From a virus, in the IMG/VR virus record IMGVR_UViG_3300005805_009577, positions 117,146 to 181,145 of that record: 64,000 bases of DNA; one strand, 5' to 3'. Both the position numbers and the translations under genes were made by a program. Below, one piece after another: positions 1-64,000 of this stretch. Position 1 is the stretch's first letter. Each line of letters begins with the position of its first letter. The notes under the pieces were generated by a model, which saw only the letters and a program-made list of their open reading frames with translations, did no database searches and had not been told where the DNA came from.

Positions 1-1
1 A

Positions 2-481
2 ATTAAAGGCCGCTGGAGAGAAGTAGAGTCTTTTATTCTTCAAGGAAATCAAATTGGAAATTACCTTGGAATATTAAAAAATCCAACAGATATTAAAGAA
101 TTTCAAAATGCAATACAACTTCATGCTCTAAAAGGCGTCGAAGCCGCTATAAACTTTAATACTTGGAAGCCTAATTTTAGTTTTAAAATTCCAGGGAAAA
201 AAGCATTTGATGTAATGGTGGTGCGAAACCTTTATAAAGATCATATACAAAGAAGTGACAGGTCTCCAGATTATTTGGTTTTTCAACAAACAGAATGGTT
301 GGATTTAGCAAAAGCTTATCATAACAAGAATCATTGTAGAACTAAACTTGGCTGTCATAGTTTAATTGATTTAAATGCAGAAGAAATTAGCAAAAATGTA
401 ACTTGGAATAATAATAGAAGGTATTATTATACTCCAAAAGATAAGATTCCAAAGGTTGAATTAAAGGTTAGTTCAAAGTGA
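2..481 (+). CDS. hypothetical protein, 5'-truncated by window edge
   Basis: Frame of ORF 215..481 stays open back to base 2 (IKGRWREVESF...). Confidence 0.55.
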   Translation: MKGRWREVESFILQGNQIGNYLGILKNPTDIKEFQNAIQLHALKGVEAAINFNTWKPNFSFKIPGKKAFDVMVVRNLYKDHIQRSDRSPDYLVFQQTEWLDLAKAYHNKNHCRTKLGCHSLIDLNAEEISKNVTWNNNRRYYYTPKDKIPKVELKVSSK

Positions 482-795
482 CTTACGAAGAGTTAATAAA
501 TTGGTTTGATCTTTTTGAAAATGAAATAGTAACAAAAAGAAAGTTACTTAGAGGATATGTTTTTTCTGGAGCGAGAATTGAAGTTTTTTCAGATGGCGGA
601 GTAAGTATTGTTTTGACCCCTGGGGTTAGAGGGAAAACTAAAGAGGAAAGAAGTTGGGATGCTTATCGCCAACTAACTGACGAAAGTCCAGACCGAGAAC
701 TTTTTATTGATCTTGAAAGAATTGAATTAGAAAAAGTGGTTCGCGGAGAAAGGATTATTTCCGAAACAGATTGGACTTGGACAGACGAAGAATAA
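478..795 (+). CDS. hypothetical protein
   Basis: 105-aa ORF overlapping the previous stop (GTGA coupling). Confidence 0.6.
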   Translation: MTYEELINWFDLFENEIVTKRKLLRGYVFSGARIEVFSDGGVSIVLTPGVRGKTKEERSWDAYRQLTDESPDRELFIDLERIELEKVVRGERIISETDWTWTDEE

Positions 796-821
796 ATGAT
801 AGAATGTCATGGAAGACAAAA

Positions 822-1028
822 ATGAAAGAAAAAGTATTAGATTTTTTGAGAAATAAATTTAATCAACCAATAGATGAAAACTCATTTCTTGCTGAATTTA
901 GTGAAGACAGCATGAGTAGAGTGGAAATTCTTTTTGAACTAGAGCGGTTGATTGGCAAAAAATTAAACGAAGAAGATATTTTAAACATTGAAACAGTTCA
1001 AGATTTAATTAATGTGGTGAGCAAGTGA
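822..1028 (+). CDS. acyl carrier protein-like
   Basis: Small acidic protein with EDSMSRVEILFELE (DSL-type phosphopantetheine serine motif) and C-terminal IETVQDLI, typical of ACPs; ATG 822 chosen as start. Confidence 0.7.
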   Translation: MKEKVLDFLRNKFNQPIDENSFLAEFSEDSMSRVEILFELERLIGKKLNEEDILNIETVQDLINVVSK

Positions 1029-1191
1029 GCAAAAAATCTGAGAAAGAAATTTTTATTTTAGGAATGGTTTTAATAGCATTGGCTATAGGTTCTTATATTT
1101 TGCAAATACAAATGGAATTAAGAAAAATTAGAGCCCAAAAAAATATTTCTTATTTCGAATATACCTTAACCAACTTAAAATAAATAAAAGC

Positions 1192-1542
1192 ATGCTTTTA
1201 GAAAATAAAAAGATAATATCTTTCAAAAAAGAAATTAGTGTTAAAGAGTTATGGGATAGCATAAAAAATGAAGTTTACGAAATAGAAATTGAAACATATA
1301 CAGTCGGAACTACTTATAATTTATATAAAATAAACAATTATAAAGTTAACAGAATAGCAAGTAACTTTTTTAAATTAGATTATTTAAGTTTTCATTATAA
1401 CTCTAATGGTGTAAATATTACCTGGGAATTTCCTTTAAACAGTATTGCAAAAAGATCCGATGATGGCTTTATTTTAATTAATAGGCTTGATGGCGATGAA
1501 TACTTTGTTAGTTTTTTTAAGAGAGAAAGAATTGTTGTTTAA
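1192..1542 (+). CDS. hypothetical protein
   Basis: 116-aa ORF with AT-rich codon usage like its neighbours. Confidence 0.55.
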   Translation: MLLENKKIISFKKEISVKELWDSIKNEVYEIEIETYTVGTTYNLYKINNYKVNRIASNFFKLDYLSFHYNSNGVNITWEFPLNSIAKRSDDGFILINRLDGDEYFVSFFKRERIVV

Positions 1543-1548
1543 CTTAAT

Positions 1549-1776
1549 ATGAATTCAGATCTAAAAACTTTTATAAATCCAATAAAAGTGTCCGGAGCCG
1601 AAATTAAAGTCGGTGATATTTTCATACTAAACGAACATTTCCAAGCAAAAGTAAAAAGCATAAAAAGCTTATACCCAAAAGATTCAGAAATTATAATAAA
1701 TTTTGAATTAGGTAGTGAAAATAATTTGCCTATAATAATTAACGGCAATGAATCTTATTCTATAAGGCCTTGTTAA
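1549..1776 (+). CDS. hypothetical protein
   Basis: 75-aa ORF in a tandem + strand run. Confidence 0.5.
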   Translation: MNSDLKTFINPIKVSGAEIKVGDIFILNEHFQAKVKSIKSLYPKDSEIIINFELGSENNLPIIINGNESYSIRPC

Positions 1777-1787
1777 GTTTGATGGTC

Positions 1788-1800
1788 TTTTCGGGGTACG
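1788..1800 (+). promoter_or_regulatory. TTTTCGGGGTACG motif, outlying copy
   Basis: Exact GGGGTACG at 1793-1800 with upstream T-run; followed by AAGGA RBS and ORF 1844. Confidence 0.75.
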
Positions 1801-1843
1801 GCCGGTAGTTGGTAGTCGAGAGAACAATACAAGGAACATTAAA

Positions 1844-2059
1844 ATGGCGTCGGTTATTGTTGGAGAAAATATTGACCGTTTTCGTCTCCTTACTATTGCT
1901 AGTGCTTTGCGACTTGAAAGCAAAGGGCTTAAGGGCAAGATTAAGGCAAGTGTAATTGCTCGACAAATTCTTAAGGCTAACGGAATTGTTCCTGCTAAAC
2001 TGCTGGTAGAACTTTGCGAGCAGTTTAAGAACTTTGTTGTTGAAAAGAACAAGGAATAA
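1844..2059 (+). CDS. small basic hypothetical protein of the GGGGTACG regulon
   Basis: 71-aa ORF, GC-richer codons than flanks, RBS and motif directly upstream. Confidence 0.7.
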   Translation: MASVIVGENIDRFRLLTIASALRLESKGLKGKIKASVIARQILKANGIVPAKLLVELCEQFKNFVVEKNKE

Positions 2060-2178
2060 AGAGTGAATAATAACATTGTTTTTTTACTTGATGAAATTTT
2101 TTACGTTCCCGGCTGGTTGCAGACCCTCTTGATCGAAAGTTTGATTGACGGTAAAATGATTGTGGTTGATTAAAAAAC

Positions 2179-2251
2179 GGCCCCATAGTATAACGGTTCA
2201 GTATATCGGGCTTTCATCCCGAAGATCGGAGTTCGATTCTCCGTGGGGTCA
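2179..2251 (+). tRNA. tRNA-Glu(TTC)
   Basis: Acceptor GGCCCCA/TGGGGTC, anticodon arm CGGG-CTTTCAT-CCCG, GTTCGATTC T-loop; no encoded CCA. Confidence 0.92.
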
Positions 2252-2289
2252 TTTTAAAAATTAAATTAAAAGGTTTAAACGAAAAGCCC

Positions 2290-2302
2290 TTTTCGGGGTA
2301 CG
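2290..2302 (+). promoter_or_regulatory. TTTTCGGGGTACG motif, outlying copy upstream of tRNA-Lys
   Basis: Exact GGGGTACG at 2295-2302. Confidence 0.7.
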
Positions 2303-2377
2303 GTCACTGGTTGACGATGGAAGGAAAGCCCGATATAATTAAAATTTTAAAGTAAAATAAAAACGACAAACAAAACT

Positions 2378-2450
2378 GGGTCATTAACTCAATTGGCAGA
2401 GTAGCTGGCTTTTAACCAGTAAGTTCTAGGTTCGAGTCCTAGATGACCCA
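2378..2450 (+). tRNA. tRNA-Lys(TTT)
   Basis: Acceptor GGGTCAT/ATGACCC, anticodon arm CTGG-CTTTTAA-CCAG, GGTTCGAGTCC T-arm. Confidence 0.93.
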
Positions 2451-2566
2451 CTAATTGAACCGCTGATTAAGTTCAGCGGAGTTTGTCGCGGGTATCAAAC
2501 TATATTCAATAACCGTAGAGTTTATGGGGAAATTTCTGTAAGACTGAAATGTCCCTTTCTGGATAT

Positions 2567-3025
2567 ATGCGTAAAATAGTTTTTCTTGATGTTGATGGAG
2601 TTCTTAACGACCTTCATGTTCTTAGCACTAGAAGCGAACTAGGGACAGAACATCTTCTTAATTTTAAAAGCCTAGTACTTGCAACTAAGTGTGAAATTGT
2701 TTTAAGTAGTAGTTGACGAATAATTGAAGATTGGAAGCGAACTCTTAAACTTGCTTTTAAGGAACATAATATTCCTGTTTGGATAAGTGAAACTCCTAGA
2801 TTAAACAGTACAGATTTCACAATAGTTCCAAGGCGAGATGAAATTTTACTTTGGATAAATGAAAATATAACTGAACCTTCCAAAGTTATTGTATTGGATG
2901 ATGAATGGGATGCTGATATAAATGGACACGGAATAAAGCATATAAAAGACAAATTTATACATACTAGCATGAACACTGGGTTGACACAAGATCACGTTAA
3001 TATTGCTATAAGTTTTTTGTCATAA
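2567..3025 (+). pseudogene. HAD-family (Swiss Army Knife RNA-repair-like) protein interrupted by in-frame TGA at 2714-2716
   Basis: Manual translation: MRKIVFLDVDGVLN...IVLSSS*RII...RRDEILLWI...VIVLDDE...GLT. The stop falls where this family has SS(S/T)WR. Absent from the ORF track. Confidence 0.75.
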
Positions 3026-3037
3026 GAAGAAAAAATT

Positions 3038-3199
3038 ATGAGCCATCCCGACCCACTTTTTGATTATGAAAATTGTGAAGAAAACGATATTGAAGAAAGT
3101 GGAATAGACGGCATAGAAGGTTGCTACGACAAAAACGGATTATTTCACGAATACATGAAAGAGGAAGGTTGGTACGGCCCTTTTGAGGAAAATAAATGA
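3038..3199 (+). CDS. small acidic hypothetical protein (53 aa)
   Basis: ATG 3038 to TGA overlapping next start; 16 D/E versus 3 K. Confidence 0.5.
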   Translation: MSHPDPLFDYENCEENDIEESGIDGIEGCYDKNGLFHEYMKEEGWYGPFEENK

Positions 3200-3399
3200 A
3201 TTACTCTAACGAACACACAACAGATTGGGCTATTGGCGATAAAGATATGGAAACCATCCTTTCTGCCCTTGAACATTATACAGAAAGCATGGTTAAGTTT
3301 CGTCATGTTCCCGGTATGCACGATTATATTACCTATGTTGAAGAATTGTGCCAAAGTATGGAAAATGCTTGGCATCCTAAACAAGAGGAAGAAAAATGA
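3196..3399 (+). CDS. hypothetical protein
   Basis: 67-aa ORF, ATGA-coupled on both sides. Confidence 0.6.
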   Translation: MNYSNEHTTDWAIGDKDMETILSALEHYTESMVKFRHVPGMHDYITYVEELCQSMENAWHPKQEEEK

Positions 3400-3578
3400 A
3401 TACGAATGAAATTATTATTGATAAGATTATGGAAATCATTAAAGAAAACGATGATTACACTGCTGCCGATGTAATCAAAAACATAATGCTTGAATTGGCA
3501 AGTGTTGGTGGAAATGTTGATCGAGAAGGCAGCGTCAATAGAACTATAGATATGGTTTGTGAAGAAACCTTTGGTTAA
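3396..3578 (+). CDS. hypothetical protein
   Basis: 60-aa ORF, ATGA-coupled. Confidence 0.55.
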   Translation: MNTNEIIIDKIMEIIKENDDYTAADVIKNIMLELASVGGNVDREGSVNRTIDMVCEETFG

Positions 3579-3965
3579 AAACATGGTTAAAATAAATTGG
3601 ATAGGATTTGCTGGGGTAGAGAATATAAGAGACTTGTTGAATTATGGAACTAGATTTAATAGTGGTGTGCCATATTCTTTTTTTCGAATTGGACCCATAA
3701 TTATTAAAAAATATTTATAGGAAAAAACAATGACACGCGGAGAAATGATTGAGTTTGTTAATGACCAAACAGAAAAAACCGATAGAGAAAATGCTATCAG
3801 GCTGCTTGCGTATTTTCTTGAACACGACGACCCAGTAAATCCCGAGCTTTATTTTCAGCAAATGGTTGGCGGAGAATAATGGGAAATTATCACTACGATA
3901 TATTACTTTTGCCGGTTATAGTCATGGCAATTATTGCATTGTTCACTAGCCTTAATGATTATTAA

Positions 3966-4190
3966 ATGAGAAATCCTAGTCAATTAATTAATATTCTAAA
4001 TAATAGCAGCGGATCTGAGGGCTTTGAAAAGTTTGTCGATCAACTGACATTTGAAGAAATGACACAAATAATGATGATTGCAGAGTTGATTATCGAATGT
4101 CCTGAGTTGAGCAGTAAAAAGAATATTGATTTTAAAGAATTCTTAAATTATATGCAAAATAAGCGGAAAGCATTTATAGAAAAAAATTAG
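3966..4190 (+). CDS. hypothetical protein
   Basis: 74-aa ORF. Confidence 0.5.
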   Translation: MRNPSQLINILNNSSGSEGFEKFVDQLTFEEMTQIMMIAELIIECPELSSKKNIDFKEFLNYMQNKRKAFIEKN

Positions 4191-4196
4191 ATAGCT

Positions 4197-4838
4197 TTGG
4201 TAATGATTAACAAAGGCATAAATCTATTCAAGAATAGAGTCAAAGACCCTCATGAACTGGATTTGCTTTCTTCTCAAGAGAACATAAGCCTAGTCAAACA
4301 AATACTTGAGGGAGATAAACCAATAAGTTTTTTGGAAAGCATCATTGACATAGATTATATAAGAAATAATGCTTTTGATGAAGACTTTATTGAAATGTTT
4401 GATGAAAACCGCACAGAAGAAATAGTGATTACTTTTTTCTCTTATGGCCATCCAAGTATTTATGGTTATTTTTTAAAAAGCAAAGATAACTTTAATAAGT
4501 ACTTTAATCATATAAGTCATGAAAGAGTTCGAGAAATTAAAAGAATCTTTAAATATTACAAAATAAATCCCAAAGAATTTGCTGTTAAAAATAATATAAT
4601 TTTTCATACTTTGTTTGAAATTTGTTGTAAATATTTTAAAGATCTTGATGAAATTAACGGAGCCAAATATGAAGAATTACATGAATTGTGTAATTATTTT
4701 AAAATAAGTGTTAAAGATAGTTTTAAGGATGAAAATAGACTCTACAGGTGCAAAATCTGTAGTGAAAGTTATAGAAATAAATTTCTTTTGGTTGAACATT
4801 TAGAAAAAAAACATAACTTAAAAATACTTAAAATTTAA
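4197..4838 (+). CDS. hypothetical protein with C-terminal C2H2 zinc finger
   Basis: YRCKICSESYRNKFLLVEHLEKKH matches Y-x-C-x2-C-x3-(F/Y)-x5-L-x2-H-x4-H. Confidence 0.7.
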   Translation: MVMINKGINLFKNRVKDPHELDLLSSQENISLVKQILEGDKPISFLESIIDIDYIRNNAFDEDFIEMFDENRTEEIVITFFSYGHPSIYGYFLKSKDNFNKYFNHISHERVREIKRIFKYYKINPKEFAVKNNIIFHTLFEICCKYFKDLDEINGAKYEELHELCNYFKISVKDSFKDENRLYRCKICSESYRNKFLLVEHLEKKHNLKILKI

Positions 4839-4900
4839 TCTAAAATAAGAAAAGATTTAAATATATGTTTATTTTAAATAAATTCAATCTAAATCTAGGT

Positions 4901-5060
4901 ACGCTATAGCGTTGCATCAGGAATGTATGCCATTGAGCGTACAAGCAACCTGCCGACGCAAGGCAAGGTGCTTTCAGTAACACTTGTTATTGAGATGTGC
5001 GTGAGAGGATTATCTCACGAACTATATTGCGTGGGTTATTATAACCCATTTCTGATGCGT
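4901..5060 (+). ncRNA. candidate multi-stem structured RNA
   Basis: GCATCAGGA(4914-22)/TTCTGATGC(5050-58) encloses perfect 7-bp hairpins at 5000-5019 and 5032-5048; GC-richer than flanks. Confidence 0.35.
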
Positions 5061-5067
5061 TCCCGTT

Positions 5068-5424
5068 TTGGTGAATGCAATGATCAACCAAAAAGATTTA
5101 TCTTTCCTAGAAGAATACTTTACTGATAAAGCTAATGAACGCCTTCCAGAAGGCAAATGGCCAATGTATATTTATAAAAATTCTATAATTGAATTCAAAG
5201 AAAATGATATACGAGTAGTAAACTTTTTAGAAGATCATGTAATAATAAAAATAAGTCCAAAAACTTATAACTGTTATCCCTCTTGTGCTGCATTTTGTGG
5301 TGGTGCATCAAAAGAAGTTATTGAAAAAACAAAAAGAACAATGAACCCAGAACCAACAATATTGGCTGTGCCTAAAAAATTATCTAATACTATATTGTCT
5401 CTTAAAAATTTTAATAATAAATAA
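5068..5424 (+). CDS. hypothetical protein
   Basis: 118-aa ORF; true start probably ATG 5077. Confidence 0.55.
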   Translation: MVNAMINQKDLSFLEEYFTDKANERLPEGKWPMYIYKNSIIEFKENDIRVVNFLEDHVIIKISPKTYNCYPSCAAFCGGASKEVIEKTKRTMNPEPTILAVPKKLSNTILSLKNFNNK

Positions 5425-5656
5425 AAATAAAAAACGCTGAAATTCATATTTATAAAAACCTTTAATTATTAGTATCCATGCTTCCACTTCCGAATAAAAT
5501 TACATTTTTTGAGCAAGAACTAACCAAAAAAACAAAAGAAGAGTTAGAAAAAATGATCAAAGAAATAGAAGAGTATAAGCCCATTAATTGGCTCAGTGCT
5601 ATCGCTAAAACGTCTCAATTAGAAATACTCAAAAAACTACATATAGAAAAATAAAA

Positions 5657-5932
5657 ATGAATAGTCAAAATATATTAGCGGCTGAGTTGGCAAATTATTT
5701 AATTAATAACTCTAAAGGAGAACGCTTGCTTGAAAGAACCGTAGCAATAATTGTTGCCTTAGAGTATGAGTCGGCTTGTATTTTCTTTAAAATAATAATG
5801 AGTGAAGGAAAAGAAGAAATAAAAACAAAAGCGTATCACAGTAAAATAATTGATAAGTGGATAAAAAAGAATAACAAAAAGATTACCGAGGATATTACTA
5901 ATGGCAACGGAGTATTTGCAAGAGCAATTTAA
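5657..5932 (+). CDS. hypothetical protein
   Basis: 91-aa ORF. Confidence 0.55.
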   Translation: MNSQNILAAELANYLINNSKGERLLERTVAIIVALEYESACIFFKIIMSEGKEEIKTKAYHSKIIDKWIKKNNKKITEDITNGNGVFARAI

Positions 5933-5940
5933 GAAATACA

Positions 5941-6171
5941 ATGGAAAAACCAGCTAAAAACACAAAAGGATATTTGCTATACAGTCCTTTTCGCAAAAAA
6001 GATCCATACTTTTTTAGAATTTATAATGAAGATGGTAGTTTTACTGACTATGATTTGAATATTGAAGAATTAGAAATAGAGATAATTTCAGAATTCGCTA
6101 GTTTTTATGAAGAAGGTGAAAACAAAAGAATAGATTGGAGTAGCGAAACTTTAGGCAAAAAAAATATTTAA
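5941..6171 (+). CDS. hypothetical protein
   Basis: 76-aa ORF. Confidence 0.55.
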   Translation: MEKPAKNTKGYLLYSPFRKKDPYFFRIYNEDGSFTDYDLNIEELEIEIISEFASFYEEGENKRIDWSSETLGKKNI

Positions 6172-6209
6172 AAATAGTATAAATAAAATAAACACCAGAG
6201 GATTAAATC

Positions 6210-7046
6210 TTGATAAAAACTATAGGGATAATAGGACAGGGATTCGTTGGAAATGCAGTAAAAGAAGGAATGAAAAGTTTTTTTAAAATAGAGACTTTTG
6301 ATATTATAAAAGAAAAGTCTACAGCAATTAGTGTCGATGAGCTTTTCAAAAAATCAGATGTTATATTTGTTTGCTTGCCTACTCCTATGAAAAAGTCTGG
6401 CGAGTGTGATATAAGTATAATAGAGCCAGTAGTATCAAATATAAACTCGCTAGGTTCTAAGACAGTAATTTTAAAATCTACAATTCCTCCAGGAACTTGT
6501 GATTATCTTCAAAATAAGTGTGAAAATTTAAAAATAATATTTAACCCAGAGTTTTTAACAGAAGCGGCAGCAGTACAAGATTTTATTAATCAAAATAGAA
6601 TAGTCTTAGGCGGAAAAGACGACAATGCTCTAAATGATGTTGAAGAAATGTTTAAAAAAGCTTTTCCAAAAGCAAATATCATAAAGACCACAACCAAAAT
6701 AGCAGAATCAGTAAAATATGTAACAAATTGCTTTTTATCATTAAAGGTTTCTTTTGCAAATCAGCTTTATGACTTGTGCAATACTTGCGGCATAAACTAT
6801 AATGAAGTAGTAGAAATATCAAAACTAGATAATCGTTTAGGAAATAGTCATTGGAAAGTTCCTGGGCCGGATGGAGATAGAGGGTATGGCGGACATTGCT
6901 TTCCTAAAGACATGCAAGCTTTTTTAAAGTTTGCAAAAAATAATAATATAGACATGTCTTTAATAGAAGAAGCCATAAAATATAATGACACTATTAGAAA
7001 AGACAGAGACTGGGAAAAAATGAAGGGCAGAGCAGTCTCGGAGTAA
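6210..7046 (+). CDS. ugd: UDP-glucose/GDP-mannose dehydrogenase family protein, short form without the C-terminal domain
   Basis: IGIIGQGFVG Rossmann motif, VCLPTP, KSTIPPGT, FNPEFL, catalytic GYGGHCFPKD; only 278 aa. Confidence 0.88.
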   Translation: MIKTIGIIGQGFVGNAVKEGMKSFFKIETFDIIKEKSTAISVDELFKKSDVIFVCLPTPMKKSGECDISIIEPVVSNINSLGSKTVILKSTIPPGTCDYLQNKCENLKIIFNPEFLTEAAAVQDFINQNRIVLGGKDDNALNDVEEMFKKAFPKANIIKTTTKIAESVKYVTNCFLSLKVSFANQLYDLCNTCGINYNEVVEISKLDNRLGNSHWKVPGPDGDRGYGGHCFPKDMQAFLKFAKNNNIDMSLIEEAIKYNDTIRKDRDWEKMKGRAVSE

Positions 7047-7053
7047 AGCATTT

Positions 7054-7248
7054 ATGAAAGTCAATATTAAAGAAGAACTAGAAAAATTAGATAGGAATGA
7101 TTTTAATAAAGTTTGCAACTTAGTTGACAAAATAATAAAAGACATTAAAGAAGTTACTAGAGATGCAGATATGGGCAATGAAATTATTTTTGATATGGTC
7201 ATAGACTATATGATCGAATTAATAAATCCAGAATTATTAAAATTTTAG
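7054..7248 (+). CDS. hypothetical protein
   Basis: 64-aa ORF. Confidence 0.5.
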   Translation: MKVNIKEELEKLDRNDFNKVCNLVDKIIKDIKEVTRDADMGNEIIFDMVIDYMIELINPELLKF

Positions 7249-7268
7249 TAAAATTGATAAATAAATTT

Positions 7269-8876
7269 ATGCCACTTAACTTTTACGAATTATATAACTT
7301 ACTAAACGAAAATGTAGAAGAAAGCTTTGATAAGTGGCTAGAACTTGTATTTCAATACACCAAAAAAAATACAGATGCCGAAAAAGTTTTAATGAAAATA
7401 TCAGGAGTTCCTGTAAGAGCAGATCTTATAGGAAAAAATGCCAAAGATTGGCAGGATTCAGAAAAAGCACAACTAAAATACATTATAGATGGACCACAAG
7501 AAGTATACATTAAACAAGTATTAAAAGAAAAAAACATTGAAAACTTTAATTGGTTTAGCTTTTGTATAGGTTATTTCAGCACAAAACCAAGCTTCTTTAA
7601 AGAAGATTTAGAATTAGCAATAGAAGTAACAAAAAATAGAATAGCCAGCAGAGAACTTCCTAAAACTGAAATAGGGGGTAAAGGCTGGCTGCTGATTGGT
7701 TATGAATCTTTGGATCATGTTAAAAAGTATTTAAGACAACAGCAAGAACTTAGTAATAGACAAAAACTAAAACTAAGAAAAAAGGGAGAAACACTAGAAG
7801 AAGACGAAAGTTTAATAAAATTATTAGATCAGAAAAATAACTTTAAACTTTATTTTTTACCCAGTATAGCAACTGATAAAGATAATAAATATCATGATAG
7901 TTGGAGTGCTGCTGAATACGTAAACAAAAGAGAAAGTAGAAAAAGATTACTGTGTAAATACGGAAAAGATACAGATTGGTGTACTGCTAATCCTACAGGC
8001 GGATATCATGAGTATTACGTTGATCAAGATATTTATATTTTACATGAAAATGATAAGCCAAAATATCAATTTACCGGGTGTCATAGAGGAATAAGACCTC
8101 AATTTATGAATGTTAAAGACGAAACAGTAGAAGCAATTTCTCAAAAAGAAATGGAATTTTTATATTATCATCTTGGAAAATGTTATGAAGACATGGAAGT
8201 AAAATTAGAAGATCCAGAACAATATTTAAATTCAGAATTTAAAGAAAGAATAAGCTTAGAAGATATATTGGATTTGTGTCAAAATAAAGAAGCTTCTCCC
8301 GAAGTTTTAAAAGACATATATTCTCGTCATTCAAGAAAAGATTATAGAGGATCGGGATCGTGGAGCGGATTTGGGGGTATACTAGATTTATTATGTAAAA
8401 ATCCTAACACACCAGAAGAAATATTAGTAGATATATATAAAAAAGATATTCCTCTGCCAGGGGGAACTAAAAAATCACTTGCAGAAAATCCTAGTACGCC
8501 AAAAGAAATATTAAAAGAAATATCTGAATTTATTCTAGATCCTGGGTCTGGCAAGAGCAAAAGATTATATACAGATATAGCAAATCCTTTGGCTAAAAAC
8601 AAAAATTCAGACATTGAAGTTCTAAAAAATCTTCTTACATTCTTAAAAAGAGTAGACAATAGAGATTATAAGGCTCGTTTTGGAGTAGATATATTAAAAA
8701 ACCCAAACTCAAAAAAAGATCCGGAACTTGTAGAAGAAATAGTAAAAATAGTAAGAGGAATAATACTTGATCAAGAAACCTATGATTTTACTTTAACCTA
8801 TTTAAGACAACAAGAAGATTTGCCAAGTGATTTATCCTCAGCCTTGTTGTTTGCAAGAAAAACTTCTTGGCGTTAA
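7269..8876 (+). CDS. large phage protein with WCT-type domain and LRV-like helical repeats
   Basis: CKYGKDTDWCTAN block, then L(C/A)KNPNTPEEIL, LAENPSTPKEIL, LAKNKNSDIEVL repeats; ATG 7269 preferred over TTG 7254. Confidence 0.7.
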   Translation: MPLNFYELYNLLNENVEESFDKWLELVFQYTKKNTDAEKVLMKISGVPVRADLIGKNAKDWQDSEKAQLKYIIDGPQEVYIKQVLKEKNIENFNWFSFCIGYFSTKPSFFKEDLELAIEVTKNRIASRELPKTEIGGKGWLLIGYESLDHVKKYLRQQQELSNRQKLKLRKKGETLEEDESLIKLLDQKNNFKLYFLPSIATDKDNKYHDSWSAAEYVNKRESRKRLLCKYGKDTDWCTANPTGGYHEYYVDQDIYILHENDKPKYQFTGCHRGIRPQFMNVKDETVEAISQKEMEFLYYHLGKCYEDMEVKLEDPEQYLNSEFKERISLEDILDLCQNKEASPEVLKDIYSRHSRKDYRGSGSWSGFGGILDLLCKNPNTPEEILVDIYKKDIPLPGGTKKSLAENPSTPKEILKEISEFILDPGSGKSKRLYTDIANPLAKNKNSDIEVLKNLLTFLKRVDNRDYKARFGVDILKNPNSKKDPELVEEIVKIVRGIILDQETYDFTLTYLRQQEDLPSDLSSALLFARKTSWR

Positions 8877-9022
8877 TTATTTCATAGCACTCTAATGCGT
8901 TTATTGAAACATTTTAAAAAGCTAAATTAAAAATTATTCACGGTACGCTCAAGATTTGTAGGGTAGCGGTGTAAATTTAAGAATTAAGTTATAATCTCAG
9001 CAAATAAAATCAGAACAGTTTT

Positions 9023-9445
9023 GTGGAACAAATTATGATCATTAAGTATTTTAAAATTGATGTAAGTTTGAAAGAAATTAATTCTTATTTAAAAAAAGAA
9101 TTAAAGTTATATTGCTTTAGAGATTTTCTAGAATTAATGATAAACGAATTAACAGAATTATATGAACTTTATAACTATAGTGAAGGCTTTGGAGAAAATT
9201 GGGTTTTTTCAGTAGCAGAAGGTGCAGATGTAATAAAAATAGAAATTCCCGATAATAGTTTTACCAAATTTAAAAGCCACGATGCAGCAGTAAGAAAGTT
9301 TTTAGACTTATTGAAAGAAGAAGGAATTTACGAAGGATCATTAGACGGCACAAATAGCACAGATAAGATGGGTTATGATTGGAACTATAAAATATTAGAC
9401 GGAATAGAGTCTTTGTATTTAATAAGAAAAGAAAATAGATCATGA
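9023..9445 (+). CDS. hypothetical protein
   Basis: 140-aa ORF coupled to the next gene. Confidence 0.55.
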   Translation: MEQIMIIKYFKIDVSLKEINSYLKKELKLYCFRDFLELMINELTELYELYNYSEGFGENWVFSVAEGADVIKIEIPDNSFTKFKSHDAAVRKFLDLLKEEGIYEGSLDGTNSTDKMGYDWNYKILDGIESLYLIRKENRS

Positions 9446-10149
9446 TCACAGACACCAGAACTAAAAATCAAGATCTTCCAGATTATTTTTATTTAAAAAT
9501 AATATTAGACTTTGAGACTTTAAGAAAAGAAGTAATAAAGTGTAAATTTAAAGGCAACAAAGAGTATAAAAGAAAAAGAAAAAATTATTGGCCCAGCCAT
9601 CCAGAAAAAATATACAAGAATAAAGAATGGAAAGGTTGGTGCCATTTTTTAGGCAAAGAAGAACGTAAAAAATGGCCAAATTTTGAAAGCTTGAGAAAAG
9701 AAGTAAAATTAAAATTTAAAAATAAAAGAGATTATTTAAAAAACAGAAAAAAGAATTGGCCAGGATGTCCGCAAATTGTTTACAAACAATGGAAAGGCTG
9801 GGAATATTTTCTAGGATATCATAAATTGAGTTTTGAAGAATGCAGAAAAGAAGTAATAAAGTGTAAATTTAAAGGAAACAAAGAGTATAAAAGAAAAAGA
9901 AAGAAAAACTGGGCGGGTAATCCAGAGGTATTTTATGCTAAAGAATGGAAAGGTTGGTGCCATTTTTTAGGCAAAGAAGAACGTTTTAAACAATGGCCAG
10001 ATTTTGAAAGCTTGAGAAAAGAAGTAATAAAACTTAAACTTAAAAGTATAGAACAATACAAAGAAAAAAGAAAAAAGAATTGGCCTTATTGTCCGAACAG
10101 AACTTATAAAAAAAGCTGGAAAGGCTGGGAAGATTTTTTAGGCAAATAA
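9442..10149 (+). CDS. protein made of four integrase-repeat-unit-like repeats
   Basis: Four ~52-aa units F-E-x-LRKEV...Y...RKKNW(P/A)..P..(I/F)Y..WKGW..FLG; repeats also visible in the DNA. Confidence 0.75.
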   Translation: MITDTRTKNQDLPDYFYLKIILDFETLRKEVIKCKFKGNKEYKRKRKNYWPSHPEKIYKNKEWKGWCHFLGKEERKKWPNFESLRKEVKLKFKNKRDYLKNRKKNWPGCPQIVYKQWKGWEYFLGYHKLSFEECRKEVIKCKFKGNKEYKRKRKKNWAGNPEVFYAKEWKGWCHFLGKEERFKQWPDFESLRKEVIKLKLKSIEQYKEKRKKNWPYCPNRTYKKSWKGWEDFLGK

Positions 10150-10151
10150 TC

Positions 10152-10349
10152 ATGAATAACAAAGATTTTTTAAAAAGCTTTTCAGAATCATGTGAATTTT
10201 GTAATGAAAAAATAAAATATGTAAATAAAACTAAGTTTGTATGCAAACTTAATAAAGATTTTATATTAGATTTTAAACATGAAAGTGAATGCAAAAGACC
10301 ATTTTACGGCACTTGTCTTTATAAGCCGCCGCCTATTTTTTCTAAATAG
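10152..10349 (+). CDS. small Cys-rich hypothetical protein
   Basis: 65 aa, CEFC plus three further Cys. Confidence 0.5.
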   Translation: MNNKDFLKSFSESCEFCNEKIKYVNKTKFVCKLNKDFILDFKHESECKRPFYGTCLYKPPPIFSK

Positions 10350-10375
10350 TCGGCAAATAAAAACGTAACAGTTTT

Positions 10376-10391
10376 TATAAATAACCTTATG
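10376..10391 (+). promoter_or_regulatory. possible T4-type late promoter TATAAATA immediately before start codon
   Basis: TATAAATAACCTTATG, repeated exactly at 31988-32003. TATAAATA alone is common by chance in AT-rich DNA. Confidence 0.4.
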
Positions 10392-10625
10392 CCGCTTAAC
10401 TTTTACGAATTATACCACTTACTAAATGAAAATACAGTAAGCCAAGAGCTTAAAAGCTTAAAAAAGAACTTCCCAAGGCTAAGCGGAGATATAATAGAAG
10501 CTAAAAAAGAAATGGCAAATGATCCAAACATAGTAAAAAACGTTAATGGAAATAAAATTAATGACCTTGCAAACTATGTAATAAGCCAAAGATTAGAAAG
10601 ACAACATCTCGACCAGAATAATTAG
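10389..10625 (+). CDS. hypothetical protein sharing N-terminal 15 aa with ORF 7269
   Basis: MPLNFYELYHLLNEN versus MPLNFYELYNLLNEN. Confidence 0.6.
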   Translation: MPLNFYELYHLLNENTVSQELKSLKKNFPRLSGDIIEAKKEMANDPNIVKNVNGNKINDLANYVISQRLERQHLDQNN

Positions 10626-10727
10626 TTATAACAAGACAAACATGTTTCTTCGTGCTTATATTTGTTTTTGCACTTATATTTGTTATAATAAACTGCTGAA
10701 TAACAAAACATTAAAAAGGATCTAAAA

Positions 10728-13066
10728 ATGGGATGGGAATATAGAATAAGCAAAGAAATTAGAACTCACAAATATCTTCATTATGATCCCAAGATAGTTT
10801 ACGGCATCAGGCAGGTACACGTTAATGAAAACGGAGAAGTTGACTATAACAAAGCAAATCCGCTTTTTATTGCTGAAACATTAGAAGAATTAAAAGACAA
10901 TATTCAGGAAATGATGAATTGTTTTGATAAACCAATTTTCGACGAATACGAAGAAAAAGAATAAACCGGCTTACTAAAAATATAATTTAAAAGTCAATAG
11001 TGGTAAGTAAAGGTCTTGATAGAGACATACTTTATAAAAGTTTAAAGAATTGTCTTTATAAAGAAGAAAATAATAACATATGAATAAGATTTTAGAAGAT
11101 TTTGTAGAGCCTAAAAAGATTCTTGGCAAAGATTTAAGACAGGGATATTACTTTTACTGTGCGTTTCCAAAAAAATACGGTGAGCCTAATATGGGTTATA
11201 TAGAAATAATTAAAATCGAGTCTTGGGGAAAAGATCAAAAAATGCTATGGTTCAATGAATTAAAACCGTCTCCTATGATTGTTAATGATTATGACTATTA
11301 TTCTGTGAAATTATATGATATGCCTTGATAGCGGCCAATTAGCAGTATTTGAAAAAAATTCTGTCACTGACTATAATATTGTCAAGGAAACATAGCCAGA
11401 ATGAAGGTATTTGTTAAATGGCGAGATAAAGATACTGTTCACGAAGAAATTACAGAATTAATTTACGAAGATCAGGTTTATATTAAAGGCACAGATATAT
11501 CTTTTCCAATCGAAACGCTAGGCGATGATAAAATCATATTTGAAGATGAATATGGAATATGGGGAGTAGACAAAAAAGACATTGTTGAGATTAAAAAGGT
11601 TTAAAAAATGACTAAATTTATATTAATAGTTGAAGATGAAGACAAAAAAACAAGATATTTTGGCCCATTTGATGACGGCGAAAAAGCATTAGATTGGGGA
11701 GAAAAACATTTCGATAGCGAAAATTACTTTTTAATGAGCACTACTCTTTACTATCCAACCGATAAGGAAAAGAATTGAAAAATATATTTGCACACTAATA
11801 CTAGTATTTTAGATATATGTCTTAGAAGTTATACGGTGAAAAACAGTGATCAAGCAGGAATTTCTAAATTTACTAGAAGATTTAGTCATACAGTATGATA
11901 GAGCAAATGGTTCTTACGCAGAAAATGAATTTGAAGGACTTTGTTTTTATGAGTTTGTTTGTAAAAAATTAGAGATAAACCATAAAATAGAAGATATTGT
12001 TTCTTCAAATGAAGATGTTTATGGAAAATATAGAAAAAATCTTGAACGAGGTTGGTAAAAAGAGATAAAACAATGAGTAAAGCTAAAAATAAATTTAATT
12101 GTGATGTTAATGGCAGTATTATGGTTACCGCAGCATTACGATATGCTCTTGGACGAAATACTTATGTCCCCGGGGCAGTTATAGATTGGATAAACGCACA
12201 TTGGGAAAATCTGGACGGTAATACTAAAACTGTAATTGTGCGTGATGTTTTTGAATATCTTTATAAGGATTATTGTTTTAGAAACGATGCAAAGTTTACG
12301 GACGTTGCGGGAGATTACGACCTTAAAAATTGGGAAAAGTTTGGTATCGAAAATTATTGGAAACTAGAGTACAATGAACGTAAAGATGTTGATCAACAAA
12401 TCAACAGCAACAAAGAACGATCAGTTTGGTTCGTTGAAAAATTATACGGAACACAACCAATATGAAAACGCAAAATGCTTTTACCAATGGTTTAGAACTA
12501 CCCAGAATATCAGTGATGAGTTTAAAGCCAGAAGATGTGCTAGTATTTTCTACTGTTGATAAACTAAGTGCTGAAGTTTATCACAGAGTTGAACAAAAAA
12601 TTATAGATTGGAAAAAAGATTGTAATATAAGCAACAAACATTTACTATTAACATCAGCAATAGAATTAAAGGTATTAAGACCAGAAGAAACGGAAAAAAT
12701 GACACCTAATGAGAATCAAATTTTATGAATACCAACGACAAAATATTTGATAGTTACGATGAAGCTCATAAGTATAGTTTAACCGTACCTTGGAAACTTG
12801 AAACTTGCAATACTGGAGAAACTTGTTGGTGCAGAATAATTCTTCCAACAGAAACTATTAAATATAAAAGAATAAGAGATCTTGATAAGACAGAAGTAAT
12901 AGACGAATTAGAATGGATAATTCCAGATGGTAGTATAGACAAAGAAACAGCTGAATATTTCTTAGAATTACATCATGATTCGATTAATAAAAAGAAATAT
13001 ATTCATAATAATATGGAAAAGTTAGGACAAATAAACAGTCTTAAAGAACTTGATGGAAACCAGTAA
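10728..13066 (+). other. run of small hypothetical ORFs (10728..10964, 11080..11328, 11401..11604, 11846..12058, 12052..12465, 12462..12728, 12725..13066)
   Basis: Co-directional, several with overlapping start/stop codons; no recognisable motifs. Confidence 0.55.
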
Positions 13067-13513
13067 TGAAATCAGTAATGAAAAAAACTATTATTAAAAT
13101 TAAAACTTATAATCAAGAATCTAAAGAAAAAAGCTGGGTATTGACATATACACAGCAAGCAAAATTAAAAGGAAAATGGATAAAGACATACACAGAAGAA
13201 GCTAGAAAAGAAAGTTTTGTGGGTTGTTGACCCAATAAGGGGTGTATTAAGAAGATATTTGTGGGAAATGTGCCCAAAACGGTGTTTTTATAATGTACAT
13301 AAAAAACCATTATAAAACAAGTATTTAAGAGTTTTGATTAAAATGGGATTAAAAGGTAATTTAAAGTTGGCCTCGCCCCATCTTAATATAGCGTCTATTA
13401 TTTCCGCGTATACGCTCTGAATTCACATTTATTAGTCTTTTCACATTATTTTAGTGCCTTATATCCCCTTATTAAATAAGGGTCTAGGAACGCATTTAAA
13501 ACAATACTCGATA

Positions 13514-13690
13514 TTACTTCTTAGCGGCTAATTTACGCTTTAATTCTGCGTTTTCATTTTGTAATACTTGAAGGCGATTAGTCAGATCATTGATTCCGTG
13601 TATTATACGGATGATTTGAGCAGCTTTATCATTTTCATATGTATTAGTGGCTAATCTTCGTAATTCGCTTAAGTCTTCTTGATTTATCAT
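13514..13690 (-). CDS. small coiled-coil hypothetical protein (58 aa)
   Basis: Manual translation MINQEDLSELRRLATN...NENAELKRKLAAKK; below the ORF-track cutoff. Confidence 0.5.
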   Translation of the reverse strand: MINQEDLSELRRLATNTYENDKAAQIIRIIHGINDLTNRLQVLQNENAELKRKLAAKK

Positions 13691-13737
13691 AAAATAATAT
13701 AGTATAAATATATTTTTATATATACTAAATTATTTTT

Positions 13738-13962
13738 ATGCAAGAAAAAGAATATTTAGAAAAATGCTTTGAAGTCTTAAATAGTTTTAATGTCAGATAC
13801 GATGCAGACACTATAAATCTAAACAGTGGGGATTATGGATGTATTCTAAATCCTAATTTTAAATATTATGATCTTTTTGGAGGAGAAAGCATATATTCTA
13901 TTGCAGAGTACGTAGCAAAAAAAACAAATAAAAAAATAATAATGGAGAATGAAAACTACTAA
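13738..13962 (+). CDS. hypothetical protein
   Basis: 74 aa, TATAAATA at 13703 upstream, coupled to the methyltransferase. Confidence 0.55.
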   Translation: MQEKEYLEKCFEVLNSFNVRYDADTINLNSGDYGCILNPNFKYYDLFGGESIYSIAEYVAKKTNKKIIMENENY

Positions 13963-14531
13963 TGGAACATATTTGCCACAAAATACAAGGATATTTTAAT
14001 TATCCTGATTTATACACAAAAATAGCCCAAGAATTACCAGACGGATTTAAATTTGCCGAAATAGGAGTGTGGAAAGGATGTAGTTTAAGTTATTTTGTGG
14101 TAGAAGCAATTAATGCTGGTAAAAACTTTACAGCATATGCTATAGACACATTTGAAGGTAGTATAGAGCATCAAAAAGGACAATGGTGCCACGACCCTAT
14201 AGTAAATACTAAAGATGGATTATACAATCATTTTTTAAGTAATATTGAACCAATAAAAGATAAAATAAAAGTATTACGAGGTAAAAGCACAGATGTAGCC
14301 TTAAGTTTCCCAGATGAATACTTAGACACTTTATTCATAGATGGTGCTCATGATTATGACAGTGTATTAGCAGATTTAAAAGCATATTATCCTAAAGTTA
14401 AACGTGGATCTCCGATATATGGCCATGATCTTGATTGGGCAAGTGTAAGACAAGCAGTAATTGATTTCCGCAAAGAAAAAAATCTAACGCTAACTCCAGT
14501 TAGTCGCAGCAGTTGGAAATTAAGTAATTAA
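13962..14531 (+). CDS. class I SAM-dependent methyltransferase (Methyltransf_24-like)
   Basis: EIGVWKGCS, IDTFEGS, FIDGAHDYDSVLADL, GHD motifs. Confidence 0.85.
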   Translation: MEHICHKIQGYFNYPDLYTKIAQELPDGFKFAEIGVWKGCSLSYFVVEAINAGKNFTAYAIDTFEGSIEHQKGQWCHDPIVNTKDGLYNHFLSNIEPIKDKIKVLRGKSTDVALSFPDEYLDTLFIDGAHDYDSVLADLKAYYPKVKRGSPIYGHDLDWASVRQAVIDFRKEKNLTLTPVSRSSWKLSN

Positions 14532-14640
14532 AACATTATTTAATTATTAACCTTAAAAGGTGTTTTTGGGGTACGTCTTAGCGTTGTAAGCCGACACTGG
14601 TTCGGTAAAAGACTGGAATGATAAATTTAGAGGTGATAAT

Positions 14641-14871
14641 ATGGCTAAGGTTGACGCTGCTTCGTTTGTGGATGCGTGGGTTAAGATTTATGAGCAGGGT
14701 GGCTCGCAGAGTGATGTTGCTCGTGAAATTGGCACTTCGGCTGCTAACGTGTCGAATCGTGCTAAGAAGTTGCGTGATGCGGGAGTTGATCTTCCCGAAC
14801 TGACGATTACGCGTGGTGTTAAGCTTGACGTTGAGTCGCTTAACGCTCGGCTGAAGGCTCGGATTGGTTGA
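14641..14871 (+). CDS. HTH DNA-binding protein, paralog 1
   Basis: GGSQSDVAREIGTSAANVSNRAKKLRDAGVDLP helix-turn-helix pattern; GAGGTG RBS. Confidence 0.85.
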   Translation: MAKVDAASFVDAWVKIYEQGGSQSDVAREIGTSAANVSNRAKKLRDAGVDLPELTITRGVKLDVESLNARLKARIG

Positions 14872-14890
14872 AATTAATCAAAGGGAATAA

Positions 14891-14929
14891 TTAGTCCCCG
14901 GGTTTTCCGCAAGGAGAACCTGGGGCTAA
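14891..14929 (+). terminator. GCAA-loop hairpin after HTH paralog 1
   Basis: Long stem whose mismatches are G-U pairs on the + transcript plus one bulge; only a short T-run follows. Confidence 0.6.
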
Positions 14930-15021
14930 CCCTTTATTTATTGCTAAAATATAAAGACCTTCTCTGGGTACGGCAGTCTGTTGTCAGGGACGGTAATAAC
15001 AAACATATAAGAGAACCTACT

Positions 15022-15123
15022 ATGGCTATTATGTTTAGTTGGATGCTTTTGATTGCTATTATGGCTACCGTGTTCGGTGCGGTTGATTTTGCCTTTAGCG
15101 TAATCGACCGATACTTATCCTAA
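15022..15123 (+). CDS. 33-aa hydrophobic micro-peptide
   Basis: MAIMFSWMLLIAIMATVFGAVDFAFSVIDRYLS after motif 14965; one TM-length hydrophobic stretch. Confidence 0.55.
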   Translation: MAIMFSWMLLIAIMATVFGAVDFAFSVIDRYLS

Positions 15124-15281
15124 TCTTTATCAGTTTCTTTTACTGATAATAGTTTTTGGAGTTTTTCGTATAGTTGGCCTACAGCACTCATGTCGCTTGC
15201 TTTAAAACATCCGCGTTGTGAAGCAGCGTCAATAATAGCAATAATGTTTCCAATGTCCTGATCGTTTAGTTGATTTTCCAT
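15120..15281 (-). CDS. small hypothetical protein (53 aa)
   Basis: MENQLNDQDIGNIIAIIDAASQRGCFKASDMSAVGQLYEKLQKLL...; convergent with the micro-peptide. Confidence 0.55.
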   Translation of the reverse strand: MENQLNDQDIGNIIAIIDAASQRGCFKASDMSAVGQLYEKLQKLLSVKETDKD

Positions 15282-15303
15282 AAAATAATATAGTTAAAAA
15301 TTT

Positions 15304-15374
15304 CCTAGGTGGAAACCGGTAGGCAAGTCACTCTTATAAGGTGACGACGCAAGGTTCGACTCCTTGACCTAGGA
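15304..15374 (+). tRNA. tRNA-Ile(TAT)-like, atypical D-arm
   Basis: Acceptor CCTAGGT/ACCTAGG, anticodon arm TCACT-CTTATAA-GGTGA, T-arm CAAGG-TTCGACT-CCTTG; D-arm pairs poorly. Confidence 0.55.
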
Positions 15375-15387
15375 CTTAATATTTAGC

Positions 15388-15585
15388 ATGGATACAGCCG
15401 CATATAAACAACTCTACGATCTTTATGTTGTTGCTAAGTCTGAAACAAATAATTTAGACTATATCAACGAACTGATTGACCAAATTTTATTTTTTGGAAC
15501 TGAGACAAACAAGTTGACCAAAACCCATGTTCAAGAACGACTTAAAGATGTGCTTGAATCTATTGAACGATCGCTGCTAAAATAG
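15388..15585 (+). CDS. hypothetical protein
   Basis: 65-aa ORF between two tRNAs. Confidence 0.55.
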   Translation: MDTAAYKQLYDLYVVAKSETNNLDYINELIDQILFFGTETNKLTKTHVQERLKDVLESIERSLLK

Positions 15586-15593
15586 TTTAATAT

Positions 15594-15666
15594 GGGAGTA
15601 TAGTCCAACGGCAGAGACAAAGGACTTAAAATCCTTCAAGTTCAGGTTCGAATCCTGATACTCCTA
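15594..15666 (+). tRNA. tRNA-Leu(TAA), short variable loop
   Basis: Anticodon arm AAGGA-CTTAAAA-TCCTT, GGTTCGAATCC, acceptor GGGAGTA/TACTCCT. Confidence 0.88.
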
Positions 15667-15889
15667 CTTATGCTAGTTCATTTAGAAAACGGTAAAACTT
15701 ATAAAATAGTAGAATCTTGGATTAAAGAAAAGAAAATCTACTATCCTGCCGACATATTAGGTATGAATCTGCCCGAACCAAAACCCAGGTTCAAATTAAC
15801 GCCTAAAGGAATTAAAATAAAAGAATAAGACTCTTGAATCATAAATTTTTTTCTGATATAATATTTTCAATTATAGGAGAAAAAAGTTT

Positions 15890-16120
15890 ATGATGATTAC
15901 GTTTAATCCTGGTAAAAATGAATTATTTACCATGGAGTTTAATCGAAGAGAAGATTGGAATCAATATGTAGAAAGTTTTAATAAAGTTGGTGAGTTGCAG
16001 CCTCTCAACCATCCAGATCGTTTTCCTTGTGTTATGATTTACGATAATAATATTCTTCCGATAGATGCAGAACATAATAAGTACTATAACTTTTTCTTGT
16101 ATTATTATGCGAATGCTTAA
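15890..16120 (+). CDS. hypothetical protein
   Basis: 76 aa, AGGAG RBS. Confidence 0.6.
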   Translation: MMITFNPGKNELFTMEFNRREDWNQYVESFNKVGELQPLNHPDRFPCVMIYDNNILPIDAEHNKYYNFFLYYYANA

Positions 16121-16159
16121 GTTGAGTCCGAACGACAGGTTGGTAATACTTTTAATATT

Positions 16160-16474
16160 GTGGAATATTTACTTCTTAATAGCATTAAAATGAACAGCAT
16201 TGATGAACTTGTATCAAAGGTTCGTGAAGAAATCACCAACCGAGATATTAAAATCTCTCAGCTTAATAATACCATTGAAAATATGTATAAGGCTTTGGCC
16301 AAGATTAAAATAGATCTTGATCGAAGTCTACGAGGTAAAAAGGATGTATTAAACAATGCAATAGCAGCAGTTGAACTTGCTAGAAGCGTTACACCTTATC
16401 ATAATTATTCAACAGGTCAAAATACTATTGACCAACCATATTCAGAAGAAGAAAAGAGTAAGATTTTAGAATAA
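16160..16474 (+). CDS. coiled-coil hypothetical protein
   Basis: 104-aa ORF; true start may be ATG 16190. Confidence 0.55.
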   Translation: MEYLLLNSIKMNSIDELVSKVREEITNRDIKISQLNNTIENMYKALAKIKIDLDRSLRGKKDVLNNAIAAVELARSVTPYHNYSTGQNTIDQPYSEEEKSKILE

Positions 16475-16550
16475 TAAAATTAGCAGCCCCTTTTCGGGGT
16501 ACGGTCTGATAACGGCCCGATAACAACCATCCCTTTCCGCGAGGATACTT

Positions 16551-16751
16551 ATGTTTAATTTTGAAGGTAAGGATTACGAGTTGATCGACGGCAACATTGT
16601 TGACAGCCGTACTTATCTTTTGGTTTGCAACGAAGTTGCTACCAAGATTTGTGAAACTTTCGGCGTTACGATGAAGCAAGAGCAAACTTCGCGGGAAAAC
16701 ATCGACGTTGCTTTTCTGAACAGTCGGATTAAGAACAAGATTGGTGCTTAA
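16551..16751 (+). CDS. hypothetical protein of the GGGGTACG regulon
   Basis: 66 aa, GAGGA RBS, motif at 16496. Confidence 0.7.
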   Translation: MFNFEGKDYELIDGNIVDSRTYLLVCNEVATKICETFGVTMKQEQTSRENIDVAFLNSRIKNKIGA

Positions 16752-16753
16752 TC

Positions 16754-17827
16754 ATGGATAACAAGTTCACACTATCATCTGAAAAACTTGAATCACGACG
16801 GCTGTGTAGTGTAACTAGAGACTTGCTTTATGTTCGGGTGCGGTTTAGCGATCAGGCTAACGCACCTGAAACTATAGAGACAAGCAACTTTATTGTGAAC
16901 AAAACGGCAACTGCTATTCGAGATTTTAGTGGAGGACAAGTTAATCTTTCCACTACTATACGAGATGTAACATTGCCGTATAGGGCAAGTTATTATGGCA
17001 CTAATACTTACACAATTTCTAATCACGCTCAAAATATACTTCGTCAATCTGGACTGAACCTGAATAATTACGAACATAGTAATTTCAGGTACAACAGTCG
17101 TGCAGGATTTTTTGTAGGTTTAGGAGAAGTAGGCGGTAAGATTACTTGGACTAAAGACTCTGATCCGGGTACGCTTATTCATGAAATTGGACATAATTTA
17201 GGATTGCGTCATAGCAGTTTTGTTAATCCAAATAATAATGCTCATCCTTTTGGGCCAGGACGAACTTTTGAATATGGCGATGTATTTTCCAATATGGGTA
17301 ATGCTCGTTATACCGATTGGAACGCAACTCAAAAGTGGGCTTTAGGTTACATTTCAAACAACAGTGTTAGAGCTGTAAATGCTAATAGTTTTAATATCGT
17401 TGTTAGCTCTCATGACAATGCAGCGTTTTACAATAAAAGCGAAGTATATCTAGTTAATATTCCTATTGGTGGTAACAATTCAATATATGCAAGTTACAGG
17501 CGTGATGCCGGCGGTGTTGTGATTCATGTTGGCAATAGTTTTAGGCCAACCGGCGATACTTTAATTGACGGCAATCCGCAAACTGAATTGAGTACAGACG
17601 CTGCTCTTAAACTTGGACAGTCAATTACCAATTTTAGAAGGCCGGGAGTTAGCGACGATATTAGAATTACTGTAACGAGCATTGTGGGCAATCGTGCAAC
17701 CATTAATGTGAACTTCGGTGCAGTCGTACCTAAAATAGCTCATAATGCAAACTTGATTGCTGCATTTGCAAGCATGGCAAACGAACCTGTAGAAAGATGC
17801 AAAATCAGATACCCTGTTAGGTTGTAG
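16754..17827 (+). CDS. zinc metalloprotease, gametolysin/M11-like, with planctomycete-type N-terminal motif
   Basis: HEIGHNLGLRH (HExxHxxGxxH), downstream EYGD...MG; N-terminal EKLESRRL. Confidence 0.8.
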   Translation: MDNKFTLSSEKLESRRLCSVTRDLLYVRVRFSDQANAPETIETSNFIVNKTATAIRDFSGGQVNLSTTIRDVTLPYRASYYGTNTYTISNHAQNILRQSGLNLNNYEHSNFRYNSRAGFFVGLGEVGGKITWTKDSDPGTLIHEIGHNLGLRHSSFVNPNNNAHPFGPGRTFEYGDVFSNMGNARYTDWNATQKWALGYISNNSVRAVNANSFNIVVSSHDNAAFYNKSEVYLVNIPIGGNNSIYASYRRDAGGVVIHVGNSFRPTGDTLIDGNPQTELSTDAALKLGQSITNFRRPGVSDDIRITVTSIVGNRATINVNFGAVVPKIAHNANLIAAFASMANEPVERCKIRYPVRL

Positions 17828-17917
17828 GTTTAAAACTTAAATAAAATTTCAAGAAAACTTAAAGCCCCTTTTCGGGGTACGCTCTTGAAATGTCGGAGAG
17901 TTTACAGGGAGATAACA

Positions 17918-18433
17918 ATGCAACGTAGAAACTTTATCAAAGGCTTACTTGCAAGTACAGTTGCAGGAACTTTTCCAGCAACGGCAGATGCAAGTGATAA
18001 CGTTCAACTTAATCAAAGAATTGTAAATATTGCCCGTGGTGCGATTGGCAAGCCCGGTGGCAATCGTTACAATAGTTGGCTTTTTGGTTATAATGTTATG
18101 ATGGCTGCTGGTGGTCGTGGGCCTTATCATGGCCCGCAAAACCAATATGCTTGGGGTAGACCAATAGGTTGGAATGAACTTGGCCCGGGCGATTATATTC
18201 AAATTGAATCGCCAACTGTTTTTAAAACCCCTCCGCCTAATTGTCGTGCATATTGGGGTTGTAGTGGACGTTGCACTTGGATTGTTTTAAACAGACAAAA
18301 TGGTCGAGCACCTGGAAGCGTACTTAACATAGCGTATATGTATCGTGTGAACAGGGTGCAGGCTGCTAGGATTGACGTTTGGGATAGAACTTGTGGAAAC
18401 CAAATATATCTTTACAGACCACAATTACGGTAA
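17918..18433 (+). CDS. Tat-signal secreted hypothetical protein
   Basis: MQRRNFIKGLLASTVAG...ADA twin-arginine signal; GGAGA RBS; motif at 17874. Confidence 0.7.
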   Translation: MQRRNFIKGLLASTVAGTFPATADASDNVQLNQRIVNIARGAIGKPGGNRYNSWLFGYNVMMAAGGRGPYHGPQNQYAWGRPIGWNELGPGDYIQIESPTVFKTPPPNCRAYWGCSGRCTWIVLNRQNGRAPGSVLNIAYMYRVNRVQAARIDVWDRTCGNQIYLYRPQLR

Positions 18434-18473
18434 TTTTTAAATAATTTTAATAAATAGTTCAAGGAGGATATTA

Positions 18474-18704
18474 ATGAGCGACCGTGATAGTGACAACCAA
18501 GAAAAAGAAAAGAAAAAAGTAAAGTTTAACAGCCGCTTTGCTCGTGCTGTTTTGTTCTATGTTGAGAATGAATATGAAATCGTAATTGAAGAAAAGAGCA
18601 TTGAAATACAAAGAGCAGCGTTAAAGCTGCTTAAAGAACTAAAGGCAGGCGGAAATAACGTTCCTAACACGGCACATGTGATTGCTTATAATATTCCCTT
18701 GTAA
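18474..18704 (+). CDS. hypothetical protein
   Basis: 76 aa, AGGAGG RBS. Confidence 0.65.
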   Translation: MSDRDSDNQEKEKKKVKFNSRFARAVLFYVENEYEIVIEEKSIEIQRAALKLLKELKAGGNNVPNTAHVIAYNIPL

Positions 18705-18914
18705 TTACCAATGATGAATTATATTGGCTATTACAAATCCGCAAGTTATAAAATTAACTAGAACTATTATGAATCTGATACCTAGACTTATCAAAGCCAT
18801 TTCTACGCTTAAAATAGGAATATCAGGTGTATCACTATCATTAGTTCCTATTCTATAATCTATTGTTCTGGCTAATAATAATACAAATTTACTAGATACT
18901 AATTTTCTTAACAT
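18705..18914 (-). CDS. small membrane hypothetical protein
   Basis: 69 aa, GGAGGA RBS upstream on - strand, hydrophobic C-terminus. Confidence 0.55.
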   Translation of the reverse strand: MLRKLVSSKFVLLLARTIDYRIGTNDSDTPDIPILSVEMALISLGIRFIIVLVNFITCGFVIANIIHHW

Positions 18915-19033
18915 AAATCCTCCTTGAATATTAGCTTCCTAATAGTATTTATAAAAAAGAAATAATAAAATTCAATCATCCTTTTCGGGGTACGGCTCTA
19001 GGATACTAGCCGGTAAAACCTGAGAGAAAAAAA

Positions 19034-19282
19034 ATGAACACTATTTATCCAAAAGGTGCATGGAACGTACGGATTAAGGCAAACATTGAAACTTTTCTTG
19101 ATGCCTATTTGACGGTACTTAACAACGGTGGTAATTACGGCGATGTTGCTCGAATTATCGGCTGTGAAATCATTGATGTTCAATTTGCAGAAGTGCGAAT
19201 CCGTGCAAGCGGAGTTAAACTTCCTAGGCTGAATTTTACTGAGGAAAATGATGATCGAGTTGTTATGCTGATGCAGTCATAA
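19034..19282 (+). CDS. HTH paralog, divergent (A)
   Basis: TFLDAY...NGGNYGDVARIIGC...SGVKLPRL aligns with the family; motif at 18987. Confidence 0.7.
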   Translation: MNTIYPKGAWNVRIKANIETFLDAYLTVLNNGGNYGDVARIIGCEIIDVQFAEVRIRASGVKLPRLNFTEENDDRVVMLMQS

Positions 19283-19320
19283 AAATAAATAAAAGACTAT
19301 CACATTATATACCGATTATC

Positions 19321-19356
19321 AAATACACCCGGTCTTTCGACCGGGTGTATTTTTTT
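19321..19356 (+). terminator. rho-independent terminator
   Basis: Perfect 14-bp stem, TTTC loop, T-run after; stem ends 24 nt before motif 19376. Confidence 0.8.
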
Positions 19357-19362
19357 GTTTAT

Positions 19363-19707
19363 TTAAAAGTTTTTTGGGGTACGGTGTATTGACCAATTTT
19401 TATTAAACAAAAAAAGAAAAATTAATCCAGTGATTAAAAACAAGGTCGAATTAGGTTCAGGTACTGGCGTGGGTACCGGTTCTGGTTCTGGTGTTCTTAA
19501 TATCATTGCTAAAAAATACATGCTTTGATCGCTGGCTACAACAGAAGTATCAGCAGTATAATTAAAACTTTCGCCAAGAAGTTCTAAAAAATGATCTACG
19601 TTATACTCAGAATATAAATCAAAAGGATCGCTATACCAATGATAGCCGTTAATATATGATCCTGATGCGTAGCCTATATTAAGCAAATCTATTTCGGCAG
19701 TTTCCAT
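19363..19707 (-). CDS. PEP-CTERM-like protein
   Basis: C-terminal PEPEPVPTPVPEPNSTLFLITGLIFLFLFNK = VPEP + TM helix + basic tail; ATG 19707 with GGAG upstream, start uncertain. Confidence 0.6.
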   Translation of the reverse strand: METAEIDLLNIGYASGSYINGYHWYSDPFDLYSEYNVDHFLELLGESFNYTADTSVVASDQSMYFLAMILRTPEPEPVPTPVPEPNSTLFLITGLIFLFLFNKNWSIHRTPKNF

Positions 19708-19831
19708 AGCCCACTCCAATAATATTATACAAAAAAATAAATTAATTAAAAGATAGAAATAAAGCCTCCTTTTTGGGGTACGTTTTGGGGTTGTGGTTCG
19801 ATTGGTTCTAATAAACAGGAGACTGGTTAAA

Positions 19832-20059
19832 ATGCGAGTTGATGCTGCTACTTTCGTCGATGCTTGGGTCAGTGCTTTCGAAGCCGGTGGCAATCAGAGT
19901 GACGTTGCCCGTACGCTTGGTTGTAGTGCTGCTAACGTGTCGAATCGTGCTAAGAAGTTGCGTGATGCGGGAGTTGATCTTCCCGAACTTACCGTGACTC
20001 GTGGTGTTAAGCTTGACATTGAGTCGCTTAACGCTCGGCTTAAGGCTCGGATTGGTTGA
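19832..20059 (+). CDS. HTH DNA-binding protein, paralog 2
   Basis: MRVDAATFVDAW...SAANVSNRAKKLRDAGVDLPEL; AGGAG RBS; motif at 19775. Confidence 0.85.
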   Translation: MRVDAATFVDAWVSAFEAGGNQSDVARTLGCSAANVSNRAKKLRDAGVDLPELTVTRGVKLDIESLNARLKARIG

Positions 20060-20077
20060 AATTAATATAGGGAATAA

Positions 20078-20117
20078 TTAACCCCTGGGTTTTCCGCAAG
20101 GAGAACCTGGGGGTTAA
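20078..20117 (+). terminator. GCAA-loop hairpin after HTH paralog 2
   Basis: 18-bp stem with three G-U pairs; near copy of 14891 hairpin. Confidence 0.6.
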
Positions 20118-20149
20118 CCCTTAATATTAAAAATACTTTTTGGGGTACG

Positions 20150-20219
20150 GAGGCCGTGTGCGGCCGGTTAAGGGGATCGTCAAGGGTGACCCGTGCGGCC
20201 GATATACCCCTTGACTTTT
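20150..20219 (+). ncRNA. candidate small RNA directly after motif 20142
   Basis: No ORF; GTCAAGGG/CCCTTGAC stem followed by TTTT; internal direct repeat GTGCGGCCG. Confidence 0.35.
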
Positions 20220-20284
20220 AATATAACTTAATTAATCAAAAATAATATGATTTAATAAAATAATCAAAACTCAAGGATGGAGCA

Positions 20285-20647
20285 ATGATTAGTTTACCAA
20301 AGTTTGCAAGGAGGGGAATTTTGTTATATTTACAAATTGCGGCGGCTGTTGTTAGTCTTTTGCTTGGGCTTGCCCAAATGACAAAAGAATCACAACCATT
20401 AATTCAAAAGATGCAACAAAACCATCAACAGGCCGTTGCACAAAAACAAACAGAAAAAGCATGTCGCAAAGCATGTGAAATTGCAAACATGCAGATAGCA
20501 TGGCAGTTTAGGGGGTACGATAGCAATTGGAGATATTATAGCGATCCTAGTGGAAGGTTTTGGGCTAGAGTTAATATTCAAGGCATATATGAGTATTGTG
20601 AAAGCCCGAATTATCAAATTGCAAATAACCCTATAACAATTCGTTAA
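20285..20647 (+). CDS. membrane-anchored or secreted hypothetical protein
   Basis: N-terminal RRGILLYLQIAAAVVSLLLGLA hydrophobic segment; GGAG RBS. Confidence 0.65.
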   Translation: MISLPKFARRGILLYLQIAAAVVSLLLGLAQMTKESQPLIQKMQQNHQQAVAQKQTEKACRKACEIANMQIAWQFRGYDSNWRYYSDPSGRFWARVNIQGIYEYCESPNYQIANNPITIR

Positions 20648-20648
20648 A

Positions 20649-20837
20649 ATGAAAACTAAAAGCGAATATACAGTTCAATTTGATGAACATACGTTAAATC
20701 CCGAAGGACATTATTATATCCTTAAGGACGGCGAAACTTTAATGCTTCCAAAAAGCGATGGAAGCAAGTTACTTCCTACCTTTCCAACTAGAGCGGAAGC
20801 AGAAGAGTATATTCAATTAGTCAAAATACTAAGTTAA
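20649..20837 (+). CDS. hypothetical protein
   Basis: 62 aa, 1-nt gap from previous stop. Confidence 0.6.
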   Translation: MKTKSEYTVQFDEHTLNPEGHYYILKDGETLMLPKSDGSKLLPTFPTRAEAEEYIQLVKILS

Positions 20838-20838
20838 A

Positions 20839-21090
20839 ATGACCATTGCTGAAATTATATACCAACTGAGCAAGTTTGACCCGAACACTAGGGTTGTTGT
20901 TGATGGTTACGAGGGAGGTTTCGATGATCCTAGAATCGTTGAAGAAACTGCCATCATTGACGCTAACTGGACTGTTGTTGATAAAGGGCGTGGAACCGAA
21001 GGCAAACGGCATAATTGGAATGGCCGTCATGATTACGGTACTTGTTACACTGAATGTCATAATACTAAAGTAATTCTTATAGGAAGATAA
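20839..21090 (+). CDS. hypothetical phage protein
   Basis: MTIAEIIYQLSKFDPNTRVVVDGYEGG, a pattern frequent in small phage ORFs. Confidence 0.65.
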   Translation: MTIAEIIYQLSKFDPNTRVVVDGYEGGFDDPRIVEETAIIDANWTVVDKGRGTEGKRHNWNGRHDYGTCYTECHNTKVILIGR

Positions 21091-21198
21091 ATCAAGAATC
21101 ATGCTGGTTTAAATAAAGAATCCTTTTCGGGGTACGGTATTGAGTTGCGGCTGGTTAAGAGACTCTTGACTCCCGCTAATTTTTAATTATAATAAGAA

Positions 21199-21279
21199 GA
21201 TATTCAGTTATGACCACGTAACGGAGGGTACGTTAGAAGTTAAGGACTATGGGCCTTACACGAACTCCTACTGAATATC
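21199..21279 (+). ncRNA. candidate structured RNA downstream of motif 21129
   Basis: Perfect 10-bp closing stem GATATTCAGT/ACTGAATATC, inner GGAG/CTCC and TAAGG/CCTTA stems; no ORF. Confidence 0.4.
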
Positions 21280-21313
21280 CTGCAATACAAAGTTAATAAA
21301 ACGCCACCGCCAA

Positions 21314-21352
21314 CACTCCGAAAGCACTAACCAACAGTTGCGATTAGGGGTG
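21314..21352 (+). repeat. structured repeat, copy 1 (CACYCC-GAAA-GCA...TGC-GAYTA-GGGGTG)
   Basis: Second copy at 21710-21747; outer ACGCC/GGCGT stem 21301-21360. Confidence 0.6.
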
Positions 21353-21462
21353 ACAGGCGTAAAAAAATAATAAATTAAATTAACCAGTATCATTAAAAAG
21401 TCTTTTGGGAGTACGTCCTAAGGTTGTGGTGGTTACGACCCGCGAAACCGGAGCATAAAACA

Positions 21463-21687
21463 ATGCAACTTACATTCGAAGAAAAGACCCTGAAGTATCT
21501 TGATGGCGTGAACATCAACATTGACCTTGGAACTTTCATTGACGAATATATGAAGGCTTACAAGGCCGGTCAGACTAAGGCTGAACTTGGCGAGACGCTT
21601 GGCATCAATCATATTGAAGTTGCGATTATTGTTGACAAGATGGCTAGTTTCGGTGTGAAACTTCCCCAACTTCGGATTCAGATTTAG
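21463..21687 (+). CDS. HTH paralog, divergent (B)
   Basis: GTFIDEYMKAYKAGQTKAELGETLG...FGVKLPQL aligns with the family; GGAG RBS; motif variant at 21408. Confidence 0.65.
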   Translation: MQLTFEEKTLKYLDGVNINIDLGTFIDEYMKAYKAGQTKAELGETLGINHIEVAIIVDKMASFGVKLPQLRIQI

Positions 21688-21709
21688 TTTAACAAAACCC
21701 CAACGCCAA

Positions 21710-21747
21710 CACCCCGAAAGCACTAAGTTACAGTGCGACTAGGGGTG
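21710..21747 (+). repeat. structured repeat, copy 2
   Basis: CACCCC-GAAA-GCACT-loop-AGTGC-GACTA-GGGGTG. Confidence 0.6.
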
Positions 21748-21779
21748 GAAAACACTTGTGAAAGGGTTTGTGAAGCAAA

Positions 21780-21989
21780 ATGAATCAAACCTATAGCATT
21801 CGTATCATTTTCGATGGAAGCAAATATGATACTACGCTTATCTCAGGGTTTACTTATAAGCAAGCATTCGAATATGCTCGTAAGTGTGTAACAAAAGAGA
21901 TTAATTATCTCTTGTTCTCTGGTCGGAATGTGAACATATACGTTGAAAATGATTTGGGAAAAAGGCTTGCAACTTACTACGTATATTAA
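21780..21989 (+). CDS. hypothetical protein flanked by TTGTGAA pairs
   Basis: 69-aa ORF. Confidence 0.6.
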   Translation: MNQTYSIRIIFDGSKYDTTLISGFTYKQAFEYARKCVTKEINYLLFSGRNVNIYVENDLGKRLATYYVY

Positions 21990-22021
21990 ACTTTTTGTGA
22001 AAACATTTGTGAAGAGTCAGT

Positions 22022-22118
22022 AAAAACACTAAAAAAAGCCTAAAAAACACTAAAAAAAGCCTAAAAAAGCTTAAAAAAAGCCAAAAATAAGCTAAAAAAC
22101 AAGCCAAAAAATGAAAAA
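22022..22118. repeat. phased A-tract array
   Basis: A5-7 tracts start at 22022,22031,22042,22052,22063,22073,22083,22094,22106,22114. Confidence 0.8.
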
Positions 22119-22292
22119 TATACTCAATATACTTGCTATTTTAAGTACATTAACACTCAATGGAAGTGAATTTGGATGTACTCTTTGGGCAAATTTAACA
22201 TTGTTTAGGTTCTAATTGAAAGTTAACCGCACCTTTTAGCGGTACGGTAACTGGGTGTGACGGTTGGAACTAACCCCTAGGAGAAGGTTAAC

Positions 22293-22520
22293 ATGCGAGT
22301 TGATGCCAACACTTTCATCGACACTTGGTGCGACGTTTACGACAACGGTGGAAATCAAAGTGACGTTGCAAGGCGTTTAGGTTGCAGTGCGGCTAACGTA
22401 AGTAATCGTGCAAAGAAACTGCGTGATGCCGGAGTTGATTTGCCTGAATTGACAGTTACTCGTGGTGTGAAACTTGATATTGAAAGTCTAAACGCAAGGC
22501 TGCGTGAACGAATCGGTTAA
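22293..22520 (+). CDS. HTH DNA-binding protein, paralog 3
   Basis: MRVDANTFIDTW...identical HTH core; AGGAG RBS; motif variant at 22239. Confidence 0.85.
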   Translation: MRVDANTFIDTWCDVYDNGGNQSDVARRLGCSAANVSNRAKKLRDAGVDLPELTVTRGVKLDIESLNARLRERIG

Positions 22521-22535
22521 ATAAATATACCGAAA

Positions 22536-22565
22536 GTTATACCCGGAGTAAAATCCGGGTATAAC
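22536..22565 (+). terminator. GTTATACCC-type hairpin
   Basis: Perfect 12-bp stem GTTATACCCGGA/TCCGGGTATAAC; identical to 23407. Confidence 0.65.
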
Positions 22566-22697
22566 CGTTTATATTAAAAATCCTTTTAGAGGTACGGCAG
22601 GATAGAACAAGTTTGTGAACTTACTTGTGAAGGTTAAAACAAACTTGTGAAACCTTTTCGGAGTACGGCTACGGGTTAACCCCGGAGAAATATACCA

Positions 22698-22886
22698 ATG
22701 AGCCAGCGAGTTAAAGAGCAAATGAAACGTGATGCTGAAATTCACGCTAACGGCCGGTTTACTCCACGAGATAGAGAAGATGTTAATCGTATTGTGGAGA
22801 TACTTGTGAACCGGCAATTTGCCGTTAGGGTATCATCAGAAGTTGAAACCCAAGTAAACGAAACGATCAAAGAAATAATTAATTGA
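22698..22886 (+). CDS. hypothetical protein of the regulon
   Basis: 62 aa, GGAGA RBS, motif variant at 22660. Confidence 0.7.
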   Translation: MSQRVKEQMKRDAEIHANGRFTPRDREDVNRIVEILVNRQFAVRVSSEVETQVNETIKEIIN

Positions 22887-22893
22887 GAGAAAA

Positions 22894-22923
22894 GATTATA
22901 CCTAGGTTAAACTGGGTATAATC
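22894..22923 (+). terminator. GTTATACCC-type hairpin
   Basis: GATTATACCTAG/CTGGGTATAATC, one G-U pair. Confidence 0.65.
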
Positions 22924-22953
22924 GTTATAATTACAAATTGTTTTTGGGGTACG

Positions 22954-23085
22954 GCAAAAGGTTGCTAAGCCGCCTATGAATAGCACTCGTTAGGTAGTTC
23001 GGATGGGCGACAACTAACGATAAAAGCGGATAGTTATATTACTTGTTTCTCCGTGAGTAATATAATGAAATATAACGGAGACTAT
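22954..23085 (+). ncRNA. candidate small RNA with hairpin and H-type pseudoknot
   Basis: TCGTTAG/CTAACGA stem; 10-bp stem 23034-43/23056-65 whose loop TCTCCGT pairs with ACGGAGA 23075-81; no ORF between motifs 22946 and 23111. Confidence 0.45.
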
Positions 23086-23158
23086 ATTTTAAAAATTAAA
23101 AGTTAATTTTGGGGTACGGTAACTGGGTGTGATCGGTTAACCCTTGGAGATAACAATC

Positions 23159-23389
23159 ATGGCACGAGTTGACGCTGGCAATTTCATCGAAGTGTGGTGC
23201 GACGTTTACGACAACGGTGGAAATCAAAGTGACGTTGCCCGTAAACTGGGTTGCAGTGCGGCTAACGTAAGTAATCGTGCAAAGAAACTGCGTGATGCCG
23301 GAGTTGATTTGCCTGAATTGACAGTTACTCGTGGCGTTAAACTTGACATTGAAAGTTTGAATGCCCGGCTGCGTGAACGAATCGGTTGA
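23159..23389 (+). CDS. HTH DNA-binding protein, paralog 4
   Basis: MARVDAGNFIEVW...; GGAGA RBS; motif at 23111. Confidence 0.85.
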   Translation: MARVDAGNFIEVWCDVYDNGGNQSDVARKLGCSAANVSNRAKKLRDAGVDLPELTVTRGVKLDIESLNARLRERIG

Positions 23390-23406
23390 AAAAAGTGTGA
23401 ACGCGA

Positions 23407-23436
23407 GTTATACCCGGAGTAAAATCCGGGTATAAC
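23407..23436 (+). terminator. GTTATACCC-type hairpin
   Basis: Perfect 12-bp stem. Confidence 0.65.
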
Positions 23437-23570
23437 CGTTTATATTAAAAAACCTTTTAGGGGTACGGCTATAGGTTGACAATTTGATTGGTAATAAAGT
23501 ATAATTAAAAAAAAGATTACTATTGGCTTTTAGGGGTACGGTAGGTTGACGTCTCACAGGAGAAAACGAA

Positions 23571-23639
23571 ATGTATAGGTATTACGTTGATTGCCTTGGT
23601 CGAGTTTACGATATACAGACGGGATTAAGAATCAAGTAA
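23571..23639 (+). CDS. 22-aa micro-peptide
   Basis: MYRYYVDCLGRVYDIQTGLRIK; AGGAG RBS; motif at 23533. Confidence 0.55.
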   Translation: MYRYYVDCLGRVYDIQTGLRIK

Positions 23640-23722
23640 AGTAGGCAAAACTTTTTTGCCGACGACAGTTGTCTTTTTGGGGTACGTTGAGACGGTGGGT
23701 TCAGTCGTCCAGGAGAAACATC

Positions 23723-23797
23723 GTGCGAAATGCAGATAAGGCGATTTTGGCGGTTTCATTCATCATGGGCATTATCGTCGCTATTATAATCGCCTAA
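23723..23797 (+). CDS. 24-aa hydrophobic micro-peptide (GTG start)
   Basis: MRNADKAILAVSFIMGIIVAIIIA; AGGAG RBS; motif at 23679; hairpin follows. Confidence 0.6.
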   Translation: MRNADKAILAVSFIMGIIVAIIIA

Positions 23798-23802
23798 AAG
23801 AA

Positions 23803-23833
23803 GTTATACCCTAGGATAAGCCTAGGGTATAAC
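23803..23833 (+). terminator. GTTATACCC-type hairpin
   Basis: Perfect 13-bp stem. Confidence 0.65.
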
Positions 23834-23913
23834 CGTTGATACTACGAAACCTTTTTTGGGTACGTTATCGGGGTGTCGCCGGTTGAGAGCGACAAACTAA
23901 CGGAGAAAAAGAA

Positions 23914-24144
23914 ATGGCACGGGTTGACGCTGGTAGTTTCGTCGATGCTTGGATGGATGCTTATGACAAGGGTGGCAATCAGAGCGACGTTGCTCGTACG
24001 CTTGGTTGCTCTGCCGCGAACGTTTCGAACCGTGCTAAGAAACTTCGGGAAGCCGGGGTTGACCTGCCTGAACTTCAGGTTGTGCGGGGCGTCAAGTTGG
24101 ATATTGAAAGCCTGAACGCTCGTCTTAAGGCGAGGATCGGCTGA
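23914..24144 (+). CDS. HTH DNA-binding protein, paralog 5
   Basis: MARVDAGSFVDAW...; GGAGA RBS; motif variant at 23857. Confidence 0.85.
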   Translation: MARVDAGSFVDAWMDAYDKGGNQSDVARTLGCSAANVSNRAKKLREAGVDLPELQVVRGVKLDIESLNARLKARIG

Positions 24145-24152
24145 TAACAAAA

Positions 24153-24182
24153 GTTATACCCGGGGTAAAACCCGGGTATAAC
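24153..24182 (+). terminator. GTTATACCC-type hairpin
   Basis: Perfect 12-bp stem. Confidence 0.65.
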
Positions 24183-24223
24183 CCTTTACACACATATACC
24201 TTTTTGGGGTACGGCAAGAGGGC

Positions 24224-24307
24224 ATGGATACTATCATCGCTATTACGTTTGCTTTCGTCGGTGCCGGGTTTATAGGCAAGTATCTTTGGAACGAAATGGA
24301 ATATTAA
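24224..24307 (+). CDS. 27-aa hydrophobic micro-peptide
   Basis: MDTIIAITFAFVGAGFIGKYLWNEMEY; GAGGG RBS; ATG 11 nt after motif 24206. Confidence 0.6.
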   Translation: MDTIIAITFAFVGAGFIGKYLWNEMEY

Positions 24308-24377
24308 ACGAACGGCTACAGCCGCCAAGGCGATGCCGGTCTTTTCGGGGTACGGCGGACATGAGGAGGGCAAAGCG

Positions 24378-24500
24378 ATGCCTCTAGTAAGTGCAATCGT
24401 CTTCTTATTAATCCGTAGCGTATCTGCTAGGCTATATCGGATTAGCCAGGTTCGTTCTGAACCGGTTTATCCAGTTCTTATCGGAGCAAAAGGAAGGTAG
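24378..24500 (+). CDS. 40-aa micro-peptide
   Basis: MPLVSAIVFLLIRSVSARLY...; GAGGAGG RBS; motif at 24347. Confidence 0.5.
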   Translation: MPLVSAIVFLLIRSVSARLYRISQVRSEPVYPVLIGAKGR

Positions 24501-24504
24501 ACCC

Positions 24505-24612
24505 ATGACTATAGATGAAGCAATGGCATTTAGTTTCGTTCGTTATGGCATTATGTCTTACGAAGAATTCCTAGTATGGCTAGCAAAACAGCAGATAGTA
24601 AAGGCTAGCTAG
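24505..24612 (+). CDS. 35-aa micro-peptide
   Basis: MTIDEAMAFSFVRYGIMSYEEFLVWLAKQQIVKAS; GGAAGG RBS; hairpin follows the stop. Confidence 0.55.
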   Translation: MTIDEAMAFSFVRYGIMSYEEFLVWLAKQQIVKAS

Positions 24613-24615
24613 GTA

Positions 24616-24648
24616 GATTACACCCTAGAGAAAATCTAGGGTGTAATC
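24616..24648 (+). terminator. GTTATACCC-type hairpin variant
   Basis: Perfect 14-bp stem GATTACACCCTAGA/TCTAGGGTGTAATC; substitutions are compensatory relative to other copies. Confidence 0.65.
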
Positions 24649-24709
24649 CTAACAATCCCCTGAGCTTTTTGGGGTACGTTACAGGGTTGTCTCAAGGAGG
24701 ATGACAACA

Positions 24710-24874
24710 ATGGAAACAGCAGTTAGCATCGCGGTTATGATGGGAGTTGGATTTGCGGCTGCCCTTGCACAAGTTATTTCGGACATGATGGAAGAAAAGG
24801 CCATTGTCCGAAACAACGAAGACAAGGCTAGGATCATCATGGAAGAATACGAAGAATATACGGAGGGGGTATAA
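24710..24874 (+). CDS. 54-aa single-TM peptide with acidic tail
   Basis: METAVSIAVMMGVGFAAALAQVIS...EEYEEYTEGV; AAGGAGG RBS; motif at 24671. Confidence 0.65.
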   Translation: METAVSIAVMMGVGFAAALAQVISDMMEEKAIVRNNEDKARIIMEEYEEYTEGV

Positions 24875-24952
24875 CATACCCTTATCTGACCTAGAACCTT
24901 TTTGGGGTACGTTACAACATCGTGGTCGATAACACTAACTGGAGAAAAAGAA

Positions 24953-25183
24953 ATGGCACGAGTTGACGCTGCTAACTTCGTCGATGCTTGGATGAACGCG
25001 TATGAGAACGGTGGCAATCAGAGTGACGTTGCCCGTGACCTTGGTTGTAGTGCTGCGAACGTCAGCAACCGGGCTAAGAAACTTCGGGATGCCGGGGTTG
25101 ACCTGCCTGAACTGACCGTCACGCGGGGCGTCAAGTTGGATATTGAAAGCCTGAACGCTCGACTGAAGGCTAGGATCGGTTGA
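24953..25183 (+). CDS. HTH DNA-binding protein, paralog 6
   Basis: MARVDAANFVDAW...; GGAGA RBS; motif at 24904. Confidence 0.85.
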   Translation: MARVDAANFVDAWMNAYENGGNQSDVARDLGCSAANVSNRAKKLRDAGVDLPELTVTRGVKLDIESLNARLKARIG

Positions 25184-25189
25184 ACCTAA

Positions 25190-25219
25190 GTTATACCCTA
25201 GGGAAACCTAGGGTATAAC
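25190..25219 (+). terminator. GTTATACCC-type hairpin, GAAA loop
   Basis: Perfect 13-bp stem. Confidence 0.65.
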
Positions 25220-25291
25220 CCTTTACATGCATATACCTTTTCGGGGTACGGCAAGGGTATGTGGATCGGTTAACCCTAGGAGAAAAGAATC

Positions 25292-25534
25292 ATGCGGACA
25301 CGAAAGAGTCGTATCAGCGTTCAGCGTTTCGTTTCGACTTGGTGCCGGGTGTATCGTCAGGGTGGCAATCAGGATATGGTTGCAAAGGCTCTGCATTGCA
25401 CCGGTGCTAACGTCAGTATTCGTGCCAAGGCTTTGCGTAAGAGTGGCGTGAAGTTGCCACCGCTGAATCCCGGTCGGGTTTATGACACGGCTGTTGTGAG
25501 AATGAACAAAGACATTGCGGAAATGATTGGATAG
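25292..25534 (+). CDS. HTH paralog, divergent (C)
   Basis: RFVSTW...GGNQDMVAKALHCTGANVSIRAKALRKSGVKLPPL; AGGAG RBS; motif at 25243. Confidence 0.75.
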   Translation: MRTRKSRISVQRFVSTWCRVYRQGGNQDMVAKALHCTGANVSIRAKALRKSGVKLPPLNPGRVYDTAVVRMNKDIAEMIG

Positions 25535-25545
25535 TTCCTAGGGTG

Positions 25546-25579
25546 GTAACGGTGCCGGGGTAACTAAGGCAACCGTTAC
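25546..25579 (+). terminator. hairpin closing the cassette array
   Basis: GTAACGGTGCC/GGCAACCGTTAC with one bulge. Confidence 0.5.
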
Positions 25580-25864
25580 TAACTCATAACATTAAGGAAA
25601 AATAAAAAGCAAAATTAAAAAATAAATAAAATAATTTTACAAAGTTAAATAAAAAAATCAAAACTAAGAAAAAACCTGGAGCTATTAGGGGTACAGGGAC
25701 CCCGGAACTGCCATTACAGCCTTTCTTTTTATTAAACCCTATCTTTTTTCGTCCACACCCTATATTGGCTTGTAATGAATTTCTATTGCGTTTATTACAA
25801 AATTAATCTAAATGGTCGCCTGCACAAGTCCCTACAACCTAAAAAAATTAGAAAATCGTTTTTA

Positions 25865-26102
25865 AAAAAATCGCGGCGGCCTATTTTTTAATTATACTAA
25901 AAGGTTAATTTGTCATAAGTCTATATTTATCAAATACTTACGGCGAGCAGGAAAAACTATCTTGTCGTAAGTCTATATTTCACAGCACTTTACGTAAAAT
26001 TAATCAAAAAGTTCAATAAAAACCGCTACACAACCGTCCAGAAACTGAAAAAAACATAAAATCAAATTTCAAAAAATCGCGGCGGAGGATTTTTTAATTA
26101 TA
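25865..26102. repeat. intergenic repeats at the island boundary
   Basis: AAAAAATCGCGGCGG..TTTTTTAATTATA at 25865 and 26071; TGTCRTAAGTCTATATTT at 25911 and 25963, each followed by ACTT(T)ACG. Confidence 0.6.
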
Positions 26103-26116
26103 TGCCAGGGTTTAAT

Positions 26117-26578
26117 CTAAATAAATTTTTCAGCTCGTTCATTAAAACAAATTCCGTTTAAATGGTCGAATTCGTGTTGAAAAACCCTAGCCAGATAACC
26201 ATTTAATTTACTGTTTGTCCACTCACCTTTTATATCTTGATAAGATACTTCTATAGAATCATATCTTTTAATTTTTAACATTAAATTTGGAAAGCTTAAA
26301 CAACCTTCATAGTCCGTATTCTTTTTTACGCTAACCTTTGTAATTATTGGATTAAAAAATGCTTGAGGTTTAATAAATCCCGGTATTTCATTTGACCCTA
26401 TTATAAATACTTGAGAATTTAATCCTATTTGATTTGCAGCAATACCAATTCCATTATGTTTTAACATAATTTCTATCATTAATCTTTCAGTTTCCACAGG
26501 ATCAATTTTTCCATTAAATTCAAAAGGATCTACTGATTTGTGCAGCATATCAAAAGGTTCGTATTTTAATTCATACAT
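26117..26578 (-). CDS. def: peptide deformylase
   Basis: GIGIAANQIG, EGCLS, HEFDHLNG signature motifs. Confidence 0.95.
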   Translation of the reverse strand: MYELKYEPFDMLHKSVDPFEFNGKIDPVETERLMIEIMLKHNGIGIAANQIGLNSQVFIIGSNEIPGFIKPQAFFNPIITKVSVKKNTDYEGCLSFPNLMLKIKRYDSIEVSYQDIKGEWTNSKLNGYLARVFQHEFDHLNGICFNERAEKFI

Positions 26579-26711
26579 AAATTATATAATATACTTTCTA
26601 ACTAAAACATTATTTAAATTATCTAGAGTTAAAAACCAAAATTAACCTTTGACAAAAAAAAATAAAACCTTAAGATCATCTAGGTGTTCTACATAACCAA
26701 AAGGAAATGAA

Positions 26712-26912
26712 ATGAAGAATCTTGGAAACGTTTGTTTTGTGGCCGGATTTGTAAGCAACGTTTGTTTTGTGGCCGGATTTGTAAGCATAGTCGCCAGCAT
26801 TGCTATTTGGTTTCTTGCCAAAACACCAGATCCAGCTCATGGTGAAAGATTTGGAATATTTGTTGGGTTATGGGCACCTACTTTCTTTGCCCTTAGCAAC
26901 AGATTAAAATAA
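26712..26912 (+). CDS. small membrane protein with in-frame 30-bp tandem duplication
   Basis: Two hydrophobic segments, ERFGIFVGLWAPTFF; NVCFVAGFVS repeated (26727-26786); AAGGA RBS. Confidence 0.7.
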   Translation: MKNLGNVCFVAGFVSNVCFVAGFVSIVASIAIWFLAKTPDPAHGERFGIFVGLWAPTFFALSNRLK

Positions 26913-26939
26913 ATTCAGATAAAGTTTAATCTTCATAAA

Positions 26940-26967
26940 ATACCAGGGGCAACCCTGGTATTTTTTT
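26940..26967 (+). terminator. rho-independent terminator
   Basis: ATACCAGGG-GCAA-CCCTGGTAT then T-run. Confidence 0.8.
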
Positions 26968-26990
26968 ATTTATACCGCATAAATAACATT

Positions 26991-28322
26991 GTGAATTTTT
27001 ATAATCTATCTAATGTTATTGATAAACAATACGACGAAGCTTTCTTAGACAGTCTTAAAAAGGGATATTCTAGTGGTTATAATTCTGCTCAACAAAACGT
27101 TGATCAGGATTATGAAAAATATGCCGATGTTGCCCAAAAAGCTTTAGCTAAAGCTGGCAGTAATGCACAAACTCTTTCTCGAAAAACTGGTGTTCCGCTG
27201 CCTTTGGCTACTGCATTAATAGCAGCCGGTATAACAGGAGGTCCTACTGCTATTCCTTTTGCAGCTTTATTATACTTTGTTAAACAACCTCTTATGAAAG
27301 GTGCTAATCGTGCATTTGATGCTACTTGGGATGCAGGAGCAGCTGCAGCAGGTAAAATTAAACAATCAGTCAAACAATCAGTTGGTTCTCAGCAACCAGT
27401 CCTTCAACCAGAATCATTTCGAGCTTTTATAGAATCAGATTCTTGGTCAGATTGGGCAGGAGAAAAAATAGGCGGTGCTGCAGGCAGAACAGTTGGCAAT
27501 GTTTCGGGCTATGCCAGTAAAATAGCAGGATCGTTAGGTCAAAGAGCCAAAGAAATAGGTCAATGGGCCAAAGGTAATCCTAAAGAAGTAGCCAGAATGT
27601 TATTTTTAGTAGGTGCAGGTGCTGCTATAGGTGCTGGTGTCGGTAAGGTTACCCATGAAGTTAAAGATTTTATAATTCAAAAGATAAAAGATCAAGGAAT
27701 AGATCCTCAAGTACTTAGTTGGGTAAAACAGAATATAGTTTTAGATGATAGTGGTAAATCATCTAGTGGAGATACATTGACTTCTAAGGGAGGCAAAGAA
27801 GTAAATCATCCTTATTTTATCAATGATGACGGACATAAAGTTTCTGGAGATCAAACTGTTTCTGTCTCAAATAAATTAATGAAAAACACTGGTGCAAGCG
27901 ATTTATCTCCAAGCGACCTTCATGCCCACGGCACTGGCATAGGAGGCACTACTTCTGTTTCTAGTACTGGTGGTACTGAAAATCTTACTAGAGTAAGTGT
28001 TCCTAGCAGTCCTGACTTAAGAGATACATATAGAGACGCTGCAAGAGTTCTTCAAGGAGAGTATAAACCTGGTGTTTTAGGAGGTGTTTTTGGAGGAACT
28101 GTTGATAGAAGTGATGCAACAAATGCAATGCTTCAATCTTCTCCTACTCCTTTGCATGCTCGTGTAGATTTAAAACATTATGGACATAGTGCTTCTGCTG
28201 AAGTTGCCAAAAGACTTGCTGCTGCTAAAGATCAATTTTCTCCTGATACATATACTGTTCCTGCTGCTGTGGCTGGTGGTTTAGTTGGTGGAACTGGCAA
28301 TCGTAGAAAAAGAGTTAGTTAA
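26991..28322 (+). CDS. Gly/Ala-rich hypothetical protein, possibly virion-associated
   Basis: 443 aa, hydrophobic Gly/Ala segments, CATAAATA just upstream. Confidence 0.65.
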   Translation: MNFYNLSNVIDKQYDEAFLDSLKKGYSSGYNSAQQNVDQDYEKYADVAQKALAKAGSNAQTLSRKTGVPLPLATALIAAGITGGPTAIPFAALLYFVKQPLMKGANRAFDATWDAGAAAAGKIKQSVKQSVGSQQPVLQPESFRAFIESDSWSDWAGEKIGGAAGRTVGNVSGYASKIAGSLGQRAKEIGQWAKGNPKEVARMLFLVGAGAAIGAGVGKVTHEVKDFIIQKIKDQGIDPQVLSWVKQNIVLDDSGKSSSGDTLTSKGGKEVNHPYFINDDGHKVSGDQTVSVSNKLMKNTGASDLSPSDLHAHGTGIGGTTSVSSTGGTENLTRVSVPSSPDLRDTYRDAARVLQGEYKPGVLGGVFGGTVDRSDATNAMLQSSPTPLHARVDLKHYGHSASAEVAKRLAAAKDQFSPDTYTVPAAVAGGLVGGTGNRRKRVS

Positions 28323-28990
28323 GTTAAATTTATTTTATAGTTTCCTGCCATCATATTTCTTCTTAAATTTTTAATTGTTGCTGAAAAGCTAGAATAACCG
28401 CTTCCCATAAAGTGTTTAGAAAATACGCACATATATAAATCTATAATTGCATCTTTTAACGAAGTTTGTCTTAATCCATTTAATTTTTCATGATATTCAA
28501 ATTTAACACGTTCATTATATTTATTTTTAAAAATGTTATATGAATCTAAGTTATCTGTTGCTATGTATAAGTTTTTATCTTTAATGTATGCTTCAATCCA
28601 TCTAAAGAATTTTTCGTCTTCTGTATAAATATTATGGCTTTTTGCAAGATTTATATGATCTGTTCTTCTAACATGAATGCTTATATAATCTTTTAATAAA
28701 CTTTTTTTTTCATTTATAATAAACTTTATTTCTGGTAATAATTTTAAATCTTTATAATTTGGATAGTATGGCACATCACATCCACGATAATTTATATCTA
28801 AGTTATCTTTATTATCTTTTAAAAAAGTTATTCCTTCTATTGGTTCAAAATAATCTAAAAAGAATCCATTACATGCATTTGTTACATTCCATATTACAAA
28901 TAGATTTTCTTTTTTCTCTTTTGCTTCTTGATAATAATAAAAAATTACTCTTAGATAATTGCACAAACCACCCGTAGGCATTATTACCAT
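28319..28990 (-). CDS. fucosyltransferase-like glycosyltransferase (GT11/GT23/NodZ-like)
   Basis: GGLCNYLR, SIHVRRTDH, YIATDN, DLYMC...FMGSGYSSFS. Confidence 0.75.
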   Translation of the reverse strand: MVIMPTGGLCNYLRVIFYYYQEAKEKKENLFVIWNVTNACNGFFLDYFEPIEGITFLKDNKDNLDINYRGCDVPYYPNYKDLKLLPEIKFIINEKKSLLKDYISIHVRRTDHINLAKSHNIYTEDEKFFRWIEAYIKDKNLYIATDNLDSYNIFKNKYNERVKFEYHEKLNGLRQTSLKDAIIDLYMCVFSKHFMGSGYSSFSATIKNLRRNMMAGNYKINLT

Positions 28991-29002
28991 ATTTTACCTT
29001 TT

Positions 29003-29239
29003 TTAATTATTGCTATTATTTTTATCTTGTAACCATTCTTTAAATGTCTTTATTTTTTTCTTTTTCTTTTTAACTCGATTGGGTAGTTTTTTATGTTTAG
29101 TGCTGGCAAAGTCTTTTGCACTTTCTTTGCTTATACCTTTTGCTATTTTTTCTATATTCTTTCCGGCACAATTTCCTGTTTTTTTGCATTGATAGACCAT
29201 GCCGAAAAGTCTTTGTTGTGATCGTGATCTGCTTGGCAT
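29003..29239 (-). CDS. DUF3008-like small basic phage protein
   Basis: MPSRSRSQQRLFGMV...KDFASTKHKKLP. Confidence 0.65.
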   Translation of the reverse strand: MPSRSRSQQRLFGMVYQCKKTGNCAGKNIEKIAKGISKESAKDFASTKHKKLPNRVKKKKKKIKTFKEWLQDKNNSNN

Positions 29240-29368
29240 ATTGTTATATATCAAAACTGTTATGTTTTAATTTGGTAACCTGAGAGAAACTTTTCCGCCG
29301 CCGCCGGTTTTCAAAACTGTTAACGTTTTATTTGCCGACCATTAGAGAAAGAGTACCGCCCGATTTAA

Positions 29369-29441
29369 TGGAGAAGATGGGACTCAAACCCACAACCTCC
29401 GCGTTGCAAACGCGAAGCTCTATCAATTGAGCTACTTCCCC
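29369..29441 (-). tRNA. tRNA-Ala(TGC)
   Basis: Reverse complement GGGGAAGTAGCTC...CGCG-TTTGCAA-CGCG...CTTCTCCA; G3-U70 pair present. Confidence 0.9.
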
Positions 29442-29542
29442 TTTTTAATAATATAATAAAAACTGTTAATTTTTAATTTGGTGACTATTAGAGAAAAAGT
29501 TCCGCCGGCGGTTTTTGAAGAATTTATAATAAATAAAATTAA

Positions 29543-30238
29543 ATGTATGATATATCTTTTGTAACTTTTGCAGATAGTAAGTATGCCAATACTTTAGAGA
29601 GAATTAAAAAAGAGGCATCAAATCTGGATATATTTAAAGATGTTTTTGCTTGGAATCAAAAAATACTAGATAACTCATTTTTAATAAAACATCAAAACTT
29701 TATAATCAGAAAAAGAAGAGGATATGGATATTGGATATGGAAACCATATGTTATAAAAAAGGCTTTACAAAGTATATCTAAGAATTCTATTTTAGTATAC
29801 TGCGATGCGGGTTGTACTTTGAACCCACTAGCTAAAGATTTGCTTTTTGAATTTGGAAGATTGGCAAAAGAATCAGAACCAGGAATTTTAGCAGCCCAAA
29901 TGAGATATATAGAATCACATTACACAAAAATGGATTTAATGGTACATTTAAACTTTACAGAATATGAATCCAAGCAAATTCAGGCCGGTGTGAGCTTTTG
30001 GTGCCACACAGAAAATGCTTTGTCTTTTTTAGACGAATGGCAAAATTTATGTTCAGAAAATAATTATCATTTTTTAGATGACACTGCTTCTATCGCTCCT
30101 AATGTTAAAGAATTTATAGAGCATCGCCACGATCAGAGTATTTTTAGTTTGCTTATGAAAAAATACAAAGGATATCTAGTTAACAAGTGGCCTGACAATG
30201 AGTCTTATCCCATTTGGACTTCTCGTCTTAAATTTTAA
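29543..30238 (+). CDS. glycosyltransferase-like protein
   Basis: GYGYWIWKPYVI, YCDAG, HRHDQSIFSLL motifs. Confidence 0.7.
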   Translation: MYDISFVTFADSKYANTLERIKKEASNLDIFKDVFAWNQKILDNSFLIKHQNFIIRKRRGYGYWIWKPYVIKKALQSISKNSILVYCDAGCTLNPLAKDLLFEFGRLAKESEPGILAAQMRYIESHYTKMDLMVHLNFTEYESKQIQAGVSFWCHTENALSFLDEWQNLCSENNYHFLDDTASIAPNVKEFIEHRHDQSIFSLLMKKYKGYLVNKWPDNESYPIWTSRLKF

Positions 30239-30251
30239 CTATTATAAATAG

Positions 30252-31094
30252 TTAAAATTTAATTATATTTTTTAAAATTTTGTCAGCCCAGTAACTGGCC
30301 GTAAGAAATTCAATTGGAGCAAATTTTTTTTCCGAAATACTATTTGGTATTTCTTCTGGATTTTTTACAAATATTACACACTCAGATATATCTTGAAACA
30401 TGCATTTTGTATTATCTGTTTCGTGGATGATAGGAATTACATTCAATGCAAGACAATTCCAAGCACATGGATTAGGATCTGTTCCATTTCCATGAGGACA
30501 AAGAGCATATTTGTAGGTTGATAAAATTTTTAAATATTCCTCAAGTGTTTTATCTGGCGTGTGTATATCAAATATTTTTAGATGGTTTGACGCATACTCC
30601 AAGTATTTACTTCTAACATTGAACTGTGGTCCCAAATCATTATGCGTTCTACATCTAGAACACGAAAATATTCTTTCTTTTCTTGATGTTTCTTTTGTTG
30701 CTTCTCTTAAATCTAATAGAAACTTTTCAGATTCTAATGAGTGAGTTGCTAAGCCAACGGGTAAAGATCTTATTTTTTCATATTTAAAAGCCATATTTTC
30801 CATATACCAAATTTTTAAAAAATTATTATTATATATTATTTCAAATTCTCTGCTAAAATTAATTTGAGGAGAAAAGTCACTACAACCCGATATCAGCACA
30901 AAAGGATTAAAAATTTTTGGAAGAACATGACTACAAAAATAACCAAGACTTTCTGTTTTTAAATAAATAGATTTAGGAACATAGTTTTTTTTAATTATTC
31001 TATTTTGGACAATAACCCAGTCAAAATTTTTTGAAAAATCACATCCATCACCTTCAATCATGGCAATTCCATTGTGTGCAATAAAATACTCCAT
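30252..31094 (-). CDS. exostosin/GT47-like glycosyltransferase
   Basis: YKYALCPHGNG.D...W..LALNVIPI. Confidence 0.6.
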   Translation of the reverse strand: MEYFIAHNGIAMIEGDGCDFSKNFDWVIVQNRIIKKNYVPKSIYLKTESLGYFCSHVLPKIFNPFVLISGCSDFSPQINFSREFEIIYNNNFLKIWYMENMAFKYEKIRSLPVGLATHSLESEKFLLDLREATKETSRKERIFSCSRCRTHNDLGPQFNVRSKYLEYASNHLKIFDIHTPDKTLEEYLKILSTYKYALCPHGNGTDPNPCAWNCLALNVIPIIHETDNTKCMFQDISECVIFVKNPEEIPNSISEKKFAPIEFLTASYWADKILKNIIKF

Positions 31095-31139
31095 AAATCA
31101 ATTCCTTATTTCAATCTTTCTTCAATACAAAAATATCTT

Positions 31140-31886
31140 TTAGTATGTTGACTCTATTATAGCTTCGACCAAATTGTCAATTTCGTATTTGTAAGAAGAG
31201 TATGGTCTTAAAGAATGACAATCATAAAATTCGTGAATATAAGATTTATGCCAGCTCCATTTAGATCTGTCTATTCTTCTATAATTTGATTCACCTTCTC
31301 TAAATATTTTGACAATTCTATTTTGATCAAAATTATTAATCATTTTGCTAGACCAAATTTCATCTGCACTCCAGTGTTTTAAAGATTTATTTAAACCATT
31401 TGGTTTGTGGTTGTTACTAATCTGTTTCCAGCAGTTTTCTGCTATAAACTCTTCCCAGGTTTCTTTCAATTTTAAAACTTCTTTAAAAACTTTACCTTTT
31501 GCAACATTGTAGCAACAAGGATAATGAGAATTTTTTTTTATATAATTTAAATTTACAAATTTATCGTCTACTATTTCTTTTATTTGATCAATAAAATACC
31601 ATTTAGATATTGGAAACATGTCTATATCAGATGTTATAAAAGTTGTATTTTCTTCTGTTACAGGGTGCCAATATCTTGAAAGCTGACAACATGTATTTAT
31701 AGGAACATTTTCAATGGTTTTCATTTTAATAACTTCGCCGTACTGTTCATCTATTTTTGATTCACCAAAATAAAGAAGAATTGGAGTTATCCCAAATTTT
31801 AATTTCCACACTTTTGAAACTAATGGCCAAAAGTCTAAGTAAAATGGCTCGTCGTTGGAAGAATGTATTGCTTTTTCTATTTTCAA
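31140..31886 (-). CDS. glycosyltransferase-like hypothetical protein
   Basis: TSDIDMFP (DxD), YPCCYNVA, W.ADE; cluster context. Confidence 0.55.
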   Translation of the reverse strand: MKIEKAIHSSNDEPFYLDFWPLVSKVWKLKFGITPILLYFGESKIDEQYGEVIKMKTIENVPINTCCQLSRYWHPVTEENTTFITSDIDMFPISKWYFIDQIKEIVDDKFVNLNYIKKNSHYPCCYNVAKGKVFKEVLKLKETWEEFIAENCWKQISNNHKPNGLNKSLKHWSADEIWSSKMINNFDQNRIVKIFREGESNYRRIDRSKWSWHKSYIHEFYDCHSLRPYSSYKYEIDNLVEAIIESTY

Positions 31887-32000
31887 ATTTACCTCCTTGT
31901 TTTATTTTATATATAATAAAACTGTTAATTTTTGATTTGGTGACTATTAGAGAAAAAGTTCCGCCGGTAATATTTTGTTGCATTGCTTATAAATAACCTT

Positions 32001-32486
32001 ATGCAAAGTTTTAAACAATATTTAAATGAATGGAAACATGTTGGCGAGAATTCATGTTTTTGTGGACATTGCGAATCTAATTTAAAAGTTTCCGAAGTTA
32101 TAATTGGAAAACATATGTACCCAATAGGTCAATTGCTAATTTGTGGTTGTAAAAAGTCTAGAATATTTACCAATACTATTAGAAATGTAAATAGTTTTAT
32201 AGAATATTGTGAGGGCGAAAAACATAATTATACTAACGGTTTTTGTAATGATAAAAAGTGTGGTTATTGTTTTAGTTATATAAACCCTATTCTTAATGGG
32301 GTAAATATTTTGAATTTTCGGGCCGACAAGTATGGTTGTTCTAAAAATTGCAAAGACAATCAAGAACTACTTTTAGTTAGCAAGCTTAATCTTCCTGAAA
32401 ATGATGATACTAATAATTCTTTTATTGATTTTTATAAAAAGAATTTAGAAAAAGTTAAAGAACTATATAAAATGTTTAGTCTTTAA
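32001..32486 (+). CDS. Cys-rich hypothetical protein with MQSFKQYLNE N-terminus
   Basis: ATG 32001 after TATAAATA; CFCGHC, CGC, CNDKKCGYC. Confidence 0.65.
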   Translation: MQSFKQYLNEWKHVGENSCFCGHCESNLKVSEVIIGKHMYPIGQLLICGCKKSRIFTNTIRNVNSFIEYCEGEKHNYTNGFCNDKKCGYCFSYINPILNGVNILNFRADKYGCSKNCKDNQELLLVSKLNLPENDDTNNSFIDFYKKNLEKVKELYKMFSL

Positions 32487-32512
32487 AATTTTTACTCTAT
32501 TTTAAGATAATC

Positions 32513-32599
32513 CCCCAAGTGATGAAATTGGCAACCATAGCGGACTCAAAATCCGCCGGGCCTTGAAAGCCCTTGTCGGTTCAAGTCCGACCTTGGGGA
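32513..32599 (+). tRNA. tRNA-Leu(CAA)
   Basis: GCGGA-CTCAAAA-TCCGC, long variable arm, acceptor CCCCAAG/CTTGGGG. Confidence 0.92.
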
Positions 32600-32638
32600 T
32601 TAATTTCTTCTATAAAATCTCGTATCTAAAAAATTTGT

Positions 32639-33097
32639 TCAGTCGCTGTCTGCTGGGGCGTAGAACATACCTTCTTTTTGATCCCATACAATTGGTCCTT
32701 CGTAGCCCACTGATAAGGTTCCAGTTTCATGTACACGGAAAGGATATACTATACCGCTTAATGGAGGAAACATTAAGTGACCTGACATTCTGACACCTAC
32801 TGCTTCTTTAAGATGATCTGGATACCATGCTCCCATATGTTCTTTTCCAACTTTTTCTTTTGTTCCGTTAGGGCGATCTGTAACAAATATTCCGACAAAC
32901 TTTTTGCCGCCGTATACAGAATACATCCTGTCTCCATTTTTTGGTTCTTTGAACACTGAGAAAGATTTTAGTTGTTCTTGATTTTTATATTGGTTATCGT
33001 TTCCTTTTTCTCCAGCATTCTTATTGTGATATTTACTATTAAGGTTATTGTCTCCAAATTCGGTGTTTTCGGCAACCCAATCTTTAAATTTTTTCAT
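32639..33097 (-). CDS. hypothetical protein with MKKFKDWVAE N-terminus
   Basis: 152 aa, GGAGA RBS, TATAAATG upstream. Confidence 0.7.
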   Translation of the reverse strand: MKKFKDWVAENTEFGDNNLNSKYHNKNAGEKGNDNQYKNQEQLKSFSVFKEPKNGDRMYSVYGGKKFVGIFVTDRPNGTKEKVGKEHMGAWYPDHLKEAVGVRMSGHLMFPPLSGIVYPFRVHETGTLSVGYEGPIVWDQKEGMFYAPADSD

Positions 33098-33129
33098 AAT
33101 TTCTCCATTAATACATTTATATATTACAA

Positions 33130-33600
33130 TTAATTAAATTTTTTTAATATTTTCCAACCAAAACCTTCAATATCATTTTTTATTTGTTCCGTCACAAATC
33201 CTTCTTGCACATATGGTTCCCGAGCCTCTATGCCAGAGCAATACCAGTTTATATAATCGCCTTTTTGATTAAGACTAGCTACTATTCCGCCGGCATGTCT
33301 CCATGAACAATGCCATTTTATTTTGTCTTTAAAAAAGTCATTGTTGCATAGTGCTGCGTATAAATTTTGACTATAAACTTTTGAGTCTTGACATTTTTTA
33401 GAAACATCTTCCGAAGATCTTAAATCTTTTTCTAAGGATGTATCTTTTTCAGGCGTTAGATCTTTTATCCTTGCATCATCCCACATTTTTTTTAATGATT
33501 CAAATGTTTCTTTGCTTAGATTGCCACTTTCATACATTTTTTCTTGATTGTTTTTTTGAAAGGTATATCTTTCTGGACTTGTTGCGTAAAATTTATTCAT
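33130..33600 (-). CDS. conserved-looking hypothetical phage protein
   Basis: YSQNLYAALCNN...W.CSWR.AGGIVA...GDYINWYCSG; start set at MNKFY. Confidence 0.65.
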   Translation of the reverse strand: MNKFYATSPERYTFQKNNQEKMYESGNLSKETFESLKKMWDDARIKDLTPEKDTSLEKDLRSSEDVSKKCQDSKVYSQNLYAALCNNDFFKDKIKWHCSWRHAGGIVASLNQKGDYINWYCSGIEAREPYVQEGFVTEQIKNDIEGFGWKILKKFN

Positions 33601-33602
33601 AA

Positions 33603-34052
33603 TTAAACAAGCTTTATTATTTGTTGAGGAGAAGAACAACAACTGACGCCGCATTTTTCAGGAGCAAGACACGCAGTATGATTTTCGCCAGCATAAAATT
33701 TTATTATGCCTTCTGTTATTTCGTATTTATCTATAGGGTATTGTGAAACCGAATCTTTTTCATACTCAATAAAAACATTGGGAATATCATGCTCAAACAA
33801 GCTTTCGCCAAGATCAATGATCTTCAACATTTTATCCGAGTCTACTCGATGATCAAAATCGTTTGCAACCCAAATTTGCAGAACACACTTTTCTGTTTTT
33901 CTTTTTACGCCTCCGCAATCTATGAAAACCCTACTTTCCCTCCCAATCTCTGTTATATGAAAATGTAGCGGTATAATTTCATTTTGAAGATGAAAAGACA
34001 AATTTTTCTTTTGGTTTTTTAATAATATTTCTTTAAGTTGTTTTAAATTCAT
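33603..34052 (-). CDS. DUF6428-like protein
   Basis: HFHITEIG, FIDCGG, QIWVANDFDHR, HTACLAPEKCG...CC; the upstream ORF-track start lies inside a tRNA. Confidence 0.6.
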   Translation of the reverse strand: MNLKQLKEILLKNQKKNLSFHLQNEIIPLHFHITEIGRESRVFIDCGGVKRKTEKCVLQIWVANDFDHRVDSDKMLKIIDLGESLFEHDIPNVFIEYEKDSVSQYPIDKYEITEGIIKFYAGENHTACLAPEKCGVSCCSSPQQIIKLV

Positions 34053-34055
34053 AAG

Positions 34056-34128
34056 AGCGGGCGACCGGGTACGATCCGGCGACATTTTGATTGGAAATCA
34101 AATACTCTACCAACTGAGTTACACCCGC
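34056..34128 (-). tRNA. tRNA-Gly(TCC)
   Basis: TTTGA-TTTCCAA-TCAAA, acceptor GCGGGTG/CGCCCGC, U discriminator; T-loop variant GATCGTA. Confidence 0.85.
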
Positions 34129-34208
34129 AATTATTTTAATATAGTTTGTATCTTTTAATATTCTTCCAAATTCTTTATTTTTAACTAAATTATATTGAAG
34201 GAAAAATT

Positions 34209-34625
34209 ATGACAAAGCCAATAAATTTAAAAGATTTACCTGATTATCTTAAGAACATTAAAGAAAATAATTCTTATGGTGAAAACGTAGTTGTTGATAT
34301 GGGCAATATAGTTGTAGAGCCTGCTGGAAAAAATTACTTTTCATTTTTGGCCATTGGTTTGCTTTTTATTTTATTTTTTGGCGGACTAACAGCCTACAAC
34401 TTTTCTTTAAAAAACACAGAAACTATAATTTTAAGTTCAAGTAATAAAGAAGATATAAAGACAATATCTGATATTTTGATAAACAATGGTGTAAAAATTG
34501 TCTCAATAAAACAAAAAGAAGATGATACCTTTGAAATAAAATTTAATAAGCTAAAAGATTTAAACTCTTTTTTGGAAAATCTGCGTAAAAACAAACAACT
34601 AAAAAAAATAGAATTAAAAAATTAA
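34209..34625 (+). CDS. membrane-anchored hypothetical protein
   Basis: Single TM FSFLAIGLLFILFFGGL; GAAGGA RBS. Confidence 0.6.
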   Translation: MTKPINLKDLPDYLKNIKENNSYGENVVVDMGNIVVEPAGKNYFSFLAIGLLFILFFGGLTAYNFSLKNTETIILSSSNKEDIKTISDILINNGVKIVSIKQKEDDTFEIKFNKLKDLNSFLENLRKNKQLKKIELKN

Positions 34626-34702
34626 TAGCCCTTGACGATTTTTTGTTTTTTGAGACAATTTTTTTCTTGTTGTTTTGCCCGGCGTCCTTGTAAAAATAAA
34701 AA

Positions 34703-34900
34703 ATGAAAAGACAAAGTTGTTGTGCAATTATTTATTGCGATTATGGCAATCAAAAAACAAAAAAGCCGATAAGACTAAGCTATAGTCAAATTTCTGCAGC
34801 TAATAGCTGGAAAAAGTTTCATAAAAACTTTAGCAAAAATGGGTGGAGATGTTGGCAAGAAGATACTGAAGGAAATATTATAAACGATTCTAAAAAATAA
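34703..34900 (+). CDS. hypothetical protein
   Basis: 65 aa. Confidence 0.45.
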   Translation: MKRQSCCAIIYCDYGNQKTKKPIRLSYSQISAANSWKKFHKNFSKNGWRCWQEDTEGNIINDSKK

Positions 34901-34908
34901 CTTTTTTA

Positions 34909-35607
34909 TTAAATGTGAAATAAGAAATCTGGGCCGCCAATATGATCTATCTCATACCCCAGGCTCAATAAGTCTGCAAACTGTTCTTTGGTATATTCGA
35001 TATCAACTGTTCCTGCATCGTCTTTCCAATTTTCAAGAGTAATAGTTGGCTTGAACTTTTTAATAGTGTTAATCGCACCTTTAATAGCTAACACTTCATA
35101 TCCTTCTACATCTAGTTTTATAAAATCTAATTTTTCTAAATTTAAAGAATCTATTGTTACTAGTTCGCATTCAAATTCTTTGCCATCGTCATTTTTGGCG
35201 ATGACGGCTCCTCCCGGATTACCGCCTGTTATAGATTTGTAACTTTTTTGTTCTTTTCTGTCAGACAAACCTTTTTTATAAATTTTAACATTATTTAAGT
35301 TGTTTAATGTTACATTATTTTTTAAAAGATCAAAAGAGTGGCTTAATGGCTCAAAACAATGTAGTTCTCTACAAATTTTTGCCAATTTAATCGAATGTGT
35401 GCCTATATGACAACCACCTTCTAAAACAATGCTATTTTTATTTACATATTTTTCAAAAACTTTATGAAGGTGTGGTTCCCAAAATTCATTTTTTTTTAAA
35501 GTTTCACATATACAACAATTTTTATATAACTTAAAGAAGGCAGATTCTTCTTGATTATAATTTTTAAATTCTATCACATCCTCTAGATAATCATATTTAT
35601 CGATCAT
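34909..35607 (-). CDS. FkbM-family methyltransferase
   Basis: EGGCHIG, FEP, FIKLDVEGYE. Confidence 0.88.
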   Translation of the reverse strand: MIDKYDYLEDVIEFKNYNQEESAFFKLYKNCCICETLKKNEFWEPHLHKVFEKYVNKNSIVLEGGCHIGTHSIKLAKICRELHCFEPLSHSFDLLKNNVTLNNLNNVKIYKKGLSDRKEQKSYKSITGGNPGGAVIAKNDDGKEFECELVTIDSLNLEKLDFIKLDVEGYEVLAIKGAINTIKKFKPTITLENWKDDAGTVDIEYTKEQFADLLSLGYEIDHIGGPDFLFHI

Positions 35608-35741
35608 ATAATAAACGAGTAAGTATATTTTAATTTAAATTATACTTTTCTTTCTATCGGCTGCGGCGACTACTTTTCAAAAATAGACTTTTTAAAAAGC
35701 TGCGGTACTTGGTTTATTTAATACACTTCATATATATCTAT

Positions 35742-37127
35742 ATGTCAGGTAAATATTTAAGAGAATATTTTGGAGACACAGATTTTTATACTCCGTGTTT
35801 AGGTCTAGCCAGATCAAGCCTACCTGTTTATAGTGAATATATTCATATTCACGCAAAGTTGTTCTTCAATGTTTTAAATAAATTTAATTTAGAATTTTAT
35901 GTATTTGCCGGCACGGGCGTTGGATATGTTAGAAATAAATCTAATATTCCTTGGGTAGAAGACTACGATATACTAATTTTTGAAAAAGATATTAAACTTT
36001 TTGAAAAATTTATTATACCTGATTTAAAAAAATATGGATTTATTTTAAAAAGACCTTGGCGTAAAAGTGGCTGGTATGTGCTATCTGATAGAGAAAAAAA
36101 ACATTTTCAGTGCGATGTGTTTTATTCTAAAGTTTGTAAAAATAATATAGTTAGAAACTTAAATGGATGGGGTCTTTATCATAAAAAAAATATAAGCTAT
36201 GATATTGTTTCCCCACCTAGAACTTTAAAAATAGATGACTTAGAATTGCCTTTTTTTAACAAAGTAGAAGAAGATATACTTATAGAGTACGGAGATGTTA
36301 TAAACAATGTTTGTATACATATAAACCATAAAAACAAAAAAACAATAAATCAAAATTTTAATATTGTTTATAATGAATTTTATGAACTTTTAGAAAATCC
36401 TAAAAATAATACTTTAAAATACATTTTAACAAATAAAGAATATAAATATCAAAACAAGTGTATTTTAAATAGCGATATTAATTTTACATCTATATTTGAT
36501 ATACTTAATTATATAAGTCAAAATAATGTGAAAGATCTTCACATCGTAGACCAGAAATTTCTACAATATTGTTTAAGCATAAAATATTATTTTAAGGAAA
36601 TAAAAATAATATTTTATTTGTTAGAAGATATTGATAAAAGCAATTTAATATTTTTAAATTATATTGATTTTGTAAAATGTAGAAAAGATTTATCAATAAA
36701 GTATGAAGAAGATAAATTAATATATGTAAAAAATAAACCTACTTTTTTGCCTATAAATATTATAACTTTTGGCACTTATGATTTATTTCATGATGGGCAT
36801 TATAATATATTAAAAAGAGCCAAAAGCCTAGGAGACAAATTAATAGTAGGTGTATCAAGCGACGAACTTAATAATAAAAAAGGAAAATCTTCTATAAATA
36901 GTCTCCAAACAAGAATAAAAGACGTAGAAAAAACAGGATTTGTTAATTATTGTTTTATAGAAGAATCTTTAGATAAAAAAGATGAATATATTAATACTCA
37001 CCAAGCAGATATATTAATAATGGGTGACGATTGGAAGAACAAATTTGATTGGGTGTCTTGTCCTTGTATTTATTTGCCTAGGACGCCAGGAATATCAACT
37101 ACGGAATTAAAAAAAAATTATAATTAA
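35742..37127 (+). CDS. LicD-family phosphotransferase fused to TagD-like cytidylyltransferase
   Basis: N-terminal AGTGVGYVR...IPWVEDYD; C-terminal TFGTYDLFHDGH, VGVSSD, MGDDW, RTPGISTT. Confidence 0.82.
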   Translation: MSGKYLREYFGDTDFYTPCLGLARSSLPVYSEYIHIHAKLFFNVLNKFNLEFYVFAGTGVGYVRNKSNIPWVEDYDILIFEKDIKLFEKFIIPDLKKYGFILKRPWRKSGWYVLSDREKKHFQCDVFYSKVCKNNIVRNLNGWGLYHKKNISYDIVSPPRTLKIDDLELPFFNKVEEDILIEYGDVINNVCIHINHKNKKTINQNFNIVYNEFYELLENPKNNTLKYILTNKEYKYQNKCILNSDINFTSIFDILNYISQNNVKDLHIVDQKFLQYCLSIKYYFKEIKIIFYLLEDIDKSNLIFLNYIDFVKCRKDLSIKYEEDKLIYVKNKPTFLPINIITFGTYDLFHDGHYNILKRAKSLGDKLIVGVSSDELNNKKGKSSINSLQTRIKDVEKTGFVNYCFIEESLDKKDEYINTHQADILIMGDDWKNKFDWVSCPCIYLPRTPGISTTELKKNYN

Positions 37128-37661
37128 ATCCATTTTATTGGAGCAGTGTTTAGAAGACACTATAGCCTATGAAATATACTAGACAGAGCTATCTCAGGAT
37201 GACGTAATAAGATAAAACAACATATTTTGAGGAAAATAAATAATATTATGCCTTTATTCTTAAAAAATAAACTTGTTTCTATCGAAGACAAGATAAATCT
37301 ACTAAAGAACCAGTATATAGGAGATGGCTCTGGACCTTCATTAAATAAAGAGATAATCTATGAATAATATAAAAATTTAATTGAAAAATTGTCTTATCTT
37401 AATAATACATATAATATTGTAGGGGTAAAACAATCGTTTGAATACGGAAGGAGTTGTTTTTAATGATGTAGTCACCAGCATAACCGAGTTATGCGACTTA
37501 TCTTCTGATTTAATCTGCGAGAATATTTAGAGTACAACAACTATTTTGCAATATACTTTTCTTAATATCATAAAAAAGATAGAGGTAGTAGTTTATATGA
37601 AACTAATAGTAGGAAACTCGTCGCAAATATCAAAAGATATCTTTAATTTAAATTTATAAAG

Positions 37662-38459
37662 ATGAATATAGTTTACACACTAACGGTAGATTTTTTAAAT
37701 ACATTATCTGCTGATATGAATCTTGTTTCAGTTTGGTCTCTTCGGCACTCCAATCCCACAAACAGGATCATACTAGTTTGCGATCACACATCTCTTGGTA
37801 TATTAAAAGAAGTTAAACATAAAATACTAGACGAGATAGACTCTATAGTAGATGCGGGACAAATCAAGGGAGAAACAAACTATATAAATAGATTTATAAA
37901 AACATCATTAATTAATTATATAGATGGTGATTTTTTATATTTAGACGCTGACACATTTGTACGGAATGGCTTAGAGGGTTTTTATAATATAAAAGAAGAC
38001 TTAGTAGGAGTGGCTAATCATAATAATGTTGATCCTAGTATCATTACATGCGAGGAATTAGAAAAAATTAAGCATTTAGATTGGACTGTTCCTAAATTTT
38101 ATATAAACGGTGGGGTTTTATTCATAAAAAATAGTACTAATACTAGAAAATTTTATGAAATTTATCACAACAAATGGCAACAAAGTTGCAATAAACTAAG
38201 AGAACACAAAGACCAACACTGTTTAAATAGCACCATAGAAGACAGTGGGGTCATTCTCAAAATCCTTTCTGATATATATAATATGCAAGGTTATAATAAT
38301 TCGAGCAAAATAATAAAGCCACACCATCCAAAAGATACTATTATACATCATGTTTATGGGGATTTTTGGAAAGATTCTATATTTAGTAGTATATTAAATT
38401 ATGAAGATATAAATAATATTTTTGAAACACATAATAATATATGGAAACAAACAACATGA
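37662..38459 (+). CDS. GT8-like nucleotide-diphospho-sugar transferase
   Basis: FLYLDADT, YINGGVLF, DQ..LN, YN.Q. Confidence 0.7.
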   Translation: MNIVYTLTVDFLNTLSADMNLVSVWSLRHSNPTNRIILVCDHTSLGILKEVKHKILDEIDSIVDAGQIKGETNYINRFIKTSLINYIDGDFLYLDADTFVRNGLEGFYNIKEDLVGVANHNNVDPSIITCEELEKIKHLDWTVPKFYINGGVLFIKNSTNTRKFYEIYHNKWQQSCNKLREHKDQHCLNSTIEDSGVILKILSDIYNMQGYNNSSKIIKPHHPKDTIIHHVYGDFWKDSIFSSILNYEDINNIFETHNNIWKQTT

Positions 38460-38554
38460 AGATATTAGTTACAGGAGGGATTTTTTAATCTTTCAAACAA
38501 AGGCGGCAATAGCAATACAGAAGAAAAGCAACTAGACCAACAAAAGAAGAGTTA

Positions 38555-38716
38555 ATGAAGTGGATATGGGAAGAGCCTACAACAAAAATTGCGAAAAAAC
38601 TTGGTGTATCAGATAAGTCTGTTGAAAAATGGACTAAATATTATGAAATTAAAAAACCACCAAGAGGCTATTGGTCTAAACGCAATAAAATGCCCGAAGA
38701 GGAGTCGAACCTCTAA
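38555..38716 (+). pseudogene. remnant HTH domain of the type found at the C-terminus of phage homing endonucleases
   Basis: RPTKEELMKWIWEEPTTKIAKKLGVSDKSVEKW...KKPPRGYW; in-frame TAG just upstream, no nuclease domain. Confidence 0.5.
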
Positions 38717-38979
38717 CCTAGGGAACCACATACCACTATAACTTTCGTTACCCTTTCGGTTTAGTGGTCTGGACTTTACCTTCACCTTGGCCTTTCGGCT
38801 TTAGGCACCTCCCGTCAAGTCTCTACACCTTCCTATTGCTAGGCTTGGCTCGGTATTGGGTCACTTCTTGCAAAGTAGGCCGTTCACCGAATTTGAGAGG
38901 TTCTACTTCCAAAATTTCTTTTGGAGCATTCTGTTTTTTTAGGTCAAATCCCTTGCTCTACCAGTTAAGCTATCGGGCA
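38690..38979 (-). tRNA. tRNA-Gln(TTG) split by a group I intron (exons 38946-38979 and 38690-38728)
   Basis: Spliced product 73 nt: U1-A72 acceptor TGCCCGA/TCGGGCA, stem AGGGA/TCCCT, loop TT-T|TG-GT, T-arm AGAGG-TTCGACT-CCTCT. Confidence 0.85.
38729..38945 (-). ncRNA. group I intron, IC3-like, 217 nt, no ORF
   Basis: CTCTCAAATTCGG, CCGAGCCAAGCC, AAGGTGTAGAGACTTGACGG and AAGGTAAAGTCCAG cores resemble Azoarcus/Anabaena tRNA introns; begins after U, ends in G; IGS CAGAAT pairs with junction ATTT|TG. Confidence 0.9.
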
Positions 38980-39313
38980 ATTTGTATTTCTATTATAGTA
39001 AGGAAAAAAAATTTGTCAATTGCACTCCTATATAAATCCTTTTGTTTTTTCATTATAGATGCCATAAGATAAATTCCTGCTCTTGATCAGATACAGGTGT
39101 CTATCCTTGCATTCTTTCAGAGGTAAATAATTTACTTTAATTTCAGTCATTGCTTTACTACTATTCCTATTCAATAATTCCAAGTTCTTTGTTGGCGTGA
39201 TTGGATGCTTCTTCAATTGTGTCAAATGGCCCGTTGACAAAACTTTGGGAAAGTCCTCTGTTATACCGTTTCGCCATCCCGGAAAGAAAATTTATTATAT
39301 CGATAAATAAATT

Positions 39314-39737
39314 TTATTTCAAATTATTTAAATTTTCTATTTCAACTTTATCAATAAATATTTTATCAATTCTGCCTCCTTGTAGAATTTCTATTGGTTT
39401 TCCGTAAATCCATTTGGGATTATCCTCCCACCAATGCCTCCAAGATATTTTTAAACTTTTAAAAACTTCTATGCAATCTATATTTTTATCAAAAATTTCA
39501 CCTTCAATAACAATTTTTATCTCTTTTTTAAACTTCATTTTAACTCTTGTTTAAAATGTTAATAATTTCTTGTAATATTTTTTCTAGCTTATTTTTTTGA
39601 ATTGTTTTATTTTTTTGTTCAAAACTATATTTGCCAAACTCTTCAACAATCTCTATTGTATTTATATTGCATAAATCTTTATCAAATACATCTGGTTTGA
39701 TTTCAATAGAAGAGTATTTTCCAAGAAGTTTGAACAT
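39314..39737 (-). other. two small hypothetical ORFs (39314..39538, 39540..39737)
   Basis: Tandem - strand ORFs with a 1-nt gap. Confidence 0.5.
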
Positions 39738-39990
39738 ACATTTTAAATTATATTCATTTTAAATTATTTGTCAAACCTCAAAATTGTCTTCTAAACATTG
39801 CTCTAATAAAATGAATTTAATTATTTTTTTCCTATCCAATCTGGCCTGTTATAGAGTAAATTATTTGAAGAATCTACAAATAGAACTAGTGTGTATTTGT
39901 TGGATCCATAGCATTGTTCTAATTTTTCTAATACTAGTTGAAGTATGTCGAGTTTCACAAAACATTGGATGCCTATAACAAAATTATTTT

Positions 39991-41445
39991 TCATAAATCA
40001 TACTCTAATTTAGTAAAATTAATATTCGGATCAAAATCCCAAAAATAATTTGGATTCTTATTTTGGTTTAATTCAAGAAGTTTACTTTTAGACAAACAGT
40101 TTTCTTTTAATAAAGAATATAGCTCTTCATGAGATAGATGTTTATCAAATAGTGCGGATTGTCCGTCGTGGGAAACTTTTTGAAAGTTAGTTGCACTCCA
40201 CCCGTATATTCCTATGTGACCATGACGATTGGTTTCTGGGGCTATGGTGGTCATATTACGATTTTTTAAAATATTGTTTATCATATGATCATTATCTTTA
40301 ATACTCCATACGGGGTCAAAGTCTTGTCTATTTTTTTGTTCTTCTACCCATTTCTTTATAGTTTCAAATTTTTTTCTATTGATTAGAATAGACCTACTGG
40401 ACGCTCCGCTTCTAACTATTTTATTAGGATTTCCTTTTGGTTTTTCCCATGCTCCTGCATGAAAATACAATATATTATCATCTTTTGAAAGGGCTCCATC
40501 ATGCAAAGATAATTGCTCGCACATTCTTAAATAATCTTTGCTGATTAACACATCGTCTTCTATGGTTATCACATACTCATAATCTGTATTATCAAATATA
40601 TATTTTACACTATCATACCAGCTATACTTACCACTATTTTTAGTCCAATTTATTCTTTTGTATTCATCTGTTATTACCTTGTCATAGTCTGACACTATTC
40701 CGTGTTCCTTATGAGGATCAACAAAAATATAAGTTTCAAATTTATCAGAATGCTCTGCTTCTTTTTGATACTCCAAAGACAACTGCAACATTGCTGATCT
40801 ATCATAGTATGTTGGTCTAACTACTACAATAGTATTATTATAGCAATTGCCATATTGATTATAAAAATTAGCATATTCACCTAAAACGTTGGTCTCAATC
40901 AAATCTGAATCTTTGGCATTTTGAAATGCTAGTGTGAACTCTTTTTTTGGAGCATATATTTTTAAATTATCAAAATATATTTTTTCTGTACAGTCCATTT
41001 TATATGTGTCTAGTATTTGTTTAATGCTTTTTCTATGAATTAGTATACCATGAGTACCAAACATCATAGAAGATAAGAGACATGTATGATCAGATATATT
41101 TTCTGTCAGTGACTTGTAGCAGTGTAGACTAAATACGCCCCAATCATATGGTAGTTCAGATACATACCGTATTAATTTCGAATTAAAGTTTTTAGCTAGA
41201 ATGGTATCGTCTTCTAAAATCAGTACATATGGATAATTATTATCATATGCATGTTGAAGCAATGCCAAATGGCTCATTGAACATGCTAAAACGGATGGGG
41301 TAATATTATTTTGTTTATGGTCAACAGCTGACCACCTGCGTACATTGTATAAATTATGTTTTTTAAATTCTTCTTGCATTGCAGACCACCGATCTGGTCT
41401 ACGATCAAGATTAATACAAAAGATAGATATATCAGCAATGTTCAT
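39991..41445 (-). CDS. GT25-family glycosyltransferase fused to a second GT-like domain
   Basis: INLDRRPDRW, ACSMSH, LILEDD; second domain RP.YY...TIEDDVL. Confidence 0.8.
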   Translation of the reverse strand: MNIADISIFCINLDRRPDRWSAMQEEFKKHNLYNVRRWSAVDHKQNNITPSVLACSMSHLALLQHAYDNNYPYVLILEDDTILAKNFNSKLIRYVSELPYDWGVFSLHCYKSLTENISDHTCLLSSMMFGTHGILIHRKSIKQILDTYKMDCTEKIYFDNLKIYAPKKEFTLAFQNAKDSDLIETNVLGEYANFYNQYGNCYNNTIVVVRPTYYDRSAMLQLSLEYQKEAEHSDKFETYIFVDPHKEHGIVSDYDKVITDEYKRINWTKNSGKYSWYDSVKYIFDNTDYEYVITIEDDVLISKDYLRMCEQLSLHDGALSKDDNILYFHAGAWEKPKGNPNKIVRSGASSRSILINRKKFETIKKWVEEQKNRQDFDPVWSIKDNDHMINNILKNRNMTTIAPETNRHGHIGIYGWSATNFQKVSHDGQSALFDKHLSHEELYSLLKENCLSKSKLLELNQNKNPNYFWDFDPNINFTKLEYDL

Positions 41446-42112
41446 AATTTTCTGGTGGACTGCCGTAGTAATGTGGATGTTCGGTTTTTTTTATTTCATA
41501 ATATTTATTATTTGGATAATAATATAGTATCCATCTTTCACATAGCCAATATCTGTGTTCAATAGAGAGGTCAGTATAATCTTCTCTTATTTTAGGTAAA
41601 GTTCTAATATACGATGTTTTTGACCACCAAAAATTACCACTAAAATGCATTTTGTGGTTTTCGTTTACTAATTTATCAGCTGTGCCTATATCAGTTAGAT
41701 TGATACCCACTATATCATAGTTATTAAGATAATTTATGCATTGTTTATAATTTCTAATTAGATAATGCTCAAGCATTTTTCTCCATAGCCATACATTATG
41801 ATTATGAGGATGTGATACCCCTTTGGTATGTATGTATAAAATATTAGATTCGTTAGTTTGAGACCACTCTAAAAGCTTATGTAAGCACGGTCTTTCGTAT
41901 TCTTTATATTTATTGGTATAATTAATTAATTGAATTTTATTATGTTTATTAAGTAAAAAATTAATATTTTCTTTATTTGCACCAGTATAACATACGTAAA
42001 CTCGCTCGATATTATCAAGCAGTCCAGATTCATACAACGATTCGTACTGGTCTATTACTATGTCTCTAAAATTATTTAGTTCACATATATGCCAAAAGAT
42101 ATTAGTATTCAT
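41432..42112 (-). CDS. glycan-related hypothetical protein
   Basis: LYIHTKG, HFSGNFWWS, ERWI; cluster context. Confidence 0.55.
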   Translation of the reverse strand: MNTNIFWHICELNNFRDIVIDQYESLYESGLLDNIERVYVCYTGANKENINFLLNKHNKIQLINYTNKYKEYERPCLHKLLEWSQTNESNILYIHTKGVSHPHNHNVWLWRKMLEHYLIRNYKQCINYLNNYDIVGINLTDIGTADKLVNENHKMHFSGNFWWSKTSYIRTLPKIREDYTDLSIEHRYWLCERWILYYYPNNKYYEIKKTEHPHYYGSPPENYEHC

Positions 42113-42156
42113 TTTTATTAATTATTTCTGTTAAGATAGTCATCTTCTAATCTAAT

Positions 42157-43173
42157 TTAGTCACCTAAACCTCTATATAAAGCTTCGAGACGAGATCTTC
42201 CACGCACCATATCTGGTTCAAGAAAAGCACCTTCTGCCCACTCATTCCAAGCATTAATAAACATGAATTCTTTTTTGTTGTCTAGTGTTTGTTTTTTAGC
42301 CTCTCTAACCCAATTTTCAAAAATATTTATTGCTGAGTTGTCTTGATGATATATGACAGCGTCCGACATTAGCCTGGGAGTATTGTCCCAGGCTGGACAA
42401 ACTGTTTTAAATTGACATGTCTGGTCAGCAATACAGTGTTCGTAAAGCGTGGAGTAGTCTTTAATCCGACCTACAAAATTATTTTTTGTGATTAATGACG
42501 TATTTATATTTGGATTGTTCCACGTTCTATGAGGAGGAAACTGAATAACGCCTTCAAGCCCCATATCTTGATAATTATAATGCTCAAAGCTTCCGCAGCC
42601 TAATAATAAAACTCTGCTACCTAAATAAGTTTTTAGTCGATGAACAAACTCAATACTTTCTTGACTTTCGTGTGGTCTATAAATGATAAATAATGGTCTA
42701 TCATTATCATCTTTTATATAATGACAATTGTTAAAATGTTCTTTTTGCAAATATTCTGCTAAATCATAAGGGTTCGAATATAATTGTTTAATCAAACATT
42801 CTCCCTTACTATCATCTCCGTCCCATCTTCTAGTCCAAGATTCATTAGCCCAACACAAAGCATAAGGAGTATTTCCTTGAGAAAATTTCTTTATGGCTTC
42901 ATTCATCAAAACCTTGCCATTACAAAACCAATATAAATAAGGTATAAATCCGTCAATTCCATATTCATTAGCTAGAGAAAACTGTTCCTCTAATATGTTA
43001 GGGAGCCTCAAGTCATAAAACCCTAATTCTGATGGTATATTAGGCTGAAGATGTCCTTCGTATTGAGGCGTTGCTCTAGCAACATTACGCCATTCTGTAA
43101 AGCCCTTTCCCCAAAATTCATCATTTTCTATGAATGGATGAAATTGCGGTAAGTAAAAAGCAAGTGTTTTCAT
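42157..43173 (-). CDS. WbsX/GH99-like glycosyltransferase
   Basis: AFYLPQFH..ENDEFWGKGFTEW, YDLR, WANESW, NAWNEWAEG..LEPD. Confidence 0.85.
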   Translation of the reverse strand: MKTLAFYLPQFHPFIENDEFWGKGFTEWRNVARATPQYEGHLQPNIPSELGFYDLRLPNILEEQFSLANEYGIDGFIPYLYWFCNGKVLMNEAIKKFSQGNTPYALCWANESWTRRWDGDDSKGECLIKQLYSNPYDLAEYLQKEHFNNCHYIKDDNDRPLFIIYRPHESQESIEFVHRLKTYLGSRVLLLGCGSFEHYNYQDMGLEGVIQFPPHRTWNNPNINTSLITKNNFVGRIKDYSTLYEHCIADQTCQFKTVCPAWDNTPRLMSDAVIYHQDNSAINIFENWVREAKKQTLDNKKEFMFINAWNEWAEGAFLEPDMVRGRSRLEALYRGLGD

Positions 43174-43174
43174 A

Positions 43175-44260
43175 TTATATCATACACATTTGAGCAAAAA
43201 TTTGTTTTGCCATTATTGAAATATCATGATTGGCAATTACATGTTTTTTAAATTTATTACCTAATTCTAATCTATTGTTAACATTTTGTTTTAGTTCTAT
43301 TATTTTTTTACTAAAAGATTCTATGTCTAAATGAGGTATAACAAGAGTACTATCAATTTGAGATACAAGTTCTGGCATACCCCCAGCTTTTTCAAAACAA
43401 ATTACTGGTTTGCCAAAAGATGATGCTTCTAAACACACTAATGGAAATGGGTCTTCTCTTGAGGTTAATGCAAATATGTCTGAGGAAAGCATATAATCTG
43501 ATACATTTGTTTTTTCTCCTACAAAAAACACTAACTTTTCTAGTCCTAAGTTATTAATATCACGACTTATTTTTTCAGAATTTTCCATCAAAGAGCCAAC
43601 CCAAATAAAATAAGTAGGACTATCGGATAGTTTATTAGTTACATTTGCTAAATCTATAAATAAGTCATAGCCTTTTCTCCAATCGGATGTTCCGCAACCA
43701 ATAACAACAAAATCATTTGCGGAAAGCCCTAGCTCTTGTCTTATATCTGTAGTTAAATATATTTTTTGATAATCAATACTTGGTATGCCCTCGTATATGA
43801 TTGATATTTTTGAATCAGAAATATCATGGTTTTCTATAAGGTTTTGCTTTGTCACTTCTGATACTGCTATATATTGATCTACAAGATTTTTACTTTCATT
43901 GAAAAAATTTATCCCACAATAATTTTGAATGGAGTTTTCAAGTTCGTGAACCATTAAAATTGCTTTAGCTTTTGTGTGTTTTTTTAATTCTATCAACACT
44001 TCACAAGAGCAACAAGTATTAGCAAATATTATATCAAAATTTTCTTGTTTAACTAGTTCCAGTATTTTACTTCTATCTTCACTATTCCAAATATAAGTGT
44101 TTGAGATATTTCTATATTCATTTTCTAACTCTCCTCCATTTTTAAGAACAATAGAAAAGTTGATTTCGCAAGTCTTTTTTAAGTTTCTTAATATATGAAG
44201 TAACACTATTGGCGAGCCATTTCTATGTGCGTCATGTCCTATAAATAATACTTTTTTCAT
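43175..44260 (-). CDS. GT4-family glycosyltransferase
   Basis: GCGTSDWRKGYDLF, LTSREDPFPLVCLEA...GKPVI. Confidence 0.88.
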   Translation of the reverse strand: MKKVLFIGHDAHRNGSPIVLLHILRNLKKTCEINFSIVLKNGGELENEYRNISNTYIWNSEDRSKILELVKQENFDIIFANTCCSCEVLIELKKHTKAKAILMVHELENSIQNYCGINFFNESKNLVDQYIAVSEVTKQNLIENHDISDSKISIIYEGIPSIDYQKIYLTTDIRQELGLSANDFVVIGCGTSDWRKGYDLFIDLANVTNKLSDSPTYFIWVGSLMENSEKISRDINNLGLEKLVFFVGEKTNVSDYMLSSDIFALTSREDPFPLVCLEASSFGKPVICFEKAGGMPELVSQIDSTLVIPHLDIESFSKKIIELKQNVNNRLELGNKFKKHVIANHDISIMAKQIFAQMCMI

Positions 44261-44305
44261 ATAATTTTCTTTCTTAGAGTAATGTATTTTGTTGTTTTTA
44301 CAAGT

Positions 44306-45226
44306 TTAATTTTTAACTAATTTATTGATCAAAAAAGGCTTGTAGGTTGTTCTATCGAAATTCAAATACTTTCCTAGTTTTTTCTGTCCTTCGCCTTTAT
44401 AACAGCCCATCATCGGCCAAAAAGTCATTTCGCCAGCATAGATACGATCACTCGAACAATATAAATCAACTCTGACACATTTAAAACCTTTGCTTAAATT
44501 TTCAGCAACAGCAATCATTTGATCCCAAACAAGGGGTTTTTTGAAATCTGTACCTAGCTTGAAACTCGGATATAATTCTGTTGCTAAATCATTCCCTTCG
44601 GGATCAATGGTTTGTTCTTTTGTATCAAATCCACGATCATAAATATAGTGAACAAATTTAACAATGCCTTCAACACAGTAAAATTTATAGTCTGGGGGTT
44701 GCTTTGAATTTTGATGATCAATAAATTCCTCAATAAAAACTTTAGGTTGAATGTAACGATAAGCCCATTCGCCATTTTCCCAACCGTATAATCGTTGTAG
44801 TGATGCTTCAATTTTAGCTTCGGCCGCTTGATAGTCAAGTTTTGATTTATCTCTTACTAAAATAACTGTTCCTGAGTCATGGTTAGCTTTGATCACAAAA
44901 GATTGAGGCAAGCTATCAAAATCAATTTCTGAAAAATGATTATGCACTTGATATAGTTTTACTAAATATTCTTCACCAACCCGTTCGCGAACATAATCCC
45001 TAACTAGAATTTTATCGGAACATCTAACAATTTCTGGACTTTGATCAAATAATTTTAACCACTGAATTTTATCGTTAAAATCACGACAGTTAATTAAGTT
45101 AGGAAAATCCCGTAGTCCTTTCCAGCATAGTTTGTGAATAATAGTGTAAAGTTCATAGTGTTCTGAACTCAATGGAAGATTTTGTACGTCACTATTCCAT
45201 TTTTCTTTAATTTTTTCTGATAACAT
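44306..45226 (-). CDS. TupA-like ATP-grasp protein
   Basis: FNDKIQWLKL, DKILVRDYV, FVIKANHDSG, DYKFYC, RVDLY...GEMTFWP. Confidence 0.85.
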   Translation of the reverse strand: MLSEKIKEKWNSDVQNLPLSSEHYELYTIIHKLCWKGLRDFPNLINCRDFNDKIQWLKLFDQSPEIVRCSDKILVRDYVRERVGEEYLVKLYQVHNHFSEIDFDSLPQSFVIKANHDSGTVILVRDKSKLDYQAAEAKIEASLQRLYGWENGEWAYRYIQPKVFIEEFIDHQNSKQPPDYKFYCVEGIVKFVHYIYDRGFDTKEQTIDPEGNDLATELYPSFKLGTDFKKPLVWDQMIAVAENLSKGFKCVRVDLYCSSDRIYAGEMTFWPMMGCYKGEGQKKLGKYLNFDRTTYKPFLINKLVKN

Positions 45227-45928
45227 TTATTTTATTATTAATATTGCATTTTCATCTATAGATATCATATTTTGTGGTTTACTGCCAAAAAAATCATCGA
45301 CAGCTTTTCTGCATCCTTCCCAAAAATTGTAATCATCAATAATTAGAACTCCTCCATCTGATAATCTGGGATAAAGGACTTTTAATTCAACTAAAGTTGA
45401 TTCATAAAAATCTGTATCTAATCTCAAAACTGAAATTTTATCTGGTATCGTATGCTCATTATTGCATAATACTTCTTCTGATTTGCCTTTAAGAAAATAG
45501 ACATTATCTTTTAAAAGATCAAATCGAATAAAATTATTTTTTACTTCATCCAATGTAGCAAAACACCAATCCACATATCCTTCTTTTTTTCTATCAAAAT
45601 AAAATACACTTGCATTTACTTTGTCTGATATTCGGTTGTCAATATCATTGGGTTGTGTCATTCCTAAAAAAGTATCTAACAAAAAAACTTTTCTATTTTT
45701 AGATTCGTCATTTTTATTGAACTGATAAGCAGCCAATAAACTATTGCCACCTCTCCAAACGCCACATTCAAAGAAATCCCCAGGTATATCTAGACTTTTT
45801 ACATATTTACAAGCTTGCATAGTAGTTATTAGATTTTCATAAGAACACATTGATAAATTATTATCAATAATAGTTGATACAAATTTTTTATCATCATCGC
45901 TTATTTTTATACTTTTTACATTATTCAT
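45227..45928 (-). CDS. TylF/MycF-family O-methyltransferase
   Basis: GDFFECGVWRGG, LRLDTDFYEST, IDDY..WEGCRKAVD. Confidence 0.9.
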   Translation of the reverse strand: MNNVKSIKISDDDKKFVSTIIDNNLSMCSYENLITTMQACKYVKSLDIPGDFFECGVWRGGNSLLAAYQFNKNDESKNRKVFLLDTFLGMTQPNDIDNRISDKVNASVFYFDRKKEGYVDWCFATLDEVKNNFIRFDLLKDNVYFLKGKSEEVLCNNEHTIPDKISVLRLDTDFYESTLVELKVLYPRLSDGGVLIIDDYNFWEGCRKAVDDFFGSKPQNMISIDENAILIIK

Positions 45929-46062
45929 ATTATATCCTTTGTAATTAATAGTCTTAATATTGTAGAATTAATTTTTTTATTATATGGGAAATACATTATT
46001 TTCACCTTAGTATTTTTAAAAAATAAATGTTTGTTAAAATATATAGGTTTTACATTCTGCGT

Positions 46063-46245
46063 TCATAATTTTTTATTCTCGGGACTTTTTCCTAAAATTT
46101 TGGCATCTCCTTTGCAATGATCATAATATTCGCCAAGCACGGATGCTGCTTGAGCATGCCCGAAATAAATATCAAAATTTGGCGTCAAATTAATATTTAA
46201 TACATCGTATTCTTTTTCCAGTTCCTTCCTTACGGTGTCCCACAC
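46063..46245 (-). CDS. small hypothetical protein
   Basis: 60 aa; an ATG at 46288 is out of frame by one A in an A8 run. Confidence 0.4.
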   Translation of the reverse strand: MWDTVRKELEKEYDVLNINLTPNFDIYFGHAQAASVLGEYYDHCKGDAKILGKSPENKKL

Positions 46246-46371
46246 TTCACAATCATGATCAATAGATACTTCTTTTTTTTCTTTTCATTTTTATTAGTAG
46301 AGTAAATGTTTACAATATTTATGTTCTACCAATAAAAATTTTATGCTTTTCTAAACTATTATATTTAAGGC

Positions 46372-47100
46372 ATGAATAAAAACTTTATACATCTAATTAT
46401 AAGCAGAGTTGCCGTCAAGTGGAAACAAAATGGTAAATATAAAAATGAAGAAGTGGGTTTAACTTGGTCAGATTGGTCTCGTGACAGCTTAAATCTATAT
46501 GATAATTTTTGTAGAAAATCACTTAAGAATCAATCTCATCAAAACTTTAAATTAATATCTTTAATAGATGTAGACATAGACATTAATCAAGCTGGTAATC
46601 GGCTTGATAACGAAATATATTTATATGTAAATGACTATTCTGATATTATTAATGCTATTAAAAAATACGCGGCTGATTTAAAAAAGCAATATATTTTAAT
46701 TACCAGAATTGACAGAGACGATGTTGTTAAATATGATTTTGTTGAAAATTTACATTCAAACGTAAAATACTATTTATCAGAAGATCAAAAAGAAGCTGAA
46801 AATTTTTACTTTGACATCGAAGGTAATTATATTTATTCAATAGAAAAAAAAGAAACATATAATTTAAATACATACAAAACCGCTACTAGTCATTTTGTTT
46901 CAATTTTAGAAAAAAACGATTGTAACTTTAAGTGTCTTGCATATACCAGACACGATTTAATTAGAAGAAAAATGAAAGGAAAAAAGTATAAAAATTTACA
47001 ATCAATTGTAGTTATACACAATCATAATATTGTAAATCATAATTTTCTTAATATTGTTAATGAAAAAATATCAATAGATCTGTCAGACTATGGAATATAA
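46372..47100 (+). CDS. putative rhamnosyltransferase-like protein
   Basis: SLKNQSHQNF, ITRIDRDD. Confidence 0.55.
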   Translation: MNKNFIHLIISRVAVKWKQNGKYKNEEVGLTWSDWSRDSLNLYDNFCRKSLKNQSHQNFKLISLIDVDIDINQAGNRLDNEIYLYVNDYSDIINAIKKYAADLKKQYILITRIDRDDVVKYDFVENLHSNVKYYLSEDQKEAENFYFDIEGNYIYSIEKKETYNLNTYKTATSHFVSILEKNDCNFKCLAYTRHDLIRRKMKGKKYKNLQSIVVIHNHNIVNHNFLNIVNEKISIDLSDYGI

Positions 47101-47358
47101 ACTTTCTTTTCTGATTTTCTGACATTTGCAATTTATTTGTTAGTTTAATAAATAAATTTATGAAACCTTTAAAAATAGAAGAAGATCTTTATTATGTAGA
47201 GTGGAAATACAAAGACTTTTTAAAAATAGGACATGAGTTTCAAGGCAAGACTATAATAAAACTAGAAAAAAAAGAATACTTATCAAAAGAATGTGTTGCA
47301 GTAACAACCATAAAGCATAATAATCATCTTTAAAAGTATTTACTATAATTAATATAGA

Positions 47359-47432
47359 CTAGGTGTAGTTCAGTCTGGCAGAACGCTTGGTTTGGGACCA
47401 AGAGGTCGAGAGTTCAAATCCCTCCACCTAGA
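47359..47432 (+). tRNA. tRNA-Pro(TGG)
   Basis: CTTGG-TTTGGGA-CCAAG, acceptor CTAGGTG/CACCTAG. Confidence 0.9.
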
Positions 47433-47454
47433 TTCTTAAACAAGAAAAAAATAT

Positions 47455-47856
47455 ATGGAAAAAAAATCTGATTTAGTTGTTTGGGATGAAAAAAGAGGCT
47501 ACTACTCAAAAGAGTTAATGTACGGAAGCAATATCAGTGCACCAGCAATTAAATTGGACGATGTTGATGGTTGGAAAAAAATACAGGCTTCTGTTGCTAA
47601 TAAACAATTTGAATCAAAATATGAAGAACTCAAAGATGAGTTTAAAAAACTTGTAGATGAGGTTAGTTGGAATGAACTTGTATATTCATCAAAATATAAC
47701 TTTTTGCCTATAATGGGTAAAATTTATTATCTATACGACAGAGGAAACAACGAAGTATTTCTTTCATTAATATCTCCTAAAGAATGGAATAAAAAGTTTA
47801 TTGGTGCCACAAAGCTAGATTCTACACAAAAATGGATTAAAGTTGATACTTTATAA
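47455..47856 (+). CDS. DUF2452-like protein
   Basis: YGSNISAPAI, F.PIMGKIYYLY, LSLISPKEW. Confidence 0.6.
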   Translation: MEKKSDLVVWDEKRGYYSKELMYGSNISAPAIKLDDVDGWKKIQASVANKQFESKYEELKDEFKKLVDEVSWNELVYSSKYNFLPIMGKIYYLYDRGNNEVFLSLISPKEWNKKFIGATKLDSTQKWIKVDTL

Positions 47857-47893
47857 ATTTTAAATATAATTGACTTTACGGAGGCTGACGCGT

Positions 47894-47975
47894 GGTGGAT
47901 TTCCCGAGCGGTCAAAGGGGTCAGACTGTAAATCTGATGGCTGTGCCTTCGCAGGTTCGAATCCTGCATCCACCA
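47894..47975 (+). tRNA. tRNA-Tyr(GTA)
   Basis: TCAGA-CTGTAAA-TCTGA, long variable arm, GGTTCGAATCC, acceptor GGTGGAT/ATCCACC. Confidence 0.93.
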
Positions 47976-47978
47976 CTT

Positions 47979-48578
47979 TTAAACAAAGTGTTTAATATTA
48001 TTTGAATTTTTAATAATATTAATAAATATCTTTTTATTTTCAACTATATTATGATTTTTTAATTTTCCAGGCTTATTAGGTAGGTTGTTATAATATTCTT
48101 TTTCATAAAAGTCATAACCATATATATCTATTGTTTTTGGCTCTATTAAAATTAAGTGAATTAAAGCACTAATTCCAGTTAATAGTTTATATTTAAATTT
48201 TTTACTTTGCAAAGAAGCAAAACGTAGATCGGCTATAATTTTATTATTATAATTAGACAACATAAATTCATGAAACTCCTTAAATCTTCTATAGGTCTGT
48301 CTTAAAGCAGGAATAAAAATTATGTATTTTAATTTTTCTGCCAAATCTTCAGCAAATTTGTTTTTTGAATATAGTATGTCATATGGGCTAGCATTATGAT
48401 ACAAAACGTTTAACTTTTGACCTATATCGGTTCTATATATTCTGTTAATACCCACTATAACATCATAGTTTTTAAATTCTATTTTGTAATTATTCAACGA
48501 ATCCCCAGAGCCTAAAAGACAAATTTTTTTATCTCTAATGTAGTCGGTATAGTCTTTTATATTTTCTAAATATTCCAT
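47979..48578 (-). CDS. sialyltransferase-like (GT29/GT42/DUF115-type) protein
   Basis: ICLLGSGDSL, VGINR, TGISA, IYGYDFY. Confidence 0.6.
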   Translation of the reverse strand: MEYLENIKDYTDYIRDKKICLLGSGDSLNNYKIEFKNYDVIVGINRIYRTDIGQKLNVLYHNASPYDILYSKNKFAEDLAEKLKYIIFIPALRQTYRRFKEFHEFMLSNYNNKIIADLRFASLQSKKFKYKLLTGISALIHLILIEPKTIDIYGYDFYEKEYYNNLPNKPGKLKNHNIVENKKIFINIIKNSNNIKHFV

Positions 48579-49189
48579 TTGATTTTCTCTGGGTGCTTAT
48601 TAATTAAATTTTTAAGAAATTTTTTATTATTTTCTATGTTGTGATATTTTTTATGATTTATATGAAAGTCTTTTAAACTTTCTGTATATCCGTGTGTATA
48701 AAAATCAAAACCAAACATATCAATAAAAGAAGCTTCTGAATTTATAATATGACTGACAGCAGTCATCCCGGCCAGAGGCAGTGGTTTTATTTTTACATTT
48801 GAGTGAAAATAATAAAAATTTTTATTATTACAAAAATTTATTTCGTCTAATATTTTTTTGACATCAATTAAACTTTTGGATTTTGAACCTTTGTCGGGGC
48901 TAAATAAGCCCGGGGGTTTTTTACGATGACCAGCAGGACAACCTATAAAAGTATAAAAATTTTTTTGATTTAAAAGAATTTGAAACATATCTTTTATACT
49001 ACTTCTATCTCCTTGCCCAAATGAATAATATAGTATATTTATTTTATTCAATAAAGAAGTTTTATAAATTCTATTAATTCCTACAACAATATCATAATTA
49101 TTAAAATCAATATTATATTTTTCTAAAGACTTCCCGCAACCCAATAAACAAACTTTTTTATCTTTATAAATGTCTGGCATTTGTAACAT
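48566..49189 (-). CDS. sialyltransferase-like protein, tandem paralog
   Basis: VCLLGCGKSL, VGINR, AGMTA, FGFDFY. Confidence 0.6.
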   Translation of the reverse strand: MLQMPDIYKDKKVCLLGCGKSLEKYNIDFNNYDIVVGINRIYKTSLLNKINILYYSFGQGDRSSIKDMFQILLNQKNFYTFIGCPAGHRKKPPGLFSPDKGSKSKSLIDVKKILDEINFCNNKNFYYFHSNVKIKPLPLAGMTAVSHIINSEASFIDMFGFDFYTHGYTESLKDFHINHKKYHNIENNKKFLKNLINKHPEKIKWNI

Positions 49190-49193
49190 AAAA

Positions 49194-50372
49194 TTATATA
49201 TTAGTTATGCCAATCATATTTTCTAATACTTGTATGCTTGGTAAAGATTTGTCGTCTATAAACAAGTCATAAACTGGCTTATTAAATTTTAGTTCGTGAT
49301 ATAGACACCCCCAAGATTCTAATTGATTTTTTGTTAAATCTTGATAATCAATTCCGCTGCCAGAGCCCCTGGCGGTCCAATATACGATGTGATGACCTCT
49401 ATTATAAAGATTGTTTATTATTTGTATGTTTTTTATAATGGGCTTTGCTTCCTTGTATTCAGTTCCTATTGTTGTTGTTATAGTGTTATCTATATCAACA
49501 TATATTGTTTTTTTTTCAAAACTATTATTTGAAAAAACCTCTTTTTCTTTATCTAATTGTTTGGAGTTGTAAATACTCATATATTCTTCTAAACAAGCAT
49601 CTTTAGAATAAGACGAAGAACTATTTAATACAAAGCTGGTTAAAACTTTATTCGAATTTTCACCAATTTTATTTTCATTTTTATGATTTGAAAATTTTAT
49701 TTGGGGTGTTGAAGGCTTGTGTCTTATTGGTTTTGGAGAATATACTTTGAAGAATTCTTCACATGCTCCTGTGTTGGAGCAAGAATTATTTTCTGAAATT
49801 TGTACAGAAGGAATTGCTCTGTTTATTTTATGGGCATCAATTAAATTTGGCCTGCTGACATAATCTAAAAATTTTGGACATACATTTTTTGAAAATACAT
49901 GTAAGACATCTATAACTGTTTTTCTGTTGTATGGCTTCTCCTTTGTTAGAACATATAATTTATCTTTTATAGAAAATTCAAAATTACTAAGCATTTCAAT
50001 AAGTTTATACTTAATAATTAAGTCAGATCTTATCAATATTATTAAATCGTCTTCTGTCAAACTGGGCATTAAGCTATTCAGAGCATGAACGGTAGTAGTA
50101 AACTGGCTGGAGTTTTTTTCCGGACTGATGAAAATTTTTTCTGGATTTAATTCTCCTTGTATTCTTTGCAATACGTGTATTGGTGTTGTGTCATATGTAG
50201 AAAAATATAAAGAGACATTATGTTTTATTTTTAAATTATTTATTAAATCAATATAGCCTTCCTGGCATTGGAAAAAATCTATAGTGTAATTTCTAATTTT
50301 CTTTTTTCTACAAGATATAGGCGTCCAATTTTTTTTATATAAAAAACCCCTTATTATTAGCTTGACATTCAT
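49194..50372 (-). CDS. unknown domain fused to HAD phosphatase (capsule-biosynthesis type)
   Basis: C-terminal IYVDIDNTI, YWTARG, KP.YDLFIDDK. Confidence 0.75.
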   Translation of the reverse strand: MNVKLIIRGFLYKKNWTPISCRKKKIRNYTIDFFQCQEGYIDLINNLKIKHNVSLYFSTYDTTPIHVLQRIQGELNPEKIFISPEKNSSQFTTTVHALNSLMPSLTEDDLIILIRSDLIIKYKLIEMLSNFEFSIKDKLYVLTKEKPYNRKTVIDVLHVFSKNVCPKFLDYVSRPNLIDAHKINRAIPSVQISENNSCSNTGACEEFFKVYSPKPIRHKPSTPQIKFSNHKNENKIGENSNKVLTSFVLNSSSSYSKDACLEEYMSIYNSKQLDKEKEVFSNNSFEKKTIYVDIDNTITTTIGTEYKEAKPIIKNIQIINNLYNRGHHIVYWTARGSGSGIDYQDLTKNQLESWGCLYHELKFNKPVYDLFIDDKSLPSIQVLENMIGITNI

Positions 50373-50615
50373 ACTTGTATGTATATATCATTTTCTTATT
50401 TTTAAAATAATAACGCCGATAATGTGTGTGCTTTATATTATTTATTGTTCCTCAAAAAATGAATTCATTTTGATTAAATAATCCCCCACACTTTTAATTG
50501 AATGGATTATTGAACTTTCGGATAAAAAATTTATATTGTTGCTCCATATCTTATCTCATTGGACGAGAACCGTTTGACTAACTCCAATACTTTGATTTTA
50601 TTTTCATGATAAAAG

Positions 50616-51212
50616 CTATTCTGCATCCGCAGTCTTCTGATATGTTACAATGTATTTTTTATTTTTAAATCTTTCTTCCAATTTGATAAATCCTGCTTGT
50701 AAAAATTTATTATCCCATTCTGTCGGCTTGCTAGTATGCAGACATTTTAATCCGTATTTAGAGCCTAGGTCTATCTTTTTGGTGTAAGATTTATTCCTTT
50801 CTTCATAAAGATCTATTGATAGCACCAAGTATTTTTTGCAAACTCTTTTAAACTCATTAACTACAAGATCTATGTCTTTTGGAAAAATGTGCTCCAAGGT
50901 ATCAGAAGAAATAATAATGTCAAAAAAATTGTCTTCAAAAGGAATATCTGTGGCGGATCCCAACAAGCAGGTTGTCAAGTTTCTCTCTTTACAATATTTA
51001 ATCGCTGTTTCAGAAACATCTATTCCATACGCTTCATAAGACATTTCAATTAATTTTTTAACAGCCAATCCGTGGGAGCATCCAACATCAAGTATTTTGT
51101 GTCCTTTATATTTGCTTAATATTGGCAAAATTTTCAAAGTGTGACAATGATTCTTATTTCCATGATAACCAACCTTGTATAAATCTTCGTATAATTCAGA
51201 GTATTTTATCAT
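50616..51212 (-). CDS. class I SAM-dependent methyltransferase
   Basis: ILDVGCSHG, GSATDIPF.DN.FD, DTLEHI. Confidence 0.85.
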   Translation of the reverse strand: MIKYSELYEDLYKVGYHGNKNHCHTLKILPILSKYKGHKILDVGCSHGLAVKKLIEMSYEAYGIDVSETAIKYCKERNLTTCLLGSATDIPFEDNFFDIIISSDTLEHIFPKDIDLVVNEFKRVCKKYLVLSIDLYEERNKSYTKKIDLGSKYGLKCLHTSKPTEWDNKFLQAGFIKLEERFKNKKYIVTYQKTADAE

Positions 51213-51411
51213 ATTTGCAATTTCTCATAATAATATTTAAAAGCACATGTTTATCTATCCACAATAGCATCTTTTTTATTTTTATAATAGATTCTTGTAT
51301 TTCATATGTTTTATCGCTAAATCTTTTTGTTAAATTTTCATTTACATATCTTAATGGCACGTAAATATTTAAATCATCGTATATAATATGTTTGTGGTTT
51401 AAATAAGTCAT
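51196..51411 (-). CDS. hypothetical protein
   Basis: 71 aa, coupled to flanking genes. Confidence 0.45.
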   Translation of the reverse strand: MTYLNHKHIIYDDLNIYVPLRYVNENLTKRFSDKTYEIQESIIKIKKMLLWIDKHVLLNIIMRNCKYDKIL

Positions 51412-52235
51412 TATTTTCTTAGACTTTCTCTTTTTGTTTTTTCTCCATCAAACAAAAACCTAGGTCCCATAGGATGCATTAAACTTTTTTCTATATCTCT
51501 GACACCCTTGACTAGCTTAAAAACACCTGCCGGCTCTAAGCTGCTCGTATGATCGCTGCCCCACATTGAGTGATCCAGAGTTATATGTCTCTCTATCCAT
51601 TCTGCACCCAGGACTACCGACATAAAAGTTGTTACTAATCCATATTCGTGACCACTATATCCTATTTCTTTTTTAAAATATTTTTCTTTTAGCCACTTTA
51701 TATAATTTAAATTTAGCTCTTCAACAGGACAAGGATAAGTGCTATTGGTGTGCATTATTATATCCGGATTACAAGAGTTGATACATTTTTCTACTTCTTC
51801 TTCTGTGCTCATGCCAGTAGATATTATTAGTTTTTCGAATTTATTTCTTGCATAACTGCATAAATCTATGTCTGTTATTAGTGCAGATGGAATTTTAGAG
51901 ATATTTGTATATTTGCTCATTATATCTACGCTATCTTTGTCCCAAATACTGGCGAAAAAGTTTATTCCCAATTCATCAGAGTATTTTTTAAGTTGTTTTA
52001 TTTGGTCCTCATTAAACTCTATTCTTTTTTTATAATCAAGATATGTCATTTCTCCCCAAGGAGTCTTCTTCATCTTGCTCTTTTCTTTTTCGGGCACGCA
52101 AATATCCGGATTTCTTTTTTGGATCTTCACAAAGTCACAACCGGCATTTTGTGCTATTGAAATTAATTTTTTACATATATCAATAGATCCATTATGGTTA
52201 ATTCCTATTTCTGCTATTATTTTTGTTTTTTTCAT
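51411..52235 (-). CDS. neuB: N-acetylneuraminate/nonulosonate synthase, no C-terminal SAF domain
   Basis: IIAEIGINHNG, VKIQKR, KIPSA, ISTGM, HTNSTYP, GYSGHE, ERHITLD...GSDH..SLEP. Confidence 0.92.
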   Translation of the reverse strand: MKKTKIIAEIGINHNGSIDICKKLISIAQNAGCDFVKIQKRNPDICVPEKEKSKMKKTPWGEMTYLDYKKRIEFNEDQIKQLKKYSDELGINFFASIWDKDSVDIMSKYTNISKIPSALITDIDLCSYARNKFEKLIISTGMSTEEEVEKCINSCNPDIIMHTNSTYPCPVEELNLNYIKWLKEKYFKKEIGYSGHEYGLVTTFMSVVLGAEWIERHITLDHSMWGSDHTSSLEPAGVFKLVKGVRDIEKSLMHPMGPRFLFDGEKTKRESLRK

Positions 52236-52876
52236 AAAAATTTCTCTATTATTTTTAAATCCTCAATTGTATCTACTTGATAACTTAGGTGTTGAGGCAT
52301 TTCCACTACGCCTAATTTACCCGAGTATCTTATTTTATTTTTTTCTAATAATTTTTTGGTAGTTATATAAAATGCACCGTTCTCAACCCAAACTTCTTCT
52401 TTGTCTTGTCTCATTGGTCTATTTTTTCTATTCCAATCTATTTCTTTTGCCGGCGTGGTTTTTTTCCACCTAGGAATCCAATGTTCAGAATACGCACTGA
52501 AGACGGAATCAAATTTTTTATTTATAATAAGATCAATTCCTAAATTTATATATTTTGCTTGTATTAAGGGAGAAGTTGGCTGAATAAAGACAAGAATATC
52601 AAAATCAATTTTTTTAGAAAAATATAAAAGAGCTAATTCGCTCTTACTTTTGCCGGTTGATATTTTTTTTGGCCTAATCAATACTTTTGCACCAAAAATT
52701 TCACTAACTTTTTTTATCTCTAAGTCATCTGTGCAAACCCATGTTTCGTCTACATCTGAAGCCATAGATTCTTTTATAGCATATGATATTAAAGGCTTAC
52801 CTTTTAACTTTGTAATATTTTTTTTTGGTATTCCTTTGCTACCACCTCTTGCAAGTATTACGCTAACTATTTTCAT
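52232..52876 (-). CDS. neuA: CMP-N-acetylneuraminate synthetase-like cytidylyltransferase
   Basis: ILARGGSKGIPKKN, IQPTSP, RPMRQD, ENGAFY, QVDT.EDL. Confidence 0.92.
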   Translation of the reverse strand: MKIVSVILARGGSKGIPKKNITKLKGKPLISYAIKESMASDVDETWVCTDDLEIKKVSEIFGAKVLIRPKKISTGKSKSELALLYFSKKIDFDILVFIQPTSPLIQAKYINLGIDLIINKKFDSVFSAYSEHWIPRWKKTTPAKEIDWNRKNRPMRQDKEEVWVENGAFYITTKKLLEKNKIRYSGKLGVVEMPQHLSYQVDTIEDLKIIEKFL

Positions 52877-52900
52877 AAATGTATTTATCCAAATTCTTGC

Positions 52901-53569
52901 TTATTTTTTCATCTCTCCTCCGCCAACTACTTCATAAAATGATTTGCATAAATATGTGTTTAGGCAATCTTGGCAATTTTCTTCAAGTAAAAAATTAGCT
53001 TTTATTTTTTTGTGAATAAAATGTGCATCTTTCACTCTTCCTGTTAACTTTAAAAAGTAGTCTAAAATATGCTGTGCTTTTGAACCATAAAATATATGTA
53101 AAACATCTATTACTTTTTGAGGATTTCTTTCTTTTTTTAATATGTACAATAGGTCTTGATTAAATTCATGGTCTAAAATCAAATCTGCAAGTTTTTGTTT
53201 TATTACTAAGTCTGGCCTAATAAGCAAAATTAAATCATTTTCATTAAATTTTATTTCTTTGAATATTTTTATGACAGTTGTAAACTGGTGAGAGTTTTTT
53301 TCTTCAGATAATATAAATTCTTCTACTTGTATTTTTTGTCTTATTTCTTCTAAAATATTAATGGGAGTAGTGTCATAGGTGGTTATATAAGTTTTTATAT
53401 CATATTTTTCTTCTAATATTTTTATTAAATTTTTGTAGCCTTCTATGTGTTCTATTAAATTTATATTATATGTTCTTTTTTTCAATCTATATCGTCTGGC
53501 GGACAGGGGTCTCCAATTTTCTTTATAAATATATCCTCTTAAAATTATATTTAACTTTTTTTTATCCAT
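52901..53569 (-). CDS. hypothetical protein, paralog of the N-terminal domain of 49194..50372
   Basis: Shared RG..YK.NW.P, TYDTTP, EKNS.QFTT, VIDVLH.F blocks. Confidence 0.65.
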   Translation of the reverse strand: MDKKKLNIILRGYIYKENWRPLSARRYRLKKRTYNINLIEHIEGYKNLIKILEEKYDIKTYITTYDTTPINILEEIRQKIQVEEFILSEEKNSHQFTTVIKIFKEIKFNENDLILLIRPDLVIKQKLADLILDHEFNQDLLYILKKERNPQKVIDVLHIFYGSKAQHILDYFLKLTGRVKDAHFIHKKIKANFLLEENCQDCLNTYLCKSFYEVVGGGEMKK

Positions 53570-54122
53570 AAAAACTCATTTCTGTTTTATTTAAAAAATT
53601 TTTAATGTGCATAAATTTTAAATCTATAAAGTTTGGAAGACATTTTTTCGCTAATCTTAAAACATTATCATTATCTTCAAATATTGTAATCTCGAAATCC
53701 TTGTTTTCTTTAATTTTATTTAAAATAAATTTTATCTTCTCTTCGGCCAAGGAATTTTTTAAACCAACGAACTTTACTTTTGATGTATCTATTTTATTTT
53801 TACTTAATAACAAAAAAACTTTTTCTTCTACACATTGTGGGCGAGCAGATAATATAGTTATTTCCTTATTTAATAAATTATACAGCTTAAAATACTCAAA
53901 GACAGGCCAAATAATTTTTGTTTTTTCGAGATTTATATCACTAAATTCTATAAAACTTTCCTCGTTTATTTCTTCATCGTCGCATATTCCATTTTTTTGA
54001 ATAAAATAAGGATGCACTGATATGTATTTTTTTCCATTATGTTCTAAATTTCCTCTTGGCGACCACACCCATATATTCTCTATGGTTTTTGCTAAGGTAA
54101 AATCAAAATCAAATATTATCAT
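53562..54122 (-). CDS. HAD-superfamily protein
   Basis: IFDFDFTL, ILSARP, IFED. Confidence 0.65.
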   Translation of the reverse strand: MIIFDFDFTLAKTIENIWVWSPRGNLEHNGKKYISVHPYFIQKNGICDDEEINEESFIEFSDINLEKTKIIWPVFEYFKLYNLLNKEITILSARPQCVEEKVFLLLSKNKIDTSKVKFVGLKNSLAEEKIKFILNKIKENKDFEITIFEDNDNVLRLAKKCLPNFIDLKFMHIKNFLNKTEMSFYG

Positions 54123-54540
54123 TTTTTTGTAAAATTCTTCTCTTTATTTCAGAAGAACTAATGCCTTTTGTGTAAGGTATATATATTAAAACTATATTGT
54201 TTTGTTCTAGCCACTCTTGTGTAAAATTCATTTGCTCATAATAATTTTTATGTGCCCAATCATCTCCTACTGCTATTATTTGTGGGTTTACTGAAAGTAT
54301 TGTCGGCTTGCTATCTTTACCAAAGACATTTGGTACTACTTCATCGACATAAGGACAAGATAATAAAGATTGCCTCCTTTCTTCATAGTTCATAATAGGA
54401 CAAGATTTATATTGGGTAACAAATTCATCAGAATTTAAAGCAATAACTACCTTATCTGCTATCAATTTGCATTGTTTTAAAAAATTTACATGACCAAAAT
54501 GAAATAAATCAAATGTGCCGCCTGTATACAGAATTTTCAT
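54109..54540 (-). CDS. TagD-like cytidylyltransferase
   Basis: YTGGTFDLFHFGH, LNSDEF, VGDDW, YTKGISSS. Confidence 0.9.
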   Translation of the reverse strand: MKILYTGGTFDLFHFGHVNFLKQCKLIADKVVIALNSDEFVTQYKSCPIMNYEERRQSLLSCPYVDEVVPNVFGKDSKPTILSVNPQIIAVGDDWAHKNYYEQMNFTQEWLEQNNIVLIYIPYTKGISSSEIKRRILQKNDNI

Positions 54541-54609
54541 AAATTTAACCTTTTTTAATTATTAGTTATTATAGAAAATTATTTTTTGTTTTTATATATA
54601 ATAGTATAA

Positions 54610-55257
54610 ATGAATATACTATACGTTGGAAGTGGAAGATCCGCACAGCTTGTCAAAAGAATAGATTTATCTAAATATAAAGTTGCATGTGTAAATAATG
54701 CTTGGCGTTTGTTTGAAAAATTTGATATATGGATTCATTCGGGAGATTTTCCTAGCGAGAATAGGCCAAAAACTAAAAATTTCGAAATAGAAGTAAGCCA
54801 CAGAGAATACAACAAGGCCGCCCAAGAAATGGCCGAAAAGCTCGGAGCGGCCACTCGTTCTCCGTCCCACTATTTTGGATACACAGCGTTTTTTAATGGC
54901 CTTTATTGGTTAATGAATGAGCAGCCAAAAAAAATATCATTATTGGGATTCGATCATGATTACAACCCTGAAAAAGTCAAAAAATGGCAAGAAAATAATA
55001 AACCAAGCCCACAAAATCAATATTTAAAACCAAAAGACATGACAATAAATGAGTGGCTTGGAGACTTTTTTAAAGGAATGGAAAAAGATTCTTTTTACGG
55101 GCAGGGAACACCAGATCCTTTGAGGTTGGGAGAAAAGCATTTAAAAGACAAGTTTTTGTTAGCAATAGAGAATGCAAAGAAATTAAACATAGAATTAGTA
55201 AATTTATCTCCTGTTGAGTCTAATATAAATATGGTTCAAAAAGAAAAAATACAGTAG
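54610..55257 (+). CDS. DUF115/GT-like hypothetical protein
   Basis: LYVGSG, CVNNAW, LLGFDHDY. Confidence 0.5.
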   Translation: MNILYVGSGRSAQLVKRIDLSKYKVACVNNAWRLFEKFDIWIHSGDFPSENRPKTKNFEIEVSHREYNKAAQEMAEKLGAATRSPSHYFGYTAFFNGLYWLMNEQPKKISLLGFDHDYNPEKVKKWQENNKPSPQNQYLKPKDMTINEWLGDFFKGMEKDSFYGQGTPDPLRLGEKHLKDKFLLAIENAKKLNIELVNLSPVESNINMVQKEKIQ

Positions 55258-55277
55258 ATTTTTTGCTATATTATTTT

Positions 55278-55547
55278 ATGTTAGAACTTTTTGGCTGGGT
55301 GGGCTCAATACTTCTTGCCTTTTGCGGATTGCCGCAAGCCATAGAATCTTATAAAACAAAGTCTTCTTACGGAGTTACCTGGGGATTAATTTTAATGTGG
55401 TTGTTGGGAGAAATATTTACTTTAATTTATGTTTTTCCTAAATCAGATTTGCCTCTAATTTTTAATTATACAGCAAATATACTTTTTATTTCTGTTATAG
55501 GCTATTATAAAATTTTCCCCAAGGGACTAACAACCTCTAAAAAATAA
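55278..55547 (+). CDS. PQ-loop / SemiSWEET-like transporter
   Basis: GWVG..L...LPQAI..YKTKS..GV.W, three TM helices, NY. Confidence 0.75.
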   Translation: MLELFGWVGSILLAFCGLPQAIESYKTKSSYGVTWGLILMWLLGEIFTLIYVFPKSDLPLIFNYTANILFISVIGYYKIFPKGLTTSKK

Positions 55548-55742
55548 TAAAATAAAAAGCAAAATAGCTAATATTAAAAAAGTACTACCGCCAAAAAACC
55601 AAAAAGCCAATAAACCTAAACTAATTAATATAAAAGATTTTTCTTTTTTAGACTTATAATCCAAATAAAGATATCTACCTATAAAACCCAAGCCTAGTAG
55701 CAATGAAGCGAGTGCTACAATCAATATATTTTGTTCATTCAT
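55527..55742 (-). CDS. small membrane hypothetical protein
   Basis: Two hydrophobic helices; GAGG RBS. Confidence 0.5.
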   Translation of the reverse strand: MNEQNILIVALASLLLGLGFIGRYLYLDYKSKKEKSFILISLGLLAFWFFGGSTFLILAILLFILLFFRGC

Positions 55743-55832
55743 GTTTTACCTCTTATAAATATATATCAATATTAATTATCAAAATTAAACAAATAGTCTA
55801 CAATTTATTAAAATAAATTAATATATACAATT

Positions 55833-56294
55833 ATGAATTTTAAAAAATGGCTAAACGAATACACTGCAGTTGGTCTAAAAGGTTTGTTTAGAAATACATG
55901 TGGGGATAAAAGTTGTAGCAGAGGCAGTTCTCTCTGGTTGCCGGACTTTGAGTCTGGCTCTGTTGCTAAAGACGATAAATTTACACAAGTTCCTTTAAAT
56001 TTTGGCCAAAATACAAAGGGATATTATGACGAAGATAATAATAGATTTTCTCTGGTTATCGAGGTTTCGCAGATATTAAAAGATAAAAATAGAAATTCCT
56101 TAATCGAACAATTACTCCAAAAATCTCGGCAAAACATAGAAGGAATTAATCAAAATAAAATATTAAGTTTTATAAATAGCAAAATAAATCAAAACCAACA
56201 ACAGTTGGTTTCTAATGATAAGTTTAATCAATTAAAATATTTTAAAAATTATATTGCAAAAGATTCTCTTATAATTGTGTATCAATTAATTTAA
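55833..56294 (+). CDS. hypothetical protein with MNFKKWLNE N-terminus
   Basis: 153 aa. Confidence 0.6.
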   Translation: MNFKKWLNEYTAVGLKGLFRNTCGDKSCSRGSSLWLPDFESGSVAKDDKFTQVPLNFGQNTKGYYDEDNNRFSLVIEVSQILKDKNRNSLIEQLLQKSRQNIEGINQNKILSFINSKINQNQQQLVSNDKFNQLKYFKNYIAKDSLIIVYQLI

Positions 56295-56300
56295 TTTTTA

Positions 56301-57812
56301 ATGAAAACAATAATAAGATGGACAATTGGAGATGTCTCCGACCAAGGTTTGGAGTGTCTCAATCTATCCATAAAAAATATGACTGATTTTTATGGATATA
56401 ATGATTTCTACTACTTTATTTGTCATAACAATATTTCAAAAAAAAAATTAAACTCTATTGGAAATTCAAAAATTAATCTTTTAGATCAAGAGAAGTTCAC
56501 AGAATCGCTTCCAATAGCCCCATCTAAAGAGTATGGAGTATCTTGGAAGCTATATCCTCCAAGAATAGATGTAGAAAGAAATGAAATTTTCATGGATAAT
56601 GATATAGTTTTTCATAAAAAAATAATTTTAGATGAATTTAAAGATTATTTTTTGATTTCAGAGGCGATAAATCGCTCTTATGGATTTTTTGATAATAAAG
56701 TAATATCAAAAAGAAACATGAATAGCGGTTTTTTTAAATTACTTCCTGGGTATGATTTTGCAAAAAAACTTTCTAACACGATTTTGGAATTTGATTTTAA
56801 TTGGACTTCGTATTTTGATGAACAAGGTTTGGTTTCTTATATAATTAGCAAAGAAAACCATTTGGTTGTAGGTTTAGACAAACTAACAATAACACATAAT
56901 AATTTTGATAATTTTATAGGAGAATATGGCACACATTTTATTGGTATAAACTTTATGGGCGGTGGTATTAATCCTTATTGGAACCGATATAAACAAATTT
57001 TTGATGATTCAATTATAGATTTTGAAAATTTAAAACTTTTATTAAATTCAGAAGAGTGGCCACGAGCAGTGTCTACCGCCCAGATAGCAGACGAAAATTT
57101 AGAAAAAGAAAAAAAAGAAAGGGCAGAAGGAATAGTGGATATTATGTTGTCCTATTCTCTAGAAAACAAGAAATTTTTAGATTTGGGGTGTGGAGAAGGA
57201 CATATAGCAAAGCATATTTCTGACCGGGCGGAGGTTTCAGTCGGATATGATTTAGATAATTCAAAATCAAAATTTAAATGGGAATCCAAAGAAAACAAAA
57301 TGTTACTCACAACAAATTTTGAAAAAGTTAAATCAGAAGGACCGTATGATATTATTCTAATATATGATGTATTGGATCATGTAGAAGAAGAAACAATGAA
57401 AAGCTTACTTGAAAAAGCCAAATCAGTACTTACTGAAGAAGGGCGAATATATTTGAGATGTCATCCTTGGTCTGGTCGTCATGGTGGTCATTTATATAAA
57501 ATAAACAAGGCATTTGTACATCTTGTTTTTACAAATGAAGAGCTTAAAAAAATGAATATTGATCAAGGATTTAATAGAAAAATTATCGCCCCCATAGAAA
57601 CATATAATAACGCTATAGACGAAGCTGGTTTATCTAGAATAGAGGAAGAAGTTGATTTTCAAGAACCAGAACCCTTTTTTTCAGTAAACAAAATAATATG
57701 GAAAAGAATTTTAAAAGCATTTAAAAATGAATTGGAATGGGAAAAAGACAATATTATATTTCAAATGTCTCATTCTTTTGTGGACTATGTCCTGGTCAAA
57801 AAGATTGTTTAG
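56301..57812 (+). CDS. GT-like domain fused to class I methyltransferase
   Basis: FMDND, NSGFF, FDEQG; C-terminal FLDLGCGEG, YDVLDH. Confidence 0.75.
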   Translation: MKTIIRWTIGDVSDQGLECLNLSIKNMTDFYGYNDFYYFICHNNISKKKLNSIGNSKINLLDQEKFTESLPIAPSKEYGVSWKLYPPRIDVERNEIFMDNDIVFHKKIILDEFKDYFLISEAINRSYGFFDNKVISKRNMNSGFFKLLPGYDFAKKLSNTILEFDFNWTSYFDEQGLVSYIISKENHLVVGLDKLTITHNNFDNFIGEYGTHFIGINFMGGGINPYWNRYKQIFDDSIIDFENLKLLLNSEEWPRAVSTAQIADENLEKEKKERAEGIVDIMLSYSLENKKFLDLGCGEGHIAKHISDRAEVSVGYDLDNSKSKFKWESKENKMLLTTNFEKVKSEGPYDIILIYDVLDHVEEETMKSLLEKAKSVLTEEGRIYLRCHPWSGRHGGHLYKINKAFVHLVFTNEELKKMNIDQGFNRKIIAPIETYNNAIDEAGLSRIEEEVDFQEPEPFFSVNKIIWKRILKAFKNELEWEKDNIIFQMSHSFVDYVLVKKIV

Positions 57813-57872
57813 ATATTAAAAAAAATTAAAAAGATTCTCTTATAATTGTATATCAATTAATTTGAATTAGTA

Positions 57873-58550
57873 ATGAACGCAGTAATAATAAGCGATATAC
57901 ACCTGGGCAGCGATATTTGCCAAAGCAAAAAACTAAAAGAGTTTCTTTTTCAAATAGAGCACAATGTAATACAGGTTGATGAAATTATAATAAACGGCGA
58001 TCTATTTGATAGTTTGGATTTTAGAAAATTAAAAAGCAGTCATTGGAAAATTTTAAGCAGCTTAAGAAGTTTGACTAAAACAAAACATGTTGTTTGGATA
58101 AATGGCAATCATGACGGGCCAGCGTGCTTTATATCTCATGTTATCGGTGTTGATTTTGTAGAAGAATATAAATTTAAAAGTGGAGAAAAGAACTTTATAA
58201 TTTTACATGGAGATAAGTTTGATAACTTTATAACTAAATATCCAGTTTTAACTAAATTAGCAGATAAAATATATAGGTTTATTCAAAAACTAGATAAAAG
58301 TTTTTATTTAGCTAATTTAGCCAAAAGAAATAGCAAGACTTTTTTGCGTTGTAGCGAACAAATTAAACAAAGAGCTATAGGGTATTGCCTACAAAATAAA
58401 GCAGATGTAATATGTTGTGGCCATACTCATTTAGCACTAGAGACAAAAACTTCTAAAGTTCACTATATTAATAGTGGTTGTTGGACCGAAGAATGTTGTA
58501 GTTATATTTTAATTACAGAACAAAATGTAGAATTGAAAAAGTTTAATTAA
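57873..58550 (+). CDS. metallophosphoesterase, UDP-2,3-diacylglucosamine diphosphatase-like
   Basis: SDIHLG, GD.FD, GNHD, HGDKFD, CGHTH, NSGCW. Confidence 0.82.
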   Translation: MNAVIISDIHLGSDICQSKKLKEFLFQIEHNVIQVDEIIINGDLFDSLDFRKLKSSHWKILSSLRSLTKTKHVVWINGNHDGPACFISHVIGVDFVEEYKFKSGEKNFIILHGDKFDNFITKYPVLTKLADKIYRFIQKLDKSFYLANLAKRNSKTFLRCSEQIKQRAIGYCLQNKADVICCGHTHLALETKTSKVHYINSGCWTEECCSYILITEQNVELKKFN

Positions 58551-59275
58551 TGTCCATCTTTTCTATCATGGGTAAAGATTCCAAAACCAAATATACATTT
58601 ATAATTTTTTTGTGACCAAATAGGCGTTAAAGTTTTTTCTATATTTTCTCCATTTTTTAAATAAGGATAAATGGCATTGTAAAAAAAATCTTTTTTACAC
58701 ATATATGGATTATTTGTGTAGTTGCAACTGGCTGATGAAGTCATATACCAATCTTCTTTTATCTTGGTTATTTTATCGGGATAAACTAGTTCTGGATGCT
58801 CGACCCAATACATACATTCTGAAAGATGTTTACTTTTAATAAACGAGGATGGAGGTATTTGGCTTAAATTCATTTTTGCATAATTAGGATGTCCTGGATT
58901 TTTTCTGCTTCTACCTCTTACTAAATCTGCTGTGTTTTTATTTAAAAAATAAATAGCATTTTCTAAATAGTATTTAACTTCTTTTTGATCACAGTAAGTG
59001 CAAAAGTCATTTTCTAAAAATAATATTATTTCATTTTTAGCGTTATTAAATATTTCTCTAAATCCGGAGGCCATCAAGCCGTTATCAGGCATTTTTATAC
59101 TTTTTACTGAAAATTGACTACAGATATTTTCTTCTTCTTCTTGTTTTTTAGAATTTTGAAGTATACAAAATATATCATCTGTTTCTTCTATTAGTCTACT
59201 ATTTTTATAAGAAAGTAGTGTGTTTTTCAAGGTGCTTGGAGCATTATAAGATAATATACCTATTGATATTTTCAT
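58547..59275 (-). CDS. GT2-like hypothetical protein
   Basis: GILSYN, LFLENDF; cluster context. Confidence 0.5.
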   Translation of the reverse strand: MKISIGILSYNAPSTLKNTLLSYKNSRLIEETDDIFCILQNSKKQEEEENICSQFSVKSIKMPDNGLMASGFREIFNNAKNEIILFLENDFCTYCDQKEVKYYLENAIYFLNKNTADLVRGRSRKNPGHPNYAKMNLSQIPPSSFIKSKHLSECMYWVEHPELVYPDKITKIKEDWYMTSSASCNYTNNPYMCKKDFFYNAIYPYLKNGENIEKTLTPIWSQKNYKCIFGFGIFTHDRKDGH

Positions 59276-60267
59276 TTTTGACCTCTTATTCTATTAATCA
59301 AATTTTCCCAGCAATCTAATACTTTAGTTTCTAAAAAGTTTTCACTAAGGCTTACTTTTGGTCTATTATAGTAGAAAGACAATAATAGTTTTTCAAATTG
59401 TTCATAACTTTTTAAATCACAAGTATATTCGTTGTTAATAAATTCATGCATTCCATTTATCAAATTTGTAGCTATTACTGGTGTTTTCAAATAATATGAT
59501 TCCGCAAAAGTGCAACCGAAAGTTTCTGGGAACTCTGTTGATACTACACATAAAGACGATTGAATTAAACTGCTGTATATTTTTTTATCTCTAACCACGT
59601 CGTGCAACCTAATATATGGCTTGTTTATCAAACTTGGTAAATTTATTTTCCCGTAACTAGGACTTAGAACATTTAAATAAAAATTTGGATATTTAGCATA
59701 TAAATTGTCAAATAACTTTATTATAACATCTAATCCTTTTTTCCAAGCAGAAGCAAAAGTTATTGAATTTTTATCAACTTCTATTTTATCATCATACCGG
59801 TATACCTCTGTATAGAGTGCATTATATATGACTGAAATATTTTCTTTATTTATTTTTAAACTATTTTTATGGAACTCACTCACGGCCACAACTTGAATTT
59901 TATTATTGTTAATTAACTCTGAGACCTGTTCGGATAAACCTATTCCTTTGTAATCATGAGACCAGACTATTAATCTTTTTGGATTATAAAATTTAATAAT
60001 ATTTGGCACTATATCAAAAAACCGCCAAAAAATTAATGGAACATCTTTTTCGATATTTTTATTATAAATTAAATCGTTATAATCTCTATATAATATGTTG
60101 TCAATTTTTTCATAAATTCCAGATCTATTGAAACAAGTAACATTAAAACCGTTGATTGATAATTGTTTGGCTAGGAGACAAATTTGAAATTCCGACGCAC
60201 CACTCCCTGCATTCAGTACACTTTTATGATTTAAATGATTGTTCCAAGCCAAATAGACAGAATTCAT
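59272..60267 (-). CDS. GT4-like glycosyltransferase
   Basis: GASE, KKGLD, FPETFGCTFAES...PVI. Confidence 0.75.
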   Translation of the reverse strand: MNSVYLAWNNHLNHKSVLNAGSGASEFQICLLAKQLSINGFNVTCFNRSGIYEKIDNILYRDYNDLIYNKNIEKDVPLIFWRFFDIVPNIIKFYNPKRLIVWSHDYKGIGLSEQVSELINNNKIQVVAVSEFHKNSLKINKENISVIYNALYTEVYRYDDKIEVDKNSITFASAWKKGLDVIIKLFDNLYAKYPNFYLNVLSPSYGKINLPSLINKPYIRLHDVVRDKKIYSSLIQSSLCVVSTEFPETFGCTFAESYYLKTPVIATNLINGMHEFINNEYTCDLKSYEQFEKLLLSFYYNRPKVSLSENFLETKVLDCWENLINRIRGQK

Positions 60268-60353
60268 AATTGTATTTATGCAAAAAAGATAATAAATACT
60301 ACTATATATTGGAAAAAATATTTTATAGTTAAATGTCGATAAAAGAGTAATTT

Positions 60354-60950
60354 ATGTACAATTTACCAGAAAATTATGAACATAGATTAAATCCGCAACA
60401 CCATGATGATCGGTCTTTCACTGATGGTTGGCAAGATTATGTTTATGAAAAAGCAAGGAAAATTGCTAATGAAAACAATTATTCATCTATTCTTGATGTT
60501 GGTTGTGGCAGTGGATTCAAATTGATAAAATACTTCAATGATAAAAATACTTTTGGATTAGAACTAGAACCTTCCTTGTCATATCTGAAAAAAACTTATC
60601 CAAATAAGAGATGGCAAGAGTCAAAACTTAATCAACAACTACAGGAAAGTTTTGACATTGTAATTTGTGCCGATGTAATAGAACACATTCCTTCAGTTGA
60701 TGTATTAACAGAATTTCTTTCAAAAATACAATGTAAATACTTGATAATCTCAACCCCTGATAGAGGATTGTTGAAACTAAGGTATAATGGCCGAGGATTC
60801 AATGGACCACCGGTTAATCCTTGTCATTGTAGGGAGTGGACTCGTGAAGAATTTGTTTCATATCTTGCTAATTTTAGAATAGATGTTACAGAACATCTGG
60901 CATGCAAAAAAGAATGCTCTCAAACAGTTGTCAGCAGGAGAATGTTATGA
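60354..60950 (+). CDS. class I SAM-dependent methyltransferase
   Basis: ILDVGCGSG, CADVIEHI, ISTPDR. Confidence 0.85.
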   Translation: MYNLPENYEHRLNPQHHDDRSFTDGWQDYVYEKARKIANENNYSSILDVGCGSGFKLIKYFNDKNTFGLELEPSLSYLKKTYPNKRWQESKLNQQLQESFDIVICADVIEHIPSVDVLTEFLSKIQCKYLIISTPDRGLLKLRYNGRGFNGPPVNPCHCREWTREEFVSYLANFRIDVTEHLACKKECSQTVVSRRML

Positions 60951-61645
60951 ACATTGTAATGGCTGCATATGGACTTCCAAGAAATTCAATTGAAAATTTT
61001 ATGAATTGGAACCAAGTGGCATTACAAGAAATGGGAGTTACTGTTTGGGTGGGTTATCACGAATATTTTATAAACAATCCTTTTTCAAATCTTCGGGTGA
61101 TAAAATACCCTAAAAAGGAAAAAATTTTCTCTATCGGAAGAACTGTCAATTATGTGATGAGGCGAATTGATTGTGGTGAAAAAGAAATTATCATTAAGAC
61201 AGATCCAGATATTGTTTTTTCAAAGGAAGTATTGAACCATATTTCAAAGAATTTAACAATTGGTTCGGGAATGGTTTGTATTTGTGCAAACATTGCTAAT
61301 CCAGAATTAGTCGAATTTTCTACTTGGTCAAATATGGCCAAGAGGAGAGGAGGAAGGGGTGCTTGTTTTGCTATGACCAAAGCAGATTGGTTTAAATTGA
61401 ATGGTTATGACGAACGAATTGAGGGTTGGGGTGGAGATGATGATGAAATGTTCCATAGAGCTTCTAAACAAGTTAAAATAACACAAGATGATGAATATCC
61501 ATTGTTTCACGTCAACCATCCAGAAAGAAAAAACAAGTTTTCTAATTTTCCTTATAATTTTTATGTTAATAGAGAAATTATAAAATTATTGGATTGGAGT
61601 TCTCCTAATTGGGGACAAGCTGGACAAGTTGAGGAAAATAAATGA
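60947..61645 (+). CDS. GT2/GT7C-like glycosyltransferase
   Basis: TDPDI, LNGYDERIEGWGGDDDE, HVNHP; ATGA overlap with previous gene. Confidence 0.75.
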   Translation: MNIVMAAYGLPRNSIENFMNWNQVALQEMGVTVWVGYHEYFINNPFSNLRVIKYPKKEKIFSIGRTVNYVMRRIDCGEKEIIIKTDPDIVFSKEVLNHISKNLTIGSGMVCICANIANPELVEFSTWSNMAKRRGGRGACFAMTKADWFKLNGYDERIEGWGGDDDEMFHRASKQVKITQDDEYPLFHVNHPERKNKFSNFPYNFYVNREIIKLLDWSSPNWGQAGQVEENK

Positions 61646-61754
61646 GGTTTACTTCCAACAAATTCCGTTTTCTATTTTATATTCCAAGCGGATAAATATC
61701 TACGGTCAGCTTCAAACTTTAAAATTTTGTATTCCATTAAATTATATATAATAT

Positions 61755-62597
61755 ATGCCAAGTAAATTATTAAGAGTAGGATATACTGAGTGTACTTTAT
61801 TATTTATATATTATCTTGAATACAAACAAGAAATAAATGTAGAAAGTTTTGAAACAGTAAAAAAACAAATGATAAAGTGGCTATACACCACTAGTGGTTA
61901 TTATGACAAAGAAATAAAGTCTAATTATTTTGACGCGGTTCAGGAAAAAGATACGAATATTTACTTGAAGTATATGGAAACAATTTATGAGTTTTTAAAA
62001 GATAGTGATTTTTTAAATTTAAATATTCACAATCATTGTGGAGATAAAGAAGATAAAAATAAATTTTTTAGCAATTTTAATTCAAAAAAAATTGGATACA
62101 TAAGCCAAGAAATTTTATACGATTTCATAAACAAAAAAAACATATTAATAATTTCTCCGTTTGGAGATATTATGAAAAAACAAATAGAAAGTGAGAATTG
62201 CAAAAGAATATACAACAATTTTCCTGATGTAGGCAGAATCGAATTCTATAGCGGAGAATATACATTTTTTAACAATGGCCCCCATAATAACATATTAGAA
62301 ACTGCAGAGTATATCTCATATAAGATACATGAAGGCCAAAAAAAGTATGATAACGTAATAATAAGCTGTGGGGCGTATAGTAATATAATTGCAAAAATGC
62401 TTTACAATAATAATAAAAATGTTTTAACCATAGGAGGAGATTTACAAGCATTTTTTGGCATATTAAATAATAGAACTAAACTTTACTACAAAAATCATAA
62501 TATAATTATACCAAATGAAAAATATTGGATTATAGAAATCCCTGAATCATATAAGCCTTTAAATTATGACAAAATAGAAGGCGGTTGTTATTGGTAA
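61755..62597 (+). CDS. glycosyltransferase-like (GT-D fold-like) hypothetical protein
   Basis: IISCGAY, IGGDLQAFFGI; cluster context. Confidence 0.5.
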   Translation: MPSKLLRVGYTECTLLFIYYLEYKQEINVESFETVKKQMIKWLYTTSGYYDKEIKSNYFDAVQEKDTNIYLKYMETIYEFLKDSDFLNLNIHNHCGDKEDKNKFFSNFNSKKIGYISQEILYDFINKKNILIISPFGDIMKKQIESENCKRIYNNFPDVGRIEFYSGEYTFFNNGPHNNILETAEYISYKIHEGQKKYDNVIISCGAYSNIIAKMLYNNNKNVLTIGGDLQAFFGILNNRTKLYYKNHNIIIPNEKYWIIEIPESYKPLNYDKIEGGCYW

Positions 62598-62598
62598 T

Positions 62599-63576
62599 TT
62601 AATTATTTTTAAGATGATGATAAACTAAATTGTTGATCATATTTATTTTATTTTTTTCTGTATAGAAGCTAGGGTAATGTTCTTTTTTAAACTTAATTTC
62701 TCCGCTCTCTATTTTAAAAATTAAATTATTAATTTCTTTGTATGTAAGGTTATCTATCAAATAAATATTTTGATTGTCTAAAAGATCTTTTGGAATAACA
62801 TTAGATGTGGCCAATATCAAGCATTCTGACTGTAAGCATTCGATTATTGTTGGTGGTGCAAAAGCACCACAATAAAAAATAGCATACTTTATTCCTAGCA
62901 GCAAACTTCTAAAATCTAATACATTTAAAATACCCAAATTATAAATTTTTTGATTATCAAATATTTTTTTCAATGTATCAAGGCATTTATCTTGACAAGG
63001 AAGAATATATTTTGGCAAAATTTCAAAATTATTTAATGGTCTTAAAGTTGTAAATAAATTAGTTTCTAAATTATTTATTAAACTTAATAATTTTTCTTGT
63101 TTATTTTTAGAAACTACATGACTAATACACTTTCCAATTAGTAAGCCTTTTATATTATATTCTTTATTAAAATTAGATTGAGGAATTTTTATAGGTGTTA
63201 TTGGAATACAAAAATTTTTATTATTATATCTCCAAGGATTAATAGTTTTATTTTTAAAATTAGGATATTGTGATTCAAAATAATAGTAAGAATACATTTT
63301 TCGACTGTATCTCTCCCAGGAACTGTCTATATTCTTCCAACCAGGACATATGATTATATCAGATTTTTCTAGAATATCAATATCATAAGACTCATCTATT
63401 TTAATTATATTATAGTTTGGAAGCGATCTAATTGTGTCGTACAGAGACTTTTGTATATAAAGTTCACCACCAACCCAATTTTTTAAGTCTTCTTTAAGAT
63501 TTTGACTTGACATATTTAAGTCTAAAAAAGCATCCATTTTTAATATAGATTTGGAATCGGTTAGATAAGTAATCAT
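62599..63576 (-). CDS. hypothetical protein, possibly glycosyltransferase-related
   Basis: 325-aa ORF, PPTIIECL near the C-terminus. Confidence 0.5.
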   Translation of the reverse strand: MITYLTDSKSILKMDAFLDLNMSSQNLKEDLKNWVGGELYIQKSLYDTIRSLPNYNIIKIDESYDIDILEKSDIIICPGWKNIDSSWERYSRKMYSYYYFESQYPNFKNKTINPWRYNNKNFCIPITPIKIPQSNFNKEYNIKGLLIGKCISHVVSKNKQEKLLSLINNLETNLFTTLRPLNNFEILPKYILPCQDKCLDTLKKIFDNQKIYNLGILNVLDFRSLLLGIKYAIFYCGAFAPPTIIECLQSECLILATSNVIPKDLLDNQNIYLIDNLTYKEINNLIFKIESGEIKFKKEHYPSFYTEKNKINMINNLVYHHLKNN

Positions 63577-63704
63577 AAATCAAAAGATTCTTTCTATTTT
63601 TATATATACTGCTTATTATAAAAACAGTAATTGTTTAAGCGGTTGCTATTGAATTCTACCATCGTTTCTAATGTTCTATATTAAACATAAACACGGAATA
63701 TAAA

Positions 63705-63998
63705 TCAAAACATTTGTTCTCTATTTCCCCATACTCTTATATCAATTGCTGGATTTCCGTCACCTGGAGTATTTCTTTTTATTGAACTTTCGATATGCTT
63801 TTTATTGCCCAAAATTTTATTTATTTTTACATTTAAATTGTTTTGGCAATTGTGACATAACTTGCCTGTGCTCTGATTCATCCATTTATATGTTTGCAAA
63901 TCTTTAGAATCTAATTGTTTTCCACAATGTTGGCATTTTAATCCACTTGGTATTTTTTCTGGGTCAGCGGTTTCTTTGAAATAAGATTTAAAGTTCAT
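63705..63998 (-). CDS. zinc-ribbon hypothetical protein with MNFKSYFKE N-terminus
   Basis: CQHC...CHNC. Confidence 0.55.
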   Translation of the reverse strand: MNFKSYFKETADPEKIPSGLKCQHCGKQLDSKDLQTYKWMNQSTGKLCHNCQNNLNVKINKILGNKKHIESSIKRNTPGDGNPAIDIRVWGNREQMF

Positions 63999-64000
63999 AT

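Follow-up and report, generated by a model that had tools for sequence, protein, structure and literature searches.

The question raised by this locus is whether a phage gene for tRNA-Gln(UUG) can be the host of a group I intron and, if so, what keeps the intron in place. The classical settings of such introns in bacterial tRNA genes are four, namely Leu.3Ug, Arg.5Ug, fMet.2Ug, and Ile2.5Ug. According to the available part of the survey by Williams, the settings have been expanded to 21 on the basis of 80,413 bacterial genomes, and the seed alignment comprises 22 tRNA settings, including Arg.3Ug, Lys.3Ug, Thr.3Ug, and Ser.3Ug, with neither Gln nor Glu among them (Williams, bioRxiv 10.1101/2020.01.27.920355). 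As described there, the survey covers bacterial and archaeal assemblies, and phages lie outside it. In phages, all group I introns known at the time of the review by Hausner et al. were located in protein genes (Hausner, Hafez and Edgell, 2014; PMC3984707). Later, “enigmatic” introns were described in the tRNA genes of Lak megaphages and were presented, in the accessible part of that work, as the first introns of phage tRNA genes (Devoto et al., 2019; PMC6784885). No report of a group I intron in a tRNA-Gln gene, or in any phage tRNA gene, was found in the literature.

The DNA analyzed here, hereafter the window, is a stretch of 64,000 nucleotides that corresponds to bases 117146–181145 of a 181,145-bp IMG/VR virus record (G000) with an estimated completeness of 78%. 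A first-pass annotation of this stretch had proposed a group I intron in the anticodon of a tRNA-Gln and had regarded Gln as not being a known host, with a reservation as to recent reports; the latter is upheld for the four classical settings and for the 22 seed settings given in the available part of the Williams preprint. The reading that we favor, with high confidence, is that a large tailed phage with rIIA and rIIB has here a functional tRNA-Gln(UUG) gene, split by an ORF-less group I intron which would be a selfish or near-neutral passenger. This reading is built on the anatomy of the gene, homology, covariation, the matching of guide and exon, and exon conservation, all of them observed directly, and from these we infer the splicing, its independence from proteins, and the mode of intron spread. 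The novelty of the case is the host tRNA and the type of genome; the 34/35 site is classical, the guide is re-tuned, and the mechanism is ordinary.

Anatomy of the Split tRNA Gene

Two tRNA halves are found on the minus strand between 38979 and 38690, 217 nt apart. ARAGORN with intron search, run on the whole 181-kb record, calls them as tRNA-Gln(ttg) at window 38690–38979 (minus strand; c[155835,156124] in record coordinates) with a 217-nt intron at position 35. This is the check that the first-pass annotation had suggested, and its outcome coincides with the gene, the intron length, and the U34/U35 insertion claimed there. The 5′ exon (38946–38979, minus strand) covers tRNA positions 1–34, that is, the 5′ strand of the acceptor beginning with U1, the D arm, the 5′ strand of the anticodon stem, and the loop bases U32, U33, and U34, and ends in ...AGGGAUUU. 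The intron (38729–38945, minus strand; 217 nt), recognized by the Rfam model RF00028, by the family model R1 described below, and in the alignments A1 and A2, begins with G and ends in ...UAUG, its terminal G being 38729. The 3′ exon (38690–38728, minus strand) begins with UGGUUCCCU and covers positions 35–72 plus the discriminator U73; the CCA end is absent from it. The insertion point is thus between U34 and U35, inside the anticodon.

When the exons are joined at this point, the predicted junction reads ...GGGAUUU|UGGUUCCC... and the spliced RNA is a canonical cloverleaf of 72 nt plus the discriminator, with a U1-A72 pair and the anticodon loop UUUUGGU. Spliced in silico, this sequence is called by ARAGORN as tRNA-Gln(ttg) with a 7-nt loop. 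U34|U35 is the sole junction that combines a U before the 5′ site (paired to G in P1), a terminal G at the end of the intron, and a 7-nt loop. The U at the exon end, the terminal G, the U1-A72 pair, and the loop had all been read by the first-pass annotation, and each is borne out. The U1-A72 pair distinguishes the Gln-type hosts in alignment A2, where it is present in 4/4 Gln rows and in 0/12 of the other rows. The discriminator is more variable among the Gln genes considered below: U73 in the window and in L006, A73 in L020, L199, and L378, and G73 in L367. G73 is an identity element for the GlnRS of E. coli, yet it is not universal, and many bacteria charge tRNA-Gln via GluRS plus GatCAB.

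A sigma-70-type promoter candidate (TTGACA-N16-TATAAT, 12/12 consensus positions) lies at 38992–39019 on the minus strand, and 12 nt separate the end of its -10 box from the 5′ end of the tRNA; as a consensus match, it may be the promoter in use. The split gene was not detected by ARAGORN in its default mode or by the Rfam tRNA model. ARAGORN with intron search found no second tRNA-Gln in the 181-kb record, which is 78% complete, so an intron-less tRNA-Gln could sit in the missing part. In the long ORFs of the record, CAA accounts for 82% of the Gln codons. As the gene is missed by standard finders, the phage appears to be without a tRNA-Gln, even though it uses mainly CAA for Gln. The same intron search also reported a “tRNA-Ile(aat)” with a 62-nt intron at record positions 26411–26546, outside the window; R1 gives no match there, and this may be a false call.

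Fold of the Intron and Membership in Group I

RF00028 matches 38746–38956 on the minus strand over model positions 1–253, with 40.4 bits and E-values of 8e-9 (region) and 5.1e-10 (genome). The RF00028 test, also proposed in the first-pass annotation, thus gave a significant full-length match, with a score that falls below the gathering score of 50. At the gathering threshold, Rfam reports no intron in the window, and the match surfaces only under an E-value threshold. The family model R1 is a covariance model of 11 introns, mostly from tRNA-Leu(UAA) genes and otherwise from Lys, Arg, and Glu tRNA genes, all in other phages and none in Gln. R1 gives the intron 188.6 bits (E 2e-52) with ends exactly at 38729–38945, and this is its single match in the 181-kb record. 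In addition, tRNA-Leu(UAA) introns of phages can be aligned with the entire intron, with a core identity of 73–80%. Together, the full-length RF00028 match and the R1 score substantiate the claim of a group I intron that belongs with the tRNA introns of bacteria. The IC3 label may be applied by likeness to the introns cited as IC3 by Williams (2020).

The layout from P1 to P9 was drawn by hand. The guide CAGAAU (38928–38933, minus strand) pairs across the splice junction AUUU|UG as the first-pass annotation had described, and the pairing corresponds to P1 plus P10. P1 consists of 4 bp between exon AUUU (A31-U34) and guide GAAU, in which U34 (38946) forms the U-G wobble with G49; this wobble is present in 15/16 family members. 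P10 is just 2 bp, between UG (U35-G36) and CA. P2 (38908–38925, minus strand) is a 7-bp hairpin with a GAAA loop, and 7/7 of its pairs are changed on both sides among 16 members. P3 (38900–38895 with 38813–38808, minus strand; CCUCUC/GGGAGG) is 100% paired, with 5/6 pairs compensatory, and the P3 domain (38808–38900, minus strand) encloses P4, P5/P5a, and P6/P6a. P5a, an extension specific to the window and about 11 nt long, forms a clean hairpin with a GCAA (GNRA) loop. The P7 domain (38772–38821, minus strand) is closed by GACU (38821–38818) with AGUC (38775–38772), P7 being presumably the guanosine-binding helix, and encloses P8 (38807–38783, minus strand), which is 97% paired and covaries. 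The 3′ strand of P8 is CAAGG in the window vs. UAUGG in most relatives. The P9 domain (38733–38767, minus strand) is three-way, with CCAC/GUGG and two small hairpins with GAAA loops, and these inner hairpins covary (CC-GG vs. CA-UG and UAAC-GUUA vs. UAGU-ACUA).

In the 16-sequence alignment, 95.4% of the cells hold standard pairs, as compared with 32–45% when the partners are slid. Both sides are changed in 43/69 pairs, a value that 0/500 shuffles reach. The covarying helices are P2, P3, P6a, P8, and the inner P9 hairpins, while P4, P6, and P7 are invariant in 16/16 sequences, which makes them uninformative for covariation and compatible with a catalytic core. Every core helix is intact in the window intron, which also keeps the core positions that never vary in the family. 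The short P10, the RF00028 score below the gathering cut-off, and the discriminator U73 in place of G73 count against the favored reading, and the variant 3′ strand of P8 or the extra P5 hairpin could lower the activity. On balance, this is a real group I intron, very probably active, in a functional phage tRNA-Gln(UUG) gene; that it splices, and does so independently of proteins, is a prediction. The intron has no ORF of its own. An ORF of 102 aa antisense to it (38764–39072, plus strand) was dismissed since the conservation tracks base pairs and not codons.

Relation to Known Introns

Compared with the Williams catalog, in the part that is available, the intron belongs to the same family and has the same “3Ug” geometry, and the mapping rule used there, based on U-1 and the terminal G, has also been applied here (bioRxiv 10.1101/2020.01.27.920355). 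The closest classical counterpart is the tRNA-Leu(UAA) intron of cyanobacteria and plastids, which shares the insertion between 34 and 35, the U-1 in a U-G wobble, the terminal G, the lack of an ORF, the size of about 200–250 nt, and the core strings AAAUUCGG, CCGAGCCAAG, GGUGUAGAGACU, and AGUCCAG. It differs in the host (here Gln(UUG)), in the guide (GAAU/CA in the window vs. GAGU/UUU), in the genome (a phage vs. a cyanobacterium or plastid), and in the extra P5a hairpin of the window. The intron also resembles a bacterial intron of about 205 nt located in a tRNA anticodon loop, which is small, has GNRA-capped P2 and P9, and lacks P5abc, a likeness of described architecture; unlike the window intron, inserted after nt 34, the bacterial one is inserted after nt 36 and has a different guide (PMC13168695).

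Among phage elements, the Lak inserts are also found inside tRNA genes, but in the accessible part of their description they are not called group I, whereas the window harbors a bona fide group I intron (PMC6784885). The introns of T4 td, nrdB, and nrdD, and those of Twort and SPO1, are likewise group I introns of tailed phages and often mobile via homing endonucleases; unlike the window intron, which lacks an ORF, they interrupt protein genes and belong to other subgroups (PMC3984707). The present case contradicts the review-level statement that confines phage group I introns to protein genes, and extends the list of known group I hosts among tRNAs by Gln (and Glu, see below).

Other tRNA-Gln Introns and Matching of the Guide

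Targeted scans of viral and metagenome contigs raised the number of distinct Gln introns to six, on four tRNA bodies: those of the window, L006, L020 (identical to L167 and L185), L199, L367, and L378. L006 sits in the 187.6-kb contig G001 and L199 in the 251-kb contig G002, while L367 and L378 are metagenome contigs. All six have U1-A72, U-1, and a terminal G and, when spliced in silico, are called as tRNA-Gln by ARAGORN. Two of them score above the gathering score of RF00028 (L006, 61.2 bits; L367, 59 bits). A Gln-specific pattern yielded 0 true matches in genome contigs among the matches listed, which were mostly chance, and 2 true matches in metagenome contigs among the matches listed, the rest being mostly chance. 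An exact scan with a 20-mer of the intron core gave no match.

The guide covaries with exon position 32: an AUUU exon is accompanied by GAAU or GGAU, an ACUU exon by GAGU. GAGU is found in the Leu introns and also in those Gln introns whose exon is ACUU. Similarly, the P10 bases of the guide are UUU in Leu introns (3′ exon AAA) vs. CA, CG, or UG in Gln introns (3′ exon UGG). Judged from these pairings, the guide has been re-tuned to fit the exons of tRNA-Gln. In the AU test, monophyly of the Gln introns received p 0.048 with six rows and p 0.165 with five rows, on a weakly supported tree, so that a single Gln clade is not clearly rejected. We claim that host switches occurred, without giving a number, the phylogeny being too weak for that.

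Related Phages and Conservation of the Exons

The record of the window contains rIIA and rIIB genes, and because of these, beside the IMG/VR record itself, it is assigned to a phage; the Pfam models for terminase, T4 gp23, and NCLDV capsid gave no match in the record. G000, G001, and G002 are related but distant phages, with rIIA proteins 50% identical, and each has a Gln intron. The Gln exons of G000 and G001 (5′ exon at L006:719–752) are identical at 73/73 positions, while the intron cores are 82% identical, with indels. Exons that remained unchanged while the intron drifted by 18% and rIIA to 50% identity point to selection on the mature tRNA, and would be hard to explain unless mature tRNA-Gln is produced and used.

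The Gln intron is the sole family intron present in all three phages. G001 has four family introns, in Gln, Lys, Leu, and Met tRNAs, and G002 has four as well, in Gln, Arg, Leu, and Met tRNAs; the phage of the window has a single one, in Gln. For two of the tRNAs split in G001, the window has intron-less orthologues. One is the tRNA-Lys(UUU) at 2378–2451 (plus strand), whose orthologue in G001 (L126:660–932) has a 200-nt intron after U34; ARAGORN wrongly reports this orthologue as a Leu(taa) gene interrupted at 37/38, and the U-1/terminal-G rule assigns it to Lys. The other is a 74-nt tRNA with anticodon UAA at 15594–15667 (plus strand), called Leu by its anticodon alone and, unlike bacterial tRNA-Leu with its long variable arm, provided with a short one. 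Its orthologue in G001 (L126:1456–1729) holds a 200-nt group I intron, and L014 and L015 have the body type of this same tRNA. Directly 3′ of the split UAA tRNA, G001 encodes a tmRNA (L126:1775–2138; Rfam 123 bits; ARAGORN tag GTVNYAMAA), and no tmRNA was found in the record of the window.

The intron cores of the Gln gene L199, the Arg gene L070 on the same contig, and the Leu gene of G001 are 92–93% identical (92% for the Gln and Arg introns of G002), closer than some Gln introns are among themselves. Such nearly identical introns with different guides in Gln, Arg, and Leu tRNAs are valuable material on the conquest of new sites.

Distribution of the Intron Family in Phages

A scan of IMG/VR with a conserved core pattern returned at least 118 contigs, in which the calls were remapped by the U-1/terminal-G rule, a few of them by hand. 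Among the matches listed, the core is located inside an ARAGORN split tRNA gene in 59 contigs, about 49 of them Leu(UAA) and the remainder Arg(UCU) and Met(CAU), with a single Gln, a single Glu(UUC), and a doubtful Ile(UAU). In the tRNA-Glu(UUC) gene, on an IMG/VR contig (L044:477–748), the family intron is 199 nt long and follows U34. As judged from these matches, introns of the family are frequent in the tRNA genes of phages, chiefly in Leu(UAA), yet unannotated, and the rarity implied by the first-pass annotation is not borne out.

The nearest matches in GenBank phage DNA are introns of tRNA-Leu(UAA) genes, likewise missing from the annotation. Atu_ph07, a cultured jumbo phage of Agrobacterium, has a 278-nt intron in this gene (L002:1452–1813; MF403008.1, about 112.9–113.3 kb), and a deposited “hypothetical protein” CDS (AUZ94936.1) overlaps the last bases of the intron and the 3′ exon. 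The 735-kb uncultured phage LR756501 has one of 205 nt (L003). RF00028 finds neither intron at E-values up to 0.001, but R1 gives them 157.9 and 215.3 bits, respectively. Since Rfam is blank on introns that R1 recognizes, Rfam-based surveys under-count introns of this kind. The same blind spot hides split tRNAs in cultured phages, Atu_ph07 being an example, and leaves short “hypothetical proteins” at the gene edges.

Some family members are longer. Four tRNA-Leu(UAA) introns of about 700 nt in IMG/VR contain an ORF of 160–190 aa with a common N-terminal motif (L058:2833–3321; L060:880–1422, minus strand; L064:9316–9795; L066:3297–3863, minus strand). Two of the four ORFs were profiled: that of L058 scores close to the Pfam cut-off with HNH endonuclease models, and that of L066 gives no HNH match.

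Proposed Mechanism and Alternative Explanations

According to the model that we propose, the gene would be transcribed by the host RNA polymerase from the consensus sigma-70 promoter and the intron would fold into P1–P9. A free guanosine bound at P7 would then attack after U34, held as a U-G wobble by the guide GAAU. The terminal G (38729) would next fill the guanosine site and U34 would attack the 3′ splice site, with the exons aligned by the 2-bp P10 plus the anticodon stem. The product, with the loop UUUUGGU, would subsequently undergo RNase P cleavage, 3′ trimming, CCA addition, and modification of the wobble base. As to its origin, the intron may have spread among phage tRNA genes that have a ...U33-U34 site via re-tuning of the guide, and, without an endonuclease of its own, may have persisted in tRNA-Gln in this phage lineage. 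A selfish or mobile element is most likely because the presence of the introns is variable, cores 92–93% identical occur across different tRNAs, a long member carries an HNH ORF, and the window intron has no ORF.

Some features of the window intron might be taken as signs of decay, so that the split gene would be a tRNA pseudogene whose ribozyme no longer splices or needs an absent protein helper. The RF00028 score under the gathering cut-off, the window-specific P5a insertion with the variant 3′ strand of P8, and the short P10 are compatible with such a relic. Nevertheless, it is very unlikely: the core helices are intact and their invariant positions kept, R1 scores the intron at 188.6 bits, the P5a insert is itself a clean GNRA hairpin, the consensus promoter has been retained, and the exons have stayed identical at 50% rIIA identity despite the drift of the intron. 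Even less probable, to the point of being hardly credible, is that splicing occurs at another junction and yields a tRNA with a different anticodon (e.g., GUG, His) or a non-decoding one. ARAGORN does misplace the junction in several relatives, with calls such as SeC(tca), Tyr(ata), and Phe(aaa), which makes automatic calls alone unsafe, and the top BLAST matches of the spliced tRNA body are mostly annotated as tRNA-Lys, although such matches are not isotype-diagnostic. But only U34|U35 satisfies the geometry described above, a GUG anticodon would require an intron ending in U, the gene lacks the G-1 of tRNA-His, and the U1-A72 pair is that of the Gln-type hosts.

A different matter is whether the phage profits from the intron. 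The first-pass annotation had suggested that it protects the precursor from anticodon nucleases or times its maturation, and in a broader form the intron would be retained to delay or condition the maturation of tRNA-Gln (e.g., in response to the GTP level) or to evade an anticodon nuclease or an endonuclease directed at the tRNA gene. Two observations fit this idea: G000, G001, and G002, with their 50% rIIA identity, have all kept the Gln intron and share no other intron of the family, and the hosts Leu UAA, Lys UUU, Gln UUG, Glu UUC, and Arg UCU are all wobble-U tRNAs of two-codon boxes. In tRNAs of this type U34 is hypermodified, and they are the targets of some anticodon nucleases. Nonetheless, we regard an adaptive role as unlikely. 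The intron could shield only the precursor, while the known anticodon nucleases cut the mature tRNA, beyond its protection; as for timing, nothing in the locus or in the relatives points there, no associated gene or regulatory feature was found near the tRNA-Gln gene, whose neighbors are glycosyltransferases, and the pattern of a selfish or neutral mobile element fits better. Moreover, the introns of other tRNAs come and go freely, the common UU site is simply a requirement of the guide sequence, and the persistence in Gln is equally explained by the difficulty of a precise deletion from an essential anticodon. A more ambitious proposal combines mobility and benefit: one ORF-less IC3 lineage would actively move among the tRNA genes of large phages at ...U33-U34 (Leu UAA, Lys UUU, Gln UUG, Glu UUC, Arg UCU), re-tuning its guide, plausibly by reverse splicing, and the Gln copy would be kept across phages with 50% rIIA identity for the benefit of the phage, either as immunity to a tRNA-targeting endonuclease or by gating the supply of tRNA-Gln. 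To this we assign a small but appreciable chance; if true, these genes would be a natural record of ectopic transposition. The passenger intron in a working tRNA-Gln gene remains the preferred explanation.

Genomic Neighborhood

The neighbors of the tRNA-Gln gene are glycosyltransferases and a cytidylyltransferase, not endonucleases. A homing endonuclease next to the gene was considered and rejected, as the upstream ORF of 265 aa is a family-8 glycosyltransferase. On the other side, an ORF of 53 aa (38555–38716, plus strand) runs antisense to the 3′ exon over the final 27 nt of the latter; its HTH matches are sub-threshold and it may be no gene. More generally, the regions 33000–45000 and 56000–63600 of the window form a long sugar-modification run, with GT8, GT25, and GT2-like glycosyltransferases, LicD/cytidylyltransferase, a methyltransferase, and a UDP-glucose dehydrogenase.
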